Shown: in pieces, positions 1-64,000 of the stretch
Layout: the number at the start of each line of letters is the position of its first letter
Numbering within the stretch: the stretch's first letter is position 1
IMG/VR virus record: IMGVR_UViG_3300006735_000002
Location: 1 to 64,000 of that record
Reading direction: 5' to 3' (one strand)
DNA length: 64,000 bases
Source of the DNA: a virus
Translations under genes and position numbers: made by a program
The notes under the pieces: model-generated
Told to the model about the DNA's origin: nothing
Database searches by the model: none
What the model saw: only the letters and a program-made list of their open reading frames with translations

Positions 1-322
1 GCCGCATGTTGACCGAGCGGAACGCCCACTCCATCAAACCGTTGGTCGCACCTGCCAGGTCCTGGCTGTCCGGCGTCTGCGGCATCGCAGCGACCTGTGG
101 GTTTGGACCCAGCAGGCTGCTGATGGCAGTGTCGGTAATGGCGTAGATGAGGTTCTTCTGCGCGTACATCGAGGACATGCGCGCGTCGAGGGTGGCCCCC
201 TGCTTCTCGTACGTCTCCCAGAAATCACCACGGTAGTAGGACCGAGCACGATCGAAGTCGTTCTTCTCGTAGTCCTTGTAGTATGTGAGATGCTGCTCGA
301 TGAGGTCTTTCAGCTTGGCCAC
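1..322 (-). CDS. Probable portal protein, N-terminal ~107 aa (runs off the window edge)
   Basis: Not in the ORF track because it is truncated. GTG at 322 overlaps the TAG of the upstream gene and follows a GGAGG RBS. Translation MAKLKDLIEQHLTYYKDYEKNDFDRARSYYRGDFW...KNLIYAITDTAISSLLGPNPQVAAMP...GATNGLMEWAF resembles portal N-termini (YYxG; NxIxxxxDT...PxxxV). It lies downstream of TerL on the same strand. Confidence 0.65.
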   Translation of the reverse strand, partial: MAKLKDLIEQHLTYYKDYEKNDFDRARSYYRGDFWETYEKQGATLDARMSSMYAQKNLIYAITDTAISSLLGPNPQVAAMPQTPDSQDLAGATNGLMEWAFRSVNMR

Positions 323-1188
323 TACTGACCTCCTCGGGCTGACTCGTAAGCAGCCTCGGTGATAACTCCGTCGTCGTAAAGCGACTTCAGCTGTGTCGGA
401 GAGAGTTGCTTAGCGGTAGAGGGCTGAAGACGATCGTAGGGTAGCCCGGAAGACTTCAACCCATAGCGAAGACCGGCTTCAGTTCTTTGGCTCTGGTCAG
501 TTTCGTAGATTGACTGAACGCCTTTAGCAAACTCCGGCACGCCGGGAGGCGCCAATATGCCTACTACGTCGAGATCCCCTGTCGCGATCGCGGCTGCCGC
601 ATCTCCCAGTTTGCCGCCGAAAATCCCCCCCGCCGTCTGTGTGAGGTTTGCCTCGATTTTTTCGCGGTCTTTTTGGCTGATCTGGTTTGGGTTTCTGCTG
701 TAGCTGCGTCGAGGAGAAGGCGCGTAAACCCCTGGAGGCTTTGACGGTGGCGCGACAGTCGCGCGCGGGGCTGCGCCCGGGGCCGTTGGGAGAAGAGACG
801 GCGGTGAGGCCGGCGCCGGACTTTGCGCAGGAGCAACGGGGGTGGGTGCGCGGCGTGCGCTCGGGGACGCCGTCGAGCTCACTCCCCTGCTTGGCGGAGG
901 AGATGAGGGGCCGACGTTGGTCAGCAGCACAGACCCATCGGCTTGTTCAATAATCTGGCCGGACGACCTCCCCGGGTCTCCGGCAGACCTCGCCTGACCA
1001 AACGTAGTCAGGCTGCCAGGAGATACGCCGGGAGTTCCGAAGATATTGACGAGGTCCTGATCGCTAAGACTTTTTGTCCAGTCAACACCAGACGCTTCGG
1101 CCTGCGCGATTCGCGCGGCCAGGTCTTGTTCCGTGCGCTTCTGCTCGTAAGCACGCACGGCATCATCGTCAGAGAAGCGTTCGGCCAC
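322..1188 (-). CDS. Pro/Ser-rich hypothetical protein with C-terminal SHOCT-like motif
   Basis: 288-aa ORF abutting its neighbours; C-terminus LSPTQLKSLYDDGVITEAAYESAR. Confidence 0.7.
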   Translation of the reverse strand: MAERFSDDDAVRAYEQKRTEQDLAARIAQAEASGVDWTKSLSDQDLVNIFGTPGVSPGSLTTFGQARSAGDPGRSSGQIIEQADGSVLLTNVGPSSPPPSRGVSSTASPSARRAPTPVAPAQSPAPASPPSLLPTAPGAAPRATVAPPSKPPGVYAPSPRRSYSRNPNQISQKDREKIEANLTQTAGGIFGGKLGDAAAAIATGDLDVVGILAPPGVPEFAKGVQSIYETDQSQRTEAGLRYGLKSSGLPYDRLQPSTAKQLSPTQLKSLYDDGVITEAAYESARGGQ

Positions 1189-1557
1189 TCAATCCCCCAT
1201 TGACTTCAGAGCCGCCGCGATGTTCTGCAGGCGCACAGCCTGCCCGGCGTGCGTCTCAGAAGCCTTGCGGAGTTCTCCGACCATCTCGTCGATCTGACCA
1301 GACATGTCGTTGCTCACTTCCTCGGCGTGCTCCTCTCGGTGCATCTCGCCGGGTCCTTCGTATTCTTCTTCGTCGCCGAAGAACTCGTGCATGTACTTGT
1401 CGCCTTCCATGCACTCCATGCACTCACAGCCTGGAGGGTGAGAACCAGGGTCCTGCACGACCTCGAGAATCACGGCATCAGGGCCGAACTTCTCGAAGAT
1501 GTGCGCCATGAGGTCCTTGAGACCAACCAGGTCCTGCGAGTGCATGGGGTAGTTCAT
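1189..1557 (-). CDS. Acidic hypothetical protein with HxxxCxCxxC motif and C-terminal coiled coil
   Basis: 122-aa ORF with ATGA overlap with the upstream gene; HPPGCECMEC. Confidence 0.7.
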   Translation of the reverse strand: MNYPMHSQDLVGLKDLMAHIFEKFGPDAVILEVVQDPGSHPPGCECMECMEGDKYMHEFFGDEEEYEGPGEMHREEHAEEVSNDMSGQIDEMVGELRKASETHAGQAVRLQNIAAALKSMGD

Positions 1558-3296
1558 CGACGGTTCCGGCGGCTACGGAACATCGGAAACGCAGTGAGCC
1601 GCGGCTCCTCGTCCAGCTCAAGGTCTTCGTAGGCCTGAACATTATCAATGGGCATACGCCTTTCTGGTTCGGTATCGGCTTTGGTGGGGATGATCCGCAT
1701 GTCCTCGAACTCGTTAGCCGCAGCGTCGAAAACTCCTTCGTCGACACGTGTGATTCCTGCGCCAAACTCCGAGCCCGCTGCTGCCATGGGAGCCGCGGGC
1801 GCTGCCGCGGGCGTTGCTTCTCGCGCGGCAGACTCGGCCTGCTTGGCGCTAATCGCCGCTTCCATGGCCTTGTCCAGCGCCGTCTGAGTCTCTGGCCCAA
1901 CAATGCCGTCTACTTCGATTCCAGCCATGCGCTGGAAAGCTTCGACAGCCCCCTTCGTTTTATCGCCGTAGCTACCATCTGCCCCGAAACCCCCAAGGTC
2001 GAAGTTAACTCCGGGGCTTAGCGAGCTCAACGCGCTCAACTTACGCTGGACCTCCTGTACGCCAGCTCCGCGAGAGCCCATCATCAGATTACCGGTGCTT
2101 CCGCCCCCAACTTTGGGCCGCTCGGCGTTGATCTCAATATCTTCAAGAATAATCTTGTCTCTTGCCGCGGGCGCTTCCCCAGGAGGCACGTAGTCCGGGA
2201 TTCGTTCGTCGCCAGGCGCGCGGTACGCGTCGAGGACGCTCTGGTCGATGACACCCTCGTCGCGAAGCTTCTCGAGCTGGTAGTAGTTGAGGTTTTTGCT
2301 CAACGACTGCATGTTGACGTCGCGAATGCCCAGAGTCTTGTTTCGCGAACGAGGGCCTGCGGTGTAGCGCAGCTGCTCCACTACGTCCTGGGTCTTTGCC
2401 AGCTCGTTAACGGCCAGCGCAGTACCACCTAGAGCAAGCAAGGGCGCCGCTACTGCGGACCCCACCGCACCGAGCCCCGAGGCGAGGCCCGAAGTGAGCC
2501 CCGCGGTCTCTGCGGCAGCTGCTCCGCCAGCAAGAACCGGGAGAAGAGGTGCGACTCTTTGTGCCTGTGTGGCGGCTGCCCGCGCCTGAGGAGCGGCTTT
2601 TCTCACCGTAGGTAGCGCTCTTCGCGCGGAGTCAACTGCTCCACCCGCCACTCGCTGTGCTTGTGCGGAGGCCTGCTGGGCACCTTGCTGCGCCTGCGCA
2701 AAAGATGGCCCGGTGTTTGCTTCGAGAAGTCGCTGCGCCGGAGCAGCCGCTTGCTGGGTACGCACAAGCGCCTGTGTGGCATACGGGTTGTTTGGAACCT
2801 GCCGCGCGGCCTGCGCGGCGACCTGCTGGGCGCCCCGCTGTACTTCCGCGAGCACGGGCTGTACCTGCTGAGTGACTCGGACAAGCGCCTGCGTAGGCGA
2901 GTTCGCTTCAATCTGCCGAAAACCTGCCTGATTCAGCGCACCCGCGAGGTTGGACATGTTGGTTCCGAAAGGTCCTCGTACCAGCTGATCTACCGCCTGT
3001 GCGGGCTTCATCCCTCGGTCGATGAGCGTTGCCACTCTCAGGGCCGCCTGACGAGTAGCCTCGTTGTTTGCATTTCGCAGTGCCTGCTGTGCGGCTGCCC
3101 CCGTGGGCCGAGCGAAGTCAAACGTCATCTGAACGCGATCGCCCAACATCGCCATGGCTTCCTGTAGGGCGGCGCCCTGTCTTGGATTCTGCGCGGCGCG
3201 GGCTAGCGCTTCCTGACCTGCCTTGATGTCGGAGTACGTCACCATTGAAATGTCACGGACAAATCCGTCGATTGCAGGAAATGTGGGGAGGGCCAT
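1554..3296 (-). CDS. Ala/Gln-rich protein with hydrophobic segment and PG_binding_1-type peptidoglycan-binding domain (putative virion/ejection protein)
   Basis: RBS AAGGAG; LMMGSRGAGVQEVQRKL...ADGSYGDKTKGAVEAFQRMAGIEVDGIVGPETQTAL matches the PG_binding_1 pattern; internal repeats TQALVR and QxGAQQxxAQA. Confidence 0.8.
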   Translation of the reverse strand: MALPTFPAIDGFVRDISMVTYSDIKAGQEALARAAQNPRQGAALQEAMAMLGDRVQMTFDFARPTGAAAQQALRNANNEATRQAALRVATLIDRGMKPAQAVDQLVRGPFGTNMSNLAGALNQAGFRQIEANSPTQALVRVTQQVQPVLAEVQRGAQQVAAQAARQVPNNPYATQALVRTQQAAAPAQRLLEANTGPSFAQAQQGAQQASAQAQRVAGGAVDSARRALPTVRKAAPQARAAATQAQRVAPLLPVLAGGAAAAETAGLTSGLASGLGAVGSAVAAPLLALGGTALAVNELAKTQDVVEQLRYTAGPRSRNKTLGIRDVNMQSLSKNLNYYQLEKLRDEGVIDQSVLDAYRAPGDERIPDYVPPGEAPAARDKIILEDIEINAERPKVGGGSTGNLMMGSRGAGVQEVQRKLSALSSLSPGVNFDLGGFGADGSYGDKTKGAVEAFQRMAGIEVDGIVGPETQTALDKAMEAAISAKQAESAAREATPAAAPAAPMAAAGSEFGAGITRVDEGVFDAAANEFEDMRIIPTKADTEPERRMPIDNVQAYEDLELDEEPRLTAFPMFRSRRNRR

Positions 3297-3358
3297 TTCG
3301 AAACTCCTTAGGCCTTACGGCTCTTGCTTTTTGCGCGCTTGGCGAGGGGTATCATCTG

Positions 3359-4219
3359 TTATCGAAGATTTGTCGGCTTGGCGTTGAAGCGGGAAAACAT
3401 GCCCAGCGCAGGCGCGTTTGGATCGTCGGCAAAATGTGCTGAGAGCTTTTCCAGGCTACTACCCAAGAGCAGATCTCGTGCGTAGCCTTCCAGCAACCCT
3501 CTGTCGTACATGTCGTTAATGGCCGCATCGGACAGATTTGCCTGCATCAACGCTTCGAACTCGGGAGAGTCATGTGTCACAACTTCGACGATCTCTTCCG
3601 GGGTTACTCCATCGGCCCTAAAGCGCGTCGTAGTGATGGGCCCTGAATCTCCTGCGGGCGCCGGAGCAGACTGCTCGGCGGCGTATTTCCGAGCGGCTTC
3701 GGCGTTTGCTGCCATCTGCACTTCCCGCAGCTCCCTCATTGTGTCGTCGCCGACAAGCCCGTCCGGGTACAAGCCCCTGTCCTTCTGAAATGCCTTGACT
3801 GCCGCCGTGGTCTGTGGACCAAAGTCCCCGTCACTGCGGCCTTTGTAGAAACCTTGCTCTTGCAGGAAATCCTGCAGGATACTTACGTCTTGGCCTACAG
3901 CCTTCTCTGCGAGAAACACTGGTGCGAGCTTCTTCTTGGTCGTGGTCGTGGCCGTGGTCTTGGCCTTGGCCGCGGCAGCCCTACCCTGAGGTGACGTCTC
4001 GTAGCCTGCCATGATGTCTTCTGTCGTCGGAGTAGTCGTCGGAATACCGAAGAGGTTGCGTGGGGCGTTCCGGGCCGCCATTACGCGGTTTTCGCCAGCC
4101 TTCGTCTTGTCCGCCTTCGTGCCGTTATACCTGGCGATCTTGTTAATCGACTCATCGGTAAAGGTGAGTTCCATGCCGTCATCTGCGTCGCGGCGGCTTG
4201 TGATATTTCCTCGAGCCAT
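3359..4219 (-). CDS. Protein with PG_binding_1-type peptidoglycan-binding domain
   Basis: Start moved to ATG 4219 (RBS GAGGAG); GQDVSILQDFLQEQGFYKGRSDGDFGPQTTAAVKAFQKDRGLYPDGLVGDDTMREL. Confidence 0.8.
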   Translation of the reverse strand: MARGNITSRRDADDGMELTFTDESINKIARYNGTKADKTKAGENRVMAARNAPRNLFGIPTTTPTTEDIMAGYETSPQGRAAAAKAKTTATTTTKKKLAPVFLAEKAVGQDVSILQDFLQEQGFYKGRSDGDFGPQTTAAVKAFQKDRGLYPDGLVGDDTMRELREVQMAANAEAARKYAAEQSAPAPAGDSGPITTTRFRADGVTPEEIVEVVTHDSPEFEALMQANLSDAAINDMYDRGLLEGYARDLLLGSSLEKLSAHFADDPNAPALGMFSRFNAKPTNLR

Positions 4220-4230
4220 ATTAAAACTCC

Positions 4231-4380
4231 TCAACCCTTACGGGTTGTGCGTTTACGACCAGAGGCGGCCATGTCAGACATTTTCTTCGAGCCGTCGGGC
4301 TTCATGGACTTGCCCTTGTACTCGTCTGCGATCTTCTGCTTCGCGGACTCGTAGTCTTTCTTGGGGGTCTTAGAAGCCAT
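4231..4380 (-). CDS. Small basic protein (49 aa)
   Basis: Below the ORF-track cutoff; MASKTPKKDYESAKQKIADEYKGKSMKPDGSKKMSDMAASGRKRTTRKG fills the gap between TerL and the next gene, with GAGGT RBS. Confidence 0.6.
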   Translation of the reverse strand: MASKTPKKDYESAKQKIADEYKGKSMKPDGSKKMSDMAASGRKRTTRKG

Positions 4381-4382
4381 GC

Positions 4383-6026
4383 TTACCTCATCTTCGGCAC
4401 AGAGAAGGGAGACTCCTGCCGACTGCGCCGCATGGTATCACGCTTGCGGTTGAACAGCCCAAAGGGGATTTGGCCTGGCTTGACCTCCTGCAGGAGCTCT
4501 TCGTCGTCGTTCTGTCTGCGTGCGGCACGCCGGTCGTTGTAGCGCTTGACCTTCACCAACATGTCTGCGGCCATGACGTACGTGCGGGCACGGTCGAAGT
4601 GGTGCCCCGAGTCATCGTCGCCCCTTTCTCGGCGGCTGAAATCACCGTCGTAGCGGAGCAGCTGCTGCAGCCCTGAGCGTGAGCGAATGATGAGGTCATC
4701 CTCACGGAGCAGCCGGACAAGCGCGAACTCAGCCTGGGCGATGCGCTTGTGCGTCGCGTACCAGCCGGGCTGACGCTTACTATAGGTAATCTTCACGTTC
4801 ATCTCGCGCAGCGCAGTGATGCAGCCCGCGTGGTTCGACTCCACGACGGCGCGAGCGTTGTTGTAGCGCTGGCAGACCAGCTGAATGCGTACAGCAAAGC
4901 GGTCAGGTGACTCACGCCCAGACCAGACCGCCACCTCTCGCAAGTCGTCTTTGTGAAACACAGTTAGCGCTGCGGGGTCACCCACGCTGCCGAAGCCGGT
5001 CGGGTCTGCGTAGACCTCGTAGGTCTGCCCTTTGATCGGCGCCTCGAACTCTCCGCAGCCGTAGCTGCCTTCGGTCGGGTCTTCGACAGCGGTCTCAAGC
5101 AGGGTGCGCAGCACTTCCTCGGGCATCATCGGGCGCTGGCTGCCGATCCAACCGTCGTACGGGTCGCACGGGTACTTCGAAGAGAACAGCCGAGTGTCTC
5201 CGACGAACTCTGACCGCAGGCGTGTTCGCATGAAGAAGAGGTTCTCGAGGTCCATGCCCGGACGTTTGCCCATGTAGTCGAGCTCATCCTCGGTCGGGAG
5301 GAAGCTCTTGGGCACCGGCAGCCGACAGGTCTCGTCCTTCCACCACTCGAGGAACAGCGGGAAGAACTGTCCGTCCCGTCGGAGGGCCTCATGCCACATG
5401 CGCTCATGGTAGGAGCCTGCTCGGCCTGGCGTGCTTTCAACGACCAGCTTTGCGTTCGGTCGCTTGTTGATGCCCGGGAACAGGTTGATGATGGCCTTCT
5501 GCTGGTGGATGGCCTCACCGAGCTCCGTGATGTGCAGCCGGTCGATGGAGTGACCGACAGCGGGGGCTCGCCCTTCGAGTGATTTGATGATGATGTTGCC
5601 GCCGTGGATGAACTCGAGCTCCTTCTTGGAGCCCTTGCTTCCTGCGGCCAGCGGCATCTTGACCGGCTCTGGCAGGTTCTCGTAGGCGAAGCGCAGACGC
5701 TTGAACGCCATCTCCGCGGTGGCGTTGGTGTCGGCGATGAGCATGCCGGCGATGCCCTGCAGGTACATGCAGTCGCGCAGCAGCAGGTGCATGAGCGTGA
5801 TGGTCGTGATCTTCGCCTGACGGTACTTCGTCACGAAGGTCCAACGATTCGCCTCGATGGCGCGCAGGGTCCGCACCTGTGCCCGGGTCGGGTTCAGGTA
5901 TCCGGTGCTCTCGTCTTCTCGGACGATCTTGCACATGCTGACGAACGCTTCAGGGACACTGAACATCTGATGGACAGCCGCTGCATCCATGTGAGGGGCA
6001 ACGACAATCTGAGCGCCCTGTCGCAT
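4383..6026 (-). CDS. terL: Terminase large subunit
   Basis: Adenine-binding motif LNPTRAQ, Walker A KYRQAKITT, Walker B LHITE, coupling motif VESTP, nuclease motifs YADPTG...D, VVESN and HFDR. Confidence 0.9.
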   Translation of the reverse strand: MRQGAQIVVAPHMDAAAVHQMFSVPEAFVSMCKIVREDESTGYLNPTRAQVRTLRAIEANRWTFVTKYRQAKITTITLMHLLLRDCMYLQGIAGMLIADTNATAEMAFKRLRFAYENLPEPVKMPLAAGSKGSKKELEFIHGGNIIIKSLEGRAPAVGHSIDRLHITELGEAIHQQKAIINLFPGINKRPNAKLVVESTPGRAGSYHERMWHEALRRDGQFFPLFLEWWKDETCRLPVPKSFLPTEDELDYMGKRPGMDLENLFFMRTRLRSEFVGDTRLFSSKYPCDPYDGWIGSQRPMMPEEVLRTLLETAVEDPTEGSYGCGEFEAPIKGQTYEVYADPTGFGSVGDPAALTVFHKDDLREVAVWSGRESPDRFAVRIQLVCQRYNNARAVVESNHAGCITALREMNVKITYSKRQPGWYATHKRIAQAEFALVRLLREDDLIIRSRSGLQQLLRYDGDFSRRERGDDDSGHHFDRARTYVMAADMLVKVKRYNDRRAARRQNDDEELLQEVKPGQIPFGLFNRKRDTMRRSRQESPFSVPKMR

Positions 6027-6060
6027 GTCAAACGCCTGTGTTCGAGTTTGTCACGAAATG

Positions 6061-6303
6061 TCATGTCAGGAGAGAACTGCCTCTATCAGACATGACCTGT
6101 TCTGCGCGCCATGTCTGTGCCCTTCTCTCGAATACTTCGAGGCCAAAGTCCACAAGCGCGCGAAGCACCTCAGAGCGGGTCACGTCGTCAGGCTCCGTGC
6201 GGCGACCAATCACTTCAGCCGCCACGTAGTCCCGAAGACAGTCAACACGGTCAGAAGTGCCCCGGTCGTACCGAGCTGCGATGTACTCTCTCTTGCGTCC
6301 CAT
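6061..6303 (-). CDS. Ribbon-helix-helix (Arc/CopG-like) DNA-binding protein
   Basis: N-terminal beta-strand YIAARYD and helix B VTRSEVLRALVDFGL; RBS AGGAGG; located at the divergence point of the two late operons. Confidence 0.6.
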   Translation of the reverse strand: MGRKREYIAARYDRGTSDRVDCLRDYVAAEVIGRRTEPDDVTRSEVLRALVDFGLEVFERRAQTWRAEQVMSDRGSSLLT

Positions 6304-6318
6304 AGGACCTCCTACGGG

Positions 6319-6327
6319 ACCGTATCA
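6319..6327 (-). promoter_or_regulatory. Extended -10 promoter element TGATACGGT for the RHH/terL operon
   Basis: TGnTAnnnT just upstream of the RBS; same motif family as seven other gene-upstream sites. Confidence 0.5.
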
Positions 6328-6398
6328 CAAGCAGAACACATGCGCGACGCGGGAGCTTCGCGCCCAGTAGACTCTCCCCACCTTACAAGGAGGCACCC

Positions 6399-7088
6399 AT
6401 GCCGCTCATTCGCCAGGAAGAAATCTACCCCGCCGCTCAGTACCCCTGGGCACAGGCCGTTCAGATGGTCGCAAACGGCGCCGTCTCGCGTAACGACCTT
6501 GTCGCTGTCAACGCGGTCGCCGCTACGGGCAGCGTTATTCCGAAGGCTATCGCCGCGGATTCTACGGTTGTGCTTCGTCGTGCTGGCGTGATCATGGTCG
6601 CGACCGGAGCTGCCGCTGACGGAGAGTCTTTCCTGGCGGTGCCTTGGGTCGTGCTCACCAACGTGGACACCAGCAGCGGCACCGCAGGTGCCCCCGTCTA
6701 CCTCAGCACCGGTGGCGACTTCACCAAGACCAAGCCCACCGCCGCAGGCGCTGTCGTCGTCCCGGTCGGCTCCATCATGGTTGTCGGCTCGGGCACCACT
6801 GACGGCACCGTTATGCTGAACCCCGGCGCAGCCATGTCTACTGGGCTTGTCAAGGGAGGCCAGTTCACCGTGGCGTCGGGATCGGCGACGGGCACCGTAG
6901 CAATCGGCTCGGACTTCGGCGGAGGAATCGCCGTCGCCACTTTTGCTGAGGCACCCACCAGCTCGGTGACGATCGCTCATGCCGCTGTCAGCGGTGGAAC
7001 GCTTACGGTCACGTTGAGCGGTACCCCCGGAGGAAGCGGCGTCAAGGTCAACTACATCGTGTACGCCGCCGCGGCTGCTGCAATCTGA
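6399..7088 (+). CDS. Capsid decoration/cement-like protein (DUF2190-like fold)
   Basis: RBS AGGAGG; Gly/Ala/Thr/Val-rich with the GAPVYLSTGG.FTKT.P motif typical of such proteins; adjacent to the MCP. Confidence 0.6.
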   Translation: MPLIRQEEIYPAAQYPWAQAVQMVANGAVSRNDLVAVNAVAATGSVIPKAIAADSTVVLRRAGVIMVATGAAADGESFLAVPWVVLTNVDTSSGTAGAPVYLSTGGDFTKTKPTAAGAVVVPVGSIMVVGSGTTDGTVMLNPGAAMSTGLVKGGQFTVASGSATGTVAIGSDFGGGIAVATFAEAPTSSVTIAHAAVSGGTLTVTLSGTPGGSGVKVNYIVYAAAAAAI

Positions 7089-7147
7089 TTCTGCGGCAGT
7101 GATCGCGTCACTGGCAGGTTGCTCCGCCAAACGCGAGAACTGACCGC

Positions 7148-7197
7148 TGCCCCCGTTCCTCCCACCTACTCCGGGGGGGCGGGGGCACTTTCGTTTA
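7148..7197 (+). terminator. GC-rich hairpin followed by T-rich tail
   Basis: TGCCCCCGTTCCTCC...GGGGGGGCGGGGGCA then CTTTCGTTT. Confidence 0.55.
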
Positions 7198-7200
7198 CTA

Positions 7201-7230
7201 TTGACACGTATAGAACACGGTTGATATACA
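7201..7230 (+). promoter_or_regulatory. Sigma70-like promoter for the major capsid gene
   Basis: TTGACA (7201-7206), 18-nt spacer, TG-A-TATACA (7222-7230). Confidence 0.55.
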
Positions 7231-7353
7231 AACTGCACGCACCCAGTGTTCGAGAGCGGGCAGCCGAAAGGTCCGACAAGACAGGTCCTGGGCAGGCGTA
7301 GAAAGTCGTTTACTACTCCGCTCAAACCATCTGCCTTAGCGCAGGAGAACACC

Positions 7354-8427
7354 GTGGCTATTTCTACCGAGGTCCTGAACACGACCTACCGACAGCTGAA
7401 GGGTCCGCTGATTGACACCTTCATGCGTCGTACGCCCTTTCTCGACACGCTCATGAAGAGCAACCGTGTCCGCCAGAACATCGACGGCGGCACGACCATC
7501 GAGCGCGCAATCATGACCGGCTCGCCGGCTCAGGGTCGCGGCATCTACAACGGCACCGAGCTGCTGAACCTCACCCGCAACAAGCGGACTGAGCAGCTCA
7601 AGGTCGAGCCGCACCGGCTCGCCGCTGCCATCGCCATCCCGAACCGCGAGCTCGCGCAGAACGATGGCCCCCTCGCCGTCATGCGCCTCATCGAGAAGTA
7701 CCCGGAGGCTTTCATGAAGTCGACGGACCGCTGCCTCGAGAGCTTCTTCCTGAGCGGTGCTGCTCCGACGGGCAACCACTCGTTCAACACGACCGCACTC
7801 TCCGGGTTCCTGACCCTGAACGGCCTGTTCGCGGGCGGTACCCTCACCGGCACCACCAACGGTCTTCTGGACTTCCTTGAGCCCTCGGCACAGTCGGGCG
7901 TCGCCAACACGGTGCAGTCCCTCGAGAAGAGTGAGGCCAAGTTCTACTACAACCAGTACAAGTCCATCTCTTCTTGGACCGCTGAAGGTCTGAAGAAGCT
8001 GGGTCAGGTCATCCGCCTCTGCGGTCACTACGGCGTTGAGGGTTCCCCGACCCTCGGCTTCATGGACCCCGACTCGATGACCAACCTCGAAGACAGCAAG
8101 CGCGGCCACGTTCGTGTCCAGCTGGTTGACGACGAGCAGGAGAAGTCGGATCTCCACACCATCACTCACAACGGTGTGACGTTCCACGAGTCCCTTGACC
8201 TCGATCGTACCCTCTCGGTGTTCAACACCACGGCTATGGCCAACGGTGGCGGCTACGTCCTGAACCCCGCGTACTTCGAGTTCAGCGTCCTTCAGGAGGC
8301 CGAGCTTTCGGACTTCGAGGACATGATCGCTTCCCAGGACGTGGTCGTCTCGAAGTTCCAGTTCCACGCCAACCTCATCTGCACCAACCTCGTTGCTCAG
8401 GGCTGCTTCAGCGGCTCGGCACTCTGA
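7354..8427 (+). CDS. Major capsid protein
   Basis: GTG start after AGGAG; strong codon bias; LNTTYRQL...IDTFMRRTPFLDTL...DGGTTIE..I.TG N-terminus and F.F.ANL.C.N...QG C-terminus typical of a large family of HK97-fold MCPs; flanked by cement genes and terminators. Confidence 0.85.
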   Translation: MAISTEVLNTTYRQLKGPLIDTFMRRTPFLDTLMKSNRVRQNIDGGTTIERAIMTGSPAQGRGIYNGTELLNLTRNKRTEQLKVEPHRLAAAIAIPNRELAQNDGPLAVMRLIEKYPEAFMKSTDRCLESFFLSGAAPTGNHSFNTTALSGFLTLNGLFAGGTLTGTTNGLLDFLEPSAQSGVANTVQSLEKSEAKFYYNQYKSISSWTAEGLKKLGQVIRLCGHYGVEGSPTLGFMDPDSMTNLEDSKRGHVRVQLVDDEQEKSDLHTITHNGVTFHESLDLDRTLSVFNTTAMANGGGYVLNPAYFEFSVLQEAELSDFEDMIASQDVVVSKFQFHANLICTNLVAQGCFSGSAL

Positions 8428-8439
8428 TAGGAGGCTACT

Positions 8440-8922
8440 ATGCCTGTTACACGCGCATTTCCTGATGCAGTCACCACCGTAGACGCCACTGAGCAGTACG
8501 AACCAGGCACTGAGTGGCCCATGGACGCTGGCGAGGCCGAGGCTCTCGACAGCACCGTTCAGGGGCCCCAGCGGTGGGTTTACATCAAGTCGGGTGCAAC
8601 CATCGTTGAAGGCAATCTTATCGGCATCAAGGACGCAACGGCTGATTACGAAGGTGTCTTGATGCCGGCTAACGCGCCTCTCGGTCGTTTGATCGGTGTC
8701 GCTCAGCACGCGATTGCTTCGGGCAGTTACGGGTGGATTCTTCAGAAGGGTTTCGGCGAGGTGCTTGCTGACGCTGGCACCATTACCGCCAGCCAGGCTC
8801 TCATCACAGGCGACGCTGACGGTAAGGCTGACAGCTCTGCGACGCAGATGGACGCGACCTTCGGGTACGCGACCGAAGGTGCGGCTGAAGACGCTCTCGC
8901 AACCTGCTTCATCAACATCTGA
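8440..8922 (+). CDS. Capsid cement/decoration protein
   Basis: RBS GGAGG; RWVYIKSG...IGVAQHAIASGSYGWILQKG motif; immediately after the MCP. Confidence 0.7.
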   Translation: MPVTRAFPDAVTTVDATEQYEPGTEWPMDAGEAEALDSTVQGPQRWVYIKSGATIVEGNLIGIKDATADYEGVLMPANAPLGRLIGVAQHAIASGSYGWILQKGFGEVLADAGTITASQALITGDADGKADSSATQMDATFGYATEGAAEDALATCFINI

Positions 8923-8938
8923 CCCACTCCAGGTCAAC

Positions 8939-8973
8939 AACGCCCTCGTCAGCCTCGTGCTGGCGGGGGCGTT
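8939..8973 (+). terminator. Hairpin ending the capsid transcript
   Basis: AACGCCCTCGTCAGC-CTCGT-GCTGGCGGGGGCGTT; weak U-tail. Confidence 0.55.
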
Positions 8974-8975
8974 CT

Positions 8976-8987
8976 GCGTGATACACT
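8976..8987 (+). promoter_or_regulatory. Extended -10 promoter GCGTGATACACT
   Basis: Identical 12-mer also at 10722-10733; intergenic, upstream of the adaptor gene. Confidence 0.6.
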
Positions 8988-9011
8988 GCCGCCAAACAGT
9001 GAGAGGGTCGC

Positions 9012-10721
9012 ATGGACACCAGTCTCAAGGCTGCTCGGGAATACATCTACAACGACCGCTCTTGGGCCAGTACGGGCAAGACGCTTGACGGCCGGGTCAA
9101 CACCTGCCTTTTGCGAGCGCTGCGAGATGTTTCCGGCGAGGTGCCCGAGGCGCTGGTTCCTGAGGACAAGCACATCCACGTCCGAAAGAGTGTCGTGGGC
9201 AGTGACGATGACGTCAACGCAAAGATCAAGTCGACCACAGACCTCAAGGTCTTGCAGTTCGTTCGCTCGGGGACGTGGGTACCGACTGTTGACCGTACGT
9301 GGGACGGCATCATGCATCTCGAGGTCACTGACAGCGCTGGCCGTATTCGTCGTCGCCAGTGTCGAGAGTGGTGGTTGGCCAGCGGCGTGTACTACGTCAG
9401 CCTCGATCGCCCGTGGTTTGAGACCGGTGAAACAACTGAGTACGACTTTCGCATCTACCAGCCGGAGTTCTTCCTTCAGGCGAATGCGATTGAGATCCTG
9501 ACTCCGATGCAGCTGTTTGATGACAGCGAGCAGCTGGTGGGTCAGATTAGCAGCGGCACCGCTCGCCGCGAGTACCTGCCGGACTTTCGGCAGCGAGTCC
9601 AGGGTCGACCCACAGACTTCTGGCGTGGTCGATTCTTTCAGCTGCCTTCTCCGACAGAAGCGCCTATTGTAAGGTCGGTGGTGGCTGTGTCGGCTGACCA
9701 GACGCCGGAGAGGTCACTTCCCTGGGCGGGTCCGGTACCCGCGGGTAAGTTCGAGTTCTGCTACACGTACGCGTGGGGCCGCAAGGAGCAGGAGTGGGGC
9801 GAAACGCAGGGACTTTTTACTGATTCGGAGTGGGAGAGTGCTCCCAGCCCCGTCAGCACTGCGTTCGACCATGCGGTTGAGTTCGACGCCAACGTCACTC
9901 CGCTTGCACCGGCCACTGCGCAATACTCCGCCGCAAGCGCGATTGTCATCGAAATGAGCAACCTCGAAGAGATGCTCGACTTTGTCGGTAACCCTGAAGG
10001 AATCCTCGCGGATGACGCAAACTACCCTGACGTTTCAGGAAACCCTCTCCGATTTGGTCGAAGTGGTTTGCGCTTGAGACTTTATGTTCGACGGTTGGAA
10101 ACATACCGACAGTTCGGACCCGAGAAGACGTTTACCGAGACTCGAGCCACCGCCACGTCATTTAAGATTATCGAAGCAAGGCATCGCCTGAACCGGGTCG
10201 AAGCAGATGGTAAGTTCTACCTGTTGGCGGAGCTCAATCCGTTGGACCTCGATCCGATCACTTCCGACATGGCCACCGCGGCGTTGAAGCAGTTTGTAGT
10301 CAGTACGTTTACCTGGCAGGGCAAGATGCAGACGGTGGGTAGTGACAAGGCGATTGTGCCTGACCCGACGCGCCAGCTGGTCAAGAGCACCGGCTACTAC
10401 GCCTACCACATCTGGCCGACGCCGGACCAGAACTACGACATCGACGCACAGGTGTTGATGCAGCCCAAGGAGCTGGTCAACGACCAGGACCAGGTGCCAA
10501 TCAAGCAGGAAGCATTCAGTGCTTTCCTCGAGCTTGCGCTGGCGTACATGAGCCGGCTGGACGGTGTCGATCAGAACAGCGAGATGAAGCACCGAGCGCT
10601 GTACCGTCAGCTCGTGCGCCGTTTTCGGTCGCAGCACGGCGACAACAACGGGATCGTCGAGAACCGTGCCTGGGGCGACATTCGCCCACGCTACCGGTAT
10701 GGCACGTTCAGCGAAGGCTGA
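9012..10721 (+). CDS. Head-tail adaptor / tail tubular protein A-like, with large inserted beta domains
   Basis: Helical N-terminus and C-terminal IWPTPDQNYDI...LVNDQDQVPI...ALA motif typical of podoviral adaptors; position after the capsid genes. Confidence 0.6.
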   Translation: MDTSLKAAREYIYNDRSWASTGKTLDGRVNTCLLRALRDVSGEVPEALVPEDKHIHVRKSVVGSDDDVNAKIKSTTDLKVLQFVRSGTWVPTVDRTWDGIMHLEVTDSAGRIRRRQCREWWLASGVYYVSLDRPWFETGETTEYDFRIYQPEFFLQANAIEILTPMQLFDDSEQLVGQISSGTARREYLPDFRQRVQGRPTDFWRGRFFQLPSPTEAPIVRSVVAVSADQTPERSLPWAGPVPAGKFEFCYTYAWGRKEQEWGETQGLFTDSEWESAPSPVSTAFDHAVEFDANVTPLAPATAQYSAASAIVIEMSNLEEMLDFVGNPEGILADDANYPDVSGNPLRFGRSGLRLRLYVRRLETYRQFGPEKTFTETRATATSFKIIEARHRLNRVEADGKFYLLAELNPLDLDPITSDMATAALKQFVVSTFTWQGKMQTVGSDKAIVPDPTRQLVKSTGYYAYHIWPTPDQNYDIDAQVLMQPKELVNDQDQVPIKQEAFSAFLELALAYMSRLDGVDQNSEMKHRALYRQLVRRFRSQHGDNNGIVENRAWGDIRPRYRYGTFSEG

Positions 10722-10733
10722 GCGTGATACACT
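10722..10733 (+). promoter_or_regulatory. Extended -10 promoter GCGTGATACACT
   Basis: Identical to 8976-8987; intergenic. Confidence 0.6.
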
Positions 10734-10759
10734 CCGGCGTCACCTAAAGGAGCAACAAC

Positions 10760-11245
10760 ATGGCAAACGCGCCGCATTACGGTAATCCTCCCAAGATCGG
10801 TCAGGTCTTCTGCCGCGACGACGAACACATGGGCCGCTACGAAGCGATGCTCGTGTGGCTCAACGTCCGCGACGGAGGTCACTGGGACGGGATGCTGGTC
10901 ACCAACGAGAACTTCTTCCCCGTGTCCTCGAACCGGTTCACGCAGGCGGTCCATCACACGGACTGGCGTCCGGTGGATTGGGTGTGGAGCGACGGCGCGT
11001 TCCTGTTTGCCCCCGGCCACCTTGAGTGGAGTCAGGAAAAGTCGCAGTGGGTCGAGCGGTCGACGCCAGCAGTTGCCGCTCCCGCGTCTGCGCTTCCTTC
11101 GAGGAAGGTCCTTCCCGAGCCGAAGAAGCAGGAGCATCATGCTACCTGGCGCGCACGGTGCCGCCGCAAGTTCCCGGCGCTCGATAGCGACGAAGGTCTC
11201 GCCCTGCTCGGCGAGGTCTGGAACGAGTACAAGACGAAGGGGTAA
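10760..11245 (+). CDS. Hypothetical protein (Trp-rich)
   Basis: 161-aa ORF with AAGGAG RBS. Confidence 0.7.
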   Translation: MANAPHYGNPPKIGQVFCRDDEHMGRYEAMLVWLNVRDGGHWDGMLVTNENFFPVSSNRFTQAVHHTDWRPVDWVWSDGAFLFAPGHLEWSQEKSQWVERSTPAVAAPASALPSRKVLPEPKKQEHHATWRARCRRKFPALDSDEGLALLGEVWNEYKTKG

Positions 11246-11248
11246 GGA

Positions 11249-13417
11249 ATGGCTGGACCTGGTCAGCGCGCGGTCTCACAGGTCCGCATTCAGAGCGGGC
11301 AGGCTCAGGTCCAGTACGCTCCGACGAACCTCGCGTACAAGATCAAGAACCTCGAGTTGACCCCGGAGGGAACCCTCCGGGCGATTCGGGGCTCTTGCCC
11401 GTACGAGCCTAACCGTGGTGGTGACCAGTACGGCGCCAGCGCAAAGTCGCTACAGAACGGCTTTGACGTTTTCGGCCGCATCTTGAGCATTCAAGACGTA
11501 ACCAAGATCTACGGCATCTTCCACGCGGGGTTGCTGCAGGGGAAGGCTCCGACGCTGATCGTGCGCGCAGGCACAGCGCTGTACCTGCACGCAGGCTGGC
11601 GCCGCTCTTGGAAGCGCATCTACCCCGTTAATCCAGACGACCAGGGACTGACCGACGACGGGCGCGCCGGCTATCCAGACATGTTCACCGTGGTCAACAA
11701 CACCATCGTGTGGTCAAACGGCATCGACCCAGCGCTGGTTATCTCGTACGACGGGATGGTTGTGCCTTTGGGTTTCAGTAAACCCCCAGGTCCGCCCGAA
11801 GCGTCAGGTCCTCAGCAGCCCGGCGACATCATCAAAGACTACCCGAATCAGGACGGCTACACGTGGCCAGGCCGCATCGGGACCATTGGCGACTACGTTG
11901 ACAACAACGATGGCGCTGTGCTCGCTGGTCGTTGGAAGTACGCGGCGGCTTATGAAGACATTCACGGAAACATCTCACCGTTGTCGGGCGAGAGTGTCGA
12001 GATTTCGATCGCGCTGCAGCGAGCGAATGCGTTTGTGGAGATTGACACGAGCGTAAGCCCCGACCTGAAGAAGTTCGATCGAAGCACGTTGCTCGACAAC
12101 CTGCCTCGGCAGTTTGTGGTCAAGGGGTCGGGAGATGCGCCTGAGCATGCGGTCGCTACGCGGCTGTATCGTACGCCCGACGGCAACCGATTCCCTGGCA
12201 CCTACCGACTGGTGACCCGAATGGCGGGCACAAAGAGCTTTGTCTACGCAGACAACGTGCCGGACAGCCGCTTGGGTGAGCCCGCGAAGGACTACCTGCC
12301 GACACCTCGGTTCAGTTCGATGACTTCGCACGCAGGGTCGTTGGTCGTCGCTGAGGGGCCCTACGTCATGCGCAGTGAGGTCGGTTACCCCGGCACCTTC
12401 CCTGCGGAGTTCGCGACGACGCCTGACCCTGACGGAGCCATTGTGACTGCGCTTGCCAGCCACGCGGGCAGGCTCATCGCGTTTACCGAGCGGGCGATGA
12501 TCGACATCACCGATCCGACCGCACCGCCGCAAGTCATGGTGCGCGGTATCGGTTGTGTGGCTCCACGGTCGCTTCAGGGGCTGCCGGACGGGACGCTTAT
12601 CTGGCTTAGCCGTGACGCCTTCTACGGATGGAATCCCGAGAAGGGCCTGATGAAGCTGAGCGATCCGATTCATCGACTGGTGAAGACGGAGCTTGCCACG
12701 GGGTCACTGCGCAATGCGGTGTCTATCATTGAGCCTGAGAGCCGTGACTATCGCTGCGCAGTGGCCAAGGCCGGGGAGTTCGACAATGAGCTCATCTTGG
12801 CTTTTGACGGACAGGGCTGGAGAGAGATTGAGCTCGGGTACAAGGTCAGCGACATGTGCATCACTGACGACCCCCGATACCTGGTGCTGTTTGCTGGAGG
12901 GTCTCGCCGCTCGGTCCCCGCTGCGATTGGTAGTGGACTTTCTCTACAAGCGACCTCTTACGACGTCTACGTCATGAGTCATGAGACTACCGTCAGCTCG
13001 GGACCTCAACTGACTTACGAGTTCCAGAGTGCGTGGCTACGTGGCGACGACAACGCGCTGCAGCCGATCCATGTACACAACCTGTACATCGGCATGATCG
13101 ACGAGGTCAACGAGACTCTCGACGTAGAAATATTCTCGAATGGGTCATTCGAGCCTGACACAGACAGTCCGCGCAAGCTCAAGTCTGTCGGCGTGAAGAT
13201 TGAGGACCTTCTCGGGGACTTCGTCTTGGGGCAGGGGAAGGCGCACTCACGTCGACTGTACTGGCGACGTGTCCCCATCGGGCTGCAGAGCGTCAACACC
13301 TGGGCGTTTAAGCTCAAGTCTAAGACGCCGTTTCACATCGCGTCGTTCGCTTTCCAGACGTCGTTTGCGACCATGGGCGACCAGCTCGCCCGCATCCCTC
13401 TGGGCGAGGACGAGTAA
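11249..13417 (+). CDS. Tail nozzle / stabilisation protein (P22 gp10- or T7 gp12-like beta-propeller)
   Basis: N-terminal NLELTPEGTLRAIRG, blade-like motifs and RGIGCVAPRSLQ...LIWLSRDAFY, C-terminal FQSAWL; follows the adaptor. Confidence 0.7.
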   Translation: MAGPGQRAVSQVRIQSGQAQVQYAPTNLAYKIKNLELTPEGTLRAIRGSCPYEPNRGGDQYGASAKSLQNGFDVFGRILSIQDVTKIYGIFHAGLLQGKAPTLIVRAGTALYLHAGWRRSWKRIYPVNPDDQGLTDDGRAGYPDMFTVVNNTIVWSNGIDPALVISYDGMVVPLGFSKPPGPPEASGPQQPGDIIKDYPNQDGYTWPGRIGTIGDYVDNNDGAVLAGRWKYAAAYEDIHGNISPLSGESVEISIALQRANAFVEIDTSVSPDLKKFDRSTLLDNLPRQFVVKGSGDAPEHAVATRLYRTPDGNRFPGTYRLVTRMAGTKSFVYADNVPDSRLGEPAKDYLPTPRFSSMTSHAGSLVVAEGPYVMRSEVGYPGTFPAEFATTPDPDGAIVTALASHAGRLIAFTERAMIDITDPTAPPQVMVRGIGCVAPRSLQGLPDGTLIWLSRDAFYGWNPEKGLMKLSDPIHRLVKTELATGSLRNAVSIIEPESRDYRCAVAKAGEFDNELILAFDGQGWREIELGYKVSDMCITDDPRYLVLFAGGSRRSVPAAIGSGLSLQATSYDVYVMSHETTVSSGPQLTYEFQSAWLRGDDNALQPIHVHNLYIGMIDEVNETLDVEIFSNGSFEPDTDSPRKLKSVGVKIEDLLGDFVLGQGKAHSRRLYWRRVPIGLQSVNTWAFKLKSKTPFHIASFAFQTSFATMGDQLARIPLGEDE

Positions 13418-15630
13418 TGTCTGGTGATTACCTGTTCCCTAAGCGGAAGTTCAAGAAAGGTGAGCCGCTCGACAAGGTTGAGCTGAACGACGCGCTGCAA
13501 GTGGCCGCTGAGCGACTGAACGGTCATCTGGGGCCACACAACATTCGGGCGCCTCTGGCGACATCTTTGTCGTCTGCCGCCGGTACGTTCTTTCGAACTA
13601 AGACAGTTTCGGTTGGGTCTGACCCTCTTCTGGTAAACGGCGCTGGTTCTACGCCAGGTAAGAGTCCGCAGCCTGGCGCTGCCGGAGCGTTTCTTCTGGA
13701 GCAAACAACGGGCTGGCAGCCAGTGACAGGCGCTGAAGACATGCTCATTGCGGTGTCTACCGGAGCCTCGTCTCTTGCGATTACTGCGCAAGCTGCTCAT
13801 TGCCTGGCGGGTGACTTTGACGGAACCACCGCGAGGTTCCGCGTAACTGTTCCGCGGTTTACTGACCCCGATCTCAAGTCCGGCGGAGGTAAGAGCACCT
13901 TCGCGGAACTCGACGTAATCGTGACGCTGGATTCGTTTCAGGCTGCCTTTACGAACCTGTTGGTGCGCGATTCGAGAAACTTCGCTTCTGCTGCGGAGCA
14001 GTCGAAAGAAGTCGCAAGACTCATCGCTGCCGGCGCACAGAGTGCGACCTACGCGCCCAGCTCTGACGCCGAGAAGGTTGTCACGAAAGGCTGGGTAGAA
14101 GCCTCAGGGTATGAGGTCAAAGCGGCAGGGCGCGATCTCATCTTCACAAACACAGTGACCGGCGCTGTTTCTGGGACGTTCAAGATCTCGTTCGCCTACA
14201 GCAACATCTCTGGTGCGGGCAACCCGATTATCGACATGACCGAGGTAAGGGAGGGCTCGACGTCTAGCGTGTTCGAGGCGTTGAGCGACCTACCTTCTGC
14301 GACCACCAAGCCCGGCGCAGGCACGGCAACCGCTGCAGAAGTGGTTGTGTATTACCCCGCACAGATTCAGTACGCTCTGCGCGTAGACGGTGTGGTCATT
14401 ACTGAGACCATCACGGGACGCTTCGACAACGAGCAGGCGCCGCTTACTCCTGCGCGCATCGTTGACCCCAGAGACACCGGTGCGGTTGCTGGCATCTCAG
14501 GTCCGATGCTTGGTCGATTTCGAGAGCGTCCTGACGCGATTAACATCCCGATGTTCTGCGCGAGACTGACTGCCTCGGTGGATGTTGAGCCTGGCGACCA
14601 CGTGGTCGAGCTGGTGGTTCGACGTGTCCCCACAGGTCGCCGCCGGTCGTTTACCCCGCCACCTCCGTCTGTCGGAGATGTCGACAGTTCCGTGACGTAT
14701 CTTCCGGCAGAGAACAAGGTTTACGTCTACTCTCGGCAGCTGGCCGTGACAGATATTCCGGCTGAGCCGGTTGAATCTTCTCCGTTCGGTACTCCGTCGG
14801 TTGTTGCGTCGTACAGCGACGAAGATGTGGTCACCAAGAAAAACTTGGTTGACCAGAGGCTTCAGAAGGTAGCCGACGAGTCTAACGACATTCAAGCATT
14901 CCAGGTCGCGCGAGGAGCAATCAACGGTGACCACCTGCAGGGTTTCTCTTCAGTAATCGCTGCCGCTTCGGGCACAGTGGGTGTTTCGATCTTTACTTCG
15001 GCGTCAAACGCGTATGCCTACCCGCCGGGACCCGCGATTGCCTTCGGAAATCAACGGTTTTTTCACCCAGTTCCGTCGTCTTGGTTGCAGATGGCTACAG
15101 CTGATCTTCCTGTAGACGCAACCCCTCCGGTTGAGTGCGTGCTGACGGTAGAAGGCAACGTGTTTATCGAGAGGCTGGTTCATTCGTCGTTGACGCAGAA
15201 CAAGATGCACCTGGGCGCCGCGTGCTTCTTGATCGCGATTCGATCGACAACGACGGGAGTTTGGTACGCCTGGAGGCCCAGCCTCGCATGGGTCAACAGC
15301 AACAACTACATCGCCTACCAGGTCAGTAAAACCAACGATGATTTGCACCCCCGCAGCAGCAAGGTCGGTCTGAACTACCTGTCGCGCTACGGTCCGAACG
15401 GAAGCAGCTCCGTAGTTTCGGGAGACGAGCCAGGAGATTTTGTGGATGTGCCGGTGACGGCGTACGTGGATTTCTCCGGGGTCGTCGCAGGTTCAGTGAC
15501 ACGCGCTCTGGGTGTGTCGATCGATCAGGTCGCGATTTTCGGAGCCGCCGCATGGATGGGACCTGCAGGGAGCGATACCGTTGTGCGTTGCCGGCATTCG
15601 ACGATCAACGCTGTCGTAATGAAGTCGTGA
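13417..15630 (+). CDS. Tail appendage/fibre-type structural protein
   Basis: 737 aa, beta-rich; N-terminal anchor motif FKKGEPLDKVELNDAL...LNG.L...NI with a second internal copy. Confidence 0.55.
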   Translation: MSGDYLFPKRKFKKGEPLDKVELNDALQVAAERLNGHLGPHNIRAPLATSLSSAAGTFFRTKTVSVGSDPLLVNGAGSTPGKSPQPGAAGAFLLEQTTGWQPVTGAEDMLIAVSTGASSLAITAQAAHCLAGDFDGTTARFRVTVPRFTDPDLKSGGGKSTFAELDVIVTLDSFQAAFTNLLVRDSRNFASAAEQSKEVARLIAAGAQSATYAPSSDAEKVVTKGWVEASGYEVKAAGRDLIFTNTVTGAVSGTFKISFAYSNISGAGNPIIDMTEVREGSTSSVFEALSDLPSATTKPGAGTATAAEVVVYYPAQIQYALRVDGVVITETITGRFDNEQAPLTPARIVDPRDTGAVAGISGPMLGRFRERPDAINIPMFCARLTASVDVEPGDHVVELVVRRVPTGRRRSFTPPPPSVGDVDSSVTYLPAENKVYVYSRQLAVTDIPAEPVESSPFGTPSVVASYSDEDVVTKKNLVDQRLQKVADESNDIQAFQVARGAINGDHLQGFSSVIAAASGTVGVSIFTSASNAYAYPPGPAIAFGNQRFFHPVPSSWLQMATADLPVDATPPVECVLTVEGNVFIERLVHSSLTQNKMHLGAACFLIAIRSTTTGVWYAWRPSLAWVNSNNYIAYQVSKTNDDLHPRSSKVGLNYLSRYGPNGSSSVVSGDEPGDFVDVPVTAYVDFSGVVAGSVTRALGVSIDQVAIFGAAAWMGPAGSDTVVRCRHSTINAVVMKS

Positions 15631-15637
15631 GGTTGAC

Positions 15638-16474
15638 ATGGCCCAGGTAGTGATTCCCGCGACGTTTATCGATGGACAGGTGTTGCCTGTCGATGACCTC
15701 AATAAAGCGCTGTACTCGAAGACCCCTGGCGAGGGCGTCTACTCTGAGCCTAACGGAGGCATTCAGCTACAGTCTACGCAGAACGGCGGCACAGACTTTG
15801 AGCTCCGCCAAGAGCACCTGCAGCCTGAGCAGGTGGTCAAGACTCGTTTTGACGGTGGCTGGCATACACTCGACAACATGAGCGACGTAAGCGGCCAGAC
15901 CGCCGTAAAAGCCAACAACGTCGAGGTAGCTCGTGACCAGGCTCTTCCTGGTTGCGGCTTGAGAATCTACGTGCCGTTCGACGCCGCTGCGGTGCGGTGG
16001 AATATCTCTTTCTTCTTTTACGTAGCGAAGTGGCTTGGGTTGAGCGCAACCGCGGGCGACGACCCGATCTTTTCTTCTGAGGGCGGTAGTATCCAGACCT
16101 TCTTGTTTGTCGACGGGGTCGAACAAAGCTCTTGGCGACGAGAATACCCGATGACGTGGTTTAAGCGCGCCGTCGCCGACTACGCGGCGGTTTCCGGGGC
16201 GAACGACAACGAATCCCCCTACTCAACGGAAGCAGAGCAAGCTTCGTTCATGAACCTTAGCTATCTGCAGACCGAAGTTGAGCAGGGGTTCCATGAAGCC
16301 TACCTGGGCTTCTACGTCAAGCCCACGAGGGCTTCTGGCGGAGGCGTCGCGAAGTTCTTGCGCGAGACGGTCATCAAGTACGACAAGTCGAACTCGACGG
16401 TCAAGAAGAACCTCGAGCTCTATCAGCGGCTGGGGATCGGTTGTCGCAATGCCCGCGTCGTCGCATTCCGATGA
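15638..16474 (+). CDS. Tail appendage structural protein
   Basis: N-terminus PATFIDGQVLPVDDLNKAL...NGGI is paralogous to the preceding gene. Confidence 0.55.
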   Translation: MAQVVIPATFIDGQVLPVDDLNKALYSKTPGEGVYSEPNGGIQLQSTQNGGTDFELRQEHLQPEQVVKTRFDGGWHTLDNMSDVSGQTAVKANNVEVARDQALPGCGLRIYVPFDAAAVRWNISFFFYVAKWLGLSATAGDDPIFSSEGGSIQTFLFVDGVEQSSWRREYPMTWFKRAVADYAAVSGANDNESPYSTEAEQASFMNLSYLQTEVEQGFHEAYLGFYVKPTRASGGGVAKFLRETVIKYDKSNSTVKKNLELYQRLGIGCRNARVVAFR

Positions 16475-16504
16475 CCGTGCTAATCTCATCCTCGGAGGTC
16501 TGAC

Positions 16505-17218
16505 ATGGCAGCGATTCTTATGGGCGTGGGCCTCGGCGCAGCGGTGATTGGGCAAACGGTTAGTGCCCGTCGTGCTGGCAAGGCTGCCGAGAGTCAGGCC
16601 AAGGCGCAGAAGAAGGCAGCAAACCGATACGCCAAGGCGTTGCGGTCGCAGGCGTCGAAGCTGCAGGGCGGAATGTCGGTTGCTCGACAGAACACGCTCA
16701 AGGCCGGAGCTGCGCTCGATCGCGCAGCCCTTGGTCAGCAGGCCCGGGATGAAGCAAAGCGCGGCGGTCAGAGTCCGTCTGTGGCCCTCGAGGCTGAGCT
16801 GGACGCATCGTTGCAGGCGTCGATGGCGCAGCAGCAGCAGATGATCGATCAGATGAGCCAGCAGGAGGCGGTCGCCAAGGACGCACAGCGTCAGGCGTTG
16901 CGGACTCAGGCCCTCCAGACCAAGATGCAGGCGCAGGCAATCGACCCCGAAGCGATTCGAATGGGCGCGACAGCCCCGGTCTTTGGTCAGATCGGTAGCA
17001 CCCTCGCCAGTGCCGGTATGCAGGTCGCCGCACCCACTGTCAGCCAGCAGGTGCAGGCTGGGTCACTGGGTAAGCAGCTTGAGCCGATTGCCGGCGTCGA
17101 CTTCAGCGCGGCAGGCTTCGACCCAGGTTCTCTCACCGGCGCGGGCCAGAAGGCCGCGTACGCGACATACATGCAGTCAATCACTCCCAGGTACAACCCC
17201 TACGGACCTACGAGGTAA
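16505..17218 (+). CDS. Putative internal virion (DNA ejection) protein
   Basis: Hydrophobic Gly/Ala N-terminus followed by Ala/Gln coiled coil; first of three genes of increasing size, as in podoviral ejection modules. Confidence 0.55.
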   Translation: MAAILMGVGLGAAVIGQTVSARRAGKAAESQAKAQKKAANRYAKALRSQASKLQGGMSVARQNTLKAGAALDRAALGQQARDEAKRGGQSPSVALEAELDASLQASMAQQQQMIDQMSQQEAVAKDAQRQALRTQALQTKMQAQAIDPEAIRMGATAPVFGQIGSTLASAGMQVAAPTVSQQVQAGSLGKQLEPIAGVDFSAAGFDPGSLTGAGQKAAYATYMQSITPRYNPYGPTR

Positions 17219-17224
17219 CGACCA

Positions 17225-19810
17225 ATGCAGGTCCCAAAGAACCCGACAGCCGCTGACTACGACCGCTTCGTCAAGTTCATCTCGGATGGCGCGAAGAGGG
17301 GGGAGTGGTCGCTCGACGACGCTCGGCACGCCATGGAAGCGCTTGAGACGCGCAAGGAAGATATTCTGGCAGAATACCTGGAGTACGAGCAGAAGCGCGA
17401 CAACGCCATCAAGGAGGGGAAAGAGGACTTTGCGGACAAGTTGCTGAAGGAGCAGAACGTCTTCTTCAAGCTGGTGATCGACAACGCCGGGAGTGGCGCG
17501 ATTGACCCAAAGGCTGCGGGACGCGCCATCAAAGATGCTCAAGGACTGCTCGATAAGGCGACAGATCAAATCCAAAGCCAGACACCCGCTCAGGTGCAGG
17601 CCATGTTGGATCGTGGTTTGTCTGAAATCATCGCCTTCGCCGGCAAAGGAGGCTTTGCCTCAGGCGGACCTGACGTGCGCAACCCGACGGATACTGCGAA
17701 GATTGCCTCTAACGTCAGGGGAGTTTCTCGCGCAGCCGAGCACGTGCTCACGACGCTCGAAGCAGACCCGAACATTATCAAGGGTGAGTTGAGCGACGAG
17801 GCCTACCAGTCGTGGGTTGAACTGTCGAAGGACGGGAGAGCTGGCGAGTGGCTGGACAGCATCGAGTTCGACTCCAACTTGATTGATTCTGGCGTACTCG
17901 ATCGACTGAACTTAGACGACGCTAACACAGCCGCGTTTGGGAACTTCCTTCAGGGGGCCTATCGAGAGGACCTCCAGTATCAAGCCATCATGCGGATGCG
18001 CGACGAAGCGGTTGATTTGGCGGAGAAGGCGAAGGGGGGCGAAACGCTGTCGCCTGATGAAATCGCTCGACTGCGCACTCTCTCGAACTCGATGGCACAT
18101 ACGTCTCTGGGTCTTGAGGGTGTCAATCTCGAGAGCGAGATTCTCGAAGAGGTAGAGGCTCTGGGTGAGTCTCCTCAGATGAACTACAGCTACTCGGGAG
18201 ACATCAAGAATCGCGCCGACCAGCTGGCCTTCGCCAAGAGCGTGGCGTTGGCCGAGGACGGCGAGGCGCAGATGGCGATGCTGCAAACCGCAGGCGACCT
18301 GCTCGCTTCGGGCGTCGACTCGTCCGGTCGTCCGATCTACAGCCGAGGCCGCAGCCGCGACCCGATGTCGAGCAACCCGTTCATCCAGCCGGTGCTCGAC
18401 AAGATGGAGATGACCAAGACTGTACAGACCAGTCCGCTGTTTTACCAGGTTGTAGACAAACTCGGAATGAACCTCGCGGAGGGCGAACGACCGACAACAG
18501 GTCAGTTGGCTCGCGTGCTGCGCGAGGTGAAGCGCGACAAGCGTCGAGCATACCGCCCTACGGGCACCTACATGGAAGTCGATGTCGTCGATCGCGACCG
18601 GGCTCTCGAAGTAAAAAAGGATCAGTTCGTATCGTTCGTTGACGAAGAATCTGGAGACTTCATCTCACTGGACGACATGCAGCGCCGGTCCGAGGCTGCG
18701 TTGTCTGATCGAGACACCAACCCCGTGGTCGAGTTCGACCTTGATGATGCCGGCGTGCGGACTATCATGGGCATGTCGCTCGATGACGACAGCGCCGACA
18801 AGGTTCGCGAGCTCAACAAGCTCTACGGCCTGGACCCGAAGAAGGCTGCAGGCTCCAGCGTCGTAGTCGACCTAATCACCAACGAAGTAGCCGTCATTGG
18901 CCCAGAACGTCAGGTGTTCTTCCGCGGAAACATCAAGGGCGACCAGGTCGCGGCCATCAACGACGCCGCGCTCAACAGCAACGTCGCGCATGTCGCAGCC
19001 GACCCTGCCGCGGTTCGTGAAGGCAAGTACGGTACACCGCTGACTTCTTTGGACGGCTTGACGAGGGGGACGCGCTACGACGCTCACCTGTACGCTCCTC
19101 CAGGGACGAAGCTGTCTATGGAGACGCCGCTTCGCAAGGTCCAGGGCTTTACTGCGCGGCAGAAGTACGGGGGAGACCAGAGCCGCTTTGTCGTGATGGG
19201 CGGAGACCGCAAGGGTGAGCAGATTCTGTTCTCAGATGTTCGCGGAGACTCGTTTTCTTCGATGGACCCTGCGGTGGTCGCTGATCGCATGGGAATCACG
19301 CCGGGTCAGGTTGAGCGTCTCCGTCGTCGTGATGATCGACGGTCTCGGCGTAGCCGATCGGAGTACAAGAAGGGCAAGGGCACCTACTCGAGTGAGCCGA
19401 TTGCCCGAGAGAAGACTCCGATGCAGAAGGCGCTTGAGCCACCTCCGATGACGGATGCTGAGGTCGAGGCTACACTCCCCGACAAGGCCAGCCAGGTCAC
19501 GCCTCCTGAGGCGGCGGCCCCCGTTGTTCCGCCCCCGGTTTCTTCGCCGGCGTTGACGAGCAGCCAGCCCGGCAGAGGTACGCCGCCGAAGGCTTCGGGA
19601 GAGTCCGCGCCTCCCGAGACAATGCCTCCGTTTGATTACGGGTATTCCCCCACGACGAGCGAGTACGCAGCTGCGTTTAGTGTTGCAGATGAAGAGGAAG
19701 AAGAGGCTGAGCGTCAGAGGGCTTTGGCCGCCGAGACAGCCGTTCCGATGAAGGGTAAACAGACTCCCACTCGCCGGGGCAAGCGAGGCGCAACGCCGCC
19801 GTCTTCGTAG
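17225..19810 (+). CDS. Putative internal virion (ejection) protein
   Basis: 861-aa helical ORF between the small ejection-like gene and the giant protein; Pro-rich tail. Confidence 0.55.
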   Translation: MQVPKNPTAADYDRFVKFISDGAKRGEWSLDDARHAMEALETRKEDILAEYLEYEQKRDNAIKEGKEDFADKLLKEQNVFFKLVIDNAGSGAIDPKAAGRAIKDAQGLLDKATDQIQSQTPAQVQAMLDRGLSEIIAFAGKGGFASGGPDVRNPTDTAKIASNVRGVSRAAEHVLTTLEADPNIIKGELSDEAYQSWVELSKDGRAGEWLDSIEFDSNLIDSGVLDRLNLDDANTAAFGNFLQGAYREDLQYQAIMRMRDEAVDLAEKAKGGETLSPDEIARLRTLSNSMAHTSLGLEGVNLESEILEEVEALGESPQMNYSYSGDIKNRADQLAFAKSVALAEDGEAQMAMLQTAGDLLASGVDSSGRPIYSRGRSRDPMSSNPFIQPVLDKMEMTKTVQTSPLFYQVVDKLGMNLAEGERPTTGQLARVLREVKRDKRRAYRPTGTYMEVDVVDRDRALEVKKDQFVSFVDEESGDFISLDDMQRRSEAALSDRDTNPVVEFDLDDAGVRTIMGMSLDDDSADKVRELNKLYGLDPKKAAGSSVVVDLITNEVAVIGPERQVFFRGNIKGDQVAAINDAALNSNVAHVAADPAAVREGKYGTPLTSLDGLTRGTRYDAHLYAPPGTKLSMETPLRKVQGFTARQKYGGDQSRFVVMGGDRKGEQILFSDVRGDSFSSMDPAVVADRMGITPGQVERLRRRDDRRSRRSRSEYKKGKGTYSSEPIAREKTPMQKALEPPPMTDAEVEATLPDKASQVTPPEAAAPVVPPPVSSPALTSSQPGRGTPPKASGESAPPETMPPFDYGYSPTTSEYAAAFSVADEEEEEAERQRALAAETAVPMKGKQTPTRRGKRGATPPSS

Positions 19811-19866
19811 TCGAAGTAGCCTCGGTCTCTCATGTTACACTCACCCGCAACCACGGGTGAGTGTCC

Positions 19867-22800
19867 ATGTCGTATTTCGACAATCTGCGCAAGCGTGCCG
19901 GCTTCGCCATTGAGCCTTTCGCGGACCCCGAGCCGGAGCAGCTTCAGCCCCCCGAGGATGTGGGCGCAGGCGTAGCTGTCGATGCACCAGACACGCTGGG
20001 CGACCCTTTTCCAGGCGCACCCTCGGGCATCGCTAAGAGGCAGAAGTACGAGCTCCCCAAGGTCGAGTTCGATGACTTCGACCCCTTTGAAGCTTTGGGT
20101 AACGTCCAGTTTCAGGCAGAGTACGCCGCCGAAGTTGCCACTACGACAGGACAAGAAGCTCAACAGGCTCTCCGTGTTGCGGGTGAGCGCGAACTGTCTG
20201 ACCTTGGAGACGGCGTACTTGGAACGACCTTAGGGTCTCTCGCTCAGTTTTTGCCGGCGACAGCGGCGAAAGCCCGAATCAGCGCCGGGGAAGGTGACGT
20301 CGACATCCCAGGCATCACTTCATACCTGTTTAATCCGCAGGACACACCGGAAGAACTCTTTCAGACACTGTCCGCTTCAGAGATCGACGAGTCTTCTGCC
20401 GCAGCTCAGGAGATTGCCAAGCAGGGCCGGCGGGCGAAGAAGGTCCGTAATGCTCGGGACATTCGCGCAGACATCATGGCGCGAAAGATCGAGAAGGAGT
20501 TCGTCAACCACTACGGTGAAGCTCCGGGCGCCGAGAAGTACGCAGCTTTTATCGACAACATCATCGCGCAGACCTCGACTCCCGAGAAGCGGAGGACTGA
20601 GCGTGACGCTGAGTTCGTGCTGCTGGACGCCGCAGAGCGCAAGATGCCCAACAAGGGCGGAGGGGAGAGCCAGAGCCAGTACCAGTCCGTGCAGCGCCGC
20701 GCGGTCAACCTGGTGTTGGACACGTCAAAGGCGGGCATAGGTACGGCTTTCGCAGACAGCGCACTTGTTCAGGCTCTCCCTAACTTCATCGACACTGTCC
20801 CGAAAATCGAGCGAGACAAGATTCGTTCGGATCTTTCGGGAGCGCCTTCGACCGGTTCGACTCTTGAGCGTGCGGAGTTTTTGGCGCAGTTGTTCAACCT
20901 CCCGGCGCCACTTGAGGTCGACGGACTTGAGCCGATTCCCGCGACGTTGGTGGGGTCACAGGCCATTCGGGAAACGATCGCCAGCAACGACTTTATCTTC
21001 CGCGAGAAAAACACTCGGTCGACTCCTAAGACCGAAGACCTCTACCGTCCGCTGAAGTCCGACGCGGTGGCCGACGAAGACGAGCAGAGCCGGGTCATCT
21101 ATCTGGCGGGTCAGGCAGGCATTCCCGCCCCGATGGCGTACGCCATCTCAAAGACGGAGAGCACGGGCATACCCGATGGGTTCGCGTACAACCTGCACAT
21201 CGGAAGTTCTCTCGACAAACGCACTCCCGAGAGTCGTCGGCGCACTCCGCAGGAGGAGGTCGCACTTCGTCGTAGTCTGCGCGAGGCTGGATTCGATGTG
21301 GTAATGGAGCCGGTTGAACGCGACGGCGAACTCGTCTGGCCGGCTGAGAACTTCTACAGAGGCGACGCCAAGAAGGTCTTTCAGGCGGCGTACGGCGTCA
21401 ACGGTAAGGCGGCTGTCCAGGGCGGAGCCTGGGGCGAGTACCAGGTCCTGGGCCGGGATGGCGGTCTCATCGACGCCATGCTCCAGATTGACGGCGTAGA
21501 GGACGAGGACCAGGCCGCAGAGCAGGCGGTCCTGCAGTTCCGTGAGAACCCAAGCCTCATCGGCGACCAGTTGTTTGTCAACTGGTTCCGCCGCGAAGAC
21601 CCGCAGGCTGTGACGGCACGGCAAGCGGCCAACGATGGCGACGTTGAGACCTTGGGGCTTATGTACTACGGCGATTCGCCTGACCCAAAGCAGGTCACGG
21701 AGCGGCGAAAGTGGACGACTCGCACGAAAAACAACCTTGAAGACTACGTCGGCGGGATGTTCACGCCGCCTGAGTCGGCCGAGGACCAGCGGCCTGAGGC
21801 CCTGGTGTCGGTGGCAGGCGCCACTCCGCTCGCCGAGCGCGAGGACCCTGAAGACCTCATCGAAGAAGCTGCCACCGCCGTAGGCGAGATGATCGGTCAG
21901 TCTGACTTCCGCGAAGGTAAGACTGAAGTTGAGCAGGCGTTGGGGCTGAACGCAATCCAGGCTTCGTCGGGCAGCGGGCTGCTGCCGTCGTTCACCGCGT
22001 TTGCTCAGATGTCCGAGTACCCCGAAGAGGGCACGCCGACCCGAGAAAAAGCGGTAGCTCCTTACCGTGAGCTCATCAAAGCAGGAAGCCCTCTGCTGGC
22101 GGATATGAAAGACTCGTTCCGAGCACCGGTTGGAGAGAAGTTCTCGAAGTTTGCTCGCGCGGTGTACCGCGACATGCTTGAGTCAGCGAGGCTTTCGGGC
22201 GAGGAGCCTGACGAGCGTGAGATCGAGATTGAGGCAAGGAAGAAAGCGTTCAAGCTCATGATTTCCGCCCAGACGGCGGACGCTACCCTGCCACCGTTCC
22301 AGACCTCGTGGGACTACATCACGGGGCAGACCGACGAACTGAGCCTCATCGACGCGATGAAGCCGCTGGTCGAAGTTGTCGGCGCAGTTGACGGCGGCTT
22401 CGTCTACCGTCAGGAAGGAACCGGCCTCGCATTCATGAACGCGATGGACGCTCCTCCGGTCATGGGGCAGTCGTTCAACATCGGCGTGGTCAAATACTAC
22501 CTGTTGCCCGCGCTTGGGGCGGAGATCGAGAAGGCCCAGTCCGGAGAGCAGGGCCTAATGGACGCCGCAATCAACATGGGGATGTCCTCATTCAAGGCGT
22601 CGCAGCTGGGCACTAGCGTTATCCCAGGGGCCAGCGCAGTCACCGGAGGCGTTCTCGAAGAGGTCAAGCGCGCAGGTGTTCGCGGCGTGGCTGAGCGACA
22701 GAACTTTGTTGAGCTGGGCATTGAGCAGGGAGGCAACCTCACTGCTTGGGCCATGCAGCAGGCCTTGGACACAGAGCGCGGCCGAGAAGCTGTCGAAAGC

Positions 22801-25800
22801 CTCATCGAGTCGGGAGTGATCCCAATCCCTGCGGGGCTGGAGAAGGGCAACGTCGATCTGGCTACAATCGAAATCGCCCGAGCCGCAGGGTCGGTGTTGG
22901 GCACCGTGGGCGGCTTTATCGTCGCAGTTGCACACCCTGACGCTCTGATGGGTATCGGAGACACCAAGGCAGCAATCACCGCCGGCTATCGCCAGTTTAA
23001 GGCAATCCCCGACTTTGAGCGTACAACCGAGGCACTCATCGGCCTCCGGGGGGAAATCTACAAGCGCGGCCTCGGGCGTGTTTCTCGCACGGCTGAAATC
23101 GCCATGGGGCTTGAGCAAGTCGTTGCGCGAGACCAAGGCGGTAGCTCGACCAAAGCCGTCGCTGACGCCTACAGTGTACTGCTGGACAAGGTCGAGCAGC
23201 TGCGTGAGTCAGACAACCTCGACGCAGACCTGCGCGCCCGTGGTCGTGCTTCGGTATATGTTTTCATCGACGGCGAAGCCGAGCGTCGGATGGGGGAGAT
23301 CGCCGCGGGTGACTCGATTCAGTCCGCCGCAGCCAAGGACGCGCTCGACGAAGGGTTCTCCGAGGTAGTCGCGGCGAAGCTCAAGTCGGTCGCGGAAGAG
23401 GCCATCGCGTCCGGCAACCCCCTGAAGAAAGAGGAGGGCAAGCGCCTGCTGGCTATCGTAAACGCAGGTATCGGCGATAACGTCACGCTCACTCCGAAGC
23501 TATCGGACATTAAGGAAGCGAAGACGCAGGACGGCAGGATTGTCGCAAACGTCGCGTTCAGTACGGCCGATCGTCTCGAGGCATTGATCTTGGGCCTGAA
23601 GCTCGACGACCCCTCAAAAGACTCGACAGCGCTTCGCCAGACCATTTTTGAGCAGCGTATGGGCCGTGTCCGCCCCACCCTGGGCAATACGAACTCTAAA
23701 GACATCGCAGGCTTCGCTCAAAACCCCACGCTGGCCAACGGTCTCGACGTCTTTGCCCCAGTCTCGGAGAAGGCGCTGGACGCAAGCCTCGAAGGCGTCA
23801 GGTTGTCGGACGCCAAGAAGGAGGAGTTCCGCGCGACAAGGGCTGCGCTGGAGGACTTCCACAAGCGCCTGAAAGCTGCCGTCGCAGACGGCAGCATTCT
23901 TGACCCGCTCGTAAGCGCAGACTTCAAGAACGAGTTTCGCCAGAAGAAGTTCAAGCAGAGCAGCTACAGGCTGTTTAACAACTCCGAGGAGAGCGACCGC
24001 GGACGCCGCTACGCGCAGGTGCTGACAGGCGTGTTCAATGAGGCGGCCGTCGTCACCAACAAGAGCGAAGGTCATCAGTTCTTGCGGCGTGGTCTCGATG
24101 CCGTGCTGACTTACTCAACCGAGCGAGGGAAGACAATCCAGAGCTTTTCTCGGAGCCTGGTCGACGAAGACGCGGTGCGGGCCGGAGGGTTTACGGACGT
24201 AGACGACTTCCTCGACCCACAAGGCTCTCGTCACTACGTGAACCGCGCTATCTCGGCGATGCTGGTTTCGACCAAGGAAGGCATTCTCTCGTTCGCCCTG
24301 GGCGTGCCAGGGCTGCGCCGGACGGTTGACCCCGCGATGCTCAAGGTCCAGCAGCGTTCGATGATGTCCACCGCGGCGCTGCATCAGATGCGGGCAGATG
24401 GTCAGGACCCGTTCACTGTAGCGGCTTCCGTGCAGGGCGAAGTGCTTCGTCGTCTTCGGCAGGAGAAGGCGCTCGCAGTGCAGGCGGGCGACAGTGTGCG
24501 TTCAGCCGAGGTCAGCGACCAGATCGACGAGGTCCTTACACCTCAGTGGCGCACAGGTCTCATCGACTGGATGAAGGCTTCGGCTGACGCCATCTCTCGC
24601 GGCGAAGACCCTCAGTCCGTGGTGAAGTACAACCTCCCCATCGGCATCACGTTGGGCACGGCCAGCGAGACAGCTCTGCCAGTGCTGCCGGCGACGCGCA
24701 AGTTCGCGCGAGGATCGTTCTTCCGGGCGTTCGGCTTCTCTCCCCCTGAGCAAGTTCGAGCAGGGCAGCTGAGCCCCGGTACACGCACTGTGCGGCCCCG
24801 CATCTCTCCTGAAGAGGAGCGCGCGGTCGAGTACGTGCTGGACAGGATGCTGCGCTACATGGCACGCGCGGACATGATGCAAAGCCCAGGGGCTGCCAAC
24901 GCCAAGGTCGAGAACTTCATCAAGCAGAATATCCTGAATGTTCGGTCGGTGGACTCGCTGAACAACTTCGCGGCCAAGGCCACAGAGATGCGTGGAGCAC
25001 TCAGCTCTACCCGCGATGCCATTTCTCAGCGTCGACATGGAATGTCGTACGACGAGCTCGCAGCGACAGGCGACACCCGTGCTCGGGTCGAGGTGCAGTC
25101 GGACGCGATGCAGTCGGTCCTTCCTCTGATGTCTGAGCGGGAAGCGTTCCTTATCTTCCACCGCACTTACGAAGAGCTCGAAGACATCATCGCAGCGGCT
25201 CGCCGCGGTGAGACCGGCGATGATTTTGTGGCGACGCGGCTGTTTCAGGACGCATCTGCCGCAAGCGCTGATGCCGACGAGGTTGCCGAAGCCCGGCGTC
25301 TGTACGAGGAGCAGGGGGTTGAGTCGCCGTACTTCAAGCGGTGGCTCGGTGACTCCAAGGTCGTGGACGACGAGGGTCAGCCGCTGGTCGTGTATCACGG
25401 CACCGCAGGTGATTTCGACGAGTTTGGTCGAAAGAGGCCGCAGGAGCTGGGGTATCACTTCGGAAGTTCCGAAGCAGCCTCGACTCGCCTTGGTCTACTC
25501 GTCGAAGAAGAAGTGGCGGCGCTTAGCGATACAGAGCGTGCGCGCTACTTCGAGGCAGTTCGGTCTACTTCTGAAGGCGTAAACGTCGTTCCGGTATACC
25601 TCTCGATGACGCCGCTGCGCGTGAGTGACTCGGTTTCATGGACAGGCGTGTCGGTAATCGATGATATGGCGCGTCGTTACCCTCAGTTTGCAGACATCTT
25701 TGGCGAAGCGCGTACGCGGTTGTCTGCGATTCCTGAGACAGACCTGGCGGCGCGTGCCGACGTTGTAAAGGACGCAGTCCGTAAGACTGGTCATGATGGT

Positions 25801-28800
25801 TTGGTTTATCGAAATGTGATCGAGGGTGGAGGAGATTCTTACATCGCCTTCGACCCAACCCAGGTCAAGTCCGTCTACAACCGCGGCACCTTCGATGACA
25901 GCGCACGGCTGCTCTTTCAGGGTGAAGACGTCCAGCGTGTGGCTCGTCGTCGCGGCGGTGGGCGCCGCAGGGTGGACCCTGATGCCTCCATCGGGTCGAA
26001 GCAGCCTGTAGGCGTCAAGACCCGTGCGGCGAGGATCAACGAGAAGTTTGGGCCTCTGGCGGGCACCGCTGAGCGTGCGGTACTCGCATACAATGGAGCC
26101 CTTAGCAGGGCTCGCCTCAACCCCAAGAGGACGCAGGCCCTGCTCGAGAAAGCCCAGAACGCGATCAAGCGGGCTTACGTCACGTTCTCGATGGGCAACG
26201 CTCAGAAGGTACCTGACCTGCTGCTCGACATTGCAGATGCCATCAAGACTGACGACGCGGTTCTCGAGGCTTTGGCGAGTAAGCCGAACTTCCATGGAGT
26301 CATGAGCAACCTGGTCAGGAAGGCGCGCAACCCTGAGCAGTTGACTCAGGCGGACGTTCGCTCCATCGAGACAACTCTCGATATGATAGGTCTCGCAGAC
26401 CGATTTGACGCTCGTCGTATCGGCTCGTACACCGGAGAGGTCGCCAAGGCTCCCAAACGTGAGGCCGAAGCGCTGGCAGCGGTGGCGGATGCGGCTGCCC
26501 CGGCGGCGCAGCCGGTTGCTGCCGCTAAGCGGCTCAGGATGCCTGAGGCTCCTGAGCGTTCTCCCAAGGTCGGTGAGGTGCTCGGCGACATCGAGAAGTT
26601 GTCGGACATCAAGGGTCTGAAGTCTCAGGTGCTTGCGGCTGCTCTGGACCTCAAGGGCGACTACGGTCGTGACGCTGACGTCGTGCTCAAGGCGATCGAC
26701 ATGATCGGTCCTGAGCGACTCAACGACATCGCGCTGACGGTTGCTCGCGAGCCTGGGCCAGAAGGCCGGCGTGCGATGTTCGACTTCACCGAAAACACTA
26801 TTCGGATCTACGAAGACGCCCTCGAGACCGGCGTTTTTTCCGACGAGGTAGTCAAGGAACTCTGGCGGTCGCTGACTCGGTATCTCCCCGAAGACGAGAT
26901 CAAGGCCCTCTCTGACGAGTACCTCGACCAGCGCGCGATGTTTATGCGCGAGGAGTCCGAGCTCTTCGACGCGCAGGGCGCGTTGAAGGAGGGCGCTAAC
27001 ATCGACGACGTCGACCGACATATCCTCGACTTTGAGGATTGGGTGGTCCAGAGTATGAAGGACCTCGCGCTGCAGAAGTCGCGAGAGGCTGTGTTCCAGA
27101 CCACCGGGGCGGGGAGGCTGTCGAAGCGACCTCTAAACGTCAGGGGCAACAGGGTCCTGAAGGTGTTGATGGACACGGTCAAGGGTCTCGTGCAGGAGTT
27201 TTTCAGCCAGGCGAAGAACCTGACGCAGATCATCGAGGACTTCTACTCGTCGGGCAAGTACACTGAGCGGCTTCGCGAGAAGGGCATTCAGCTGGTCGTT
27301 ACGGACGAGGATCTTCTGCGTCGTCAGAAGGAGTGGACGAAGTTTATTGATGAGTCGGCGAAGGTCGAGCCGAAGAGGGCTTTGGGTCAAGTTAAGACGC
27401 CCGGAGGAAAACAGAAGGGCGACGATGCGGCAGCAGCGGCTGCGCGAACAGAGGCCATTGACAAAGCGACTGCGCGCGCTGGTAAGTCTGACGCTGCAAT
27501 CTCGGTCGGGGAACTCAAGAAGCTCGCAGATCGATTTAGCCGCACCGCGTCTACAACCGACAACCCCAAGCGGGTTGCGATGGTGCGCAGGAAGTTCCGC
27601 GAAGGCATCGACCCTGTGATCGCGGCAGTTGGCAACGACGAAGCGAAGGCCCTGCTGACTCCGCTGCTCGAGGCTGCCAAGGCAGACGATGCAGTGGCAG
27701 ATGCTCTGGCGAAGAGCCCTGAGGCCATCAACGCCATTGAAAACTTGGCGGTTCAGGCAGACGTCGCTGAAGACCTCGCACCCGTGGTAGAGGCGTTCCG
27801 CAGAGACATTACTGACGCTGGGCTCGGAGATCGACTGCCTGAGGTCGAGGTCCCTGCAGCAGTTGTGTCTGACGAAGTGGCGACTCCAGCAGCCCCCAAG
27901 GCCACGCCTGTCGCAGAGGCTGAGCCCAAGGTCGCGGCGGTGCCGCAGCCTGATGAAGGTGTCGACAATCTGACTGGCGCAGTCGCTGACAGAGCGACGT
28001 CGCGCGTGATGGAGATTCTCAAGTTCGAGGCAGGCAAGGATGACACGACCGTCAAGCGAGCGGTCAAGTTCGTCTTCCCGCGCGAGGAAGTCGCTCAGCG
28101 CATGCTCAACGAGGCGATCAAGGACGACGTGACTCGCGTTCTTCGGTCGGGAATCGTGGACCGTCTCACTGAGCTGGGCGTGACGGCGAAGGTCGACGGC
28201 GAAGAAGCCTCTGCAAAGCAGTTGGTGCGCTTGTTCAATGACCTTCAGTCGAAGGAGGACGCCGCGCGGTACGGCAAGGTAGACGGCAGTGCTGAAGCGG
28301 GTGACGAGCTTCTCGTAAATGCGCGGGCAGAGCTTGAGACTGACATCGCCGAACTCAATAAGCGGATTGAAGCTGCCGAAGAAGAGGCCGAAATCGGCAA
28401 ACTTCGCCGTCAGCTTGGTGAGGCTGAGAGTGCTCTTGAGGAAATGGAGCGTGGCCGTGAGACTGTGGAAATCCGTCGCAGCGCTTCGAAGTTTCTCGAT
28501 GACGTCTACGACCCTAAGCGCGGCCTGGAGAACGCACAGCGAGGCCTTGCTCTGGTCGAGCGGCTTTCTGCCGGAGTGTCTGCTCCCGGCGGAGCTTCTT
28601 TGAGAAGCATGGTCGGAGAACTGTCGCCCGAGGAGCAGAACGTCGCTCGCTACCTGCTTGAGCGGCAGATGAAGAACCACAAGCGCGGCACGGCGCTGAC
28701 CATGGAGGTCAGGGACGACGGTGAGCTGTACTTCCAGTTGGTGGGGGACCGTCCGCTGTTCGACGAAGACGATGTCATCGTCAAGTTGTTCCGTGACGAG

Positions 28801-31800
28801 GCCAAGGCTCGGGCGAAGCAAACCGAAGCGGCGGAGGCCGCCAAGAAACTTGCGAACGAAGCAAACAAGAAAAAGAGGAACGCCCAAAATCGTCTCGCTC
28901 GGCTCGAGGCGGCAGCGACGAAGATCGAAGAAGATGCAGCGGTGGCGACAGAAGACGCCATGAAGATCGCCGCAGAGCGTTTTGCGGAGAACCTGCCGGA
29001 TAGATTCGAGCAGGTACAGGCCGCTCAGACCGCCGCGATGGATAGTCTCCTTCCGCTTGACACGCCCAAGAGGTTGACGCCTACGCTCGAGATTCAGCCC
29101 GGTCTTGAGACGGCTACAGCGTCTCTTGTGGACCTGGAGCGGCTGCTGTCGGAAGGCTTCGATCGCAACAAGGACCGTTCAGCGGTGCTGTCGCTCATTA
29201 TCGACACCGCAGACACTCTCTCCCCTTATCTTCGTTTCGACTTTCCAGAGTCTATCGGAGTTATCGACGAGACGAACAAGGGGCGCCTGAAGGTCGGAAC
29301 GACCAAGCAGCTGCTCACCAACATGGTCGATACGATCAAGGCAGCGCTGGCCCCCGAGGACCTCGAGGTGGTTGAAGGTGCGGTGGACCTCATTCGCGCC
29401 GACAACCTCCAGGAGGCAGTTGACCTCAAGCGGGCTGAGCCTGATGCGGCTCCGGCTCCTGCGCCCCTGCCGACTACGCCGGCAGAGCACACGCCGCTCC
29501 CGCTTGATGCCATCAATCAGAGCACGCTGCGCACGAAAAGCGGCGAGGGCGTTCAGTTGCCGCAGCCCACGACTCTCGATGAAGTCGAGGCGATTGACAA
29601 CATCGAAGAAGCCTTCCTCGACATGAAGACTTCTGAGTTGACCGAAGTCGCGACGACCCGCGGCATCGACATCGAGGACTTCCGTCGCGAAGACGGTAAG
29701 GTCGACTGGGGCGGGTTGGTTAAGGTCCTGGCGAAGCAGGACTCTGACGCTATTCGGTCGCAGCGTTTGGTGGCTGAAACCACGGAAGTCGAGGGTGCTA
29801 CGGCAACCGACGCTGTTCGGCGCGCTGAGATCGAAGACTTGGCGGAGGAAGCCGCGCCCCAGATTCCTGTTGAAGAGGCTGTCGCGCAGCTTGACGAGGC
29901 CGCCGAAACACTGATGACAACCGGCGCCGAGGTGGCTCGAGAGCGACAGGTTCGCCTCGCAAAGCTCATCCGTGAGGCACGTGACCTCAAGGGCATGACG
30001 CGGCAGGAGATTTCCGACCGCATCTTCGCAGACCTGGACTTCACAGAGCGTCGGCGTATCGCGGAAAGCGGTGGTATCGACGACCTGGTCAACGACATCA
30101 CCGGCACGGTCGATGTCCGCATCAAGGAAATCTCAAAGGAAATCTCCAAGCTGCGCACGCAGGTCAGAGTCGCCAATCGGAAGGCCGACGCGTCTTCGCG
30201 GGAAGTCACTCAGCGTAACTACCGTGACGCCGCCGACCGCTATCAGCGCCAGGCTGACACGATGCAGGAGTTCCTCGACGACATCATCCGTAAGGATCGA
30301 GCCGCCTTGGACGAAGAGATGCGTGTGGCTGTCGACGAGGAGGCTGCTCGGCGCGCGGCGGAAGCTATCCCAGAACCTGAAGCTGAAGTCGCAAAGACAC
30401 TTGAGGCCGAAGTCGCGCCGGAAGCTGTGCGCGCGGCGGAGGCTGCGCCTACCGTAAAGGTAGAGCCCAAGCCCGCAAAGGTCGCCGTGGCCGAAGAGGT
30501 GGAAGAAGTCGAAGAAGCCGTTGAAGACAGCGCTGTCAATGTCGAAGAGATCCGCAAGAGGGTCGAGCGCTGGGACAAGGAGAACCGTCGCGACAAGCCT
30601 CCCGCACCTCCGGCGAGCGCGCCTCCGCGCGACCGTGGGACGGACGCTCCTGACGCTCGGGCGATGGTCTACTTCATGGACGACTCGTCGGCGATCATCT
30701 ACGCGCTCAAGAACGCTGACGCTTCATCTGGCCTGCACGAGATGTCTCATGTTCTCCGTCGCCACTTGCGGCCGGAGGACCTGCGGGTGTCTCTCGACTG
30801 GGTCAACAGCCAGCTGCGGCGCACTGAGATCGACGGCCAGACTGTCGAGGCTCTGCCTGAAATCAGCCTGGACCGCTACGGCAACTTCACAGGTCGAGCC
30901 GACTCGGTCGTGACTGCGGAGGAGCTCTTCGCTGAGGCTCATGAGCAGTACCTCCGCGAGGGCCGCGCGCCGACGAAGGCGATGGACGCTGTCTTCAAGG
31001 TGATGAAGGAGCTTCTGCGAAGCATCGTCACCACGCTCGGCATTGTTCCTCACCGCCTGGAAATCAGTCGTGAAATGAACGACTTGTTCGATTCCATCTA
31101 CGGGGCTCGCAGGGATCTCGACATCACTGAGCTGACGCAGGTCACTCGGTACTACGACACTCAGCGTGCGCTTGCAGGCGGAAGAACTGGCCTCCGTCGT
31201 GCCGGTCGCCTTGAGTCTGACCTCGTGATCGAGGATGAGCTGACCGATCGCTTCAGGCAGCGCATTCTCAGCCTGCAGGAATACTCCACGCGCTTTGCCC
31301 CGCTGGAAGGTAGGCAGTACAGGTTGGAGCAGTCCGCTCTCGGAGTGAAGACGCCTGGACGCGTCGGAGCTCTTGGTCTCGGCACGGGGGGCGCAAAGGA
31401 CTATGGCCCAGTCAGCCGTCGCTTCTTGCCGATGGAGACGGGGGCGCGCATCCGTGGAGGCAAGGCTACCGGTAGCGACCGCGGTATTGCGTCTGTGCTC
31501 AAAGCCGCAGATTATGCTGCGGTGATGGCGGCAAACGCCGCGGTGTTCCTGCCTTACACTCTGCTGTACGGCACGGACGCAATGATGCTGCTTCGGTCGG
31601 CACCGGCCGCGTCCCGCCCTCTGCTGTACGGTCAGGGTCGAGAGCTCGAAGAGTTCACCTACGGCTTGACCGTGTTGATCAACGACGTCAAGAACCGCAC
31701 AGGGGACGCTCAGAAGCGCGGCCTCAACGATATCATCAGCTATTTGCGCGGACAGCCCGTCTACCTGCTGACAGGGGCCGAGGCAGGAACCCTGACTCGC

Positions 31801-34800
31801 GGAACTTCGGTTGATTCTGGCGACGCGTTCTTCGCGATGCTCGACCAGATGCTGTCTCGACTTGACCCGGCTGCTCGGACGGCGCTCGCGGATGAAGCTT
31901 CTCAAGCACTGTCAGGAGACATGAGGGCCACGAAGTCGCTTAGCGGATTCTGGAAGGGGTACTCCGTCAAGCGCGTGGACGGCATGTCTATCGGTAACAG
32001 TGAGGGGCTGCTGCTGAACGATGCGTATCTTGACGAGATGACGGTAGTGACAGCCAAGGGCGACACTATCAAGCTCGATGGTCCGACGCAGGACATGCTC
32101 GGCGCAATGTTCGAGGCTCTTGAGGGGAGCCCCGTTGGCAACAACGTCCCGGTGTCTGACGCAACGAAGACGGCGGCAGCTCTGTTGATGTTCCACTCGG
32201 GCAAGTCGACGTTCACGAACAACGGCGTCGAGGTCACTATTGAGATGGCTCAGAGGCTGAGTGGAGAAGACACTGCGCTGGGCCTGCTTATGCGCGGCGC
32301 GTCCTTTGATGTTGACGGAACCACTGTCAATGTGCCGGGTCTCATGCAGGTGACCGGAGATAATGGCAAGGCTCTGCGTGGTTTGCTGGCTCTCGGCACC
32401 TACTCTGCCAGCTCTCGGATTACTGCGGACGCTGCGGAGATTGGTCTGGGGGTTACGCCTGGCCAGTTCCGGTCATACGCACGGTTTATGAGTGGTCAGC
32501 AGGCGCGGATGACGCCATCGCAGATTGACGAGGCGAAGGCCGTCATCGCCAAGTTCGGCTTCTCCATGGACTTTACGAAGATCGGCTCTCGCCTGGGCTC
32601 TTACTACATTCCGCGCCCGGCGCTTAGCAAGATCAAGGGTGCGCTCAACGATGCCGACCGGCTGCTCAGTCTCCGGTCTTCCGGCGACGGAGCGACGGAC
32701 GTAGTGTCTCAGATGGTGGCTTGGTTGTTCCAGGTCACCAACACCGAAGCCATTTTCGGGTCGCTCCTGCCGAAGTCAACCTTCCGCACTCCGTCGTTTA
32801 TCGACGCCGTTGCCGGCGCCATGTCTGTCGGCGGCGGTACTCCTGCAATGACGACAGCTGCTCGCATGAGTGCGGGTACCGCCCTCGGCTACGGCCTGGG
32901 TATTCCTGGCTTCCCTGGGTCTGAGTTGATCAGCGCTGAGCGCATGGCGGACATCGCGGATGCTCTCCCCAACGCCGTGCGAAAGAGGTTGCGGAGGAGT
33001 CTCGGCGGCTCTGAGAGTTACCGCCTATACCCTGATCCGAAGAACCCCGGTAAGTTCATCTCTTCCGATGAAGTTGTCCAGGGCATGAAGTCGTCGCTTC
33101 GCGAAGCTGCGGTGAGGCAAGGCGACGCTTTCGCCAAATCTCTGACCGAGGGGATGTCCGCGTCGAAGCACCGCGTGGAAGTTCTGCCCATCATAAACAA
33201 CGACCCGCAGGCCATCTTCGTTCTTAACGGTTCGCCCTACCGTGCCTCGGATTTGCGCCGCATCTTCGTCCGAAACGGTCTTTACAACAACGCGTTCAAG
33301 GGCGTAACGATGTTCCTGCGGAACGAAGGCGCCATCGGTTTCGGCGTTGACGGTTTCGGCAAGGAAGACCGGCTCAAGAGTGCGCTTAGCCCCAGCAACA
33401 GCCGTGCCGTAGACTCAATGGTGAGTGTAATCGAAGGCGCGGGTGCCTCCCGGAGCAGCGAGCTGGTGCGTGACGCGTATCACATGGGTCGGAGCGGGGC
33501 GTCGCGAGTGTTCGAGCACGGTCTCGAGTCGATGGATGCGTTCGCTGACCTTGAGCGCACGGGCATGGCGGTGTCCTTCATTGAGCTGGGCGTTCCGCCA
33601 GAGCTCGCTGCGAAGATGGTCGTCAAGGCGGTCTACGACTACCGAGGGTCGCTGACGCGGGCAGACCGGACGCTGTTCAAGCGCGCGTTCATGCCGTTCT
33701 TCGGCTTCCAGAAGAACGCGATGGCGCACTTCACCGACCTGCTTGCTTCTCCTCGTGGCCGGTTCTTCGCGCGGGTCATGGGGCGCATGCCGCGGATGAC
33801 CATGGAAGCACTCTCGACGCTGTACTTCGAGACCGTCGTTGGGCCTTACGGCGTCAACACCACGGCCATGAACGAGGCTGAGATCAATCTCTACTACGAG
33901 GCTCGTAGTTTCTTTGAGCTGGGTCTCGGTGACGATGTGTCGGCGGAAGACCTGTTGGTCTACCGAGAGATGCTGCCAGAAGACGCGAAGGACATCAGCG
34001 ACGAAGAGCTCATGGACTACAGTTTCGACGGCTGGACTGTCCGTGATGGCTACAACGGATACGACAACGTCCCTGAAGACATGCGCGCCACAATGCGGTA
34101 CCTGCTGCTTGCGCGCGGCCAGCTTCGGGCGAATGGTCGGTACGTCAAGATGTCAGAAGCGGTGATTGACAGAGACCTCCGGCAGCAGTTTGTTCAGATG
34201 GGCGCAACGATGGCGGTTGTCGATGAGCCGAGCTTGTCGGCGCTGCCTGCCTGGGCGGCAAACCGCTACCCCACTGTCTTGATTTCTCCTGCCGTCATGA
34301 CCAACTCGATTCAGGCGAGTCGGCGCGGGTCAAAGGGTATGGGGGATTCTGTCGGCATCATGCTCCCCGACAACTTCATCAACGCGGGGTTTGAGCAGAC
34401 GGCCGCGACGTTGGCGACGGTGTACGCAGGAGCTTTCGCCGCTAGCGAAGCGGCGGATTTCGTTTTCTCTGACGGTACGCGCACCGAGGTTGCTGCGGCT
34501 ATGCGCATGTTGGCCAACTCCGCGACACCGATGATCGACATCCGCGGAGGCGGGTCTCCTGGGATGCAGCAGCTCATGCTGCTTTCCGAAGTCGGTATCA
34601 ACGACGGAGACTTGTACGTCGAACTCGACCCGTTCATCGCTCGCTTGATGGCGGGTACGCTGATTCCCATCAACTACACCGAGGGTGACGATGATCTCCG
34701 GTTCCTCGAAAACTTGGCGCCGGAGACGCGAGCGATGCTCAACAAGCTCACGCGCGTGAGCTCGCTCGGTGGACTCCGCGAAGTCGAGTATCCGTCGTTC

Positions 34801-35160
34801 GCGACTGAGGCTCGGACAGCGGTTGTCAGCGAAGAAGGCGGCAAGCGAGTCATCAAGTACGTCGACGAGGACTACGAAGAGCTGCAGGAGGCGTACAACT
34901 CTCGCCGCAAGAAGCCGTTTTTGATGGGTCGAAGCGCGCTCCTGTTTAAGGTCGGCCTACTTGGCCGCGTAAACGCGGCGTTCCTTCGCCTGAGAACGTC
35001 GCCTCAGGAAGACGCACTGGCGGCTGAGGCGAACTTGAAGAACGAGCTTACTCGTTTGGTTTTCAGCGTTAGTCGTTCCGCGGGACTGCGTGTCATGGCA
35101 CCAAACGAGCGCATGACCGCGAGAATGGCTGCGCCCGATCTTCTGGTCGATGACGAATGA
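19867..35160 (+). CDS. Giant (~5,100 aa) polyvalent / internal virion protein with muramidase-like, ADP-ribosyltransferase-like (ART-PolyVal) and zincin domains
   Basis: Uninterrupted ORF. AISKTES...GAWGEYQVLG (muramidase-like, ~21100-21740); FKRWLGDSKVVD..G.PLVVYHGT...GYHFG...PVYL...GHDG..Y.N...SYIAFDPTQVKS (ART-PolyVal-like, ~25320-25900); HEMSH...EELFAE (30736 onward); C-terminal YDY...LT..DR..FKR..MPF. Confidence 0.85.
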   Translation: MSYFDNLRKRAGFAIEPFADPEPEQLQPPEDVGAGVAVDAPDTLGDPFPGAPSGIAKRQKYELPKVEFDDFDPFEALGNVQFQAEYAAEVATTTGQEAQQALRVAGERELSDLGDGVLGTTLGSLAQFLPATAAKARISAGEGDVDIPGITSYLFNPQDTPEELFQTLSASEIDESSAAAQEIAKQGRRAKKVRNARDIRADIMARKIEKEFVNHYGEAPGAEKYAAFIDNIIAQTSTPEKRRTERDAEFVLLDAAERKMPNKGGGESQSQYQSVQRRAVNLVLDTSKAGIGTAFADSALVQALPNFIDTVPKIERDKIRSDLSGAPSTGSTLERAEFLAQLFNLPAPLEVDGLEPIPATLVGSQAIRETIASNDFIFREKNTRSTPKTEDLYRPLKSDAVADEDEQSRVIYLAGQAGIPAPMAYAISKTESTGIPDGFAYNLHIGSSLDKRTPESRRRTPQEEVALRRSLREAGFDVVMEPVERDGELVWPAENFYRGDAKKVFQAAYGVNGKAAVQGGAWGEYQVLGRDGGLIDAMLQIDGVEDEDQAAEQAVLQFRENPSLIGDQLFVNWFRREDPQAVTARQAANDGDVETLGLMYYGDSPDPKQVTERRKWTTRTKNNLEDYVGGMFTPPESAEDQRPEALVSVAGATPLAEREDPEDLIEEAATAVGEMIGQSDFREGKTEVEQALGLNAIQASSGSGLLPSFTAFAQMSEYPEEGTPTREKAVAPYRELIKAGSPLLADMKDSFRAPVGEKFSKFARAVYRDMLESARLSGEEPDEREIEIEARKKAFKLMISAQTADATLPPFQTSWDYITGQTDELSLIDAMKPLVEVVGAVDGGFVYRQEGTGLAFMNAMDAPPVMGQSFNIGVVKYYLLPALGAEIEKAQSGEQGLMDAAINMGMSSFKASQLGTSVIPGASAVTGGVLEEVKRAGVRGVAERQNFVELGIEQGGNLTAWAMQQALDTERGREAVESLIESGVIPIPAGLEKGNVDLATIEIARAAGSVLGTVGGFIVAVAHPDALMGIGDTKAAITAGYRQFKAIPDFERTTEALIGLRGEIYKRGLGRVSRTAEIAMGLEQVVARDQGGSSTKAVADAYSVLLDKVEQLRESDNLDADLRARGRASVYVFIDGEAERRMGEIAAGDSIQSAAAKDALDEGFSEVVAAKLKSVAEEAIASGNPLKKEEGKRLLAIVNAGIGDNVTLTPKLSDIKEAKTQDGRIVANVAFSTADRLEALILGLKLDDPSKDSTALRQTIFEQRMGRVRPTLGNTNSKDIAGFAQNPTLANGLDVFAPVSEKALDASLEGVRLSDAKKEEFRATRAALEDFHKRLKAAVADGSILDPLVSADFKNEFRQKKFKQSSYRLFNNSEESDRGRRYAQVLTGVFNEAAVVTNKSEGHQFLRRGLDAVLTYSTERGKTIQSFSRSLVDEDAVRAGGFTDVDDFLDPQGSRHYVNRAISAMLVSTKEGILSFALGVPGLRRTVDPAMLKVQQRSMMSTAALHQMRADGQDPFTVAASVQGEVLRRLRQEKALAVQAGDSVRSAEVSDQIDEVLTPQWRTGLIDWMKASADAISRGEDPQSVVKYNLPIGITLGTASETALPVLPATRKFARGSFFRAFGFSPPEQVRAGQLSPGTRTVRPRISPEEERAVEYVLDRMLRYMARADMMQSPGAANAKVENFIKQNILNVRSVDSLNNFAAKATEMRGALSSTRDAISQRRHGMSYDELAATGDTRARVEVQSDAMQSVLPLMSEREAFLIFHRTYEELEDIIAAARRGETGDDFVATRLFQDASAASADADEVAEARRLYEEQGVESPYFKRWLGDSKVVDDEGQPLVVYHGTAGDFDEFGRKRPQELGYHFGSSEAASTRLGLLVEEEVAALSDTERARYFEAVRSTSEGVNVVPVYLSMTPLRVSDSVSWTGVSVIDDMARRYPQFADIFGEARTRLSAIPETDLAARADVVKDAVRKTGHDGLVYRNVIEGGGDSYIAFDPTQVKSVYNRGTFDDSARLLFQGEDVQRVARRRGGGRRRVDPDASIGSKQPVGVKTRAARINEKFGPLAGTAERAVLAYNGALSRARLNPKRTQALLEKAQNAIKRAYVTFSMGNAQKVPDLLLDIADAIKTDDAVLEALASKPNFHGVMSNLVRKARNPEQLTQADVRSIETTLDMIGLADRFDARRIGSYTGEVAKAPKREAEALAAVADAAAPAAQPVAAAKRLRMPEAPERSPKVGEVLGDIEKLSDIKGLKSQVLAAALDLKGDYGRDADVVLKAIDMIGPERLNDIALTVAREPGPEGRRAMFDFTENTIRIYEDALETGVFSDEVVKELWRSLTRYLPEDEIKALSDEYLDQRAMFMREESELFDAQGALKEGANIDDVDRHILDFEDWVVQSMKDLALQKSREAVFQTTGAGRLSKRPLNVRGNRVLKVLMDTVKGLVQEFFSQAKNLTQIIEDFYSSGKYTERLREKGIQLVVTDEDLLRRQKEWTKFIDESAKVEPKRALGQVKTPGGKQKGDDAAAAAARTEAIDKATARAGKSDAAISVGELKKLADRFSRTASTTDNPKRVAMVRRKFREGIDPVIAAVGNDEAKALLTPLLEAAKADDAVADALAKSPEAINAIENLAVQADVAEDLAPVVEAFRRDITDAGLGDRLPEVEVPAAVVSDEVATPAAPKATPVAEAEPKVAAVPQPDEGVDNLTGAVADRATSRVMEILKFEAGKDDTTVKRAVKFVFPREEVAQRMLNEAIKDDVTRVLRSGIVDRLTELGVTAKVDGEEASAKQLVRLFNDLQSKEDAARYGKVDGSAEAGDELLVNARAELETDIAELNKRIEAAEEEAEIGKLRRQLGEAESALEEMERGRETVEIRRSASKFLDDVYDPKRGLENAQRGLALVERLSAGVSAPGGASLRSMVGELSPEEQNVARYLLERQMKNHKRGTALTMEVRDDGELYFQLVGDRPLFDEDDVIVKLFRDEAKARAKQTEAAEAAKKLANEANKKKRNAQNRLARLEAAATKIEEDAAVATEDAMKIAAERFAENLPDRFEQVQAAQTAAMDSLLPLDTPKRLTPTLEIQPGLETATASLVDLERLLSEGFDRNKDRSAVLSLIIDTADTLSPYLRFDFPESIGVIDETNKGRLKVGTTKQLLTNMVDTIKAALAPEDLEVVEGAVDLIRADNLQEAVDLKRAEPDAAPAPAPLPTTPAEHTPLPLDAINQSTLRTKSGEGVQLPQPTTLDEVEAIDNIEEAFLDMKTSELTEVATTRGIDIEDFRREDGKVDWGGLVKVLAKQDSDAIRSQRLVAETTEVEGATATDAVRRAEIEDLAEEAAPQIPVEEAVAQLDEAAETLMTTGAEVARERQVRLAKLIREARDLKGMTRQEISDRIFADLDFTERRRIAESGGIDDLVNDITGTVDVRIKEISKEISKLRTQVRVANRKADASSREVTQRNYRDAADRYQRQADTMQEFLDDIIRKDRAALDEEMRVAVDEEAARRAAEAIPEPEAEVAKTLEAEVAPEAVRAAEAAPTVKVEPKPAKVAVAEEVEEVEEAVEDSAVNVEEIRKRVERWDKENRRDKPPAPPASAPPRDRGTDAPDARAMVYFMDDSSAIIYALKNADASSGLHEMSHVLRRHLRPEDLRVSLDWVNSQLRRTEIDGQTVEALPEISLDRYGNFTGRADSVVTAEELFAEAHEQYLREGRAPTKAMDAVFKVMKELLRSIVTTLGIVPHRLEISREMNDLFDSIYGARRDLDITELTQVTRYYDTQRALAGGRTGLRRAGRLESDLVIEDELTDRFRQRILSLQEYSTRFAPLEGRQYRLEQSALGVKTPGRVGALGLGTGGAKDYGPVSRRFLPMETGARIRGGKATGSDRGIASVLKAADYAAVMAANAAVFLPYTLLYGTDAMMLLRSAPAASRPLLYGQGRELEEFTYGLTVLINDVKNRTGDAQKRGLNDIISYLRGQPVYLLTGAEAGTLTRGTSVDSGDAFFAMLDQMLSRLDPAARTALADEASQALSGDMRATKSLSGFWKGYSVKRVDGMSIGNSEGLLLNDAYLDEMTVVTAKGDTIKLDGPTQDMLGAMFEALEGSPVGNNVPVSDATKTAAALLMFHSGKSTFTNNGVEVTIEMAQRLSGEDTALGLLMRGASFDVDGTTVNVPGLMQVTGDNGKALRGLLALGTYSASSRITADAAEIGLGVTPGQFRSYARFMSGQQARMTPSQIDEAKAVIAKFGFSMDFTKIGSRLGSYYIPRPALSKIKGALNDADRLLSLRSSGDGATDVVSQMVAWLFQVTNTEAIFGSLLPKSTFRTPSFIDAVAGAMSVGGGTPAMTTAARMSAGTALGYGLGIPGFPGSELISAERMADIADALPNAVRKRLRRSLGGSESYRLYPDPKNPGKFISSDEVVQGMKSSLREAAVRQGDAFAKSLTEGMSASKHRVEVLPIINNDPQAIFVLNGSPYRASDLRRIFVRNGLYNNAFKGVTMFLRNEGAIGFGVDGFGKEDRLKSALSPSNSRAVDSMVSVIEGAGASRSSELVRDAYHMGRSGASRVFEHGLESMDAFADLERTGMAVSFIELGVPPELAAKMVVKAVYDYRGSLTRADRTLFKRAFMPFFGFQKNAMAHFTDLLASPRGRFFARVMGRMPRMTMEALSTLYFETVVGPYGVNTTAMNEAEINLYYEARSFFELGLGDDVSAEDLLVYREMLPEDAKDISDEELMDYSFDGWTVRDGYNGYDNVPEDMRATMRYLLLARGQLRANGRYVKMSEAVIDRDLRQQFVQMGATMAVVDEPSLSALPAWAANRYPTVLISPAVMTNSIQASRRGSKGMGDSVGIMLPDNFINAGFEQTAATLATVYAGAFAASEAADFVFSDGTRTEVAAAMRMLANSATPMIDIRGGGSPGMQQLMLLSEVGINDGDLYVELDPFIARLMAGTLIPINYTEGDDDLRFLENLAPETRAMLNKLTRVSSLGGLREVEYPSFATEARTAVVSEEGGKRVIKYVDEDYEELQEAYNSRRKKPFLMGRSALLFKVGLLGRVNAAFLRLRTSPQEDALAAEANLKNELTRLVFSVSRSAGLRVMAPNERMTARMAAPDLLVDDE

Positions 35161-35184
35161 TACACTTCCCGCAAGGAGACTCCC

Positions 35185-35634
35185 ATGTCTGACTACAACT
35201 ACGGCGGATGGGGCCACTACGGCTTCGCCGCGAACGACAACGGCACGATCACTGCCGCGTACACCGCGCTTTCGCTGGGCCAGGTCGCAGGCATTACCCG
35301 GTCTCAGGGTGTCCCTGACGACGCGCATCTGTACGACATCGTGTTCGAGCTGAGCAGCATGGTGACAGGTGCCGGCGCTCCAGGGAACATCTCGTTCTAC
35401 CTGGCTCGTGACGCCGCGGGGACAAAGCCCCTCACGCCCATTCTTACGGCGCCCATCGTCACCGCACTTGGTGCCGCCGTCGCCACGGGTGGTGCTCACG
35501 CGAAGATCTCAGTCGACTTCCACAGCACCAGCGGTGTCGGCCCTACGGCCTACAACACGCTGCAGCTCATTGTGCGTCACGACGGATCAGCTGACAACGT
35601 CACCGCCGACATCTTCCTCAGCTGGCGCTCCTGA
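35185..35634 (+). CDS. Hypothetical, probably virion-associated protein
   Basis: AAGGAG RBS and its own TGATACACT element (35158-35166); last gene of the plus-strand block. Confidence 0.7.
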   Translation: MSDYNYGGWGHYGFAANDNGTITAAYTALSLGQVAGITRSQGVPDDAHLYDIVFELSSMVTGAGAPGNISFYLARDAAGTKPLTPILTAPIVTALGAAVATGGAHAKISVDFHSTSGVGPTAYNTLQLIVRHDGSADNVTADIFLSWRS

Positions 35635-35635
35635 A

Positions 35636-37789
35636 TCAGTCCTCGCCTTGGGCGAGAGCTGACCAGGAGGAGTCACTGTAGGAGACCTGCTGGTCGATGA
35701 GATCCAGCTGGGCATCAGCGACGGTGACCGTCTCGATGTCCGGCCGCTCAGCGGTCATGAGCTGCTCGTAGACGTCACGCCGGAGGCACACACACGGGGT
35801 CGGGATGCCGTCGATGCGGCGACTCCGTGTCGCTCCACGCGTCGTCACATTCAGCCAGTCACGGGCAGCCCACCGAGGCACGACCTCTTCGTAGACGTAC
35901 CCATATCGGTCGAGAATGCCCTGCAGTGCGTGGGGCTCGATGCAGATTTCCGCCCACTCTGGCTTGCCATCTTCCCAGCGGCCAGCCCAGCCGTTGCCGG
36001 GGGTGCCCCTCTCAAGTGAGGCTCGGCTACCCCAGAAGCGGTGACGGTTCATGGTCGACCACGAGGCCGCAGCGATGAAGGCATCGCGAGCACGGTCAGC
36101 GTCGTTGGCTCCGTCACGGACAGCCTGGATGAGGAACTCAATGGGGTCACGCGTCGGGGTCGGAACTCCGAGCGTCTCGCAGACTGCCTGAGCCAGGTCC
36201 AGACTGGCGACGTAGGCGGCAAGCCGGCCACCGACAGCGGTGTTGGTGATGCCGGCGTAGCTGTCACGCCGAGTCTCGAAGGCTTCACGGAAGTCAGGCC
36301 ACGAGTCCTTGTGGAACACGAGGTACTTGGCCACGCGGCGGCCAAGATGGCCGTAGTGCGTGTAGAGCCGCCCCCTGACCGTGTCTGCCACGACACGAGC
36401 AGTCTGGGCAGGGCCAGAGATGGGGGCGCCCTGGAGGGCCAGCACACGGGCACGAACGCCGCCGTCCTGAGTGAACGAGGTCAGTCGCTGCTCACCGGTC
36501 GAGAGGAGCACCGTGTTCCAAGTGTTCACCTTGTCGATACCTTGCAGCGTGCCCCGTCCTCGACCTTTGCCGGAGCAGAAGTCGTACAGCACGTCAGCGA
36601 CATGCTGCTTGTTCTTGACCCGCTTGGTTTCATCGAGGATGAGCGGCAGACTGTGGAGGAAGCCCGCAGCACGTTCGACCCACACCTTGGTGCTGTCCCA
36701 GGAGTAGATGTAGCCCTCGTCGTCGTCATCTGCGGGGTAGCCCCAGACAGACGCGGCGACGCGCAGGCTCGTGGTCTTGCCGCTCGAGGTCTCGTTTGAC
36801 CAATCAACCGCGAAGTTCGCGCACTTGACGATGTGCTGCATGACAGCGGCGACTGACGAGTAGATGGAGAGCATGGCCAGGGGATGGTCGCGAAGAAGCT
36901 CGACGACTTCGAGCCACCCTTCCCAGGTGCCTCCGGTACGCAGCGACTTCATGATGGGGTCCATTCCCTCCATCGGGAAGAGCTTGAGCTCCTGGTGCTT
37001 GTCGAGCTTGATGTGCCCATCAGGCAGCAGGAACGACCCGTCCTTCTGCCAGCCCAAGCGGTTTGCTCCGTTGGTCAGTGGGATCTTGTGCTGGTTGATG
37101 TCCTCGTAGGCAGTGAGCCAGCGAATGGCGTCAGCCGAGGTGATGGATGTGACAGGTGCGCCATAGTCGATGAGACCCACGATCTTGCGGCTGTCGAACA
37201 AGACCGACCGCTCGACCGTGTGGGTGCGCCACTTGGGTCGACCCTTCCCTGGACCAGGGGGTTCGACCCACGCCACTTCGACCTGCATGTGGCCGGTGTC
37301 GTTGTCTCGGCCGCGCTGGGTGATGATGATGGGTGCAGTCGCCACCTTCTCACGAGTGACCGTGCCTTCCTCGAAGTTGGCCTGGAGGGTGTAGACGCCC
37401 CCCAGGTCAACGTCGAATCCGTTGGGGATTAGCAGCGAGGGAAAGCCTTCGACGAGGTAGTCAGGCAGGTTCTCGTTCAGCGTGTTCGTGACACCCAGCT
37501 GCTGCAGCACATCCTGCTGCTGCTGCTGACGCGCCCGGCGCTGCGCTCTCTTGATGGTCTGAACCAGCTCACGAGAGCGAGCACCCATGCCGCGGATTGA
37601 CCCCAGCTGCATGAAGAGCGCTTCGAACTGGAACTCGTGCGCGCCCCACTGCCCGGCCATCTGCTCGATCTTTTCAAGCGAGAAGAAGGCCGTGAAGGTG
37701 GGAGCGCGATCGGCAGACTCCATAGACTGGACGGACTCGACAAACTCTTTCAGCTCAGCAACAAGATCAACACTTTCGTTGTCGGACAT
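35636..37789 (-). CDS. DUF927-domain replicative helicase (Cch-like)
   Basis: RLGWQ..SF..P (DUF927), Walker A ETSSGKTT, PLILDE, GKGRGRG, LLSTGE, YGHLG motifs. Confidence 0.8.
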   Translation of the reverse strand: MSDNESVDLVAELKEFVESVQSMESADRAPTFTAFFSLEKIEQMAGQWGAHEFQFEALFMQLGSIRGMGARSRELVQTIKRAQRRARQQQQQDVLQQLGVTNTLNENLPDYLVEGFPSLLIPNGFDVDLGGVYTLQANFEEGTVTREKVATAPIIITQRGRDNDTGHMQVEVAWVEPPGPGKGRPKWRTHTVERSVLFDSRKIVGLIDYGAPVTSITSADAIRWLTAYEDINQHKIPLTNGANRLGWQKDGSFLLPDGHIKLDKHQELKLFPMEGMDPIMKSLRTGGTWEGWLEVVELLRDHPLAMLSIYSSVAAVMQHIVKCANFAVDWSNETSSGKTTSLRVAASVWGYPADDDDEGYIYSWDSTKVWVERAAGFLHSLPLILDETKRVKNKQHVADVLYDFCSGKGRGRGTLQGIDKVNTWNTVLLSTGEQRLTSFTQDGGVRARVLALQGAPISGPAQTARVVADTVRGRLYTHYGHLGRRVAKYLVFHKDSWPDFREAFETRRDSYAGITNTAVGGRLAAYVASLDLAQAVCETLGVPTPTRDPIEFLIQAVRDGANDADRARDAFIAAASWSTMNRHRFWGSRASLERGTPGNGWAGRWEDGKPEWAEICIEPHALQGILDRYGYVYEEVVPRWAARDWLNVTTRGATRSRRIDGIPTPCVCLRRDVYEQLMTAERPDIETVTVADAQLDLIDQQVSYSDSSWSALAQGED

Positions 37790-37798
37790 CCGTGCTCC

Positions 37799-39871
37799 TT
37801 AGGACTGCGGCCCGATGGGTGCGAGGTAGTTGGCTGCGACCGTTGCCAGCCCGTCAGGCGAAGTCTCATCCTCGAACACCAGGTTGGGATGTGCAAGGCG
37901 GAACACCTGCCGCGTGGTCTCGACCCCGTGCTCGACGATGAACATGAGGATGTTGCGCTTGAGAGATCGGAACTTGCCGCCCCGAGCGCGACCGCTGGAT
38001 GGTTCGTAGCGCTCTCGAAGCGTCCCCGGCAACATCGGCATGGCCTCAGTCACTTGCACGGCCTCGGCGGGTGCCGCTTCGGGCATGACGGGAGCAGCTA
38101 CCCGTGCTGGGGCAGTGGTCACTTTCTTCCGCAGGTCGATGACATTCCAGCCGCGGCGGAACTCCGCATCGGGCATGACCGTCGAGGTCAACATGACCGT
38201 CTGCGGGATGTCCTTGAGTGACGCCATCACTCCGCCAAGGGTGTCAGCATCCCAGCCGCGGTCTTCCGGGGCCAGGATGGACAGGGGCAGCGGCATCATG
38301 TCGTCGAGAACAGCGCACATCGCAAGGGTCACGGCCACACGCTGCGCCTCGGACAGCCCCACCTTCAGGTAACGGTCACTGCCGCCGCCTTCGTAGAGAC
38401 CGTAGTAGAACGAGTCACGCCCGTTGTCGGTGACCATGACTCCGAACTCCCAGCCGCCAGGCAGGTACGCCGTGACCTTCTCACAGAAGACATCGACTTG
38501 GTCTGCGAGCAGCTGAGACACGGCCTTCTGGGCCTGACGCTTGTACTCCGAGAACTTCTCGGCGCGGCCGTTGTTCTCTTCGACCAGCTTCTTGGCCGAG
38601 GTCAGTGTCGTCCACTTCGACAACGCATCCTGCAGGCTGGCGAGGTGTGCCTGTGCTGCGGAGAAAGCGTCGCGAGTCTCCTCTACGGACACGTCATTGC
38701 TTGAGGTCGTCGATGCCGGGAGTTCGTCGAGCTCGTTCTCGTACACCGCAATCTGCTCTCGCGTCCCGACCACTGAGTCTTTCAGGTGAGACAGAGAGGT
38801 TTCCAGCTTCCGCTTGCTCGACATCTTCTGGTCGAGGTCCTTGACCTTGTCCCAGTAGAAGCCGTGGCAGGCGGTGATGTGATCACTGCCCACGTTCGAT
38901 GAGCAGATGGGGCAGTCTTCTGTGCCCAGGTCCATTGCCCATTCCAGAGCGTGAAGTGCCCCGATGCTTCCGCGAGACTCCTTGGTCTCGATGCCAACCA
39001 ACTTCTTGAGAGCATCCTCAGCGTCGTGCATTCCTGACAGCAGCCGCTGTTCCTCTGTGCGCAACTGACCCAGCAGGCTGTGGAGAAGCTCTCGCCGCTT
39101 GTCGCTCTCGTTGGCACCGGCCGTCTGCAGGTTTGCCTCGTGGAGCTCCTGGGCCTCTCGGACAGCGTCTCGTGCGGCCAGGACCTTCGCCTGTGTCGGC
39201 TTGACTCCGACTTCGTCCAGCAGCTTGTCGCGCAGTGTGGCCTGCGCCTTGGCGTCTGCTCGGTACTTGCGGGCCATCTTGTCCGCGGTCTCGATCGAGT
39301 GAGTGAGCCGGTCAACGGGGACAAGGTCATCGTAGTTCTCGGACAAGGTCTTGTACGTCTCGAAGTCAGCGCGGATGGCTTGCTCGACGACGTCTTCGTC
39401 CAGGTCAGAACAGACCCAAGCCAGGAACCGCTGCCGCGCCTTCTTCGCAGAGCCGGTCAGAACCTCACGAACTTCACGGAGAGGGAAGTGGGGACTGTGC
39501 TGCTTGCTGGTGTGGGGAATGACCCACCGCGGACGGATGTGAGTCGGCGTCTTGATGCGGCGCTCGTCTCGCTTGGTCTCCCACTGACAGTGCTCGCCGT
39601 TGCTGAGGTTGGCACGAGCGAAGACGACCGACCCGTCATGACCATGCTGGTGTGCCAGGGTCATGATCAACGCAGGGTCGCTGGTGATGACGCGGCCCGC
39701 CACCTCTTCGGCGGCACCGCTGATGGCCAGGGCGACCGCTTGGACGACGGCGCTCTTGCCGGAACCGTTCGGTCCGACGATGAGGTTCTTCTTTGTGAGG
39801 TCGTGGCTTCGGGGGCTACCGTCAGCGGATTTGATGTTGAACGAGACACTCGTAAGTTCTGGGGTGCTCAT
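37799..39871 (-). CDS. Rad50/SbcC-like SMC-family ATPase with zinc hook
   Basis: Walker A GPNGSGKS, coiled coils flanking CPIC, signature-like LSEAQR, degenerate Walker B ILAPED. Confidence 0.75.
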   Translation of the reverse strand: MSTPELTSVSFNIKSADGSPRSHDLTKKNLIVGPNGSGKSAVVQAVALAISGAAEEVAGRVITSDPALIMTLAHQHGHDGSVVFARANLSNGEHCQWETKRDERRIKTPTHIRPRWVIPHTSKQHSPHFPLREVREVLTGSAKKARQRFLAWVCSDLDEDVVEQAIRADFETYKTLSENYDDLVPVDRLTHSIETADKMARKYRADAKAQATLRDKLLDEVGVKPTQAKVLAARDAVREAQELHEANLQTAGANESDKRRELLHSLLGQLRTEEQRLLSGMHDAEDALKKLVGIETKESRGSIGALHALEWAMDLGTEDCPICSSNVGSDHITACHGFYWDKVKDLDQKMSSKRKLETSLSHLKDSVVGTREQIAVYENELDELPASTTSSNDVSVEETRDAFSAAQAHLASLQDALSKWTTLTSAKKLVEENNGRAEKFSEYKRQAQKAVSQLLADQVDVFCEKVTAYLPGGWEFGVMVTDNGRDSFYYGLYEGGGSDRYLKVGLSEAQRVAVTLAMCAVLDDMMPLPLSILAPEDRGWDADTLGGVMASLKDIPQTVMLTSTVMPDAEFRRGWNVIDLRKKVTTAPARVAAPVMPEAAPAEAVQVTEAMPMLPGTLRERYEPSSGRARGGKFRSLKRNILMFIVEHGVETTRQVFRLAHPNLVFEDETSPDGLATVAANYLAPIGPQS

Positions 39872-40431
39872 GTTGCTCCTTGATGGGTCATGTCGGCCAA
39901 GCGCTGCGTGATCGCAGCGAATGGCTCTGTGTCGTAGTGCCAGTACAGATGCGGCAGCATCGGCACTGGGCGGGGCACAGGGGTGTAGAAGATGAGGGCG
40001 CTGCCCTTGGGCGCCCCCGTCGCGCGCTCACCGTCGGGCCTCACGAACTTGATCCGAGGGGAGAGGAAGATGACGCACAGTGCGTTTGGGCAGTTGGCCA
40101 CCCACTTGCGCCAGTACGTCGTGTCGGTGTTGGCGTAGACCAAGAGCGCCACGGTCTCGCAGCCTTCGTCACAAGCCTGCGCGGCTTTCTTGAACCAGTG
40201 AGAGATGCCTCTGCCGTACGGCGGGTTGCACCACACGCGCTTGCCGTAGTCGGACCAGCGCACACGGAGAGCATCGGTCTTGGGGTCGATGAACGGGTCG
40301 ACACGAGCTGCGTCGAGGTTCGTTGCGCAGGCGTCGAGGTTAAACGCGCAGACCGTATCGATTTGGTTGAAGAGGTTGTCGGGGGTCATCCAGTCGTCTT
40401 TACCCAGCGTACGGGTAGTCGGAGCAGTCAC
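39868..40431 (-). CDS. Phage DNA N6-adenine methyltransferase (T1 Dam-like family)
   Basis: DDWMTP, FNLDAC and catalytic VWCNPPYG motifs. Confidence 0.88.
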   Translation of the reverse strand: MTAPTTRTLGKDDWMTPDNLFNQIDTVCAFNLDACATNLDAARVDPFIDPKTDALRVRWSDYGKRVWCNPPYGRGISHWFKKAAQACDEGCETVALLVYANTDTTYWRKWVANCPNALCVIFLSPRIKFVRPDGERATGAPKGSALIFYTPVPRPVPMLPHLYWHYDTEPFAAITQRLADMTHQGAT

Positions 40432-40625
40432 TCGTCACCTCCTTTGGCGTAGCCCTCGCTCGCCCATCCCCCGCCTCGCAGCGAGAAGTTGGTCTTGGAT
40501 ACCTGTCGAACGGTGCTCTCGAACCCGCACTTCGAACAGGGTTGATCTTTTTGAAGGTTTTTCAGTGAGACCAGGACCTCGAACTGATGGCCGCACTTCC
40601 GGCACCGCTGCGAGAACAGCGGCAT
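40428..40625 (-). CDS. FmdB-family zinc-ribbon protein
   Basis: MPLFSQRCRKCGHQFE...CSKCG...VSKTNFSLRGGGW; start set at ATG 40625. Confidence 0.8.
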   Translation of the reverse strand: MPLFSQRCRKCGHQFEVLVSLKNLQKDQPCSKCGFESTVRQVSKTNFSLRGGGWASEGYAKGGDE

Positions 40626-40924
40626 CACTCTTCCCACCCGATGTAGCGGAACGTCGGCGTGTTCTGCCCCATCCAAGCTCCGCTGGTGTTGAACGAAAAC
40701 CACTCAGCGGCGTCCGTGTAGCTGCATTCTCCGTCCTCCATGATGGCTTCAACGCACATCTCAGCGTCGTAAACGGCCACTATGAACCCAGGCTCTCTCG
40801 GCCATTGGTCCTCAGGGGTGTCGGTCATGCCCACGATGCAGGGGTCATAGACGCTGCGTGGTTCGAGCAGCAGCGCGTCAGGGTTGTAGTTGGACAGGGC
40901 TTCGAGGATCTCTTCGTAGGTCAT
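40625..40924 (-). CDS. Conserved phage hypothetical protein
   Basis: YD.CIVG...AVYD...A.EWFSFNT.GAWMG..TP pattern; tightly packed with neighbours. Confidence 0.7.
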   Translation of the reverse strand: MTYEEILEALSNYNPDALLLEPRSVYDPCIVGMTDTPEDQWPREPGFIVAVYDAEMCVEAIMEDGECSYTDAAEWFSFNTSGAWMGQNTPTFRYIGWEE

Positions 40925-41385
40925 TCCTCACCGCCCTCGTCGCGAACGACGATGCGACCCCACGCCTTGTAGTCATCACCGGGCAGTCGAGCGGTGTCCT
41001 TGGCTTGGTGGTACTCGTTCTTTCGGTAGTCCCACACCCAGGTGATCTTCCCCTCACGGAGGAACCCTTCGATCATCTCGAAGGTCGCACGGCCGCACAC
41101 CGTATCCATCACACCAACGTACTGAGCCGGGCGGATGATGCCGTGGAACCGCGGAGAGCCGTCCCACAACCGGCCGCTCACGACCGACGGAGGCCAGGAC
41201 TTCCAACCACCGGCATCCCGAGAGCGGGAACGGTAGTCGTCGCGTCCTGCCACCACGGTGATGGTGTGCTCTGGGTACGCTTCTCCCAGCCCCTCGGTCA
41301 GACTGTCTCGCCAATCGTTTACCGTTCCGTCCTCGCATACTCTGTCATGTGCCAGGAAGAACCTGTAGTCTTTGTCGTTGCTCAC
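40921..41385 (-). CDS. Hypothetical protein
   Basis: 154-aa ORF with AAGGAGG RBS. Confidence 0.7.
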   Translation of the reverse strand: MSNDKDYRFFLAHDRVCEDGTVNDWRDSLTEGLGEAYPEHTITVVAGRDDYRSRSRDAGGWKSWPPSVVSGRLWDGSPRFHGIIRPAQYVGVMDTVCGRATFEMIEGFLREGKITWVWDYRKNEYHQAKDTARLPGDDYKAWGRIVVRDEGGEE

Positions 41386-41443
41386 TTTCCCTCCTTATTG
41401 GCCACCGTAGTAAGCCGTTGCGTGCCTTTGTCAAACACTTGTA

Positions 41444-44269
41444 TCACACTTCTGCCCAGGTTTGGCCGACATCAGCCTCGCAGGTGAATGGGACAGACCA
41501 TCCTGGGACATCGATGGTCATGCACTCGGTCATCTTCTTCTGCGCCCAGTCCGCCAGATGCTCCGGCACTTCGACCACGAGTGAGTCATGGACTTGCGCG
41601 GTCAAGCCTGTGCCTGGTCCCCACTGCTGGAACGGGAATGCTTCAAGCACTCTCTGCTCGGCGACAGCCATGATGGCGGCTTCGCACGCGAGGATGGGGA
41701 AGTTGACGACCTCGTTCTTCTTGCCGTCCTGCAGGCCGCCGGAGCGACGACCGAACAACGGGTCTTCCATGTACCCTTGCTGGTCATACAGTTTGAGCAT
41801 TCGGTTCCAGGCTGCCTGCCAGTCAGGCTCAGACTCATGCCAGACGCGGTCAAAGAACCGCACTTGGTTGAGGTCAAAGTGCAGGTAGGGGAGCTTTGTT
41901 TCGAGCTCGCCGTCTTTGGTGAAGCCAGTCATCTCGGTCGAGCGGATCACACTGTGCTTGGTCTCTGCCGCCGCCCAGTAGATCGAAGCGTAGCGATACG
42001 TCTTGATGAGTTCGCGCAGCTGGCCAGCCTTCCCTTTCTTCGAAGGCTTGTGCGTTGCCTTAAGACTGAACCCCTTTGTCCAACCTGAAGCCTGTTCAAA
42101 ATCCTTTCCGAACAAGTCGTGAGCGAGCCAGCAGTGCGGGTCAAGGTTCTCTGCGAAGCACTCAAGCAGGCGCTGGATGTTCCAGTAGTTGGCGGTGACT
42201 ACGAGGTGCGCAGCGCTCAGGTCGCATCCCACCAGCACGTTGCCGGGAGACGCACAGAAGACCGTACGCACACCACCGAGGTCCTTGCGGCTCGACTGGT
42301 TCTGCATGTTTGGTCGGCTCGAGGACAGTCGCCCTGGCGCTGTCGTGTGACTGTTCCACGTGGAACGGACTCGACCGTCAGGGTGCAGTGACCCACCGGC
42401 AGAGAGCGGTCGCAGGTTGTACAGCTGCGTTCCCAAGACCTTGGTCTTCACGCGACGGTACTGCCGAAGGGTCAGCAGGAAATCTCGCTGAGACTCAGTG
42501 ATGTGGGGGCTGGCCATGTGTGCTCGGAGCACCGCGTCACCTGTGCCGGGCAGACCTGTCTCTGTGTAGAACTCCTTGGCGTCCATGCCGTAAGGGATGC
42601 CGAGGTCCCACTGGCCGTAGAGCAGGTCTCCGATCTGTCCGAAGGACCCAGGGTTGAACTCCGCGCCCTTCTTGCGGCGGATGCCGATGCGGTCAGCCAG
42701 GTCCTGCAGCTTCCCGTACAGCTGCTTCGCTACACCCTCGAACTTCGTGGTGAGCATCTCGACCTTGACCTGATTGACGTAGATGCCGTTCTGGTGCATC
42801 TGAACGCACATGTCCTGCCGGGCATGGTCAAGATGACGGAGCGTCCAGGGGGTCGAACTCGGCCAGGACGTAGGCTTTGCCCACTCCGGCAGCGGCCGAC
42901 CCGCACCGTTCGAGTCCGCAGACCGACGCAGTGGCTCTGCGATGCGGGCGTTGACCACGGTGTCGTACTGGCAGTAGAGCAGCCGGCTCTTGACCGTCTT
43001 GCGTGAGGTCGCTGCTCCGTCTCCGCTCTCACTGGTCTCCCACTTGTGTACGTCAGTCAGCCGACGACCAGTAGGCTTGAGACCCTTGGGCAGGTCAGGG
43101 TGGGTGAAGCGAGCATCGAACAGTGTGTCGATGATGGGTGTCGGCTTCACGCCGTAGCAGTGCTCGACTACTTGGCGGTCGAAGTAGCCGACGTTGTGCC
43201 CGACCTTGGTCTTGCTCTCGTCGAGGAAGAACTCGAGGAGGATGTCGTGAATCTCCTGCGCCTCATACGGCAGCAGGTGCCGTACCTTCTCCCCCTTGAC
43301 TGCCTGATGCATGAGCTCCATGTTGGTGTGGATACCCACCGTACGGGCAACCTGATGCGGCTTCTCCCAGGGCATCGTGGAGTTGCCGTGGATGTCGATG
43401 TCTGGCGTAGCGATGGCGAGGCAGTCGACCTGGATGTCGCGCACGTTGATGCCATCGGTCTCAAGGTCGTAGACCCAGAAAGGTGACGGCACTGCCAGCC
43501 ACTCGCGCAGCTGGTCTGGCGTTGGCTGCGTCAAGAACTCTGGCTCACGCCAGTACAGCGCATCGTTGAACCAGCGCCACGCCTTGCCCAAGGTCGCGTA
43601 GAACTGTGGCCTCACGCTGGGGCGGTGCTTTACGAAGCCTGGGTCGTAGGTCGAGATGACCTTGACCATCCAGTCCGACGTGGACTGAGTCCAGTCAAAG
43701 GCTTGCCACGTCAATCGGCTGGCCTTGACCTCGCGCATGTCACCTTCGAGGTCGGACATGCTGGACGAGGTACCGAGCACGCGCTGGGCTGCCGTGCTGC
43801 CCATCGGGATGACGTAGCCGTAGTCTGCCAACCTGCTCTGCAGGTATGGGGCGCAGCAGTCTGCGGGGTGAGGCAGCTCCTCCTCTGCTTGACGCTTTGC
43901 TTCCGCCGCAGACATTCCTGCGGTTTGCAGCTTCTTCTGCGCGGCTTTGCGCTTGCGGCGAAGCGTCGCCTCCATCTTCTTCCACCCATCTCTTGGGGCG
44001 CATGACACCACGAAGAACAGGTCAATCATGGTGCGGTGTAGACCGTTCGCCTTGAGCGCACGGTCCCACTCCCCACCGTCCTGGCCGCTGAGCGGTCGTC
44101 CGTGGGTGACGTCGCCCAGGCGTGGTGCCTCAAGCACTGCCGCGACCGTGGTGGACTCGTGAACCTCGGGAGGTACCGGAGACCACTCACCGTCTGACAG
44201 ACACCCCTTTGGGCCGAGAGGGCATCGACCACACTGCGCGCCACGAGAGCGTGGATCGAAGCTACTCAT
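41444..44269 (-). CDS. polA: Family A DNA polymerase with N-terminal UDG family 4-like domain and 3'-5' exonuclease
   Basis: UDG-like CGRCPL...EAP...GRPLSG; Exo I YDLETDG, Exo II GHNVGYFD, Exo III YCQYD; GRLSSSRPNMQN, motif A DLSAAHL, motif B RELIKTYRYASIY, motif C VHDS. Confidence 0.92.
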   Translation of the reverse strand: MSSFDPRSRGAQCGRCPLGPKGCLSDGEWSPVPPEVHESTTVAAVLEAPRLGDVTHGRPLSGQDGGEWDRALKANGLHRTMIDLFFVVSCAPRDGWKKMEATLRRKRKAAQKKLQTAGMSAAEAKRQAEEELPHPADCCAPYLQSRLADYGYVIPMGSTAAQRVLGTSSSMSDLEGDMREVKASRLTWQAFDWTQSTSDWMVKVISTYDPGFVKHRPSVRPQFYATLGKAWRWFNDALYWREPEFLTQPTPDQLREWLAVPSPFWVYDLETDGINVRDIQVDCLAIATPDIDIHGNSTMPWEKPHQVARTVGIHTNMELMHQAVKGEKVRHLLPYEAQEIHDILLEFFLDESKTKVGHNVGYFDRQVVEHCYGVKPTPIIDTLFDARFTHPDLPKGLKPTGRRLTDVHKWETSESGDGAATSRKTVKSRLLYCQYDTVVNARIAEPLRRSADSNGAGRPLPEWAKPTSWPSSTPWTLRHLDHARQDMCVQMHQNGIYVNQVKVEMLTTKFEGVAKQLYGKLQDLADRIGIRRKKGAEFNPGSFGQIGDLLYGQWDLGIPYGMDAKEFYTETGLPGTGDAVLRAHMASPHITESQRDFLLTLRQYRRVKTKVLGTQLYNLRPLSAGGSLHPDGRVRSTWNSHTTAPGRLSSSRPNMQNQSSRKDLGGVRTVFCASPGNVLVGCDLSAAHLVVTANYWNIQRLLECFAENLDPHCWLAHDLFGKDFEQASGWTKGFSLKATHKPSKKGKAGQLRELIKTYRYASIYWAAAETKHSVIRSTEMTGFTKDGELETKLPYLHFDLNQVRFFDRVWHESEPDWQAAWNRMLKLYDQQGYMEDPLFGRRSGGLQDGKKNEVVNFPILACEAAIMAVAEQRVLEAFPFQQWGPGTGLTAQVHDSLVVEVPEHLADWAQKKMTECMTIDVPGWSVPFTCEADVGQTWAEV

Positions 44270-44642
44270 GTTCGCTCCATCGGCAGCGCCGCTTCAGAGG
44301 CTTACCCATGTGGAGCTCCAGCTCATGGTGTGCGGCGTACCGCTTGACCGCCTGGCGCAGTGCGACCACCTGTTTGTCCCACCCGATGCGGTCTTTGATG
44401 AGCCCGTACGAGAGCTTCTCAGTGTTCCGCAGGCGGATTGCCTCGAGAATCATGACCTCCCGAGCGAACACCCGCGGACGCTTGCTGAGGTCAAGCGAAC
44501 CCAGGTGGGTGTAGACCTGCTTGCGCAGGGTCGACGTGTTGACGCCAAAGCTCGCGGCCACTTGGTCCCAGGTCTCTCCTGCCTCGACTCTGCTCTTGGC
44601 AGACCTCAGCTCAGGGAATGTCCAAGTGTGTCGCGGAGCCAT
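44262..44642 (-). CDS. Helix-turn-helix DNA-binding protein (two HTH-like units)
   Basis: GETWDQVAASFGVNTSTLRKQV and LSYGLIKDRIGW. Confidence 0.65.
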   Translation of the reverse strand: MAPRHTWTFPELRSAKSRVEAGETWDQVAASFGVNTSTLRKQVYTHLGSLDLSKRPRVFAREVMILEAIRLRNTEKLSYGLIKDRIGWDKQVVALRQAVKRYAAHHELELHMGKPLKRRCRWSEHE

Positions 44643-44839
44643 CAGCCCCTCACAGGGGTCATGCCCGCGAGGAAGCGAGCGACGCTCTTGCACCACGTAC
44701 GATGCTTCTCGTCGATGTAGATGACCATCAGCGGGTATCTCTCAGGGTCATCTGCGTGCTCGTTCACAACCATGCGAACGCGGTAGTAGTTTCCATTGCG
44801 GTGCTGCCACCGGGTACCTGGCCGAACTTCTTTTTCCAT
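44642..44839 (-). CDS. DUF1653-like small protein
   Basis: PGTRWQHRNGNYYRV...MVIY....TWCKS..RF pattern. Confidence 0.7.
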   Translation of the reverse strand: MEKEVRPGTRWQHRNGNYYRVRMVVNEHADDPERYPLMVIYIDEKHRTWCKSVARFLAGMTPVRG

Positions 44840-44853
44840 GCTGCTCCCAGAGA

Positions 44854-44888
44854 GACGCCCCCGCCGCCTTTTTGACGACGGGGGCGTT
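44854..44888 (-). terminator. GC-rich hairpin downstream of the putative SSB gene
   Basis: Minus strand AACGCCCCCGTCGTC-AAAAA-GGCGGCGGGGGCGTC; arms resemble the hairpin at 8939-8973. Confidence 0.55.
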
Positions 44889-44908
44889 GTGTCAGACCGT
44901 GTTGTTAC

Positions 44909-45517
44909 TCAGCCGCGGGGCGGAGGCGGGAAGCCTGCGCGCTTGGGCGGAGCCGGCATTGCCTTGGTGTTGCTGGGCGAAGCGCTCGCCGAAGTTTCAC
45001 GGCGCCAGGGGAACTGGCGGGTGTCTTCGGGGGAGGAGCCCTTCTCTTCGTACGCGTCGAAGGCGTCCTTGTTGATGAAGGACTTGACCTCGCCGTACGC
45101 CTTGGTGCCCTTGGGGGTGTCCTCGGGGCGACCAAGCCATGCGATGTAGGCCGTGCGGCTGACGAGGTGGTCCGTGTTCAGACCGTTCTCGGACAGGTAG
45201 TCCTCGGTGATACCGGAGGACAGAGCGACACGCTTGAGAGCGCCGACCATGCCAGCGATCTTACCCTTGCGGGCATCCTCGCTCATCTGAGCAAGGGCCG
45301 GTGCCATCTCGCCGTCAGCGTTGAACGGGCAGCTGCCGATCTCGCGAGTGGTCGCGCCGTCGGGGAACTTGAGGTGGATGAAGTAGCTGAAGTTGCCCTG
45401 ACGATCGAGGACTCCGCGGTCTTCGAACTTGGTGATCTCGACAGCGTAGTAGCCGGTGCCGGGGGGAAGCGAGCCGGTGTTGACTGCGCTGGTGACTTCG
45501 GGCGGGATGAAAAACAT
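44909..45517 (-). CDS. Putative single-stranded DNA-binding protein
   Basis: LPPGTGYYAVEITKFE N-terminus, beta-rich core ending YGEVKSF, flexible tail; directly after the AAA_24 ATPase and highly codon-biased. Start uncertain (45517 or 45586). Confidence 0.5.
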   Translation of the reverse strand: MFFIPPEVTSAVNTGSLPPGTGYYAVEITKFEDRGVLDRQGNFSYFIHLKFPDGATTREIGSCPFNADGEMAPALAQMSEDARKGKIAGMVGALKRVALSSGITEDYLSENGLNTDHLVSRTAYIAWLGRPEDTPKGTKAYGEVKSFINKDAFDAYEEKGSSPEDTRQFPWRRETSASASPSNTKAMPAPPKRAGFPPPPRG

Positions 45518-45582
45518 CTGGTGAATCCAGGTGAGAGTGATGATGGTGTTGTGGTAGATCCCAGAGACTGCTGGGGCAGCCG

Positions 45583-46575
45583 TCAATCAGACGGAGGGGG
45601 TGGAGCCTTGGTCGCAGCCTTCTTCGGGGCGGGCGGCTCAAGGTTCTCAAAGATGCTGCGGCTGCGCCGCTTCTGGATGACGCCTCTTGCGATGCCATCC
45701 TGTACGGCCCAGCGGATGTGGAGCTGAGGCTCACGGCCGCTACCCTTGGCGAACTTCTGCGCCTTGTTGACGCCGGCGTCAATGGCAGCGCTGACGTCAC
45801 CTTCCTGCAGGGTCTTGGCGACAAGGTCGGCAATCTCGTCCTGCCACTCAAGGCCAGGGCGGCGAGACAGTCCGTAGTCAACGGCGCTGGCCCGGAGGAG
45901 CTCACGGACGTTGGGCGGGCTCTCAGCGTACGCCACACCGTTCCGGTCACCGGTCACCCAGGTGGTGTCCCAAGTGTCGACAAACAAGCCGTTCTTGGTC
46001 CAGGGGTCTGGGTAGTCCTTGTTGACGATGGCGCGGGCGTTGAAGTCACACCAAGCAGGGACACGCACAACCTGACCCTTGCTGCCCAGAGATGGGCCGC
46101 CGGGTACGAAGGTTCCGTCCATGCCCTGGCCGGGTGCCTGCTCGTGGGCCACGAGGAAGACGCTCACGCCGATGTGTCGGGCGCGCTCTGCCAACCGAAG
46201 GAGCTTGTCCTTCAGCTGCTGGTAGGGCCAGAACTTGTCGACCTTGCCGCTGTTTGTGATCTTGGGGTTGTCCTGCCAGACACGCAGGCTTGTCTCGCAC
46301 AGCGCGGTCATGCCGTCGACACAGATCTCAGGGTAGTCCTCGACCAACCCCTGCGACTCGAGCATGTCCAGCAGACCAAGCAGGTCGACAAGCGTCCTGA
46401 CCGGATGCTCATAGATCGTGGGCTCGAATCCCCACTCGTTTGTCGCGACGCTCTTGATCGCGTTCATCCCCTCGCCCGGAATCCACAGGGCGTTGGGGAA
46501 AGCGCTTGCGACCATTGAGGTCTTCATGCGCTTGGGCTGGCCAAAGACCATGCCCATGACCGTGGCATTCGCCAT
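45583..46575 (-). CDS. AAA_24 / Sak4-like recombination ATPase
   Basis: Walker A-like VFGQPKRMKTS, Walker B ICVDGMT, LVAHE; RBS GGAGG. Confidence 0.75.
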   Translation of the reverse strand: MANATVMGMVFGQPKRMKTSMVASAFPNALWIPGEGMNAIKSVATNEWGFEPTIYEHPVRTLVDLLGLLDMLESQGLVEDYPEICVDGMTALCETSLRVWQDNPKITNSGKVDKFWPYQQLKDKLLRLAERARHIGVSVFLVAHEQAPGQGMDGTFVPGGPSLGSKGQVVRVPAWCDFNARAIVNKDYPDPWTKNGLFVDTWDTTWVTGDRNGVAYAESPPNVRELLRASAVDYGLSRRPGLEWQDEIADLVAKTLQEGDVSAAIDAGVNKAQKFAKGSGREPQLHIRWAVQDGIARGVIQKRRSRSIFENLEPPAPKKAATKAPPPPSD

Positions 46576-46623
46576 GGTCGCCTCCAGTGATGTTGTTGTT
46601 GTAGTGCCCCGAAAGGCCCGTCG

Positions 46624-46632
46624 ACTGTAACA
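46624..46632 (-). promoter_or_regulatory. Extended -10 element TGTTACAGT within inverted repeat GTCGACTG-N14-CAGTCGAC
   Basis: Intergenic, upstream of the AAA_24 gene. Confidence 0.5.
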
Positions 46633-46706
46633 CACTGGTCCCAGTCGACGGCGCCTGTTTGTTGTTTACAGTCAGGGCGGGTCTGTAAACTAACTCGACT
46701 CTTTCC

Positions 46707-47114
46707 TTATTCGTTGATCTCCCACCGATGCTGAGTGTCAGGCTCATGGGACCTGCGGATGTTGCGAACCCGCCCACCTGTCAGACTCAACTTTTCGGTA
46801 AGGAAATCAACCACTTGCTTGACGTTGAACTCCTTGCAAGAGAACAAGTCGAAGCTCACGTGACCACGGAGGGGCCACGTGTGGATGCTGCCGTGAGACG
46901 TGGTCAGAATCACAGTCCCCGTCACTCCCCCATCGTCCTCTCCGTTTTCAACCGTGGGATTGAGTGGTACCGAGACCATCTCGGCGGGCTTCAGAATCTG
47001 CATACCCACCATCACAACGAGCTCGTTGAGCAGCGCACTGATCAACTCAGGGTCGTTGAGGCGCTGCGAGTCTTGGGTCCAGGCGTCAATGATTACGTGC
47101 CTACCTGTTTTCAT
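46707..47114 (-). CDS. speD: S-adenosylmethionine decarboxylase proenzyme (class 1B, pyruvoyl) homologue
   Basis: GRHVIID...GGVTGTVILTTSHGSIHTWP...FDLFSCKEF. Confidence 0.85.
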   Translation of the reverse strand: MKTGRHVIIDAWTQDSQRLNDPELISALLNELVVMVGMQILKPAEMVSVPLNPTVENGEDDGGVTGTVILTTSHGSIHTWPLRGHVSFDLFSCKEFNVKQVVDFLTEKLSLTGGRVRNIRRSHEPDTQHRWEINE

Positions 47115-47119
47115 GATGA

Positions 47120-48100
47120 TTACTCCGGGCCGTACTGGCAAATCTCAAACGCACCGCACTTACCGTAGCGGTGGTAGCAGGCGAGCTCACTCCGGGTCAG
47201 CTCCCAATCGCCCGGACCCGTTCGTCCCTCGGCGAACATCACGAGCTGCTGCGCCAGGGAGTGCGCCTTCGTGTAGACCTGTCGGGCAAACTGCTGGTCA
47301 CGCCACGGCGTAGCCGGAACATGCTGCCGGCTCACGGCGTACGGCTCTCTGCGCTGCACCAGGTTGAGGACAACGCCCCCGAAGTTCGAACCGTACAGCT
47401 GTCGACCAGCGATGCGGTTGACGGCGAACTGTCCATCCATGGCGTACTGCTGAGCACGAGTCTTGCTCACGCTCCCGCCGGTCACCTTGTGGTCCCAGAT
47501 GTATGTCCGCCTGTCCTGGCTGTGTGTCATCACCAGGTCGAAGCGCTTGGTGACCACGATGGGCTTGCCGTGCTGCAGCGCTGGCACTCCGGCAGTCGGC
47601 TCTTCAAGACCAGGGCAGTCCAGAAGCTCGGGCTCGGCGAGGTTCTTGTCAAGCCACAGTCCGAAGTCCCCCTTGTGATTCCGCCCTACGGTCATCTTGA
47701 TCTGCATCTCGACACCTTCAACACGGTCCGAAACATACGGCTCACGCTGTCGGTAGCGGCGGAAGACCTCGAGAGTGTTGGCGATGAAGTGCGCCGCCTC
47801 CGTACCCTCCTTCTCCGCTTCATCGACCCATGCCCGCAGCCCCTCCTCAGGCGGCAAGAAGTAGTTGGGATCACTGATGTTTTCTCCCTCGTACTCAAAC
47901 CCACCCTGCTCGCACCCAAGTCGAGCGTAGTAGTGCGCCAGGATGGTGTGGCCCATCGACCCCTGGGTCAGCGGGTCAGCTCCGATGAACTGCTTGCCCT
48001 GCACGTTGATGAGGAACCAGAGGAAGTCGCAGCTGAAGGCAGGCCCCCAGAAGGACCACCCCGACGTGCTGCGCCCGGTGTTGATGAGGATGGGGTTCAC
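47120..48100 (-). CDS. PD-(D/E)xK exonuclease (Cas4/AddB-like)
   Basis: GSMGH, E..I, RFDLV, IWDHKVT, Q motif, C-terminal CYHRYGKC.AF.IC; GTG start after GGAG. Confidence 0.8.
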   Translation of the reverse strand: MNPILINTGRSTSGWSFWGPAFSCDFLWFLINVQGKQFIGADPLTQGSMGHTILAHYYARLGCEQGGFEYEGENISDPNYFLPPEEGLRAWVDEAEKEGTEAAHFIANTLEVFRRYRQREPYVSDRVEGVEMQIKMTVGRNHKGDFGLWLDKNLAEPELLDCPGLEEPTAGVPALQHGKPIVVTKRFDLVMTHSQDRRTYIWDHKVTGGSVSKTRAQQYAMDGQFAVNRIAGRQLYGSNFGGVVLNLVQRREPYAVSRQHVPATPWRDQQFARQVYTKAHSLAQQLVMFAEGRTGPGDWELTRSELACYHRYGKCGAFEICQYGPE

Positions 48101-48294
48101 GGCTGCTCCGGGGGGTTGGGGAGGGGCTGCCAGAAGAACTGGCCGATGCCTGCCAGGGAAAACCACGACTCGTAGTTGAGCCACGCGCCATCGTCTTCTT
48201 GCTTGAGGCAGAGGATGTTGAACGTGTCGTGCTGCCACATGAGCACTTCTTCGTCGGACGGAGGCATGGTGCGCCGACTGTCGGTCCAAATCAC
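48097..48294 (-). CDS. DUF551-like small protein
   Basis: W......MP....VL...WQPLPNPP. Confidence 0.7.
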   Translation of the reverse strand: MIWTDSRRTMPPSDEEVLMWQHDTFNILCLKQEDDGAWLNYESWFSLAGIGQFFWQPLPNPPEQP

Positions 48295-48557
48295 GGCTGC
48301 TCCGCAAGCCAGTCTTCGTGCGCCTTCGCGCACGCCCTGGCGTAGTTGATGATGTCGGCAGGGGTCTGCTCAACCGAAGTCGCGATGACGCAGGCTGCTC
48401 CCGGCAGGTAGTTGGCCTTGCCGCTGGAGAGGTGGTTTCTCACATCGACCTTTGCTTCGATGTCGTCGAACCTTCCTCCGGCAGCCACACAGAAAAACAG
48501 AGTGCAGCACAACCAGACAATCATGAGAGCAATCTCTGTGGTGGTTCGATCTGTCAT
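48291..48557 (-). CDS. Hypothetical protein with N-terminal transmembrane/signal segment
   Basis: IALMIVWLCCTLFFCVAAG; stop/start overlaps at both ends. Confidence 0.65.
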   Translation of the reverse strand: MTDRTTTEIALMIVWLCCTLFFCVAAGGRFDDIEAKVDVRNHLSSGKANYLPGAACVIATSVEQTPADIINYARACAKAHEDWLAEQP

Positions 48558-50503
48558 GCGTCTACTCCAAAGAGTGTGTCGAGTACCGATGCCTTCATGG
48601 CCTCGTGGTCGTCAATGCCGAGCAGCTTGTCGTCCATGCCCTGGTACTGCTCAGCCGCCAGGAACTCCTTGATGGGAGTGATCTTGTCAGCCAGGATGCC
48701 AGCCACCTTCTCGTCGTAAGTCTTCCTGGCGAGCACCACCTTGAGCAGCGTGGGTCGACCACCGATGCGGTCGAACCGCCCCTTCCACTGCTCGAAGTCT
48801 CCGGGCCGCCACGGCAGCATGGCGAAAATGGCGAGGTCTGCAGACTGCAGACCATCGACCGACTCACCAAACGCCTGGCCGGTAGCGATAAGAAGGCACG
48901 GTCCTTCGCTCTCGCGGAAGCTCGTGACCATGTCCTCACGGTCGCGCTCGTCCGTGCCACCGTGACCCCAGCTCATCGCGGGCATGTGGCCACCGAAGTT
49001 CTTCTGCTTGACCTCCTTTGCCAGAGCCTTCTCGATGTACGAGGCCCAGTCCTCACAGTCCTGGCGACGCGCCGTGAACAGCACGACCTTGCCACCACCG
49101 CGGAGACCTTCGAGCACTTCCTCGACCACGTACTTGCGCTTGCGGCTGGCCGCCTCCATGAGGTTCGCTTCGAGCGCACGCTCCTTGTCGAACTCGGTGC
49201 GTGTCTTGAGCGCCTCCTTCTCCGCCTTGGCGATGACCCGCTTGAACGCCGCGGGGCGGTTCTGGTCAGACGGCGAGAGCCACACGACCTGGACGCGGGT
49301 GGGGGGCAGCTGACCGTGCGACTCGGTGTGCGTCACCTCTTGCATCAGGTAGGCCGCGCGGTACTTGAGTTCTTCGATGTGGCTGCTGCCCTTGTCGTCG
49401 ATGCCGCCGTACTCGCCCTCCTTCGCAGCGCAGTACCGCTTGGCGTAGGAGCTGAAGCCCATGCCGTAGGCGCCGGGGGCGAGCAGGTCGAGCTGACTCC
49501 ACAGTCGACGAGGGCGCCCGTCGTCCAGCGGCGTGGCGGTCAGGCCACCCCGCAGACGGATCGAAGGCAGGCGGCTCACGTCCATGGCAGCAACCGCACG
49601 GGTCTCTCGCGTGTCGGTCTTGGTCCGACGCTTCTCGAACTCAATCTCACCGTTGCTGTTGAAGATGGCCTTCCACCGTTTGGGCTGACCAAAGGTGTGG
49701 AGCTCATCGAACACCAGCACGGACGGTGCGAGCTTCGCAATCTCCTGGGTGTAGTCAGGGAGTGACTGCGCACCGAAGACCACGAAGGGGCGGATGCGAA
49801 GGTCGACACACTCTGCGAGGTAGTCCTGCAGGGTCTGGTCGTTCTTCCGCATCTGACCACGAGGGATCACACGGTGAGGCTTGAGGTTGGTGTACTCCTG
49901 AACCTGGTCCCACCAGACTCGGCGGGCCTTGGCGGGAGCAATGACACACACCGGACCCTTCTCGGTCAGAGCAGACAAGGTAGACGTCAGCGTCTTGCCT
50001 GACCCGCAAGGGTAGACCAGCTTGAACCAGGGCCTGGTCGAAGCCCAGTAGACGCCACGCGCCTGGTAGTCGGTGATGAGGTCAGTCACGAATGACTTGA
50101 CCTCGCCTCGGTTGACCATGCCGGCGACCACCTGCCGTCCGTACTCGGCCATGGTGGCCAGCGCTTCCTCGTCGTCAGAAGGCCACGCGAAGATGTCGCC
50201 CACGTTGATGGCGTGCTCAATCTGGTAGGTCACACCAGCTTCCGCCAGCCTGTGCTCGAAGAGCCACGCAGCGTTGAGGGGGACGAATGCCTTGTAGTAG
50301 TCGTAGCCGTTGACCGGCTCGGAGGGGTTCTCCCGAAGCAGCTTGGTCATGCGGTACCAGCGACGGTCATGTGCCATGTGGCCGTACGCCAGCACGCCAG
50401 GCAGCTGCTGCTCAATGCGAGCGAGCACGCTGCCGGAGCGACCTGTCGCTCGGTAGATGTAGTGGGGTTGGTCTTTGAGCGGTGAGAAGACGTCAGGCAT
50501 CAT
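48554..50503 (-). CDS. SNF2-like superfamily 2 helicase
   Basis: YQ motif, PCGSGKT, FDELH, LTATP, GESVDGLQ and QWKGRFDRIG. Confidence 0.88.
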   Translation of the reverse strand: MMPDVFSPLKDQPHYIYRATGRSGSVLARIEQQLPGVLAYGHMAHDRRWYRMTKLLRENPSEPVNGYDYYKAFVPLNAAWLFEHRLAEAGVTYQIEHAINVGDIFAWPSDDEEALATMAEYGRQVVAGMVNRGEVKSFVTDLITDYQARGVYWASTRPWFKLVYPCGSGKTLTSTLSALTEKGPVCVIAPAKARRVWWDQVQEYTNLKPHRVIPRGQMRKNDQTLQDYLAECVDLRIRPFVVFGAQSLPDYTQEIAKLAPSVLVFDELHTFGQPKRWKAIFNSNGEIEFEKRRTKTDTRETRAVAAMDVSRLPSIRLRGGLTATPLDDGRPRRLWSQLDLLAPGAYGMGFSSYAKRYCAAKEGEYGGIDDKGSSHIEELKYRAAYLMQEVTHTESHGQLPPTRVQVVWLSPSDQNRPAAFKRVIAKAEKEALKTRTEFDKERALEANLMEAASRKRKYVVEEVLEGLRGGGKVVLFTARRQDCEDWASYIEKALAKEVKQKNFGGHMPAMSWGHGGTDERDREDMVTSFRESEGPCLLIATGQAFGESVDGLQSADLAIFAMLPWRPGDFEQWKGRFDRIGGRPTLLKVVLARKTYDEKVAGILADKITPIKEFLAAEQYQGMDDKLLGIDDHEAMKASVLDTLFGVDA

Positions 50504-51360
50504 CCCTCCAGTGAAGAGAAGTCAGAGTCGTTGACCAGGAGCGCAGCGACTGGACCCTTCCAGCCGCAACTCTTCCGGTGATTGCAGTAGGCGTTGAGCT
50601 GGCGGGTGGGGTCGAGCCACCACCACACAGCCTCTCGCCGACAGCGTGGGCACTCGACCAAGCGGACAGCGTCGTCACTGACCACGCCACCCAGAGCATG
50701 GCCGAGGTTCGCACGTGCATCGGGGTCGAGATGTAGTTGGCTCCTGTCTCCTGGCACTGGCATAGAGTGCAGAAGCAGGGCCGGTCGGATGGGCACCACG
50801 TTGTCCTCGGGTGCCCACTTCATGATGTCGTCAACACGGAGCAGCGGAGCTCTCACAATGCGGGACTCGAAGTGCCGCTGATGCGCAGGGTCCTCGAGGT
50901 CACACGCCGGCAAGACCCACGATCGTGAGATGTCCTTGCAGTGGCGGTCGATGGTTCGGCCGCAGTGCTCTTCCGCCCAGCGCCACGCCGCGGGGTACTC
51001 CTCCTTGCGGAGGTCCTGGTCGAGAGGCAGCACCACCCGGAACTTGTGATGCTCCGGGCGGTGAGACCATGAGGTGTGCAGGATGAGCGCCCACTGACCC
51101 CACGCTTGCAGCGCCTGGTCAATGGTCGTCCCATCGTCGTAGTCGAGCACAAGGCACGAGGCGCCTTGGGCGTTTGCCTTCTTGCGTCGTGGCGGCTGGA
51201 ATGTCGCGGGGCTCCACTGCGGGAGCTTGCGCTTGTCCCATACGCGGAACGCCTCGCCGGGCTGGGCCAGCAAGTCCGACAGCTGGTCGAACGTCAGCTG
51301 CTGCGGGTGCGCCTCGGTCAAGAACAGGTTGTCGAACAGGCTGACCCAGAACTTTCTCAT
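50500..51360 (-). CDS. AEP-superfamily primase(-polymerase)-like protein with C-terminal zinc finger
   Basis: RRKKANA...LVLDYDDG, HTSWSH, KFRVVLPL, D..CKD.SR, CPRC...CNHRKSC. Confidence 0.75.
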   Translation of the reverse strand: MRKFWVSLFDNLFLTEAHPQQLTFDQLSDLLAQPGEAFRVWDKRKLPQWSPATFQPPRRKKANAQGASCLVLDYDDGTTIDQALQAWGQWALILHTSWSHRPEHHKFRVVLPLDQDLRKEEYPAAWRWAEEHCGRTIDRHCKDISRSWVLPACDLEDPAHQRHFESRIVRAPLLRVDDIMKWAPEDNVVPIRPALLLHSMPVPGDRSQLHLDPDARANLGHALGGVVSDDAVRLVECPRCRREAVWWWLDPTRQLNAYCNHRKSCGWKGPVAALLVNDSDFSSLEG

Positions 51361-51608
51361 GCGTCCCCGGCGACCCCGGAGCAGTACATGCGAGCGGCAT
51401 GCTGCACCTTTGCGATGGTGTCGATGACATCCTTCGCTACCTTCAGGTCGATGTCTCCAGCATCGCACACGGTGGCAAGTGCGAACGCCAGCTCCTCTGC
51501 AACCTGCCGATATGATTGACCATTCTTGATTGCCTCGTCGATGGCCTTGCTGGCCGGTCGGTAGACCTGTCCGTAGTTGATCATACGCATGAACTTTCCG
51601 TCAGCCAT
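51357..51608 (-). CDS. Hypothetical protein
   Basis: 83-aa ORF with GGAGG RBS and overlapping junctions. Confidence 0.65.
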   Translation of the reverse strand: MADGKFMRMINYGQVYRPASKAIDEAIKNGQSYRQVAEELAFALATVCDAGDIDLKVAKDVIDTIAKVQHAARMYCSGVAGDA

Positions 51609-51905
51609 TCAGCCCTCCTTCGACGGCGGGTACCAACGCGCCGTCACTTTGTTGATGTAGTCGTTCGGTCCCTGGTAGAAGAGAGACCGCTGACGCTTGC
51701 GCGTCCAGCCTGCCTGTTCAAGGCATGAGCCCAGCTCGAGCCAGCGTCGCCGCTCTCCGACGAAGTCTTCGAACAGGTCGGAGAAGTCTTCGTGGAATGC
51801 GATCTCGCTGACGCTCACACTCGGCAGCTTCGATGTGTTGGCGAGGAAGGCGGCGATGCGGCCTACCACTTCTTCGCCGGGCTTCTTGCAGTATGTGTCG
51901 TTCAT
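51609..51905 (-). CDS. Stand-alone winged-helix-like protein
   Basis: VSVSEI...ELGSCLEQAGWTRKRQR...RWYP resembles the C-terminal wHTH of phage primase-helicases. Confidence 0.55.
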   Translation of the reverse strand: MNDTYCKKPGEEVVGRIAAFLANTSKLPSVSVSEIAFHEDFSDLFEDFVGERRRWLELGSCLEQAGWTRKRQRSLFYQGPNDYINKVTARWYPPSKEG

Positions 51906-52027
51906 GAGTTTCCCTTGCAGTTGGAATAGATCCAAAGCGAAAACCACAACCACCAAATAATCTTGGGTCCGATTGGCCCCGGTGTTGACATCAAGTTGGG
52001 GTTGGGTTGCCGTCTTGTTTGGTGCAT
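51902..52027 (-). CDS. Small Trp-rich peptide (41 aa)
   Basis: MHQTRRQPNPNLMSTPGPIGPKIIWWLWFSLWIYSNCKGNS; GAGG RBS; ATGA overlap with the next gene; directly after the promoter. Confidence 0.4.
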   Translation of the reverse strand: MHQTRRQPNPNLMSTPGPIGPKIIWWLWFSLWIYSNCKGNS

Positions 52028-52046
52028 TGATGTGCCTCTGCTGAGC

Positions 52047-52075
52047 AGGTTAGCGACCGCGCACACAACTGTCAA
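52047..52075 (-). promoter_or_regulatory. Sigma70 promoter driving the replication operon
   Basis: TTGACA-17 nt-TAACCT. Confidence 0.75.
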
Positions 52076-52081
52076 ACAGGG

Positions 52082-52087
52082 TATAGT
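52082..52087 (+). promoter_or_regulatory. -10 element for a leaderless transcript
   Basis: TATAGT 6 nt before ATG 52094, no SD sequence. Confidence 0.5.
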
Positions 52088-52093
52088 GACCGC

Positions 52094-52603
52094 ATGTCTG
52101 ACCCCGAGAACATCCCAGAGCCCGCGCAGCTTCTCGCTCGTTTGCAGGAGCAAGACCGCGCTCTGAACGATCCCGAGAAGTCGGGTGCGCTCAGAGAGCT
52201 GCTGCGTGCAGGCATCACGGTTGGCAAGGCAGCCAACCATCTCGACCTCCCCATCTCCGTTGCCTGGCGCATGGTGACTTCGGACAAGTCTGCGCAGAAG
52301 GCACTGAAGGATGGCGATGACTTGCGGCGTAGGCAGCTACGCTCGACTCTTGAGAACCGAGCGGACGACATGCTACAGGTCATCGTCAGCCTGGCACATG
52401 ACCCAGATGTTGACGGGTCTGTGCGGCTGAAGGCGGCCCAGGACATCCTCGACCGGACAGGGCTGCTGGACAAGAACACCGGCAAGGGTGGCTCTGGTCA
52501 GCAGCAGGCGGCAGCGGTCATCGAACTCTCGTCTGTTGATCGAGACTTCCACGACCGGCTGCAGCGCATCACCGTCCGGGCGGGTACGAGGTCTGATGAT
52601 TAG
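52094..52603 (+). CDS. Terminase small subunit-like HTH protein
   Basis: HTH GITVGKAANHLDLPISVAW plus the VRLKAAQDILDRTG motif common in TerS-like proteins; the only plus-strand gene in the right half. Confidence 0.55.
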   Translation: MSDPENIPEPAQLLARLQEQDRALNDPEKSGALRELLRAGITVGKAANHLDLPISVAWRMVTSDKSAQKALKDGDDLRRRQLRSTLENRADDMLQVIVSLAHDPDVDGSVRLKAAQDILDRTGLLDKNTGKGGSGQQQAAAVIELSSVDRDFHDRLQRITVRAGTRSDD

Positions 52604-53079
52604 TCCTTGACCACGCGGTCGATGCCGTACTTCTTCTCGAGCTCATGCTTGAACTCTCGAAGGTCATCGTACTGCGGGTGTTCCATCAGCGCGTTGACCA
52701 TGGCGTCGGCAGGTCCAGTGGAAGGCAGCGCGCGGAGGACATCACCGAAGCGGGCGTCGATCTGCTCAGCCACACGCATGGCGTTGGACTTCCGCTTGTA
52801 GCCGTAGCTGTGATAGCCGCTGCTGAACGTGAGCCCCGTGGGCCAGTGCGTCAGCTTCCAGCGCTTGTCTTTCGACTCATGCCCGAACTCAACCTCCCAG
52901 GTCGAAGGGTCCTCCTTGTCCTTGACCGTGTGGTCAGTGATGTGGATCGGATGCACCGCCAGCTGACCGTAGCAGCGAATGCCCCGGGCGATGACCTGGT
53001 AGGCACCGCCCTGGTCATTGTCCGGCACGTCCGGCAGTCGGGTGTACACCGTGATGTCTCGGCTTCTCCAGCGAATCAT
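52600..53079 (-). CDS. Hypothetical protein
   Basis: GGAGG RBS; WKLTHWPTG motif. Confidence 0.65.
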   Translation of the reverse strand: MIRWRSRDITVYTRLPDVPDNDQGGAYQVIARGIRCYGQLAVHPIHITDHTVKDKEDPSTWEVEFGHESKDKRWKLTHWPTGLTFSSGYHSYGYKRKSNAMRVAEQIDARFGDVLRALPSTGPADAMVNALMEHPQYDDLREFKHELEKKYGIDRVVKD

Positions 53080-53080
53080 G

Positions 53081-53587
53081 TCAGTCCTCCCAGATGTTGG
53101 ACGCGGCGACGATCGCACGCATGAACGTCTTGAGCTTGTCGAGCTTGTCGTCGTCTCCGTTGCCCTCCAGGTCCGCGACAGTCAGACTGCGAGAATCGCT
53201 GGGCGTCAGGAAGTTGATCCGGTGACTCACGCTGCCGAACATCACGTCCACCCAGCGACCCTTGGCCCGGTACGCGGCAGCCTCACGACCGTTCTTGTCG
53301 GTGAGCGTCAGGTACGAGGTGTTGATCGGCGGGATGAACGTCTCACGAACAGGCACCGCAAGGGGCATGTCGCCGGGCTTCATGTCCGAGAAGCCCAGCA
53401 CCATGTCCTCGAGCAGCACAAGGCGGCGCGACTCGCCCTCGGTCTCCTCGTGGTTGGTGATGATCTGACACAGGCTCCAGATGTCACCAGTAGCCAGCTC
53501 CTGGTACCAGAACTCTTGGGGGTCAGGCCAGGTGCGGGTGCTCTCGTCCAAGACTCTGCCGTTGGACTGCAGGGTGTAACGGTTCAT
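53081..53587 (-). CDS. Hypothetical protein
   Basis: AAGGAG RBS; start set at ATG 53587. Confidence 0.65.
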   Translation of the reverse strand: MNRYTLQSNGRVLDESTRTWPDPQEFWYQELATGDIWSLCQIITNHEETEGESRRLVLLEDMVLGFSDMKPGDMPLAVPVRETFIPPINTSYLTLTDKNGREAAAYRAKGRWVDVMFGSVSHRINFLTPSDSRSLTVADLEGNGDDDKLDKLKTFMRAIVAASNIWED

Positions 53588-53615
53588 TGCTGCTCCTTCG
53601 TGTGGTGTTGTGTGC

Positions 53616-53888
53616 CTAACCTGCGTTGCGCTGGCAGGCAAGTGTGAGTGCTTCTTCCAGTGTGAGCGGGTCGATGGACCCGTCCACGTCTCCATCATAC
53701 GAGTGGCACAGGTACCACCCGTTGGGATCGAGCTCGTCCTCGACGTAGCCCTCCGCCCACGTGACTCCCCAGAAGTTGTCGCTCTCAGGCTCTACCGGGT
53801 AGGACGCAACCCACCGCACGTGTGGGTCGAGTACCTGCAGCGGCTCGAAACCGAAGGAGGCCAGCATGACGTCCTGTTCCTGGCTCAT
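53616..53888 (-). CDS. Acidic hypothetical protein
   Basis: AGGAGG RBS; ATGA overlap. Confidence 0.6.
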   Translation of the reverse strand: MSQEQDVMLASFGFEPLQVLDPHVRWVASYPVEPESDNFWGVTWAEGYVEDELDPNGWYLCHSYDGDVDGSIDPLTLEEALTLACQRNAG

Positions 53889-54481
53889 GCGACCTCCTGC
53901 CCTTCGATTTCGGTGAACTCGACACCGGTGATCCAGCCCGGCTTCCAGCCATTGCGGCCCAGCCGGTTCTGCTTGCGGTACCACTCAGGCGGGTTGATCG
54001 GCATCACGTACAGGCCAGCCACGCTGTAGACGCGGTGACCCCGCAGCACGATAGCTTCACCGATGGAGTTGACGGTCACGTTGACCACCCCGCCAGGAGC
54101 TGGACGGAAGTTACCCCTCCACTCACCCGTGCGGTCAGGGGGCAGGATGAAAGCCGTCAGGTACAAGTACCCGTAGCTGCCGTTGGTGTTGCCCACGACC
54201 TTGATGGCCTCGTCCTCGTACAGGACGTACTCCTTGGCCACGCGGTGGATGTCCCAGTGCTCGTCCTTCAGCTCGGCGAAGCGCTCACGACAGACGTCGA
54301 GGACACCCTTGTTGAGCGCCAGGACCAAGGCTGAACGCTCAGCCTCGTTGCCGGCGTACCAGCTGATGCGGTCGGGGACGAGGCCGAAGCCGGGGTCCTC
54401 GGTGGCGATGGCGCGAGCGCCCCAGATTGCGGAGCAGCCGCCCTGCTGTGCTGCCTTGATTGCAAATGCGTATCCAAACAT
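53885..54481 (-). CDS. Hypothetical protein
   Basis: GGAG RBS; NTNGSYGYLY motif. Confidence 0.65.
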   Translation of the reverse strand: MFGYAFAIKAAQQGGCSAIWGARAIATEDPGFGLVPDRISWYAGNEAERSALVLALNKGVLDVCRERFAELKDEHWDIHRVAKEYVLYEDEAIKVVGNTNGSYGYLYLTAFILPPDRTGEWRGNFRPAPGGVVNVTVNSIGEAIVLRGHRVYSVAGLYVMPINPPEWYRKQNRLGRNGWKPGWITGVEFTEIEGQEVA

Positions 54482-54482
54482 G

Positions 54483-54917
54483 TCACTCTCCCTTCTTGTT
54501 GAGGTTGTGCTTGACGAGCCAGATGCCCGCCTCGCTCTCGCTGTCGATCGCACGCACCAGCTTCTTGACGAACTTGCTGTCCGTCAGGCTGGAGGCGTTG
54601 GTGCGCAGACCGATGTGGTCGTACACGTCTTTTGCCTCGACGAGGTTGTCGCTGTCGTGGCTGTTGATTCGCTGCCAGGCGTAGGCCCGAGTGTAGAACT
54701 TCTCCCAGTTCTTCTCGGTGATGCAACCGATACCGACCGACATGGTCAGCCAGATGATCTGCTCGGTCAAGACCGAGAAGACTCGGAAGTCATCGTCACC
54801 GTTGTCGATGACCGTGCGGCGCTTGGACTTGCGGTAGTAGGCGATCTCCTCCGGGTCGGTGACCCGGGGGAAGGTGACGTCGCGGGAAACATTGCCGTGG
54901 TCAAAATCAAGGGACAT
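54483..54917 (-). CDS. Conserved phage hypothetical protein
   Basis: TMSVGIGCITEKNW..FY.R...HIGLRTNAS pattern. Confidence 0.65.
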   Translation of the reverse strand: MSLDFDHGNVSRDVTFPRVTDPEEIAYYRKSKRRTVIDNGDDDFRVFSVLTEQIIWLTMSVGIGCITEKNWEKFYTRAYAWQRINSHDSDNLVEAKDVYDHIGLRTNASSLTDSKFVKKLVRAIDSESEAGIWLVKHNLNKKGE

Positions 54918-54943
54918 GTGTAGCTCTCTTTGGTTGGGTTGGT

Positions 54944-55294
54944 TCAGTTGTTGAGCTCAAACATCAGGCGAATCACATCGTCGTGCCACTCGTTGAGGCG
55001 GGACGCCTCTTCTCGGTACTCAAGGACGAAGTGGCGCGGACTCACTACCGTCACCCCTTCCCACAGGTCGAAGGTGTACACACAGCGGAGCTCGACCGAT
55101 GTGCCATTGCCGTCGGGGTCCATGCCCTTCAGCGGGTAGTACACGTGCAGCCGGTAGGTCTCGATCACATCGGAGTAGTCGGGACCATTCCGGTGCTCGT
55201 GGGGAACCACCTCGACCTCAGCGAAGCGCGGGAGGTGGCGCTTCATCATGTTTGCCAGAACTTTGGCAGTCTCACCGTTCAAGACTTCAGGCAT
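54944..55294 (-). CDS. Hypothetical protein
   Basis: AGGAG RBS; 116 aa. Confidence 0.6.
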   Translation of the reverse strand: MPEVLNGETAKVLANMMKRHLPRFAEVEVVPHEHRNGPDYSDVIETYRLHVYYPLKGMDPDGNGTSVELRCVYTFDLWEGVTVVSPRHFVLEYREEASRLNEWHDDVIRLMFELNN

Positions 55295-55303
55295 GTCTCT
55301 CTC

Positions 55304-55690
55304 CTACAGGTTGACGCCGCACGCCAACGTGTGCGGCTTTCCGTTTGTGACGTTGAAGACCGCGAACTGGCTGGTCAGCAGCGGTCGGTTGTCTCCCACC
55401 ACGAACGTCTCGAGCTCGTAGGGGTTGTACCGAACTGCCTGCTCCGTTCCGTCGAGCAGGATGAGGTGGGTGACCCACCCCTTGGCGTAGGCATGGACAT
55501 GCTCCCTGCCCTCACGCCTCACGCGAGCACGGCCGGAAGGTTGCACCCTCCAGGTCACGTGCTTCAACACGATGCGCTTGGCGTACCCAACCACCAGGGC
55601 ATGCTGTCGCACACTCCATTCTCGGCGGCGCTGGTTGAAGTACACCTGCACCGGGCGCTCTCGGTCGAAGAGCTGGTGGGTACGCTTCAC
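55304..55690 (-). CDS. Conserved phage hypothetical protein
   Basis: VYFN....WSVR...V..SGR.RV.REG...VHAY..G...VRYNPY..TFV pattern. Confidence 0.7.
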   Translation of the reverse strand: MKRTHQLFDRERPVQVYFNQRRREWSVRQHALVVGYAKRIVLKHVTWRVQPSGRARVRREGREHVHAYAKGWVTHLILLDGTEQAVRYNPYELETFVVGDNRPLLTSQFAVFNVTNGKPHTLACGVNL

Positions 55691-55857
55691 TCTGTCTCCA
55701 CCGCTGCCGTCACAGACGGCTGTTCTGGGTCCGCGACCTCGCCTCCCTGCGACTCGACCTCGTCGACAAGTTCTTCGACGAAGGCGTGCAGCAGGTCGAG
55801 CAGCTGCGAGGGGTCGATGTTGGTGCGAATCTTGAAGCTAAGTGTGTGGGTATCCAT
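55687..55857 (-). CDS. Small acidic protein
   Basis: GAGGAG RBS; MDTHTLSFKIRTNIDPSQLLD... Confidence 0.6.
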   Translation of the reverse strand: MDTHTLSFKIRTNIDPSQLLDLLHAFVEELVDEVESQGGEVADPEQPSVTAAVETE

Positions 55858-55858
55858 G

Positions 55859-56440
55859 TCAGTTCTCCTCGATGACGATGACGTCGTTGCTGTTGACCCA
55901 GATGGTTTCTTCCTGCTCGTTCTCGACGTTGATGCCGAGACGCTGGCCCGGCTTGTACCGGTCCTGGCCTGTCCAGAAGACGTGGCCGCACTTGTTGATG
56001 TTGCGCTGACTCTTGGGGCCAGCACGCACCACGCGGATGAAGTCTCCGCGCTGAACCTGCCGGTCCGTCTCCTCGACCAGGTGGGCGAGACTCTCAGCCC
56101 GCCGAGGCGCCGGCGCCGGGGGCGTGGGCTGCGCCGCGCTCTGCGGTGCAGTGCCGAACGAGTAGCCAGCAACGGCTCCGCAGTCTCGGCAGTAATCGAA
56201 TCCGACCACGCCGTCGTATCCGAAGTGGGTGGTGTTGCCGCAGCTTGTGCAGCTCATGGTGGCGGTGGGGGTCGAGGGGGTCATGGTGCTCTCCTTGGTG
56301 AGGTAGTCCTTCGGGATGAACATCCGCGAAGGCTTGATGGTGTGGTGCTGTCCTGCCTGGTAGGCGAGACGCATCACGTCGTCGGGCTGGCCGGAGTGGA
56401 CCCGGCCATCGTGGTCAGTCCACTGCAGGCGTGTCTTCAC
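55859..56440 (-). CDS. Zinc-ribbon protein (CxxC...CxxC) with SH3-like C-terminus; internal start at 56284
   Basis: CTSCG...CRDCG; GTG 56440 overlaps the upstream stop, and a second in-frame ATG (56284) has its own AAGGAG RBS. Confidence 0.6.
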   Translation of the reverse strand: MKTRLQWTDHDGRVHSGQPDDVMRLAYQAGQHHTIKPSRMFIPKDYLTKESTMTPSTPTATMSCTSCGNTTHFGYDGVVGFDYCRDCGAVAGYSFGTAPQSAAQPTPPAPAPRRAESLAHLVEETDRQVQRGDFIRVVRAGPKSQRNINKCGHVFWTGQDRYKPGQRLGINVENEQEETIWVNSNDVIVIEEN

Positions 56441-57027
56441 ACCTTCCATTGCTTTGCCTTCGACGTACAGTCGCCTTCGTAGGTGTATGTGGCTTCGCAC
56501 AGGTACACGGTGCCGACATCCGGCACGTACTTGGCCGTCTCCGTGAACGTCTCCAGCACGGCGGTGTAGCCGCTCTCCCAGACCCAGTGGTCGTCCTCGT
56601 GCCGGAGCGTGAACTTGACCTGCGCCTTGGGAAGCTCACGCGTTCCCTCGGTCTCCGTCCACCGCACCGGGTCGAGTCGTTCCCACGTCTCGTCGTTGAA
56701 GTCGAGCCACTCTTCTCCGTTGTCGTCCGTCGAGTGGATGACCGAGTCGAGGTAGTTGAACTCCGCCTCGTTCTCCCAGTGCTCAGCGCACGGGATGTTG
56801 AACAGCTCGGGCAGGCCCGCGGCCTTGACCAAGGTGTCCATGTCGTGGAACTTCGCAGTGCTCGACTTCTCAGCGAGTTCGACCTTGTGCTTTTCCACGA
56901 GTCTGCGGAGGTCCTTGATGGCTTCATCCTTTGTCGGAGCCCACGCCTGGCATGGGTACTCCGTCGACCGGGCATGCCAGCCCGCCCTCCGGTTGGTGTC
57001 TTCCATCTTCTTCAGTTTCATCTTCAT
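56437..57027 (-). CDS. Acidic hypothetical protein
   Basis: AGGAG RBS; start set at ATG 57027. Confidence 0.65.
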   Translation of the reverse strand: MKMKLKKMEDTNRRAGWHARSTEYPCQAWAPTKDEAIKDLRRLVEKHKVELAEKSSTAKFHDMDTLVKAAGLPELFNIPCAEHWENEAEFNYLDSVIHSTDDNGEEWLDFNDETWERLDPVRWTETEGTRELPKAQVKFTLRHEDDHWVWESGYTAVLETFTETAKYVPDVGTVYLCEATYTYEGDCTSKAKQWKV

Positions 57028-57048
57028 GGTTCTCTCCTGGTTGTGGTT

Positions 57049-57086
57049 GGTGTGAGGCACCTGTCAGGCCGTGCCCCCCTGCGCCT
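57049..57086. repeat. 38-bp direct repeat, copy 1 (hairpin-forming)
   Basis: GGTGTGAGGCACCTGTCAGGCCGTGCCCCCCTGCGCCT; one mismatch versus copy 2. Confidence 0.95.
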
Positions 57087-57363
57087 CGATCTCGTCTTCG
57101 TAGAAGCCGTCACGCCACGGGGCGTCCGCTCCATGCAAGGTGACCATGGGCCAACAGCCCGTCTCTCCAAGGTCGTGGCCCTGCACAATGGCCATCTGCC
57201 CCACGTAGGAATCTTCGTCGGACTTGATGACCTTCACCCGGCTGCCCACTGGGAAGACTCGCTGGGCTTCGATCAGCCATGCAGCCTTCTTGGTAGAAGA
57301 CTCTTGCAGGATTTCGTGAGGGGCACCTGCACGATTGACAGTAGACCAGCAGAATGATGGCAT
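57064..57363 (-). CDS. Hypothetical SH3/KOW-like protein flanked by direct repeats
   Basis: GGAG RBS; FPVGSRVKVIKSD..SYVGQMAIV; the stop codon lies inside repeat copy 1. Confidence 0.6.
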   Translation of the reverse strand: MPSFCWSTVNRAGAPHEILQESSTKKAAWLIEAQRVFPVGSRVKVIKSDEDSYVGQMAIVQGHDLGETGCWPMVTLHGADAPWRDGFYEDEIEAQGGTA

Positions 57364-57381
57364 CGTTGCTCCAAGGTGTGG

Positions 57382-57419
57382 GGTGTGGGGCACCTGTCAG
57401 GCCGTGCCCCCCTGCGCCT
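57382..57419. repeat. 38-bp direct repeat, copy 2
   Basis: GGTGTGGGGCACCTGTCAGGCCGTGCCCCCCTGCGCCT. Confidence 0.95.
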
Positions 57420-57427
57420 TGTGCCTC

Positions 57428-58597
57428 TCAGGCAGAGACGAGCACGCGGTTCTCAACGCTGCGCACGATGCCGTCGAGGAGGACAGCGTTGGAGAACTTC
57501 TCCATTTCGTGCTGGAGAGAGAGGCTCTCCTCCTGCGCCACTCGGGTGATGCCATCAACGGCACCTGCCAGGGTGCCGTACGGGCTGCTGGTCTCGTCGC
57601 GCAAACCGCGCTCGAAGACGTTGGTCAGCACGCGGTCGGGCACCCGGGTCTTGCGCTTGGCGTTGACCTCGGTGATGAAGGTCTCGACCGGGCCCAGTGT
57701 GTTGTCCTCGATCTTGGCGTCGGGATCGAAGTCGATGCGGGTGTTGACCGACTGCTCGTAGAGGTCGAAGCCCTCACCCATACCGCGGCGGATGCCCGCC
57801 AACTGCTCGGGCAGGTGGTCGTTGACGCGCTGCATCATGTCGCCGACGTGGTTGTGACGCGACCGACCGTAGTCCTCCAGCGTGGCGGCGATGCCGTTGC
57901 TGCAGATCAACTTCCAGAGCTTGCCCCAGAACGACAGGCTGGCGTGCCCGGTCTCGCTGTTCCACATCTCGATCATCTTGATCGGCGTGCCCAGCTTGAT
58001 GGGCTCGTCGGCGATGCGGACTCGCATGCGCTCTGTCGTGAGCTGGTACTCGATGACGTTGCGGTCGCCGCCGAAGTGGTCGACTGCCAGCGACAGTGCC
58101 TCGACGTGGGACAGTGGCGCGTACCCCTCGGTCACGACACCGTCGAGAACGGGCAGGCTCTCGCCGCGACGGGAGCTCACTCGCCAGCGCAGCGTCTTGC
58201 TCACGCGCTGCGACCACATACGGAGCATGAGGTTGGTGGCCTCGAAGGCGCGTGCCTCCTGCCCACGCCAGTTGGCGGTGCTGTCGAGCTCGGCCGTCTG
58301 CTCGAGAATCTTACCGAGGCCGGAGATCTCGAGGTACTGGCTCAGCTGGCGGAAGGCGGACTTGGCCACCTTGACCTTGTCGTTGCCGAGTACGGCGACG
58401 GCACCACCGTCTTTGGCGGGGAAGAAGGCGAACGGCACAGCGTTCACCGGAATGAGGTAGTCGTGTCGAGCCTGCTTCTCGCTGATGACTGACTGCAGGT
58501 GCGCCACATCGGACAGGGTCATGCCCGCATCGTGGCCGCGCTTGAGGATGAGGCTGCTGGGCAGCAGGATGTTGATGTTGGGATCGATGATGGTCAT
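57428..58597 (-). CDS. DUF932/DUF945-family phage protein
   Basis: VVTEGYAPLSH, WNSETG..SL......KLICSNG and TLAGAVDGITRVAQ motifs. Confidence 0.75.
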   Translation of the reverse strand: MTIIDPNINILLPSSLILKRGHDAGMTLSDVAHLQSVISEKQARHDYLIPVNAVPFAFFPAKDGGAVAVLGNDKVKVAKSAFRQLSQYLEISGLGKILEQTAELDSTANWRGQEARAFEATNLMLRMWSQRVSKTLRWRVSSRRGESLPVLDGVVTEGYAPLSHVEALSLAVDHFGGDRNVIEYQLTTERMRVRIADEPIKLGTPIKMIEMWNSETGHASLSFWGKLWKLICSNGIAATLEDYGRSRHNHVGDMMQRVNDHLPEQLAGIRRGMGEGFDLYEQSVNTRIDFDPDAKIEDNTLGPVETFITEVNAKRKTRVPDRVLTNVFERGLRDETSSPYGTLAGAVDGITRVAQEESLSLQHEMEKFSNAVLLDGIVRSVENRVLVSA

Positions 58598-58598
58598 G

Positions 58599-58700
58599 TC
58601 AGTTGCTCCGGTGGTTGTGCTTGCGGATGATGGCGTCCCGCAGGAACGGGTCGCCCAGGGTGTCGAGCCCGAGGGCCTTGCGGATGGCGGCGGTGTTCAT
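58599..58700 (-). CDS. Small protein (33 aa)
   Basis: MNTAAIRKALGLDTLGDPFLRDAIIRKHNHRSN; GGAGGAG RBS. Confidence 0.5.
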   Translation of the reverse strand: MNTAAIRKALGLDTLGDPFLRDAIIRKHNHRSN

Positions 58701-58900
58701 GTTGCTCCTCCCTTGTTGATCTTGACCCAGCAGGCGAGCCAGACCTCGCCAGTCTCCGGGTCCTTGCGGGCGACGTGGCCGCCGCCTGCGTCGACCAGCT
58801 CAACCAGGTTGTCGGCGTCGAGGACCTGCTGGGCCTCGGGGTCGGTGACCTCGTGTCTCTCGAACGTGTCGAGGTCCTGTGCCATGAATGTCTCTCCCAT
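58697..58900 (-). CDS. Small acidic protein
   Basis: GAGGAG RBS; WLACWVKI C-terminus. Confidence 0.6.
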   Translation of the reverse strand: MGETFMAQDLDTFERHEVTDPEAQQVLDADNLVELVDAGGGHVARKDPETGEVWLACWVKINKGGAT

Positions 58901-58908
58901 GTTGCTCC

Positions 58909-59754
58909 TCACTTTGCCGCTGCTGCGGCGGTGTCGTTGTTGATGCGGCGGACCTTGGAGGCAATCGCTCCATGGAAGGCCAGCCAGAAGGACGGCCGAC
59001 GAGCCCCGCGCTCGTTGCCGTTGCACCCATGGCACTGCACACAGGTCAGTCCGTGGGCGTCTGCATTGCACTCTCGACCGAGTGCGGCGAAGGCGGCGTC
59101 GTCTTCTGCGGAACCGCTCGATGCGAACCAGCGCCAGCCAGCAGCACGGGCACGCATCGCATCCGCCGGGCTGGATACCGAGGCCATGAAGTACTGTCCC
59201 CAGGTGGCAGCGTCGAGGCTGCGCCACGCTGCGGTGTAGCCGCTGTGACCCTTGGCTCCATGGAGGATGCTCTCCCACACATGGAGTGGAACAGCTGCGC
59301 CGTCACCGTCGTTGGTCAGGCGGATCTCCGCACCAGTGTAGAAGCCGTCAGGGACACCGACGACACCCCGCAGGAGCAGGCCCAGCGCTGCCTCCCAGGC
59401 GAACCCGAGACGATGCTTGTCGACATAGCAAGTGCCGAGACCATGTCGTGCCTTGCTGCGATGGACGCAGTCGTCAGGGCAGACTGCGTCGTCAAGTCCT
59501 GCGTCGTAGGCAGGACCCGGTGCGATGTCCTGCCGCATCACTGCGACCTGGATCATGTCTCCCGTCTTCACGTTCTTGGATGAGGCGTTGTTGCACTGCG
59601 CCACGACCATGATGGGGTCGCCGGTGAGCAGCGAGTTGCCTGCCCACAACACAATGGTCGATGGCAGGTCGGCCACTCGGCGAACGCCGAGAACCTTCTT
59701 GACGTGCTGCTTCCAGGCGGAACGCCACTTGAGGTTGAGGAAGGATGCGGTCAT
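58909..59754 (-). CDS. Conserved Cys-rich phage early protein (Gp88-like)
   Basis: SLLTGDPI...N.KTGDMIQ...D.AVC..C.HR...CYV, IRL...GD, HSGYT.AW, MASV, C...C..C..C motifs. Confidence 0.7.
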   Translation of the reverse strand: MTASFLNLKWRSAWKQHVKKVLGVRRVADLPSTIVLWAGNSLLTGDPIMVVAQCNNASSKNVKTGDMIQVAVMRQDIAPGPAYDAGLDDAVCPDDCVHRSKARHGLGTCYVDKHRLGFAWEAALGLLLRGVVGVPDGFYTGAEIRLTNDGDGAAVPLHVWESILHGAKGHSGYTAAWRSLDAATWGQYFMASVSSPADAMRARAAGWRWFASSGSAEDDAAFAALGRECNADAHGLTCVQCHGCNGNERGARRPSFWLAFHGAIASKVRRINNDTAAAAAK

Positions 59755-59772
59755 GTATTGCTCCGTGTTGTG

Positions 59773-59805
59773 GCACAGCGTATTGTGCTGTGCTGTTACT
59801 GTCAA
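59773..59805 (-). promoter_or_regulatory. Sigma70 early promoter with operator-like inverted repeat
   Basis: TTGACA-17 nt-TACGCT; GCACAGC-N7-GCTGTGC (59773-59793) straddles the -10. Confidence 0.75.
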
Positions 59806-60140
59806 GGATGGATGATCGTCCAAGCCTGCCACACGGCGACATGCCGCATGGCTTCGCGCATCCCGTCGGCGGAGATGCACCATGCCTCGATGCCTCCATC
59901 GAGGTTCAGCGCCCCGCCCCTGCGCTTGAGCAGAGTCGAGACGTAGTACCGGCGCACGAACTGCCCCTCGTCGGGGAAGGTGTCCCCGGCGAACTCGCGG
60001 TCGTAGAACTCGACCAGGGGCTCGGCCTCCTCGTGGGTCTTGCCGTGGTTGAGGCCGTAGCGGTCGCCCTTGCGGACGAACCGCACACGCCAGGGCTGAC
60101 CCGTCTCGTGGTCGATGAAGTCGTGGAGGGGGTCGGTCAT
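59802..60140 (-). CDS. Conserved phage hypothetical protein
   Basis: VRFVRKGDRYG...PLVEFYD...GQFV.RYY.STL...L.LDGG..AW pattern. Confidence 0.7.
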   Translation of the reverse strand: MTDPLHDFIDHETGQPWRVRFVRKGDRYGLNHGKTHEEAEPLVEFYDREFAGDTFPDEGQFVRRYYVSTLLKRRGGALNLDGGIEAWCISADGMREAMRHVAVWQAWTIIHP

Positions 60141-60367
60141 GATGTCTCCTCGTTGGTGCAGGTGTCGATGCAGTCGCGCGGGACACCCGGGATGTCGGCC
60201 TCCAGGGCGACGCCAACAGGGGCGTTCCAGTCCCAGGACTTGACGTTCTCGTCCTTGGCGTTTCGCTTCGCGCAGTGAGGGCAGAGCTCACCGTCGCGCG
60301 CGAAGTAGCGAATGCGGCTGCCGGTCACACGGCAGTGGCCTCCGAGGTAGCGGGTAAAGGGGGTCAT
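60137..60367 (-). CDS. Small zinc-binding protein
   Basis: CPHC...CIDTC; GGAG RBS. Confidence 0.65.
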   Translation of the reverse strand: MTPFTRYLGGHCRVTGSRIRYFARDGELCPHCAKRNAKDENVKSWDWNAPVGVALEADIPGVPRDCIDTCTNEETS

Positions 60368-60502
60368 GATGTTTCTCCAGAGTGAGCGCCGACGCAGGGA
60401 ACCTGCGCCCCAAGGACCGTCCTTGGCTCAGACAACGAGGGCCCGGCAGCCGAAGCCGCCAGGCCCTCACCCGTCGCACGAATCACTCAGCCTTGATGAA
60501 CG

Positions 60503-61132
60503 TCATGCCTCACCTTTGCTGACCAAGGTCCAGAAGACCGCGGTGTTCTCTCCGATAGATTCCTTTCCCATCACTGCGCGAGCGAGCTTTCGGTGCTCGG
60601 GGCCGAAGGGCTCGGGGAAACCGCGGAGGCAGCCCAGGAGGATCTCCCACTCCAAGGACAGTGCGATGTCCATCCTCGCCCACTCACAGCAGGCGAGGAG
60701 CTCGTCCACGGCGAGAAGCCAGTCATCCACTCGCTTCGTGTGCCAGTCTTCGTCCGGGTACTGGTTGACCAGCTCCTTCAGGTTGTAGTCGATGTCCTCA
60801 TCATCGAACGGGTCGCGCGGAACATCGGAAGGAGCGTTGCCCTTCCGCATAGCCAGACCGGCGATGGCGGCTGCTTCCATGTCGTACTCCCGCTCGAGCT
60901 TCACGTGCTCGTCATACGCCTGCTGGAAGTCCTCGGGCGTGACTGCCACGCCCACATCAGGGAAGGCCTGCGCAGCCTCGGCCGCACGGAATCCTGGTCG
61001 AATGTGTACCAACTTGCCGCGGTACTCCCGCTTGACCACGACCCGCTGGGCGTAGTCGACGATGCTGCCCTCCCACTCCTCCATGACCGTGTTCCACGGA
61101 GGGAAGAAGGGGATGGTCTTGTCTCCCATCAC
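60503..61132 (-). CDS. Hypothetical protein
   Basis: GGAGGT RBS; 209 aa. Confidence 0.65.
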   Translation of the reverse strand: MMGDKTIPFFPPWNTVMEEWEGSIVDYAQRVVVKREYRGKLVHIRPGFRAAEAAQAFPDVGVAVTPEDFQQAYDEHVKLEREYDMEAAAIAGLAMRKGNAPSDVPRDPFDDEDIDYNLKELVNQYPDEDWHTKRVDDWLLAVDELLACCEWARMDIALSLEWEILLGCLRGFPEPFGPEHRKLARAVMGKESIGENTAVFWTLVSKGEA

Positions 61133-61350
61133 TCACCTCCCAGGGACCACGTGGTCTGGAGAAAGGACACCATGCGGTGCGCCGTCTTGGTCTCGTCGAA
61201 CGTGACCTCCTCGCGCCCCGGCACCCCCGGTATGATGTTGTTGACTGTGATGTCGTTGCCGCTGGTGCGGATCACGGTGCCGGTCACGTCGACCCCGTGG
61301 GATGCGAGGTAGAAACTCACGCGGCGGTCAAGGTAGAGGTGGGGCATCAT
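61129..61350 (-). CDS. Hypothetical protein
   Basis: GGAGGT RBS; overlapping junctions. Confidence 0.6.
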   Translation of the reverse strand: MMPHLYLDRRVSFYLASHGVDVTGTVIRTSGNDITVNNIIPGVPGREEVTFDETKTAHRMVSFLQTTWSLGGE

Positions 61351-61610
61351 GCCTCACCTCCGTCGGTGAAGCAGCCATCCCACACGCGGGCGTGGTCTTC
61401 CTGGGCGTGGCGGTGAACCTCATCGACTATTTCCTCGAGCTTCACGAGGAAGGTAGTCAGGGAGATTTCGTCTGTGTCTCTGCTCCCCATGTACATCCGC
61501 TCCGCGAGGAGGAAGATGTCTCTCTTCACGGTACTCGCGATGTCCTGCTTCACGATGAGCCCGTACGAACCTTTCATCAGTTCCTCGACGCGCTTTCTTT
61601 CACTACTCAT
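61347..61610 (-). CDS. Hypothetical protein
   Basis: AGGAG RBS; start set at ATG 61610. Confidence 0.6.
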   Translation of the reverse strand: MSSERKRVEELMKGSYGLIVKQDIASTVKRDIFLLAERMYMGSRDTDEISLTTFLVKLEEIVDEVHRHAQEDHARVWDGCFTDGGEA

Positions 61611-61728
61611 GTCATGCTCCTGTTGTTGATGGCAGACACACTTGTCATGCCTGAGAATGTCAGTGCTACTGGCATTCTCAGCCACGCACGGCCCACTACC
61701 TTAGCAGTAGCGGGCCGTGGTGTGCCTT

Positions 61729-61884
61729 TCAGGTGGTGAGGGCGAGGACCGTGACGGTCCCCATGCCGGCGCCGATGAGCGCCAGTACCAGGGTGCCGAC
61801 CCATCCGGTCGGCTGCTCGTCCCGGCCCACGCGGACCGGGATGCGATGGTCGGTGATCTGCTCGGTGTAGTCTTCGAGGTTCAT
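61729..61884 (-). CDS. Small membrane protein (51 aa)
   Basis: MNLEDY...WVGTLVLALIGAGMGTVTVLALTT; AGGAGG RBS; below the ORF-track cutoff. Confidence 0.6.
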   Translation of the reverse strand: MNLEDYTEQITDHRIPVRVGRDEQPTGWVGTLVLALIGAGMGTVTVLALTT

Positions 61885-62099
61885 GCCACACCTCCTGTGC
61901 TCATGATTGCGTCGTGGATCTTGTCGTTGACCAGAACGACGACCATCCTCTCTGTCTCGGCACCGGTCATGCCGTGGGTCTTGGCGATGTCGCGCTTCTC
62001 TTCTGGGCCGGGGGCGACCTCCGCAGCTTCGATGCGGTCACTGACGGTGGCCATGACGGTGGCCAAGGCCATTGCGGTTGCGTGAAAGTTCGATCCCAT
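61881..62099 (-). CDS. Hypothetical protein
   Basis: AGGAG RBS; 72 aa. Confidence 0.6.
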   Translation of the reverse strand: MGSNFHATAMALATVMATVSDRIEAAEVAPGPEEKRDIAKTHGMTGAETERMVVVLVNDKIHDAIMSTGGVA

Positions 62100-62169
62100 G
62101 GTGTTGCTCCTGATGTGCCCCCGGAGGGGCGAGGGTCAGCGGGACAGTGCCCGCTTGAGGGTGGGTGCT

Positions 62170-62613
62170 TCAGCCGTGCTTGCTGAGGGCGTGGTCGCTC
62201 CAGAAGGCAGCAGCCTCGACAGCTTCCGAGGGCTTCATGCCCGAGTCCCACCACTCTCGGGGAGCGACAGTGGACCCGATGCTCCCGTAGGCGGTGAACA
62301 CCTTGGGGTCATCGCCGGCGATGCCGATGACCACCATGTGGTCTGCCGGTCGGCACGGGCGGTTGATGAGGCGGCTCGGTCCGGGGCGGTTGCCCCGCTT
62401 CACGTACTCCACCTCTTCCTCGGGGACGGACTCGTCACCACAGGACGGACCGTACAGAGCCGACTGGAGCGTGCCGGCCAGCTCCTCGAGCGGGACGGCA
62501 TCGACGAAGAATCCCTCCCGCACGCTCATCAGGATGTCGATGAGCTTGTGGTGTCTCTCGTCCAGCCCGTGGTCAGCGTGAAAGATTGGCGTGCCCTTGG
62601 GGGTAGCGGTCAT
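62170..62613 (-). CDS. Conserved phage hypothetical protein
   Basis: SALYGP..GD..V...R..R.GPSRL...FTAYG...APREWWD...FW..HAL pattern; GGAG RBS. Confidence 0.7.
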   Translation of the reverse strand: MTATPKGTPIFHADHGLDERHHKLIDILMSVREGFFVDAVPLEELAGTLQSALYGPSCGDESVPEEEVEYVKRGNRPGPSRLINRPCRPADHMVVIGIAGDDPKVFTAYGSIGSTVAPREWWDSGMKPSEAVEAAAFWSDHALSKHG

Positions 62614-62763
62614 GGTTCTCTCCGATGCAGGCTGAGTGAACGCACGACGAGCAGACCTGCGGACATGCAGGAGCCTGCTGCGCTCGCCGTGCGGGATGGT
62701 TGCTCAAGCGCATGAGGCTGCTCGACCCTGTCGGGGAGCGGCGTCACACCTTGGCGCGATTGC

Positions 62764-62897
62764 TGGGAGCGGAGGGCATCGAACCCTCTACCGTCAAGGT
62801 CTCGTGTCGAGGTGATCAGCCTCTCCACGGCAGCGTCCTCAGGTGATCAGCCCGTGAACATCTGCGCGACCAACGGCCCTTACCAACCGGCGCTCCC
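62764..62897 (-). ncRNA. tRNA-like RNA (134 nt) with forked anticodon arm bearing two CUGAUCA loops
   Basis: Acceptor stem GGGAGCG/CGCTCCC plus A discriminator; T-arm GAGGG-TTCGATG-CCCTC; GG-containing D region; two internal hairpins with identical 7-nt loops; no CCA encoded; intergenic. Confidence 0.75.
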
Positions 62898-63005
62898 TCA
62901 GGATGAACCTGAGGCCCAATCAAGGCTCTCCTCTTGCGAGGTTGTAGGCGTGGAATCAGACGCCTCGTTACTTGTATACCGCTGCCTTGACTCAGCGGTG
63001 AGTGG

Positions 63006-63230
63006 TCACGGGATGAGGTAGGAAACCTCAACCTCGTACAACCCGCTCCACTCTCCGAACGGGTCGATCACTGCATCGCAGTGCTCGACCTCCGCCAGGA
63101 ACACCTGGCCCTCATGGGTCACCGCGACGCGGAGACCCACTTCGATTGCTTTTCCGACGATGAAGATTGCGTCTTCATCGTCGGAGAAGTTCGCCTTACT
63201 CAAGGCGAACTGTCGCAGGGCGGGGGTCAT
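63006..63230 (-). CDS. Hypothetical protein
   Basis: GGAG RBS; start set at ATG 63230. Confidence 0.55.
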   Translation of the reverse strand: MTPALRQFALSKANFSDDEDAIFIVGKAIEVGLRVAVTHEGQVFLAEVEHCDAVIDPFGEWSGLYEVEVSYLIP

Positions 63231-63429
63231 GTCTCTCTCCAATGCCGGAAGCAAGGAACCCACACACACCTCCGGCGGGGTGCATGTGGGCATGCCGTCA
63301 GGGTCGTGGCCTCTCGGCCACGGTGCCCCCGCACGAGGGGAAGCAGGGGGGCGATGCTCAACCCTGCCTCAACCCACGCCAGGGGCGCGATGCGATGCGG
63401 GCAACCTCACGGGTGCCCGCGGTGTGCCG

Positions 63430-63564
63430 CTACCAGAAGTAGCGACACACCTTGTCGAGCGCCACGCGGGCAGCCACAAGGGCCGCCCGGTACGCCAGGT
63501 TGATGCCCGGCCGCTCCTCCTCTCGTTCGAGGAGTTCGACCATGTGCCGGCCGATCACTGTCAT
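63430..63564 (-). CDS. Small protein (44 aa)
   Basis: MTVIGRHMVELLEREEERPGINLAYRAALVAARVALDKVCRYFW; codon usage like its neighbours, weak RBS. Confidence 0.4.
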   Translation of the reverse strand: MTVIGRHMVELLEREEERPGINLAYRAALVAARVALDKVCRYFW

Positions 63565-64000
63565 CTCTACGCTTTCCAAGTTCACCGGAACTCCTCGGCA
63601 CACCGACATGTCATGCCGGTGTCAGGTATGCCGGTAAGTGTGTGACACTTCCGGCGGGTTGAGCACTCAAGCGTAGCGACACGTGGTGTGCCTCGGCCGC
63701 TTGAATGCGAAAGAAAAACAGAGGGTCATACGGGATAACCCTCGTTGAACCTGTCATATGCAAGTCGGACAGGTTATGTCCGAATCACTGCTATGCCAGG
63801 TAGGAAGCCACCTCTCGCAGAATCCTCCCACGTTGGGGCGGATTCGAGGGTGGCTGCGCTTAAGAGAAACCTAAAGGTAGGGGTAACTCCTACCCGCCCC
63901 CCTGATGGGGGGTAGATCCTCGCGCGCTTAGGAATCCTTTTACAAGTCACACATTTGATCATTCAGAAATCTATCAGGTAGAACCTGAGTTAATCCGTAT

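What the first reader, a model, noticed from the sequence alone, without database searches (positions are those of the whole stretch)
41560..42240. Family A polymerase with several substitutions at normally invariant nucleotide-selection residues
Seen in sequence: motif A reads DLSAAHL rather than DYSQIEL, so the steric-gate Glu (E710 in Klenow) is His. Motif B reads RELIKTYRYASIYW rather than RxxAKxxNFGxxYG (Tyr at 762 as in T7, plus N761R, G763A, G767W). NFPILACEAA replaces NxxxQGxAAD (Q849 to Leu). Motif C is VHDS rather than VHDE. The catalytic Asp residues, R754, K758, Y766 and all three exonuclease motifs remain, so the enzyme looks active. Inference: altered sugar or base selectivity, possibly for a modified nucleotide. 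No purZ or other recognisable base-synthesis gene is in the window.
Basis: partly seen in the sequence, partly recalled or inferred. Interest (0 to 1): 0.7.

Follow-up and report, generated by a model that had tools for sequence, protein, structure and literature searches.

The report
Phage DNA polymerase with histidine sugar-gate
The only DNA polymerase of this uncultured marine phage has histidine where Pol I-type enzymes normally have the glutamate that keeps RNA building blocks out, as one of four linked active-site changes shared by a large group of uncultured phages; its effect on the enzyme is untested.

Summary
The gene at 41444-44269 (-) encodes a 941-aa fusion of a UDG-like domain, a 3'-5' exonuclease and a PolA. 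It is the only DNA polymerase found in a complete 81.6-kb marine phage genome.

HDS, G763A, G767x and Tyr762 also occur in relatives with the normal Glu gate, or in N4 or T7. Exactly four alignment columns separate His-gate from Glu-gate relatives with no overlap. In Klenow numbering they are T666 to V/P, E710 to H, Q849 to L/I and A852 to E. No mixed state occurs in 267 proteins or 160 IMG/VR loci. Trees need four switches, but AU tests (p 0.33 and 0.08) do not reject a single origin.

No thymidylate-synthase, PurZ-like, TGT or RNR gene occurs in this genome or in 25 related long records, and no neighbouring gene tracks the His set. So a modified-nucleotide role is unsupported.

My best reading is a compensated rewiring around Arg668 that keeps ordinary dNTP use. 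That step is inferred, not shown. My searches found no paper describing it. This scan has already reported the same His set on other genomes.

The parts
41444..44269 (-). UDG-like / 3'-5' exonuclease / family A DNA polymerase gene, 941 aa (P0001)
   Evidence: ORF. Pfam DNA_pol_A 117 bits, DNA_pol_A_exo1 33.9 bits, UDG 24.2 bits against a cut-off of 24.3. phrog_17 E 5.9e-75. AF2 model pLDDT 93.7, pTM 0.91. Foldseek best match Klenow 1kfs, E 1.8e-27.
43550..44269 (-). N-terminal family-4 UDG-like domain (aa 1-240). It has CGRCPL; motif A reads LEAPR and motif B reads TYDPG, so the His is lost.
   Evidence: The profile of alignment A3 hits the family-4 UDG structures 1l9g/1vk2 (E about 4e-15) and 1ui0 (2.8e-13).
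42920..43486 (-). 3'-5' exonuclease domain (aa 262-450): ExoI DLETDG, ExoII GHNVGYFD, ExoIII YCQYD
   Evidence: D268 and E270 are each found in 239 of the 239 proteins with a residue there; D364 in 244/244; D436 in 252/252.
41447..42832 (-). Polymerase domain (aa 480-941)
42329..42340 (-). TGR motif read as APGR. P645 (42335-42337) replaces the Thr (Klenow T666). R647 (= Klenow R668) is kept.
   Evidence: His-type proteins have V150/P46/I5 here and Glu-type have T40/S12/G4, with zero overlap.
42203..42223 (-). Motif A DLSAAHL. D683 is the catalytic Asp. H688 (42206-42208) stands at the steric-gate position (Klenow E710).
   Evidence: H is 206/206 in His-type proteins and E is 59/59 in Glu-type.
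41975..42016 (-). Motif B RELIKTYRYASIYW (R752, K756, Y760 = position B3 Tyr, Y764)
41675..41704 (-). Helix-Q motif NFPILACEAA. L860 (41690-41692) replaces Klenow Q849. E863 (41681-41683) replaces A852.
41582..41593 (-). Motif C VHDS (H894, catalytic D895, S896 in place of Klenow E883)
   Evidence: HDS/HDA is also found in Glu-gate relatives and in N4 gp39.

Best explanation
This is the phage's replicative DNA polymerase. It is a three-domain enzyme: a degenerate family-4 UDG-like domain, a proofreading exonuclease and a PolA. Shown: it belongs to a large, uncultured, mostly marine family in which the floor of the active site exists in two exclusive states. The ancestral-looking state has Thr666, Glu710, Gln849 and a small residue at 852 (Klenow numbers), as in Pol I and T7. 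The derived state, found here, has Val/Pro645, His688, Leu/Ile860 and Glu863. Inferred: all four positions surround the conserved Arg647 (Klenow Arg668). That arginine senses the primer-terminus minor groove and the incoming sugar. In the derived state the carboxylate that normally comes from the steric-gate Glu is supplied one helical turn along helix Q, by Glu863. The imidazole ring of His688 takes over the job of packing under C2' of the incoming sugar. Thr to Val/Pro and Gln to Leu fill the vacated polar space. On this reading the enzyme still selects ordinary dNTPs and copies ordinary DNA. The change is a compensated rewiring, possibly with tuned fidelity or speed, and not an adaptation to an unusual nucleotide.
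For: It is the sole polymerase: one PolA and no PolB family match in a 100% complete genome with direct terminal repeats. It sits in an N4-like replication module: DUF927 primase-like, SMC-like ATPase, Sak4-like AAA_24 and SNF2 helicase. The catalytic and proofreading residues are intact, and the confident model matches Klenow, Bst and Taq. The four-column set shows no mixed state: of 267 proteins, 191 are H-L-E, 11 H-I-E, 59 E-Q-small, 1 D-Q-A and 5 have gaps. The fourth column, 645, also has zero overlap. Of 160 IMG/VR loci, 81 are H-[L/I]-E, 73 are E-Q-[G/A/S/C], 6 are truncated and none is mixed. The six minor His-type proteins (two are sister to a Glu-type protein at 99*) carry all four residues, yet look Glu-like at the next-best signature columns that lie between them (701, 715, 759, 814-820). 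That argues against a single swapped segment. With the motif columns removed, the trees need 4 switches. A review passage states that in Bst the counterparts of Q849, R668, E710 and D882 lie close together and interact electrostatically (PMC10520511, passage). No known base-modification or dNTP-synthesis family is in this genome or in 25 related long records. Near-identical DNA stands in shotgun marine metagenomes of several studies.
Against: No coordinates of the model were available to me, so the proposed His688-Glu863-Arg647 contacts were not measured. No biochemistry exists. That an imidazole can act as a sugar gate in a family A enzyme is an analogy with the aromatic gates of other polymerase families (recalled, from no call). 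A single origin of the set is not rejected (AU p 0.325; p 0.081). Only 2 independent contrasts rest on supported branches (sign test p 0.5). So the four changes could partly be co-inherited rather than physically coupled. Many genes of the genome have no family match, so an unknown modification pathway cannot be excluded. A SAM-decarboxylase-family gene and a Dam methylase lie nearby.
Confidence: 0.55

Rival explanations
1. Altered sugar selectivity. The His set loosens or re-aims the sugar gate. The polymerase would then tolerate ribonucleotides when dNTPs are scarce, or handle 2'- or 3'-modified nucleotides differently, for example by rejecting chain-terminating analogues that a Tyr762 enzyme would otherwise accept.
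For: The changed residues are the ones known to police the sugar. E710 is the steric gate (passages of PMC10201439, and of the T7 preprint). The set surrounds Arg668. Tyr760 at B3 is the ddNTP-permissive state as in T7. None of this genome or the 25 related records encodes an RNR.
Against: Glu-gate relatives lack RNR too (0 of 11), so that trait does not track the gate. His is as bulky as Glu. The proofreading exonuclease is intact. There is no direct test.
Confidence: 0.2
2. Fidelity or extension tuning. The set changes how Arg647 reads the primer-terminus minor groove. It would alter mismatch extension, lesion bypass or speed, and leave substrate chemistry unchanged.
For: Counterparts of R668, Q849 and E710 affect fidelity when mutated in Klenow (PMC10520511 passages). 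Q849, a minor-groove contact, is replaced by a residue that cannot hydrogen-bond.
Against: This overlaps with the best explanation and cannot be separated from it with sequence data. No phenotype is known.
Confidence: 0.15
3. Modified-base replicase. The pocket is adapted to a non-canonical base, as in DpoZ or the polymerases of phages with 5hmU-derived genomes.
For: UDG-PolA fusions of the SPO1 and SP15 types belong to phages with T-modified DNA (PMC13697223, section 15). A SAM-decarboxylase-family gene (81.6 bits) and a Dam methylase lie within 5 kb of the polymerase gene.
Against: The four changed residues face the sugar and the minor groove, not the base edge where known modifications sit (inference). 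No TS, ThyX, PurZ-like, TGT, dUTPase or NDT family gene is in the genome. TS, PurZ-like and TGT are 0 of 25 in related records. The decarboxylase occurs in only 4 of 82 His-type loci and Dam in 20 of 82 His-type against 8 of 77 Glu-type. The UDG motif-B His is lost here. The DNA assembles from ordinary shotgun libraries.
Confidence: 0.07

Closest known systems
N4-like UDG-PolA (cluster #17 of Czernecki et al. 2023, PMC10201439; type: phage N4 gp39)
   Same: The domain order is the same: an N-terminal family-4 UDG-like domain with degenerate catalytic residues, then the exonuclease, then PolA. Motif C is HDA or HDS instead of HDE. Positions 763 and 767 are not Gly. The replication module is similar, with a roughly 715-aa primase and a Sak4-like protein.
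   Different: N4 gp39 keeps Glu at the gate, Ser (for Klenow Thr666) at the TGR position and Phe at B3. Its helix-Q residues were not aligned by the family HMM; one search's motif search shows the canonical Q spacing (NALGQ). Sequence similarity is weak: BLASTP 29% over 189 aa, E 3e-11. tblastn hits to N4-like phages cover 26% of the query or less.
Glu-gate sister polymerases of the same uncultured family (e.g. P0151, P0253)
   Same: They have the same three-domain architecture and 30-40% identity. They share Tyr at B3, HDS/HDA in motif C, and partly the conserved small ORF downstream.
   Different: They carry Thr/Ser, Glu, Gln and Ala/Gly at the four positions. Most keep the canonical UDG motifs GEAPG and HP[AS]. 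No DUF927 primase homologue was found beside them (0 of 77 loci against 41 of 82).
Bacterial Pol I large fragments (Klenow, Bst BF, KlenTaq)
   Same: They are the best structural matches: Foldseek E 1e-27 to 1e-24, TM-score normalised to the target 0.76-0.82. The catalytic residues are the same.
   Different: Identity is 16-19%. They have no UDG domain. They carry the canonical T666, E710, Q849, A852 and E883.
T7 gp5 DNA polymerase
   Same: It has Tyr at B3 (Y526 = Y760) and is the replicative PolA of a virulent phage.
   Different: It has Glu480, Thr427, Gln615 and Gly618 at the four positions, HDE in motif C, and no UDG domain.
SP15-like and SPO1-like UDG-PolAs (Missoury et al. 2026, PMC13697223)
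   Same: They have a UDG domain fused ahead of the exonuclease and PolA domains.
   Different: Those enzymes keep the UDG catalytic residues. The SP15-like ones are about 1300 aa with two large inserts and a C-terminal domain, and they come from phages with T-modified DNA (section 15). Here the protein is 941 aa and ends 45 residues after motif C, as Klenow does. UDG motif B has lost its His, and no TS homologue is present.

Membership tests
Family A DNA polymerase (Pfam PF00476) | Match to the family profile above the curated cut-off | tested here: met
   117 bits against a cut-off of 34.3. The six-frame search of the genome finds the same single gene.
Family A DNA polymerase (Pfam PF00476) | Catalytic Asp of motifs A and C; Arg, Lys and Tyr of motif B | tested here: met
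   D683, D895, R752, K756 and Y764 align to Klenow D705, D882, R754, K758 and Y766.
Family A DNA polymerase (Pfam PF00476) | Klenow-like exonuclease plus polymerase fold | tested here: met
   Model pLDDT 93.7. Foldseek 1kfs E 1.8e-27; 8oo6 TM-score normalised to the target 0.82.
Family A DNA polymerase (Pfam PF00476) | Glu at position A2, the steric gate (PMC10201439 passage) | tested here: not met
   His688 aligns to E710, E480 and E615. This lowers 'canonical PolA active site', not membership of the fold family.
N4-like UDG-PolA (cluster #17) | [quoted passage not shown] | tested here: met
   Pfam UDG 24.2 bits, just under the cut-off of 24.3. The family profile hits solved family-4 UDGs. 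The motifs read LEAPR and TYDPG.
N4-like UDG-PolA (cluster #17) | Phe at motif B position B3 | tested here: not met
   Tyr760 here; N4 gp39 has F658.
N4-like UDG-PolA (cluster #17) | Clusters by sequence with N4 gp39 | tested here: inconclusive
   Only 29% identity over 189 aa, E 3e-11. No CLANS-type clustering was run.
SP15-like / SPO1-like UDG-PolA | UDG catalytic motifs conserved | tested here: not met
   LEAPR in place of GEAPG, and TYDPG in place of the HP[S/A] motif.
SP15-like UDG-PolA | Two large inserts and a C-terminal domain of about 80 aa | tested here: not met
   The protein is 941 aa. Motif C lies at 893-896, 45 residues from the end, as in Klenow (881-883 of 928).
SP15-like / SPO1-like UDG-PolA | Genome encodes the 5hm-dUTP route (thymidylate-synthase homologue) | tested here: not met
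   No PF00303, PF02511 or PF00692 match in the complete genome.
DpoZ | Co-occurs with PurZ (adenylosuccinate-synthetase family) | tested here: not met
   No PF00709 match in the genome, and 0 of 25 related records.
DpoZ | Phe at motif B position B4 (PMC10201439 passage) | tested here: not met
   Tyr764.

The most novel reading that the evidence does not exclude
The four-residue His set is a second, naturally evolved design of the family A sugar gate, and it changes what the polymerase accepts at the sugar. Examples would be tolerance of ribonucleotides during dNTP shortage, or rejection of chain-terminating nucleotide analogues. On this reading it arose more than once because it gives these marine phages a replication advantage.
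Probability: 0.2. Interest if true: 0.8.

Novelty: new variant of a known kind. Interest (0 to 1): 0.6.

Why it matters
Glu710 is the textbook steric gate of family A polymerases. The 2023 reclassification of the family treats it as one of the highly conserved motif positions (PMC10201439 passages). Here hundreds of natural, evidently functional replicases lack it, and they always carry the same three companion changes around Arg668. That makes a concrete question testable with two proteins and a handful of swap mutants: is the Glu needed as such, or only a carboxylate plus a bulky side chain in that region? The answer bears on how sugar selection and minor-groove checking are built, and on engineering PolA enzymes for modified nucleotides. 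It also gives virome studies a marker besides position 762. If the enzyme turns out to be an ordinary dNTP polymerase, the finding is a clean natural example of a compensated active-site rewiring.

Tried and rejected
Cultured relatives. Megablast of the gene against 50,697 phage records found nothing. tblastn found only matches under 60% identity (those listed 21.5-32.9%) with no record covering 80% of the query. A Glu-type relative also has no close cultured relative; its best hit is Virus Rctr197k at 26.5%.

Contact geometry. Structure prediction returns no coordinates and none appear in /data. So the distances among His688, Glu863 and Arg647 could not be measured.

Origins of the set. The AU tests of a single origin were not significant (p 0.325; p 0.081). 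The independent-pairs test has too few contrasts (2 supported, p 0.5). I therefore do not claim repeated origin as shown.

Genes tracking the set. By plain tblastn the ORF downstream of the polymerase gene looked His-specific (72 of 82 against 7 of 77). An iterated HMM removed most of that difference (67 of 70 against 39 of 67). I rejected it as a marker of the His set. Its fold search gave nothing under E 1e-3 with Foldseek. VIA-align gave only Z 6-7 matches to TIR, SEFIR and nucleoside deoxyribosyltransferase chains, which is inconclusive.

Annotation. Pfam and PHROGs left most early genes unnamed.

Expression. No RNA holder is listed for the gene.

Papers. Searches for E710H, E615H, E658H, E480H, Glu710His and Glu615His found 0 papers. 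The search for 'steric gate' + 'family A' + histidine + phage + polymerase found 12 papers. The search for 'family A DNA polymerase' + 'steric gate' + metagenom + viral found 7. I read passages only of PMC10201439, PMC13697223 (plus its outline and the whole of section 15), PMC10520511, the T7 preprint 10.64898/2026.05.20.726624 and PMC6302109. The last has no occurrence of steric, histidine, uracil or 'motif A'. None describes a His gate. The rest I saw only as search listings. Figures are not held and supplements are closed. I therefore could not see the motif logos of Figure 3 of PMC10201439 or Supplementary Fig. S1 of PMC13697223, and they may bear on how invariant position A2 is.

Recalled, from no call: the Arg668 'hydrogen-bonding fork', the aromatic steric gates of other polymerase families, and the accession numbers of T7, N4 and E. 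coli K-12.
Full report
WHAT IS THERE. The window is the first 64 kb of an 81,570-bp IMG/VR virus record with direct terminal repeats, rated 100% complete. The finding lies in one ORF, 41444..44269 on the minus strand, 941 aa. Pfam finds DNA_pol_A (117 bits), DNA_pol_A_exo1 (33.9 bits) and UDG (24.2 bits, a hair under the 24.3 cut-off). PHROGs gives phrog_17 'DNA polymerase', E 5.9e-75. A profile of close homologues also hits solved family-4 uracil-DNA glycosylases, with E about 4e-15 and 2.8e-13. An AlphaFold2 model built on 112 sequences is confident (pLDDT 93.7, pTM 0.91). Its best PDB matches are Klenow, Bst, Taq and phage G20c Pol I (E 1e-27 to 1e-25). Six-frame searches of the whole genome find this one PolA and no family B polymerase. 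It sits among a DUF927 primase-like gene, an SMC-like ATPase, a Dam methylase, a Sak4-like AAA_24 protein and an SNF2 helicase. That module resembles the one in phage N4. It is therefore the phage's replicase.

THE OBSERVATION. The catalytic D683 and D895, and R752, K756 and Y764, are canonical. The exonuclease residues are intact. Among the gene product and its 120 nearest homologues, His688, Glu863, Arg759, Tyr760 and the HD of motif C are invariant.

WHAT IS SPECIAL AND WHAT IS NOT. A search of 1.84 billion representatives found 311 clusters at E 1e-30 or better, so the family is large. tblastn against 50,697 phage records found nothing close for this protein or for a Glu-type relative, so the family has no close cultured member in that collection. 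I aligned all 267 proteins in hand to one HMM. The family splits into proteins with His at the gate and proteins with the normal Glu. HDS/HDA in motif C, Ala at 763, non-Gly at 767 and Tyr at 762 occur in both groups. N4 gp39 also has HDA and FALTYQ, and T7 has Tyr. Those substitutions are therefore family traits, not part of the oddity. A scan of every alignment column for residues that separate the two groups found exactly four columns with zero overlap:
- Column 645: Val 150, Pro 46, Ile 5 in His-type against Thr 40, Ser 12, Gly 4 in Glu-type.
- Column 688: His 206 against Glu 59.
- Column 860: Leu 191, Ile 11 against Gln 59.
- Column 863: Glu 202 against Ala 36, Gly 15, Pro 4 and others.
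In Klenow numbers these are T666 (the Thr of the TGR motif, two residues before Arg668), E710, Q849 and A852. For the three columns 688, 860 and 863, the tally over 267 proteins is 191 H-L-E, 11 H-I-E, 59 E-Q-small, 1 D-Q-A and 5 with gaps, with no mixed state. In a second sample of 160 IMG/VR loci, the tally is 81 H-[L/I]-E, 73 E-Q-[G/A/S/C], 6 truncated and none mixed. Those loci were retrieved partly by motif A patterns, so the gate residue was selected for. The helix-Q residues were not.

ONE ORIGIN OR SEVERAL. For the first tree, 260 of 271 rows passed the 80% coverage filter. The two N4-type references failed it and were dropped. The rows were thinned to 161 and then to 91. With the motif A, B, helix-Q and C columns removed, an IQ-TREE quick tree (LG+G4, 413 columns) needs 4 E/H switches, of which supported branches force 2. 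For a full-length set, 226 of 267 proteins had at least 85% coverage, and I thinned them to 70. The partial P0169 dropped out. With 814 columns and all five motif regions removed, the tree again needs 4 switches, and supported branches force all 4. P0232 and P0244 are sister to a Glu-type protein at 99*. At the next-best signature columns, which lie between the four positions, the minor His lineages look Glu-like. One transferred segment is therefore unlikely. However, AU tests do not reject a tree with all His-type proteins together (p 0.325, delta lnL 25.2; p 0.081, delta lnL 82.5). Only 2 supported independent contrasts exist. I therefore state that the set always travels together. That it arose more than once is favoured but not established.

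IS IT ABOUT A MODIFIED NUCLEOTIDE? Six-frame family searches of the complete genome find no thymidylate synthase/hydroxymethylase family, ThyX, adenylosuccinate-synthetase (PurZ) family, TGT (DpdA) family, dUTPase, nucleoside deoxyribosyltransferase or RNR. Positive controls ring in known genomes. In these, TS, PurZ-like, TGT and RNR are each 0 of 25. One SAM-decarboxylase-family gene is present (46707-47141, 81.6 bits). Its homologues occur in only 4 of 82 His-type loci. Dam occurs in 20 His-type and 8 Glu-type loci. Near-identical DNA stands in shotgun marine metagenomes from several studies. By contrast, a paper reports that commercial polymerases fail on the hypermodified YerA41 and RP13 genomes (PMC13697223, section 15). 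Nothing here points to unusual DNA. Many early genes remain unnamed, so an unknown pathway is not excluded.

HOW IT PROBABLY WORKS. A review passage says that in Bst the counterparts of Q849, R668, E710 and D882 lie close together and interact electrostatically, and that mutating them harms binding, catalysis or fidelity (PMC10520511). Three of the four switching positions are those residues or the neighbour of Arg668. The fourth lies one helical turn after Q849 on the same helix (helix 851-877 in the model). My inference is a relocation. The carboxylate moves from motif A to helix Q (Glu863). His688 supplies the bulk beneath the sugar's C2'. Thr to Val/Pro and Gln to Leu repack the space. Arg647 is kept. 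This would preserve dNTP selection. It is an inference from sequence pattern and published contacts. I could not measure distances, because no model coordinates are given to me. The rival readings are changed sugar selectivity, changed fidelity and a modified base. The first two cannot be tested here. The third has the evidence above against it.

COMPARISON WITH WHAT IS KNOWN. The closest described group is the N4-like UDG-PolA cluster #17. It has the same domain order and a degenerate UDG domain (PMC10201439 passages). But N4 gp39 has Glu at the gate and Phe at B3, and it is only 29% identical over 189 residues. I do not file this enzyme as a member. It is not SPO1- or SP15-like: its UDG motifs are degenerate, it has no inserts or C-terminal domain, and the genome has no TS homologue. 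It is not DpoZ: there is no PurZ, and it has Tyr at B4. My literature searches found no description of a His gate in family A. Figures and supplements could not be seen. Earlier agents of this scan reported the same His set on other genomes. I re-derived it independently here and agree with them. I add that formal tests do not yet establish several origins.

VERDICT. The enzyme is an active-looking replicase with a natural four-residue alternative to the canonical sugar-gate and Arg668 network. The modified-nucleotide interpretation is unsupported. Novelty: a new variant of a known kind. Interest 0.6.

Noticed in passing
window 40921-41385 (-): A 154-aa ORF lies directly downstream of the polymerase gene. 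Its family stands beside the polymerase in 67 of 70 His-type and 39 of 67 Glu-type IMG/VR loci that have room downstream. It has no Pfam or PHROG match. The AF2 model has pLDDT 91.5. The only fold matches are weak (Z 6-7) to TIR, SEFIR, ThsB and nucleoside deoxyribosyltransferase chains.
   Followed up: partly
window 46707-47141 (-): A SAM-decarboxylase-family gene (PF02675 81.6 bits; phrog_3125 E 1.8e-21) lies inside the replication module. Homologues occur in only 4 of the 160 related loci.
   Followed up: partly
window 39868-40431 (-): A Dam-family N6-adenine methyltransferase (PF05869, E 2.9e-24) lies about 1 kb (two small ORFs) downstream of the polymerase gene.
   Followed up: no
window 19861-35160 (+): A single ORF of 5099 aa takes up about a fifth of the genome. 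I did not analyse it.
   Followed up: no
window 43550-44269 (-); proteins P0002-P0267: The state of the UDG domain differs between the groups. Glu-gate relatives mostly keep GEAPG and HP[AS]. His-gate proteins mostly have AESPG, GEAPR or LEAPK. This protein's subclade has lost the motif-B His (TYDPG).
   Followed up: partly
proteins P0169, P0193, P0255: One minor His-gate lineage also replaces the motif C His (Klenow H881) with Tyr, reading NYDS.
   Followed up: no
protein P0185 and other homologues of 1200-2034 aa: Many family members are far longer and match in several stretches. P0185 has an insertion of about 330 aa right after the TGR...PN segment. These look like inteins at conserved polymerase sites.
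   Followed up: no
window 35636-37789 (-): Homologues of the DUF927 primase-like protein were found beside 41 of 82 His-type polymerases and beside 0 of 77 Glu-type ones. The two groups may therefore use different primases.
   Followed up: no

Follow-up and report, generated by a model that had tools for sequence, protein, structure and literature searches.

A predicted tRNA-scaffolded phage RNA with two palindromic loops beside a conserved core hairpin

Introduction

Small stable tRNA-like phage RNAs have been known since T4 and have never been explained. RNAC and RNAD, the species 1 and species 2 small stable RNAs of phage T4, are encoded at the end of the T4 tRNA cluster, and the passages that two papers devote to them leave their roles unexplained (PMC3014915; PMC9697503). 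Lak megaphages carry oversized tRNAs with "enigmatic introns", and the section on these genes in Devoto et al. (2019, PMC6784885) describes highly conserved inserts to which it assigns no meaning. The ROOL and GOLLD RNAs of phages and prophages are encoded close to phage tRNA islands; they assemble into RNA-only, homo-oligomeric cages in which intermolecular kissing loops supply part of the contacts. In the part of the cryo-EM study that deals with these contacts (PMC12286853), the intermolecular pairs are conserved and no function is assigned.

Here we describe W RNA, a tRNA-shaped RNA from an uncultured marine phage, together with its conserved neighbour. No published description of W RNA or of its family was found and, among the matches listed, the mentions of CUGAUCA and AACGAGGCG were unrelated. 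The family may be among the 10,006 candidate phage RNAs of Fremin et al. (2023, PMC10690425), as far as the pertinent portion of that paper goes; the pertinent portions of PMC11662646 and PMC13192938 have no bearing on W RNA.

Materials and methods

The locus, W, lies in IMG/VR record IMGVR_UViG_3300006735_000002, and the source phage genome has a size of 81,570 bp (81.6 kb). The window is the whole stretch of DNA that was analysed, positions 1 to 64,000 of the record. W RNA is read from the minus strand, with RNA position 1 at 62897 and position 134 at 62764.

Relatives were defined as tRNA-shaped RNAs of at least 95 nt that end no more than 45 nt upstream of the core hairpin; they were chosen by the core only, and W itself was excluded. 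A palindromic loop was counted when a hairpin of at least 4 bp closed a loop of at most 9 nt that held a 6-nt Watson-Crick palindrome. The scaffold scan searched for a TTCRANN loop, a T stem of five Watson-Crick pairs and an acceptor stem of seven Watson-Crick pairs within 300 nt. Module C, the multi-branch RNA that contains the core hairpin, was compared by per-sequence constrained folds; MAFFT misaligned the 3' helices.

Results

Architecture of the locus

The locus is composite: W RNA is one half of it, and a conserved hairpin/junction fold 46 nt upstream, overlooked in an earlier note made from the letters of this DNA, is the other (Table 1). The anticodon arm of W RNA is replaced by a three-way junction with two hairpins, the loops of which are identical. 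The acceptor stem with its A73 discriminator and the T arm were found exactly as the earlier note had read them, both in the sequence and in the folds, and so were the junction on GGUC/GACC and the two CUGAUCA hairpins. Between the top stems of the two hairpins, one pair is changed on both sides (C-G versus G-C) and another on one side only (G.U versus A-U). Both loops are exposed in the fold, with a mean P(unpaired) of 0.99 each, and a UGAUCA self-duplex has a nearest-neighbour energy of -5 kcal/mol. The 3' end does not encode CCA, the sequence reading A and then GCAA.

Table 1. Coordinates of the features of the W locus.
Feature	Positions	Strand	Description	Basis
W RNA, tRNA-shaped	62764..62897	-	134 nt including the discriminator A (A134) at 62764	sequence and folds
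Acceptor stem, 5' strand (RNA 1-7)	62891..62897	-	GGGAGCG; seven Watson-Crick pairs with 62765-62771; mean P(unpaired) 0.01	
Acceptor stem, 3' strand (RNA 127-133)	62765..62771	-	CGCUCCC, followed by A (62764) and GCAA	
T arm (RNA 110-126)	62772..62788	-	GAGGG-UUCGAUG-CCCUC; identical in the natural variant contig	sequence, folds
D region (RNA 8-26)	62872..62890	-	two alternative folds: D arm GGUU/GGCC closing the loop GGUAAG, or an unpaired stretch followed by the 5' side of the extended helix	
Junction helix (RNA 27-30/97-100)	62868..62871/62798..62801	-	GGUC/GACC	folds
Hairpin 1 (RNA 34-67)	62831..62864	-	CUGAUCA loop 62844-62850	folds and family stem covariation
Hairpin 2 (RNA 69-95)	62803..62829	-	CUGAUCA loop 62813-62819; 2x2 GA/GA internal loop	folds and family covariation
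Spacer hairpin	62898..62912	-	UCAGG-UUCAU-CCUGA; adjoins the 5' end of W RNA	fold of 62898-63005
Module C, multi-branch RNA	62918..62992	-	P1 AGUCAAGGC/GCCUUGAUU, core hairpin P3, UAC-AA, P4 CCUC-GCAA-GAGG, AGAG	
Core hairpin	62944..62969	-	AACGAGGCGU-CUGAUUCC-ACGCCUAC; one copy per genome	

The D region has two alternative folds. The D arm GGUU-GGUAAG-GGCC proposed earlier would have two G.U pairs in its stem. Of the elements that build the elbow of a tRNA (U8, A14 and G18-G19), a GG is found within GGUAAG. Enforcing this D stem gives an energy of -60.3 kcal/mol, as compared to -63.3 kcal/mol for the minimum-free-energy fold, a difference of 3 kcal/mol; in the latter fold the junction helix is lengthened by pairing of GCCGUU (21-26) with GACGGU (103-108). 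Positions 8-9 are CC, without the usual U8, and the tRNA core is degenerate.

Across both strands of the 81,570 bp, the scan recovered the acceptor and T-arm scaffold at W only; in 100 dinucleotide-preserving block shuffles the mean was 0.01, with any match in only one shuffle. The 141-nt fold of W has a z-score of -2.41 and was equalled in stability by 3 of 200 shuffles, and the fold that contains module C (62898-63005) has a z-score of -2.97. No sigma-70-like sites were found in a promoter scan of 62300-64000, and terminator-like matches near W RNA were on the opposite strand only, one of them being the core hairpin read in reverse.

Contigs of four runs yielded one natural variant (run X13), which differs from W RNA at five positions, four of them (100, 101, 103 and 104) in the junction/variable region and the fifth being G58A. 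Both loops, the acceptor stem and the T arm are unaltered; C100U leaves a G.U pair in the junction helix, and G58A weakens the top stem of hairpin 1. The datasets listed for the W sequence were 20 marine or seawater DNA datasets from 14 studies, with no RNA dataset among them.

W RNA and known RNA classes

With default settings, whether or not introns were allowed, ARAGORN found no gene in W, and its tmRNA search (-m) was also negative. Rfam 15 yielded no W match at the gathering score or at E-values up to 10, in a search that included 62500-63200, and the YrlA/Y RNA-like family (RF02553) had no match in that interval at E-values up to 10. RF00005 (29 bits or more) had no match in the genome of the W phage and was positive in 14 of 14 control genomes. 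The earlier note had expected that these programs would find no full tRNA, tmRNA or Y RNA, and its view that W RNA is neither a tRNA nor a tmRNA is borne out by default ARAGORN, Rfam and the G3-C70 pair.

W RNA has the 7-bp acceptor stem and the 5-bp T stem with a UUCRANN-type loop of a tRNA. It has no 5-bp anticodon stem with a 7-nt loop, U33 and an anticodon; the helix that follows the D region leads straight into the three-way junction. No isotype dominates among the tRNA-shaped RNAs of the family, and W resembles none. As modelled, W RNA is a tRNA-scaffolded, non-decoding RNA.

W RNA has G3-C70 in place of the G3.U70 of tmRNA, with no tag reading frame, no pseudoknots and no ARAGORN hit, and it has no Rfam match to ROOL or GOLLD and a length of 134 nt, as against more than 500 nt for those RNAs. 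The Rfam mascRNA-menRNA model gave a weak match in another phage (locus L189; 24.4 bits, cut-off 42.5).

The conserved neighbour

The core hairpin accompanies all four of the CUGAUCA-loop tRNA-shaped RNAs first found (W, L022, L056 and L060), on their strand and no more than about 100 nt away. Elsewhere, in other phages, the core AACGAGGCGU-loop-ACGCCUAC follows tRNAs or oversized tRNA-shaped RNAs. The exact core pattern had at least 120 matches in viral contigs and at least 120 in genome contigs, with at least 224 distinct instances, and the module C architecture, with covarying P1 and P4, was recovered at 19 other loci. The junction RNA is near-invariant and is conserved among phages of nearly all bacterial phyla. 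Cultured phages with the core hairpin include Arthrobacter phage Kumotta, Erwinia phage ChrisDB, Pseudomonas phage D6 and E. coli phage CUS-3, and at least 117 complete E. coli genomes have the CUS-3 leader stretch with the core.

W shares the features of this family: the core hairpin (62969..62944) lies on the same strand within about 50 nt, the distance to the 5' end of W RNA being 46 nt, the RNA exceeds 95 nt (134 nt), it retains the acceptor stem and T arm and has extra hairpins, and it displays a 6-nt palindromic loop, here as two CUGAUCA loops. From its sequence, W RNA is assigned to a class of oversized tRNA-shaped phage RNAs that adjoin the AACGAGGCGU...ACGCCUAC core, a class that is widespread and uncatalogued.

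Other comparisons were negative. The core had no convincing match, as mimicry or complementarity, in the rRNA of the E. coli rrnH operon, and the core pattern had no match in positions 45,001-94,800 of phage P1. No neighbouring protein is shared across the 36 loci compared, and no protein cluster spans more than two of them. The proteins that flank W belong to no Pfam family and gave one weak match, to a PHROG with no assigned function.

Loop palindromes and covariation in the relatives

Among 19 relatives, 10 have a 6-nt palindromic loop; in shuffles the mean was 2.6, the highest count was 8 and none of 300 reached 10. When genome loci were added, the count was 11 of 22 relatives (3.22±1.61 in shuffles; none of 200 reached 11), and by the same criteria such a loop is absent from the other 11. 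The palindromes are UGAUCA in seven relatives (as YUGAUCA), GAUAUC in two, and UGUACA, AUGCAU, UCUAGA, ACUAGU and UAAUUA in one each. Palindromes of 4 nt are weakly enriched (13 of 19; shuffle mean 8.7, 15 of 300 shuffles reaching 13). Judged by these sequences, the family keeps the palindromy of the loop while the loop sequence varies.

The stems that close YUGAUCA loops also covary. Across 15 hairpins and four closing pairs, 98.3% of the cells are paired, as compared to 57.4±5.0% in shuffles, in a set of which 8 rows (W, L022, L056 and L060) had been preselected for flanking pairs and 7 were unbiased. The covariation score was 1.274, against 0.361 in shuffles, and was reached by none of 500; slid controls gave 32-62% paired. 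All four closing pairs have changes on both sides in these 15 hairpins from 11 phages, which supports the earlier proposal that the hairpins are selected for their RNA structure.

Searches for closer relatives returned little. A search with the flanking genes in viral contigs recovered one near-identical phage and one relative with 53% identity, the latter with no RNA at the syntenic site and no core anywhere in its 71.5-kb genome. The strict two-loop pattern identified only identical copies of W in viral and metagenome contigs, the other 22 of the 24 stretches in metagenome contigs being tandem repeats in coding or repeat DNA. Blastn against a phage collection gave no match to the W region or to the 14 kb around it, and blastn with the composite RNA of a relative yielded mostly T-arm matches.

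Discussion

A candidate self-pairing RNA

The reading that we tentatively prefer, with a probability of roughly 0.45, is that W RNA is a small, stable, non-decoding tRNA-scaffolded RNA, the palindromic loops of which pair with like loops of other copies. Judging from its shape, the scaffold would recruit the host enzymes that act on tRNA ends, RNase P at the 5' end and RNase Z or exonucleases, followed by the CCA-adding enzyme, at the 3' end, and this processing would free W RNA from a longer minus-strand transcript and give it stability. The exposed loops may then kiss identical loops of other copies, and a molecule that has two of them could enter dimers or larger chains and rings. Loop-loop kissing had been one alternative in the earlier note; it is now the favoured one, the palindromic loop being a conserved feature of the relatives of W.

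Several observations speak against this reading: 11 of the 22 relatives have no 6-nt palindromic loop, 4-nt palindromes are weakly enriched, the order at W, core and then tRNA shape, is the reverse of that in the 22 relatives, tRNA shape and then core, the tRNA core is degenerate, its D arm is absent from the minimum-free-energy fold, CCA is not encoded, and G58A weakens hairpin 1. The recurrence of UGAUCA in 7 of 22 relatives could equally reflect a specific ligand or protein as self-pairing. Two identical loops in one molecule could also kiss within that molecule and give a compact monomer and no oligomer; the second, different palindromes of L178 and L260 argue against this, although they sit on weak stems with G.U pairs.

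If the loops pair between copies, our leading guess is that W RNA would act as a scaffold or sequestering particle, with or beside the neighbouring conserved RNA, on a universal host component. The fullest version of this proposal, which we consider rather unlikely, makes W RNA the minimal building block of an RNA-only assembly that would resemble ROOL and GOLLD on a small scale. W RNA would be cut and stabilised by host tRNA enzymes, its copies would be linked head-to-head into rings, chains or a lattice, and in the infected cell this assembly, with the junction RNA, would capture a universal host component or serve as its scaffold, the component being tRNA, the ribosome or a tRNA enzyme.

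Alternative explanations

The rival that survives best, though we consider it unlikely, is that the tRNA shape is solely a processing handle, marking a cut by RNase P in W or by RNase Z in the relatives that would free the junction RNA, much like mascRNA at MALAT1 or the t-elements of plant mitochondria, with the hairpins as passengers. Several observations fit a handle: the two elements are always near each other (13-35 nt in the relatives, 46 nt in W), P1 of the junction RNA begins 1-2 nt after the discriminator base in the relatives, ordinary tRNAs occupy the same position beside other cores, and the core is conserved far more than the tRNA-shaped part. For cutting, however, an ordinary tRNA or a mimic reduced to acceptor stem and T arm would suffice, and the inserts keep covarying stems and conserved palindromic loops, which argues for selection on the insert itself.

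W RNA might instead draw off a host defence directed at tRNA, such as an anticodon nuclease or a tRNA-modifying toxin, as a decoy or sponge with loops that imitate an anticodon loop. We regard this as improbable. Phage tRNAs that counter tRNA-cleaving defences are known, the scaffold would guide tRNA-binding proteins to W RNA, and the 7-nt loops, with a pyrimidine at position 32 and U at position 33, do resemble anticodon loops. Position 37, however, is C and not a purine, the scaffolds match no single isotype, and no defence or counter-defence gene is shared by the neighbourhoods of the 36 loci compared. The earlier note had suggested a bivalent anticodon-nuclease decoy that looks like tRNA-Ile, an idea that the relatives do not support: they swap UGAUCA for GAUAUC, UGUACA, AUGCAU or UCUAGA, and their differing loops share palindromy and not a likeness to one anticodon. 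Changing loop palindromes are what self-pairing predicts, and not what mimicry of a single anticodon loop predicts.

That W RNA is an intron-containing tRNA, from which the 67-nt two-hairpin insert is spliced to give a working tRNA, is very improbable. A canonical bulge-helix-bulge has a 3-nt bulge, a 4-bp helix and another 3-nt bulge; the W junction resembles it, with a 4-bp helix flanked by GCG and, on the opposite strand, UU, but one bulge has 2 nt instead of 3, and the spliced loop predicted from the bulge-helix-bulge rule, GGUCGCU, is without U33. With relaxed thresholds and introns allowed, ARAGORN reported 62764-62897 as "tRNA-Ala(cgc)" with a 67-nt intron, whereas the default run found nothing. 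Rfam gave no group I intron match, and a peptidoglycan-binding protein of the phage indicates a bacterial host. Oversized phage tRNAs with "enigmatic introns" have been published (PMC6784885, in the section on these genes), but in L022 the same kind of insert lies within the variable region of a tRNA that retains its own anticodon arm.

A DNA-level feature (an operator, methylation or restriction palindromes, or a cruciform) or a chance fold is likewise very improbable. TGATCA, GATATC and TCTAGA are typical sites of DNA enzymes and inverted repeats exist in DNA too. However, each hairpin has its axis in the middle of the 7-nt loop, displaced by half a base from the TGATCA axis, with arms that are asymmetric about the palindrome. 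The 12-mer GGCTGATCACCT is unique in the window (six matches at up to two mismatches, 6.55 expected), G.U pairs among the covarying stems indicate a feature of the RNA, and the scaffold exceeds chance (1 of 100 shuffles).

Significance

The W family provides a mutable handle, in which palindromic display loops on a tRNA scaffold are combined with a conserved partner RNA. If the loops do drive self-assembly, quaternary RNA structure, so far described in recent work for giant ornate RNAs only, would extend to very small RNAs and would be widespread in phages. The presence of the core in cultured phages and in E. coli genomes makes this part of the system testable at the bench now.

Comparison with known systems

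Like W RNA, RNAC and RNAD of T4 are phage-encoded, non-coding and small (119-139 nt for the T4 pair), and RNAC ends in a T arm, CCGGG-UUCGAAU-CCCGG, as W RNA has its T arm at the 3' side. No sequence likeness was seen between them. The T4 pair lies beside tRNA genes, whereas the W phage is without any tRNA cluster, and the stretch of T4 examined has neither the AACGAGGCG core nor palindromic 7-nt loops, unlike W. The tRNA genes of Lak phages, as they are described in the section devoted to them, resemble W RNA in being tRNA-like and too long for standard callers; they are read there as decoding tRNAs after intron removal, whereas W RNA keeps no canonical anticodon loop. ROOL and GOLLD, at about 580 to more than 800 nt, are ornate and not tRNA-shaped; W RNA has 134 nt, and its oligomerisation is putative.

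Outside these phage RNAs, the tRNA-like domain of tmRNA combines an acceptor stem and a T arm with a reduced D region, and a long helix stands where a tRNA has its anticodon arm; tmRNA also has G3.U70, a tag frame and pseudoknots. The topology of the domain is that of the minimum-free-energy fold of W RNA. The mascRNA of MALAT1 and the t-elements of plant mitochondria are tRNA-like processing signals of about 60 nt without display hairpins and, like W RNA, they are non-decoding tRNA-like folds that adjoin another RNA, the end of which they could define. Engineered "tRNA scaffolds" are used for recombinant RNA expression, and the natural display of hairpins in W mirrors their design. The HIV-1 DIS dimerises by palindromic kissing loops, with a 6-nt palindrome and a flanking unpaired base, and its variants retain palindromy; the DIS occurs once, in the genomic RNA of a virus, whereas W, from a DNA phage, has two such sites on its tRNA scaffold.

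The tRNA-shaped RNA and its genomic context

The 81,570 bp virus record, of which the window covers the first 64 kb, has direct terminal repeats and a G+C content of about 61%, and metagenomes of marine or seawater origin, from 14 studies, contain the phage sequence. A peptidoglycan-binding protein encoded by the phage points to a bacterial host. A single ORF of 5,099 residues takes up 15.3 kb of the 81.6-kb genome. No Pfam family was identified for the two small ORFs that border the gap holding the tRNA-shaped RNA. The approximately 850 nt upstream of the locus contain short ORFs only, and two minus-strand terminator-like hairpins were observed there. The location among small minus-strand ORFs, between the DNA polymerase gene and the right end, is the one indication that the RNA may be expressed early.

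Features of the locus and of related loci (window coordinates unless another locus is named)
Feature	Position	Strand	Description
Large ORF	19861-35160	+	5,099 residues
DNA polymerase gene	41444-44269		
Gap with tRNA-shaped RNA	between ORFs 63006-63293 and 62170-62613	-	390 nt; both ORFs small
tRNA-shaped RNA, 5' part	from 62897	-	GGGAGCG, CC-GGUU-GGUAAG-GGCC-G, UUGGUC, GCG
tRNA-shaped RNA, middle		-	hairpin 1, C, hairpin 2, A, GACC, UUGACGGUA
tRNA-shaped RNA, 3' part		-	GAGGG-UUCGAUG-CCCUC (T arm), CGCUCCC, A
X13 substitutions	62794-62798, 62840, 62686		four clustered at RNA positions 100-104
Core hairpin	62969..62944	-	24-26 nt; AACGAGGCGU-loop-ACGCCUA(C/U)
Junction RNA	62992..62918	-	outer helix AGUCAAGGC/GCCUUGAUU, invariant hairpin GGCGU/ACGCC, UAC-AA, GCAA-capped hairpin, AGAG
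Upstream stretch	63294-64000, on to ~64145		short ORFs only
Terminator-like hairpins	63743..63721; 63895..63875	-	
Core in other phage loci	L188 604-627; L189 ~601-623; L190 601-624; L191 601-624		
tRNA with insert	L022 8415-8592	-	complete tRNA
tRNA-Leu-like fragment and ORF	L056 860-1375	+	HNH-type motif
Intact tRNA-Leu	L056 1375-1457		
D6 "tRNA-OTHER"	L190 486-566		13-nt anticodon-arm loop with GUAC

Reading of the sequence together with the folds recovered all of the elements listed in the earlier note, at the coordinates given there. The loops of both hairpins are CUGAUCA and 99% unpaired in the ensemble. The fold z-score of -2.41, equalled by 3 of 200 shuffles, is modest alone, and a scan for the scaffold is the stronger test against chance. 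Both strands of the whole genome were searched for a TTCRANN loop closed by five Watson-Crick pairs and, after it, a 7-nt strand whose perfect Watson-Crick complement lies at most 300 nt away. The site of the tRNA-shaped RNA was the sole match, as compared to a mean of 0.01 in 100 dinucleotide-preserving block shuffles, one of which had a match.

The D arm is less certain. The GGUU/GGCC stem proposed in the earlier note can pair, but enforcing it costs 3 kcal/mol relative to the minimum-free-energy fold (-63.3 kcal/mol), which has no D arm and a junction helix lengthened to GCCGUU/GACGGU. A variant contig from one marine sequencing run (X13; depth 5.7) has six substitutions in 62600-63020, five of them within the RNA. 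The clustered changes are C100U, U101C, G103A and A104U. With C100U, pairing to G27 is kept as G27.U100; in the extended-helix model G103A betters one pair and A104U breaks another, and the cloverleaf model places all four substitutions within the free variable region. This single contig leans slightly towards the cloverleaf. The fifth change, G58A, converts C44-G58 to C.A at the base of the top stem of hairpin 1. No substitution falls in the loops, the acceptor stem or the T arm.

Relatives and excluded identities

As the earlier note had expected, searches for a full tRNA, tmRNA or Y RNA gave no match: across the window, ARAGORN called neither tRNA nor tmRNA genes. With Rfam 15, the window yielded no match at gathering scores, and a search of 62500-63200 at E up to 10 showed nothing relevant. 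The tRNA model had no match in the whole phage genome, with 14 of 14 control genomes positive. G3 is paired with C, and the alanine/tmRNA identity pair is absent.

Near-identical copies are present in a second IMG/VR contig and a single JGI contig and are uninformative for covariation. Relaxing the pattern to two CTGATCA motifs with GGTTCRA after them gave 66 matches, of which 62 were not copies of this phage. Requiring pairing on the flanks of each loop, together with a T stem, left three loci (L022, L056 and L060), mutually unrelated in sequence and G+C. L056 lies within a phage array of 20 tRNAs, and L060 adjoins a tRNA-Trp. The L022 tRNA (Rfam tRNA, 41.5 bits) keeps its own anticodon arm, with an odd loop, CUAACUA, and carries a 105-nt insert with two CUGAUCA hairpins, after which the core hairpin follows. 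This insert sits in the variable region; hairpins that display CUGAUCA can thus be placed at more than one site of a tRNA.

In L056, a tRNA-Leu-like 5' fragment precedes the HNH-type ORF and the intact tRNA-Leu, an arrangement that suggests insertion of a homing endonuclease with duplication of its target. Unrelated metagenome contigs (L408, L410, L411, L415, L425, L427) also carry the 12-mer GGCTGATCACCT, as tandem short repeats that look like repetitive coding DNA without relation to the RNA.

An intron-containing tRNA was considered and rejected. ARAGORN called a tRNA-Ala(cgc) with a 67-nt intron only when scores were relaxed and introns permitted. The junction superficially resembles a bulge-helix-bulge, yet one of its bulges is of two bases, and splicing would leave a loop without U33. 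The indicated host is bacterial, and the L022 tRNA holds its similar two-hairpin insert away from the anticodon arm.

A conserved core beside the tRNA-shaped RNAs

We compared the flanks of L022, L056 and L060, which revealed a second element, AACG(A/G)GGCG-loop-CGCC(U/C)AC, directly downstream of all three RNAs; in the window it is located 46 nt upstream of the tRNA-shaped RNA. The surrounding junction RNA (fold z = -2.97) has the same architecture in 19 other loci, many with a GUAG-hairpin-GAAC insert. Covariation is free in its outer helix and tetraloop hairpin. The core stem, in contrast, neither changes nor covaries, although its loop ranges from 3 to 11 nt.

The exact core pattern gave at least 120 matches in viral_contigs and at least 120 in genome_contigs, representing at least 224 distinct instances with flanks otherwise unconserved. 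Among the genome matches listed were Actinomycetota, Proteobacteria, Firmicutes, Bacteroidota, candidate-phyla-radiation lineages and others. The core hairpin is almost invariant across phages and prophages from a very wide range of bacterial phyla. It occurs once in each of three carrier phage genomes and was not found in the relative phage G001; no protein is common to its neighbourhoods in the 36 loci compared. Neither core nor junction RNA matched Rfam, and an rRNA look-alike was rejected on comparison with the E. coli rrnH operon.

Cultured phages with the core are Kumotta, ChrisDB (inside a tRNA array), D6 (just after a "tRNA-OTHER") and CUS-3 (between Q and the holin gene). In Pseudomonas phage D6, 32 nt separate the annotated "tRNA-OTHER" from the core downstream, a case in a cultured phage of a non-decoding tRNA in this position. 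The unannotated 341-nt CUS-3 leader stretch with the core is covered to at least 80% in 117 of 5,426 complete E. coli genomes, with some match in 732.

Palindromic loops across the family

To count palindromic loops, we used tRNA-shaped RNAs of at least 95 nt chosen only for ending within 45 nt upstream of a core, leaving out the RNA of the window and the three pattern-selected loci. Hairpins of at least 4 bp with a loop of at most 9 nt containing a 6-nt Watson-Crick palindrome were recorded in 10 of 19 RNAs (shuffles: mean 2.6, maximum 8; 0 of 300 reached 10). Addition of genome loci gave 11 of 22 (3.22±1.61 in shuffles; 0 of 200 reached 11). This enrichment supports the kissing-loop reading put forward in the earlier note, but under the same definition half of the 22 relatives have no 6-nt palindromic loop. 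Palindromes of 4 nt are in weak excess (13 of 19 against 8.7; 15 of 300 shuffles reached 13).

YUGAUCA occupies a 7-nt loop in 7 of the 22 relatives; other loop palindromes are GAUAUC (twice in one RNA), UGUACA, AUGCAU, UCUAGA, ACUAGU and UAAUUA. A gap-free alignment of 15 YUGAUCA hairpins, drawn from 11 phages, showed 98.3% pairing at the four closing pairs, as compared to 57.4% for shuffles and 32-62% for slid controls, with double-sided changes at every pair. Eight of the 15 rows came from loci already filtered for flanking pairs; the other seven, gathered without a pairing filter, were all paired (7/7).

Palindromy that is kept while the loop sequence changes is the signature expected if a loop pairs with its own copy. 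The two identical loops of one molecule could kiss each other, but pairing between molecules is favoured by members with a single palindrome or with two different palindromes (L178 and L260, on weak stems). That UGAUCA itself recurs would also be compatible with a specific ligand. Kept palindromy with changing sequence would not be expected of a sequence-specific protein site, nor of mimicry of one anticodon loop, which the earlier note had entertained. The tRNA scaffolds resemble no single isotype. The hairpin axes and the axes of the TGATCA palindromes are half a base apart, and the stems use G.U pairs; both argue that the feature acts at the level of RNA rather than double-stranded DNA. We infer that the RNA would be transcribed, processed by RNase P and RNase Z and given CCA, and that it may be stable, oligomerise and have some effect on the host.

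Comparison with known systems

No description of this RNA family was found in the searchable literature. The ROOL and GOLLD RNAs of phages lie near tRNA islands and form homo-oligomeric cages through kissing loops (PMC12286853). They are a published precedent for self-pairing of a phage RNA, by analogy with which the present RNA might oligomerise. The core is absent from T4 RNAC and RNAD, whose roles are stated as unknown (PMC3014915; PMC9697503). In the literature searched, RNAC and RNAD and the Lak-phage tRNAs with "enigmatic introns" (PMC6784885) are the closest published items to the tRNA-shaped RNA.
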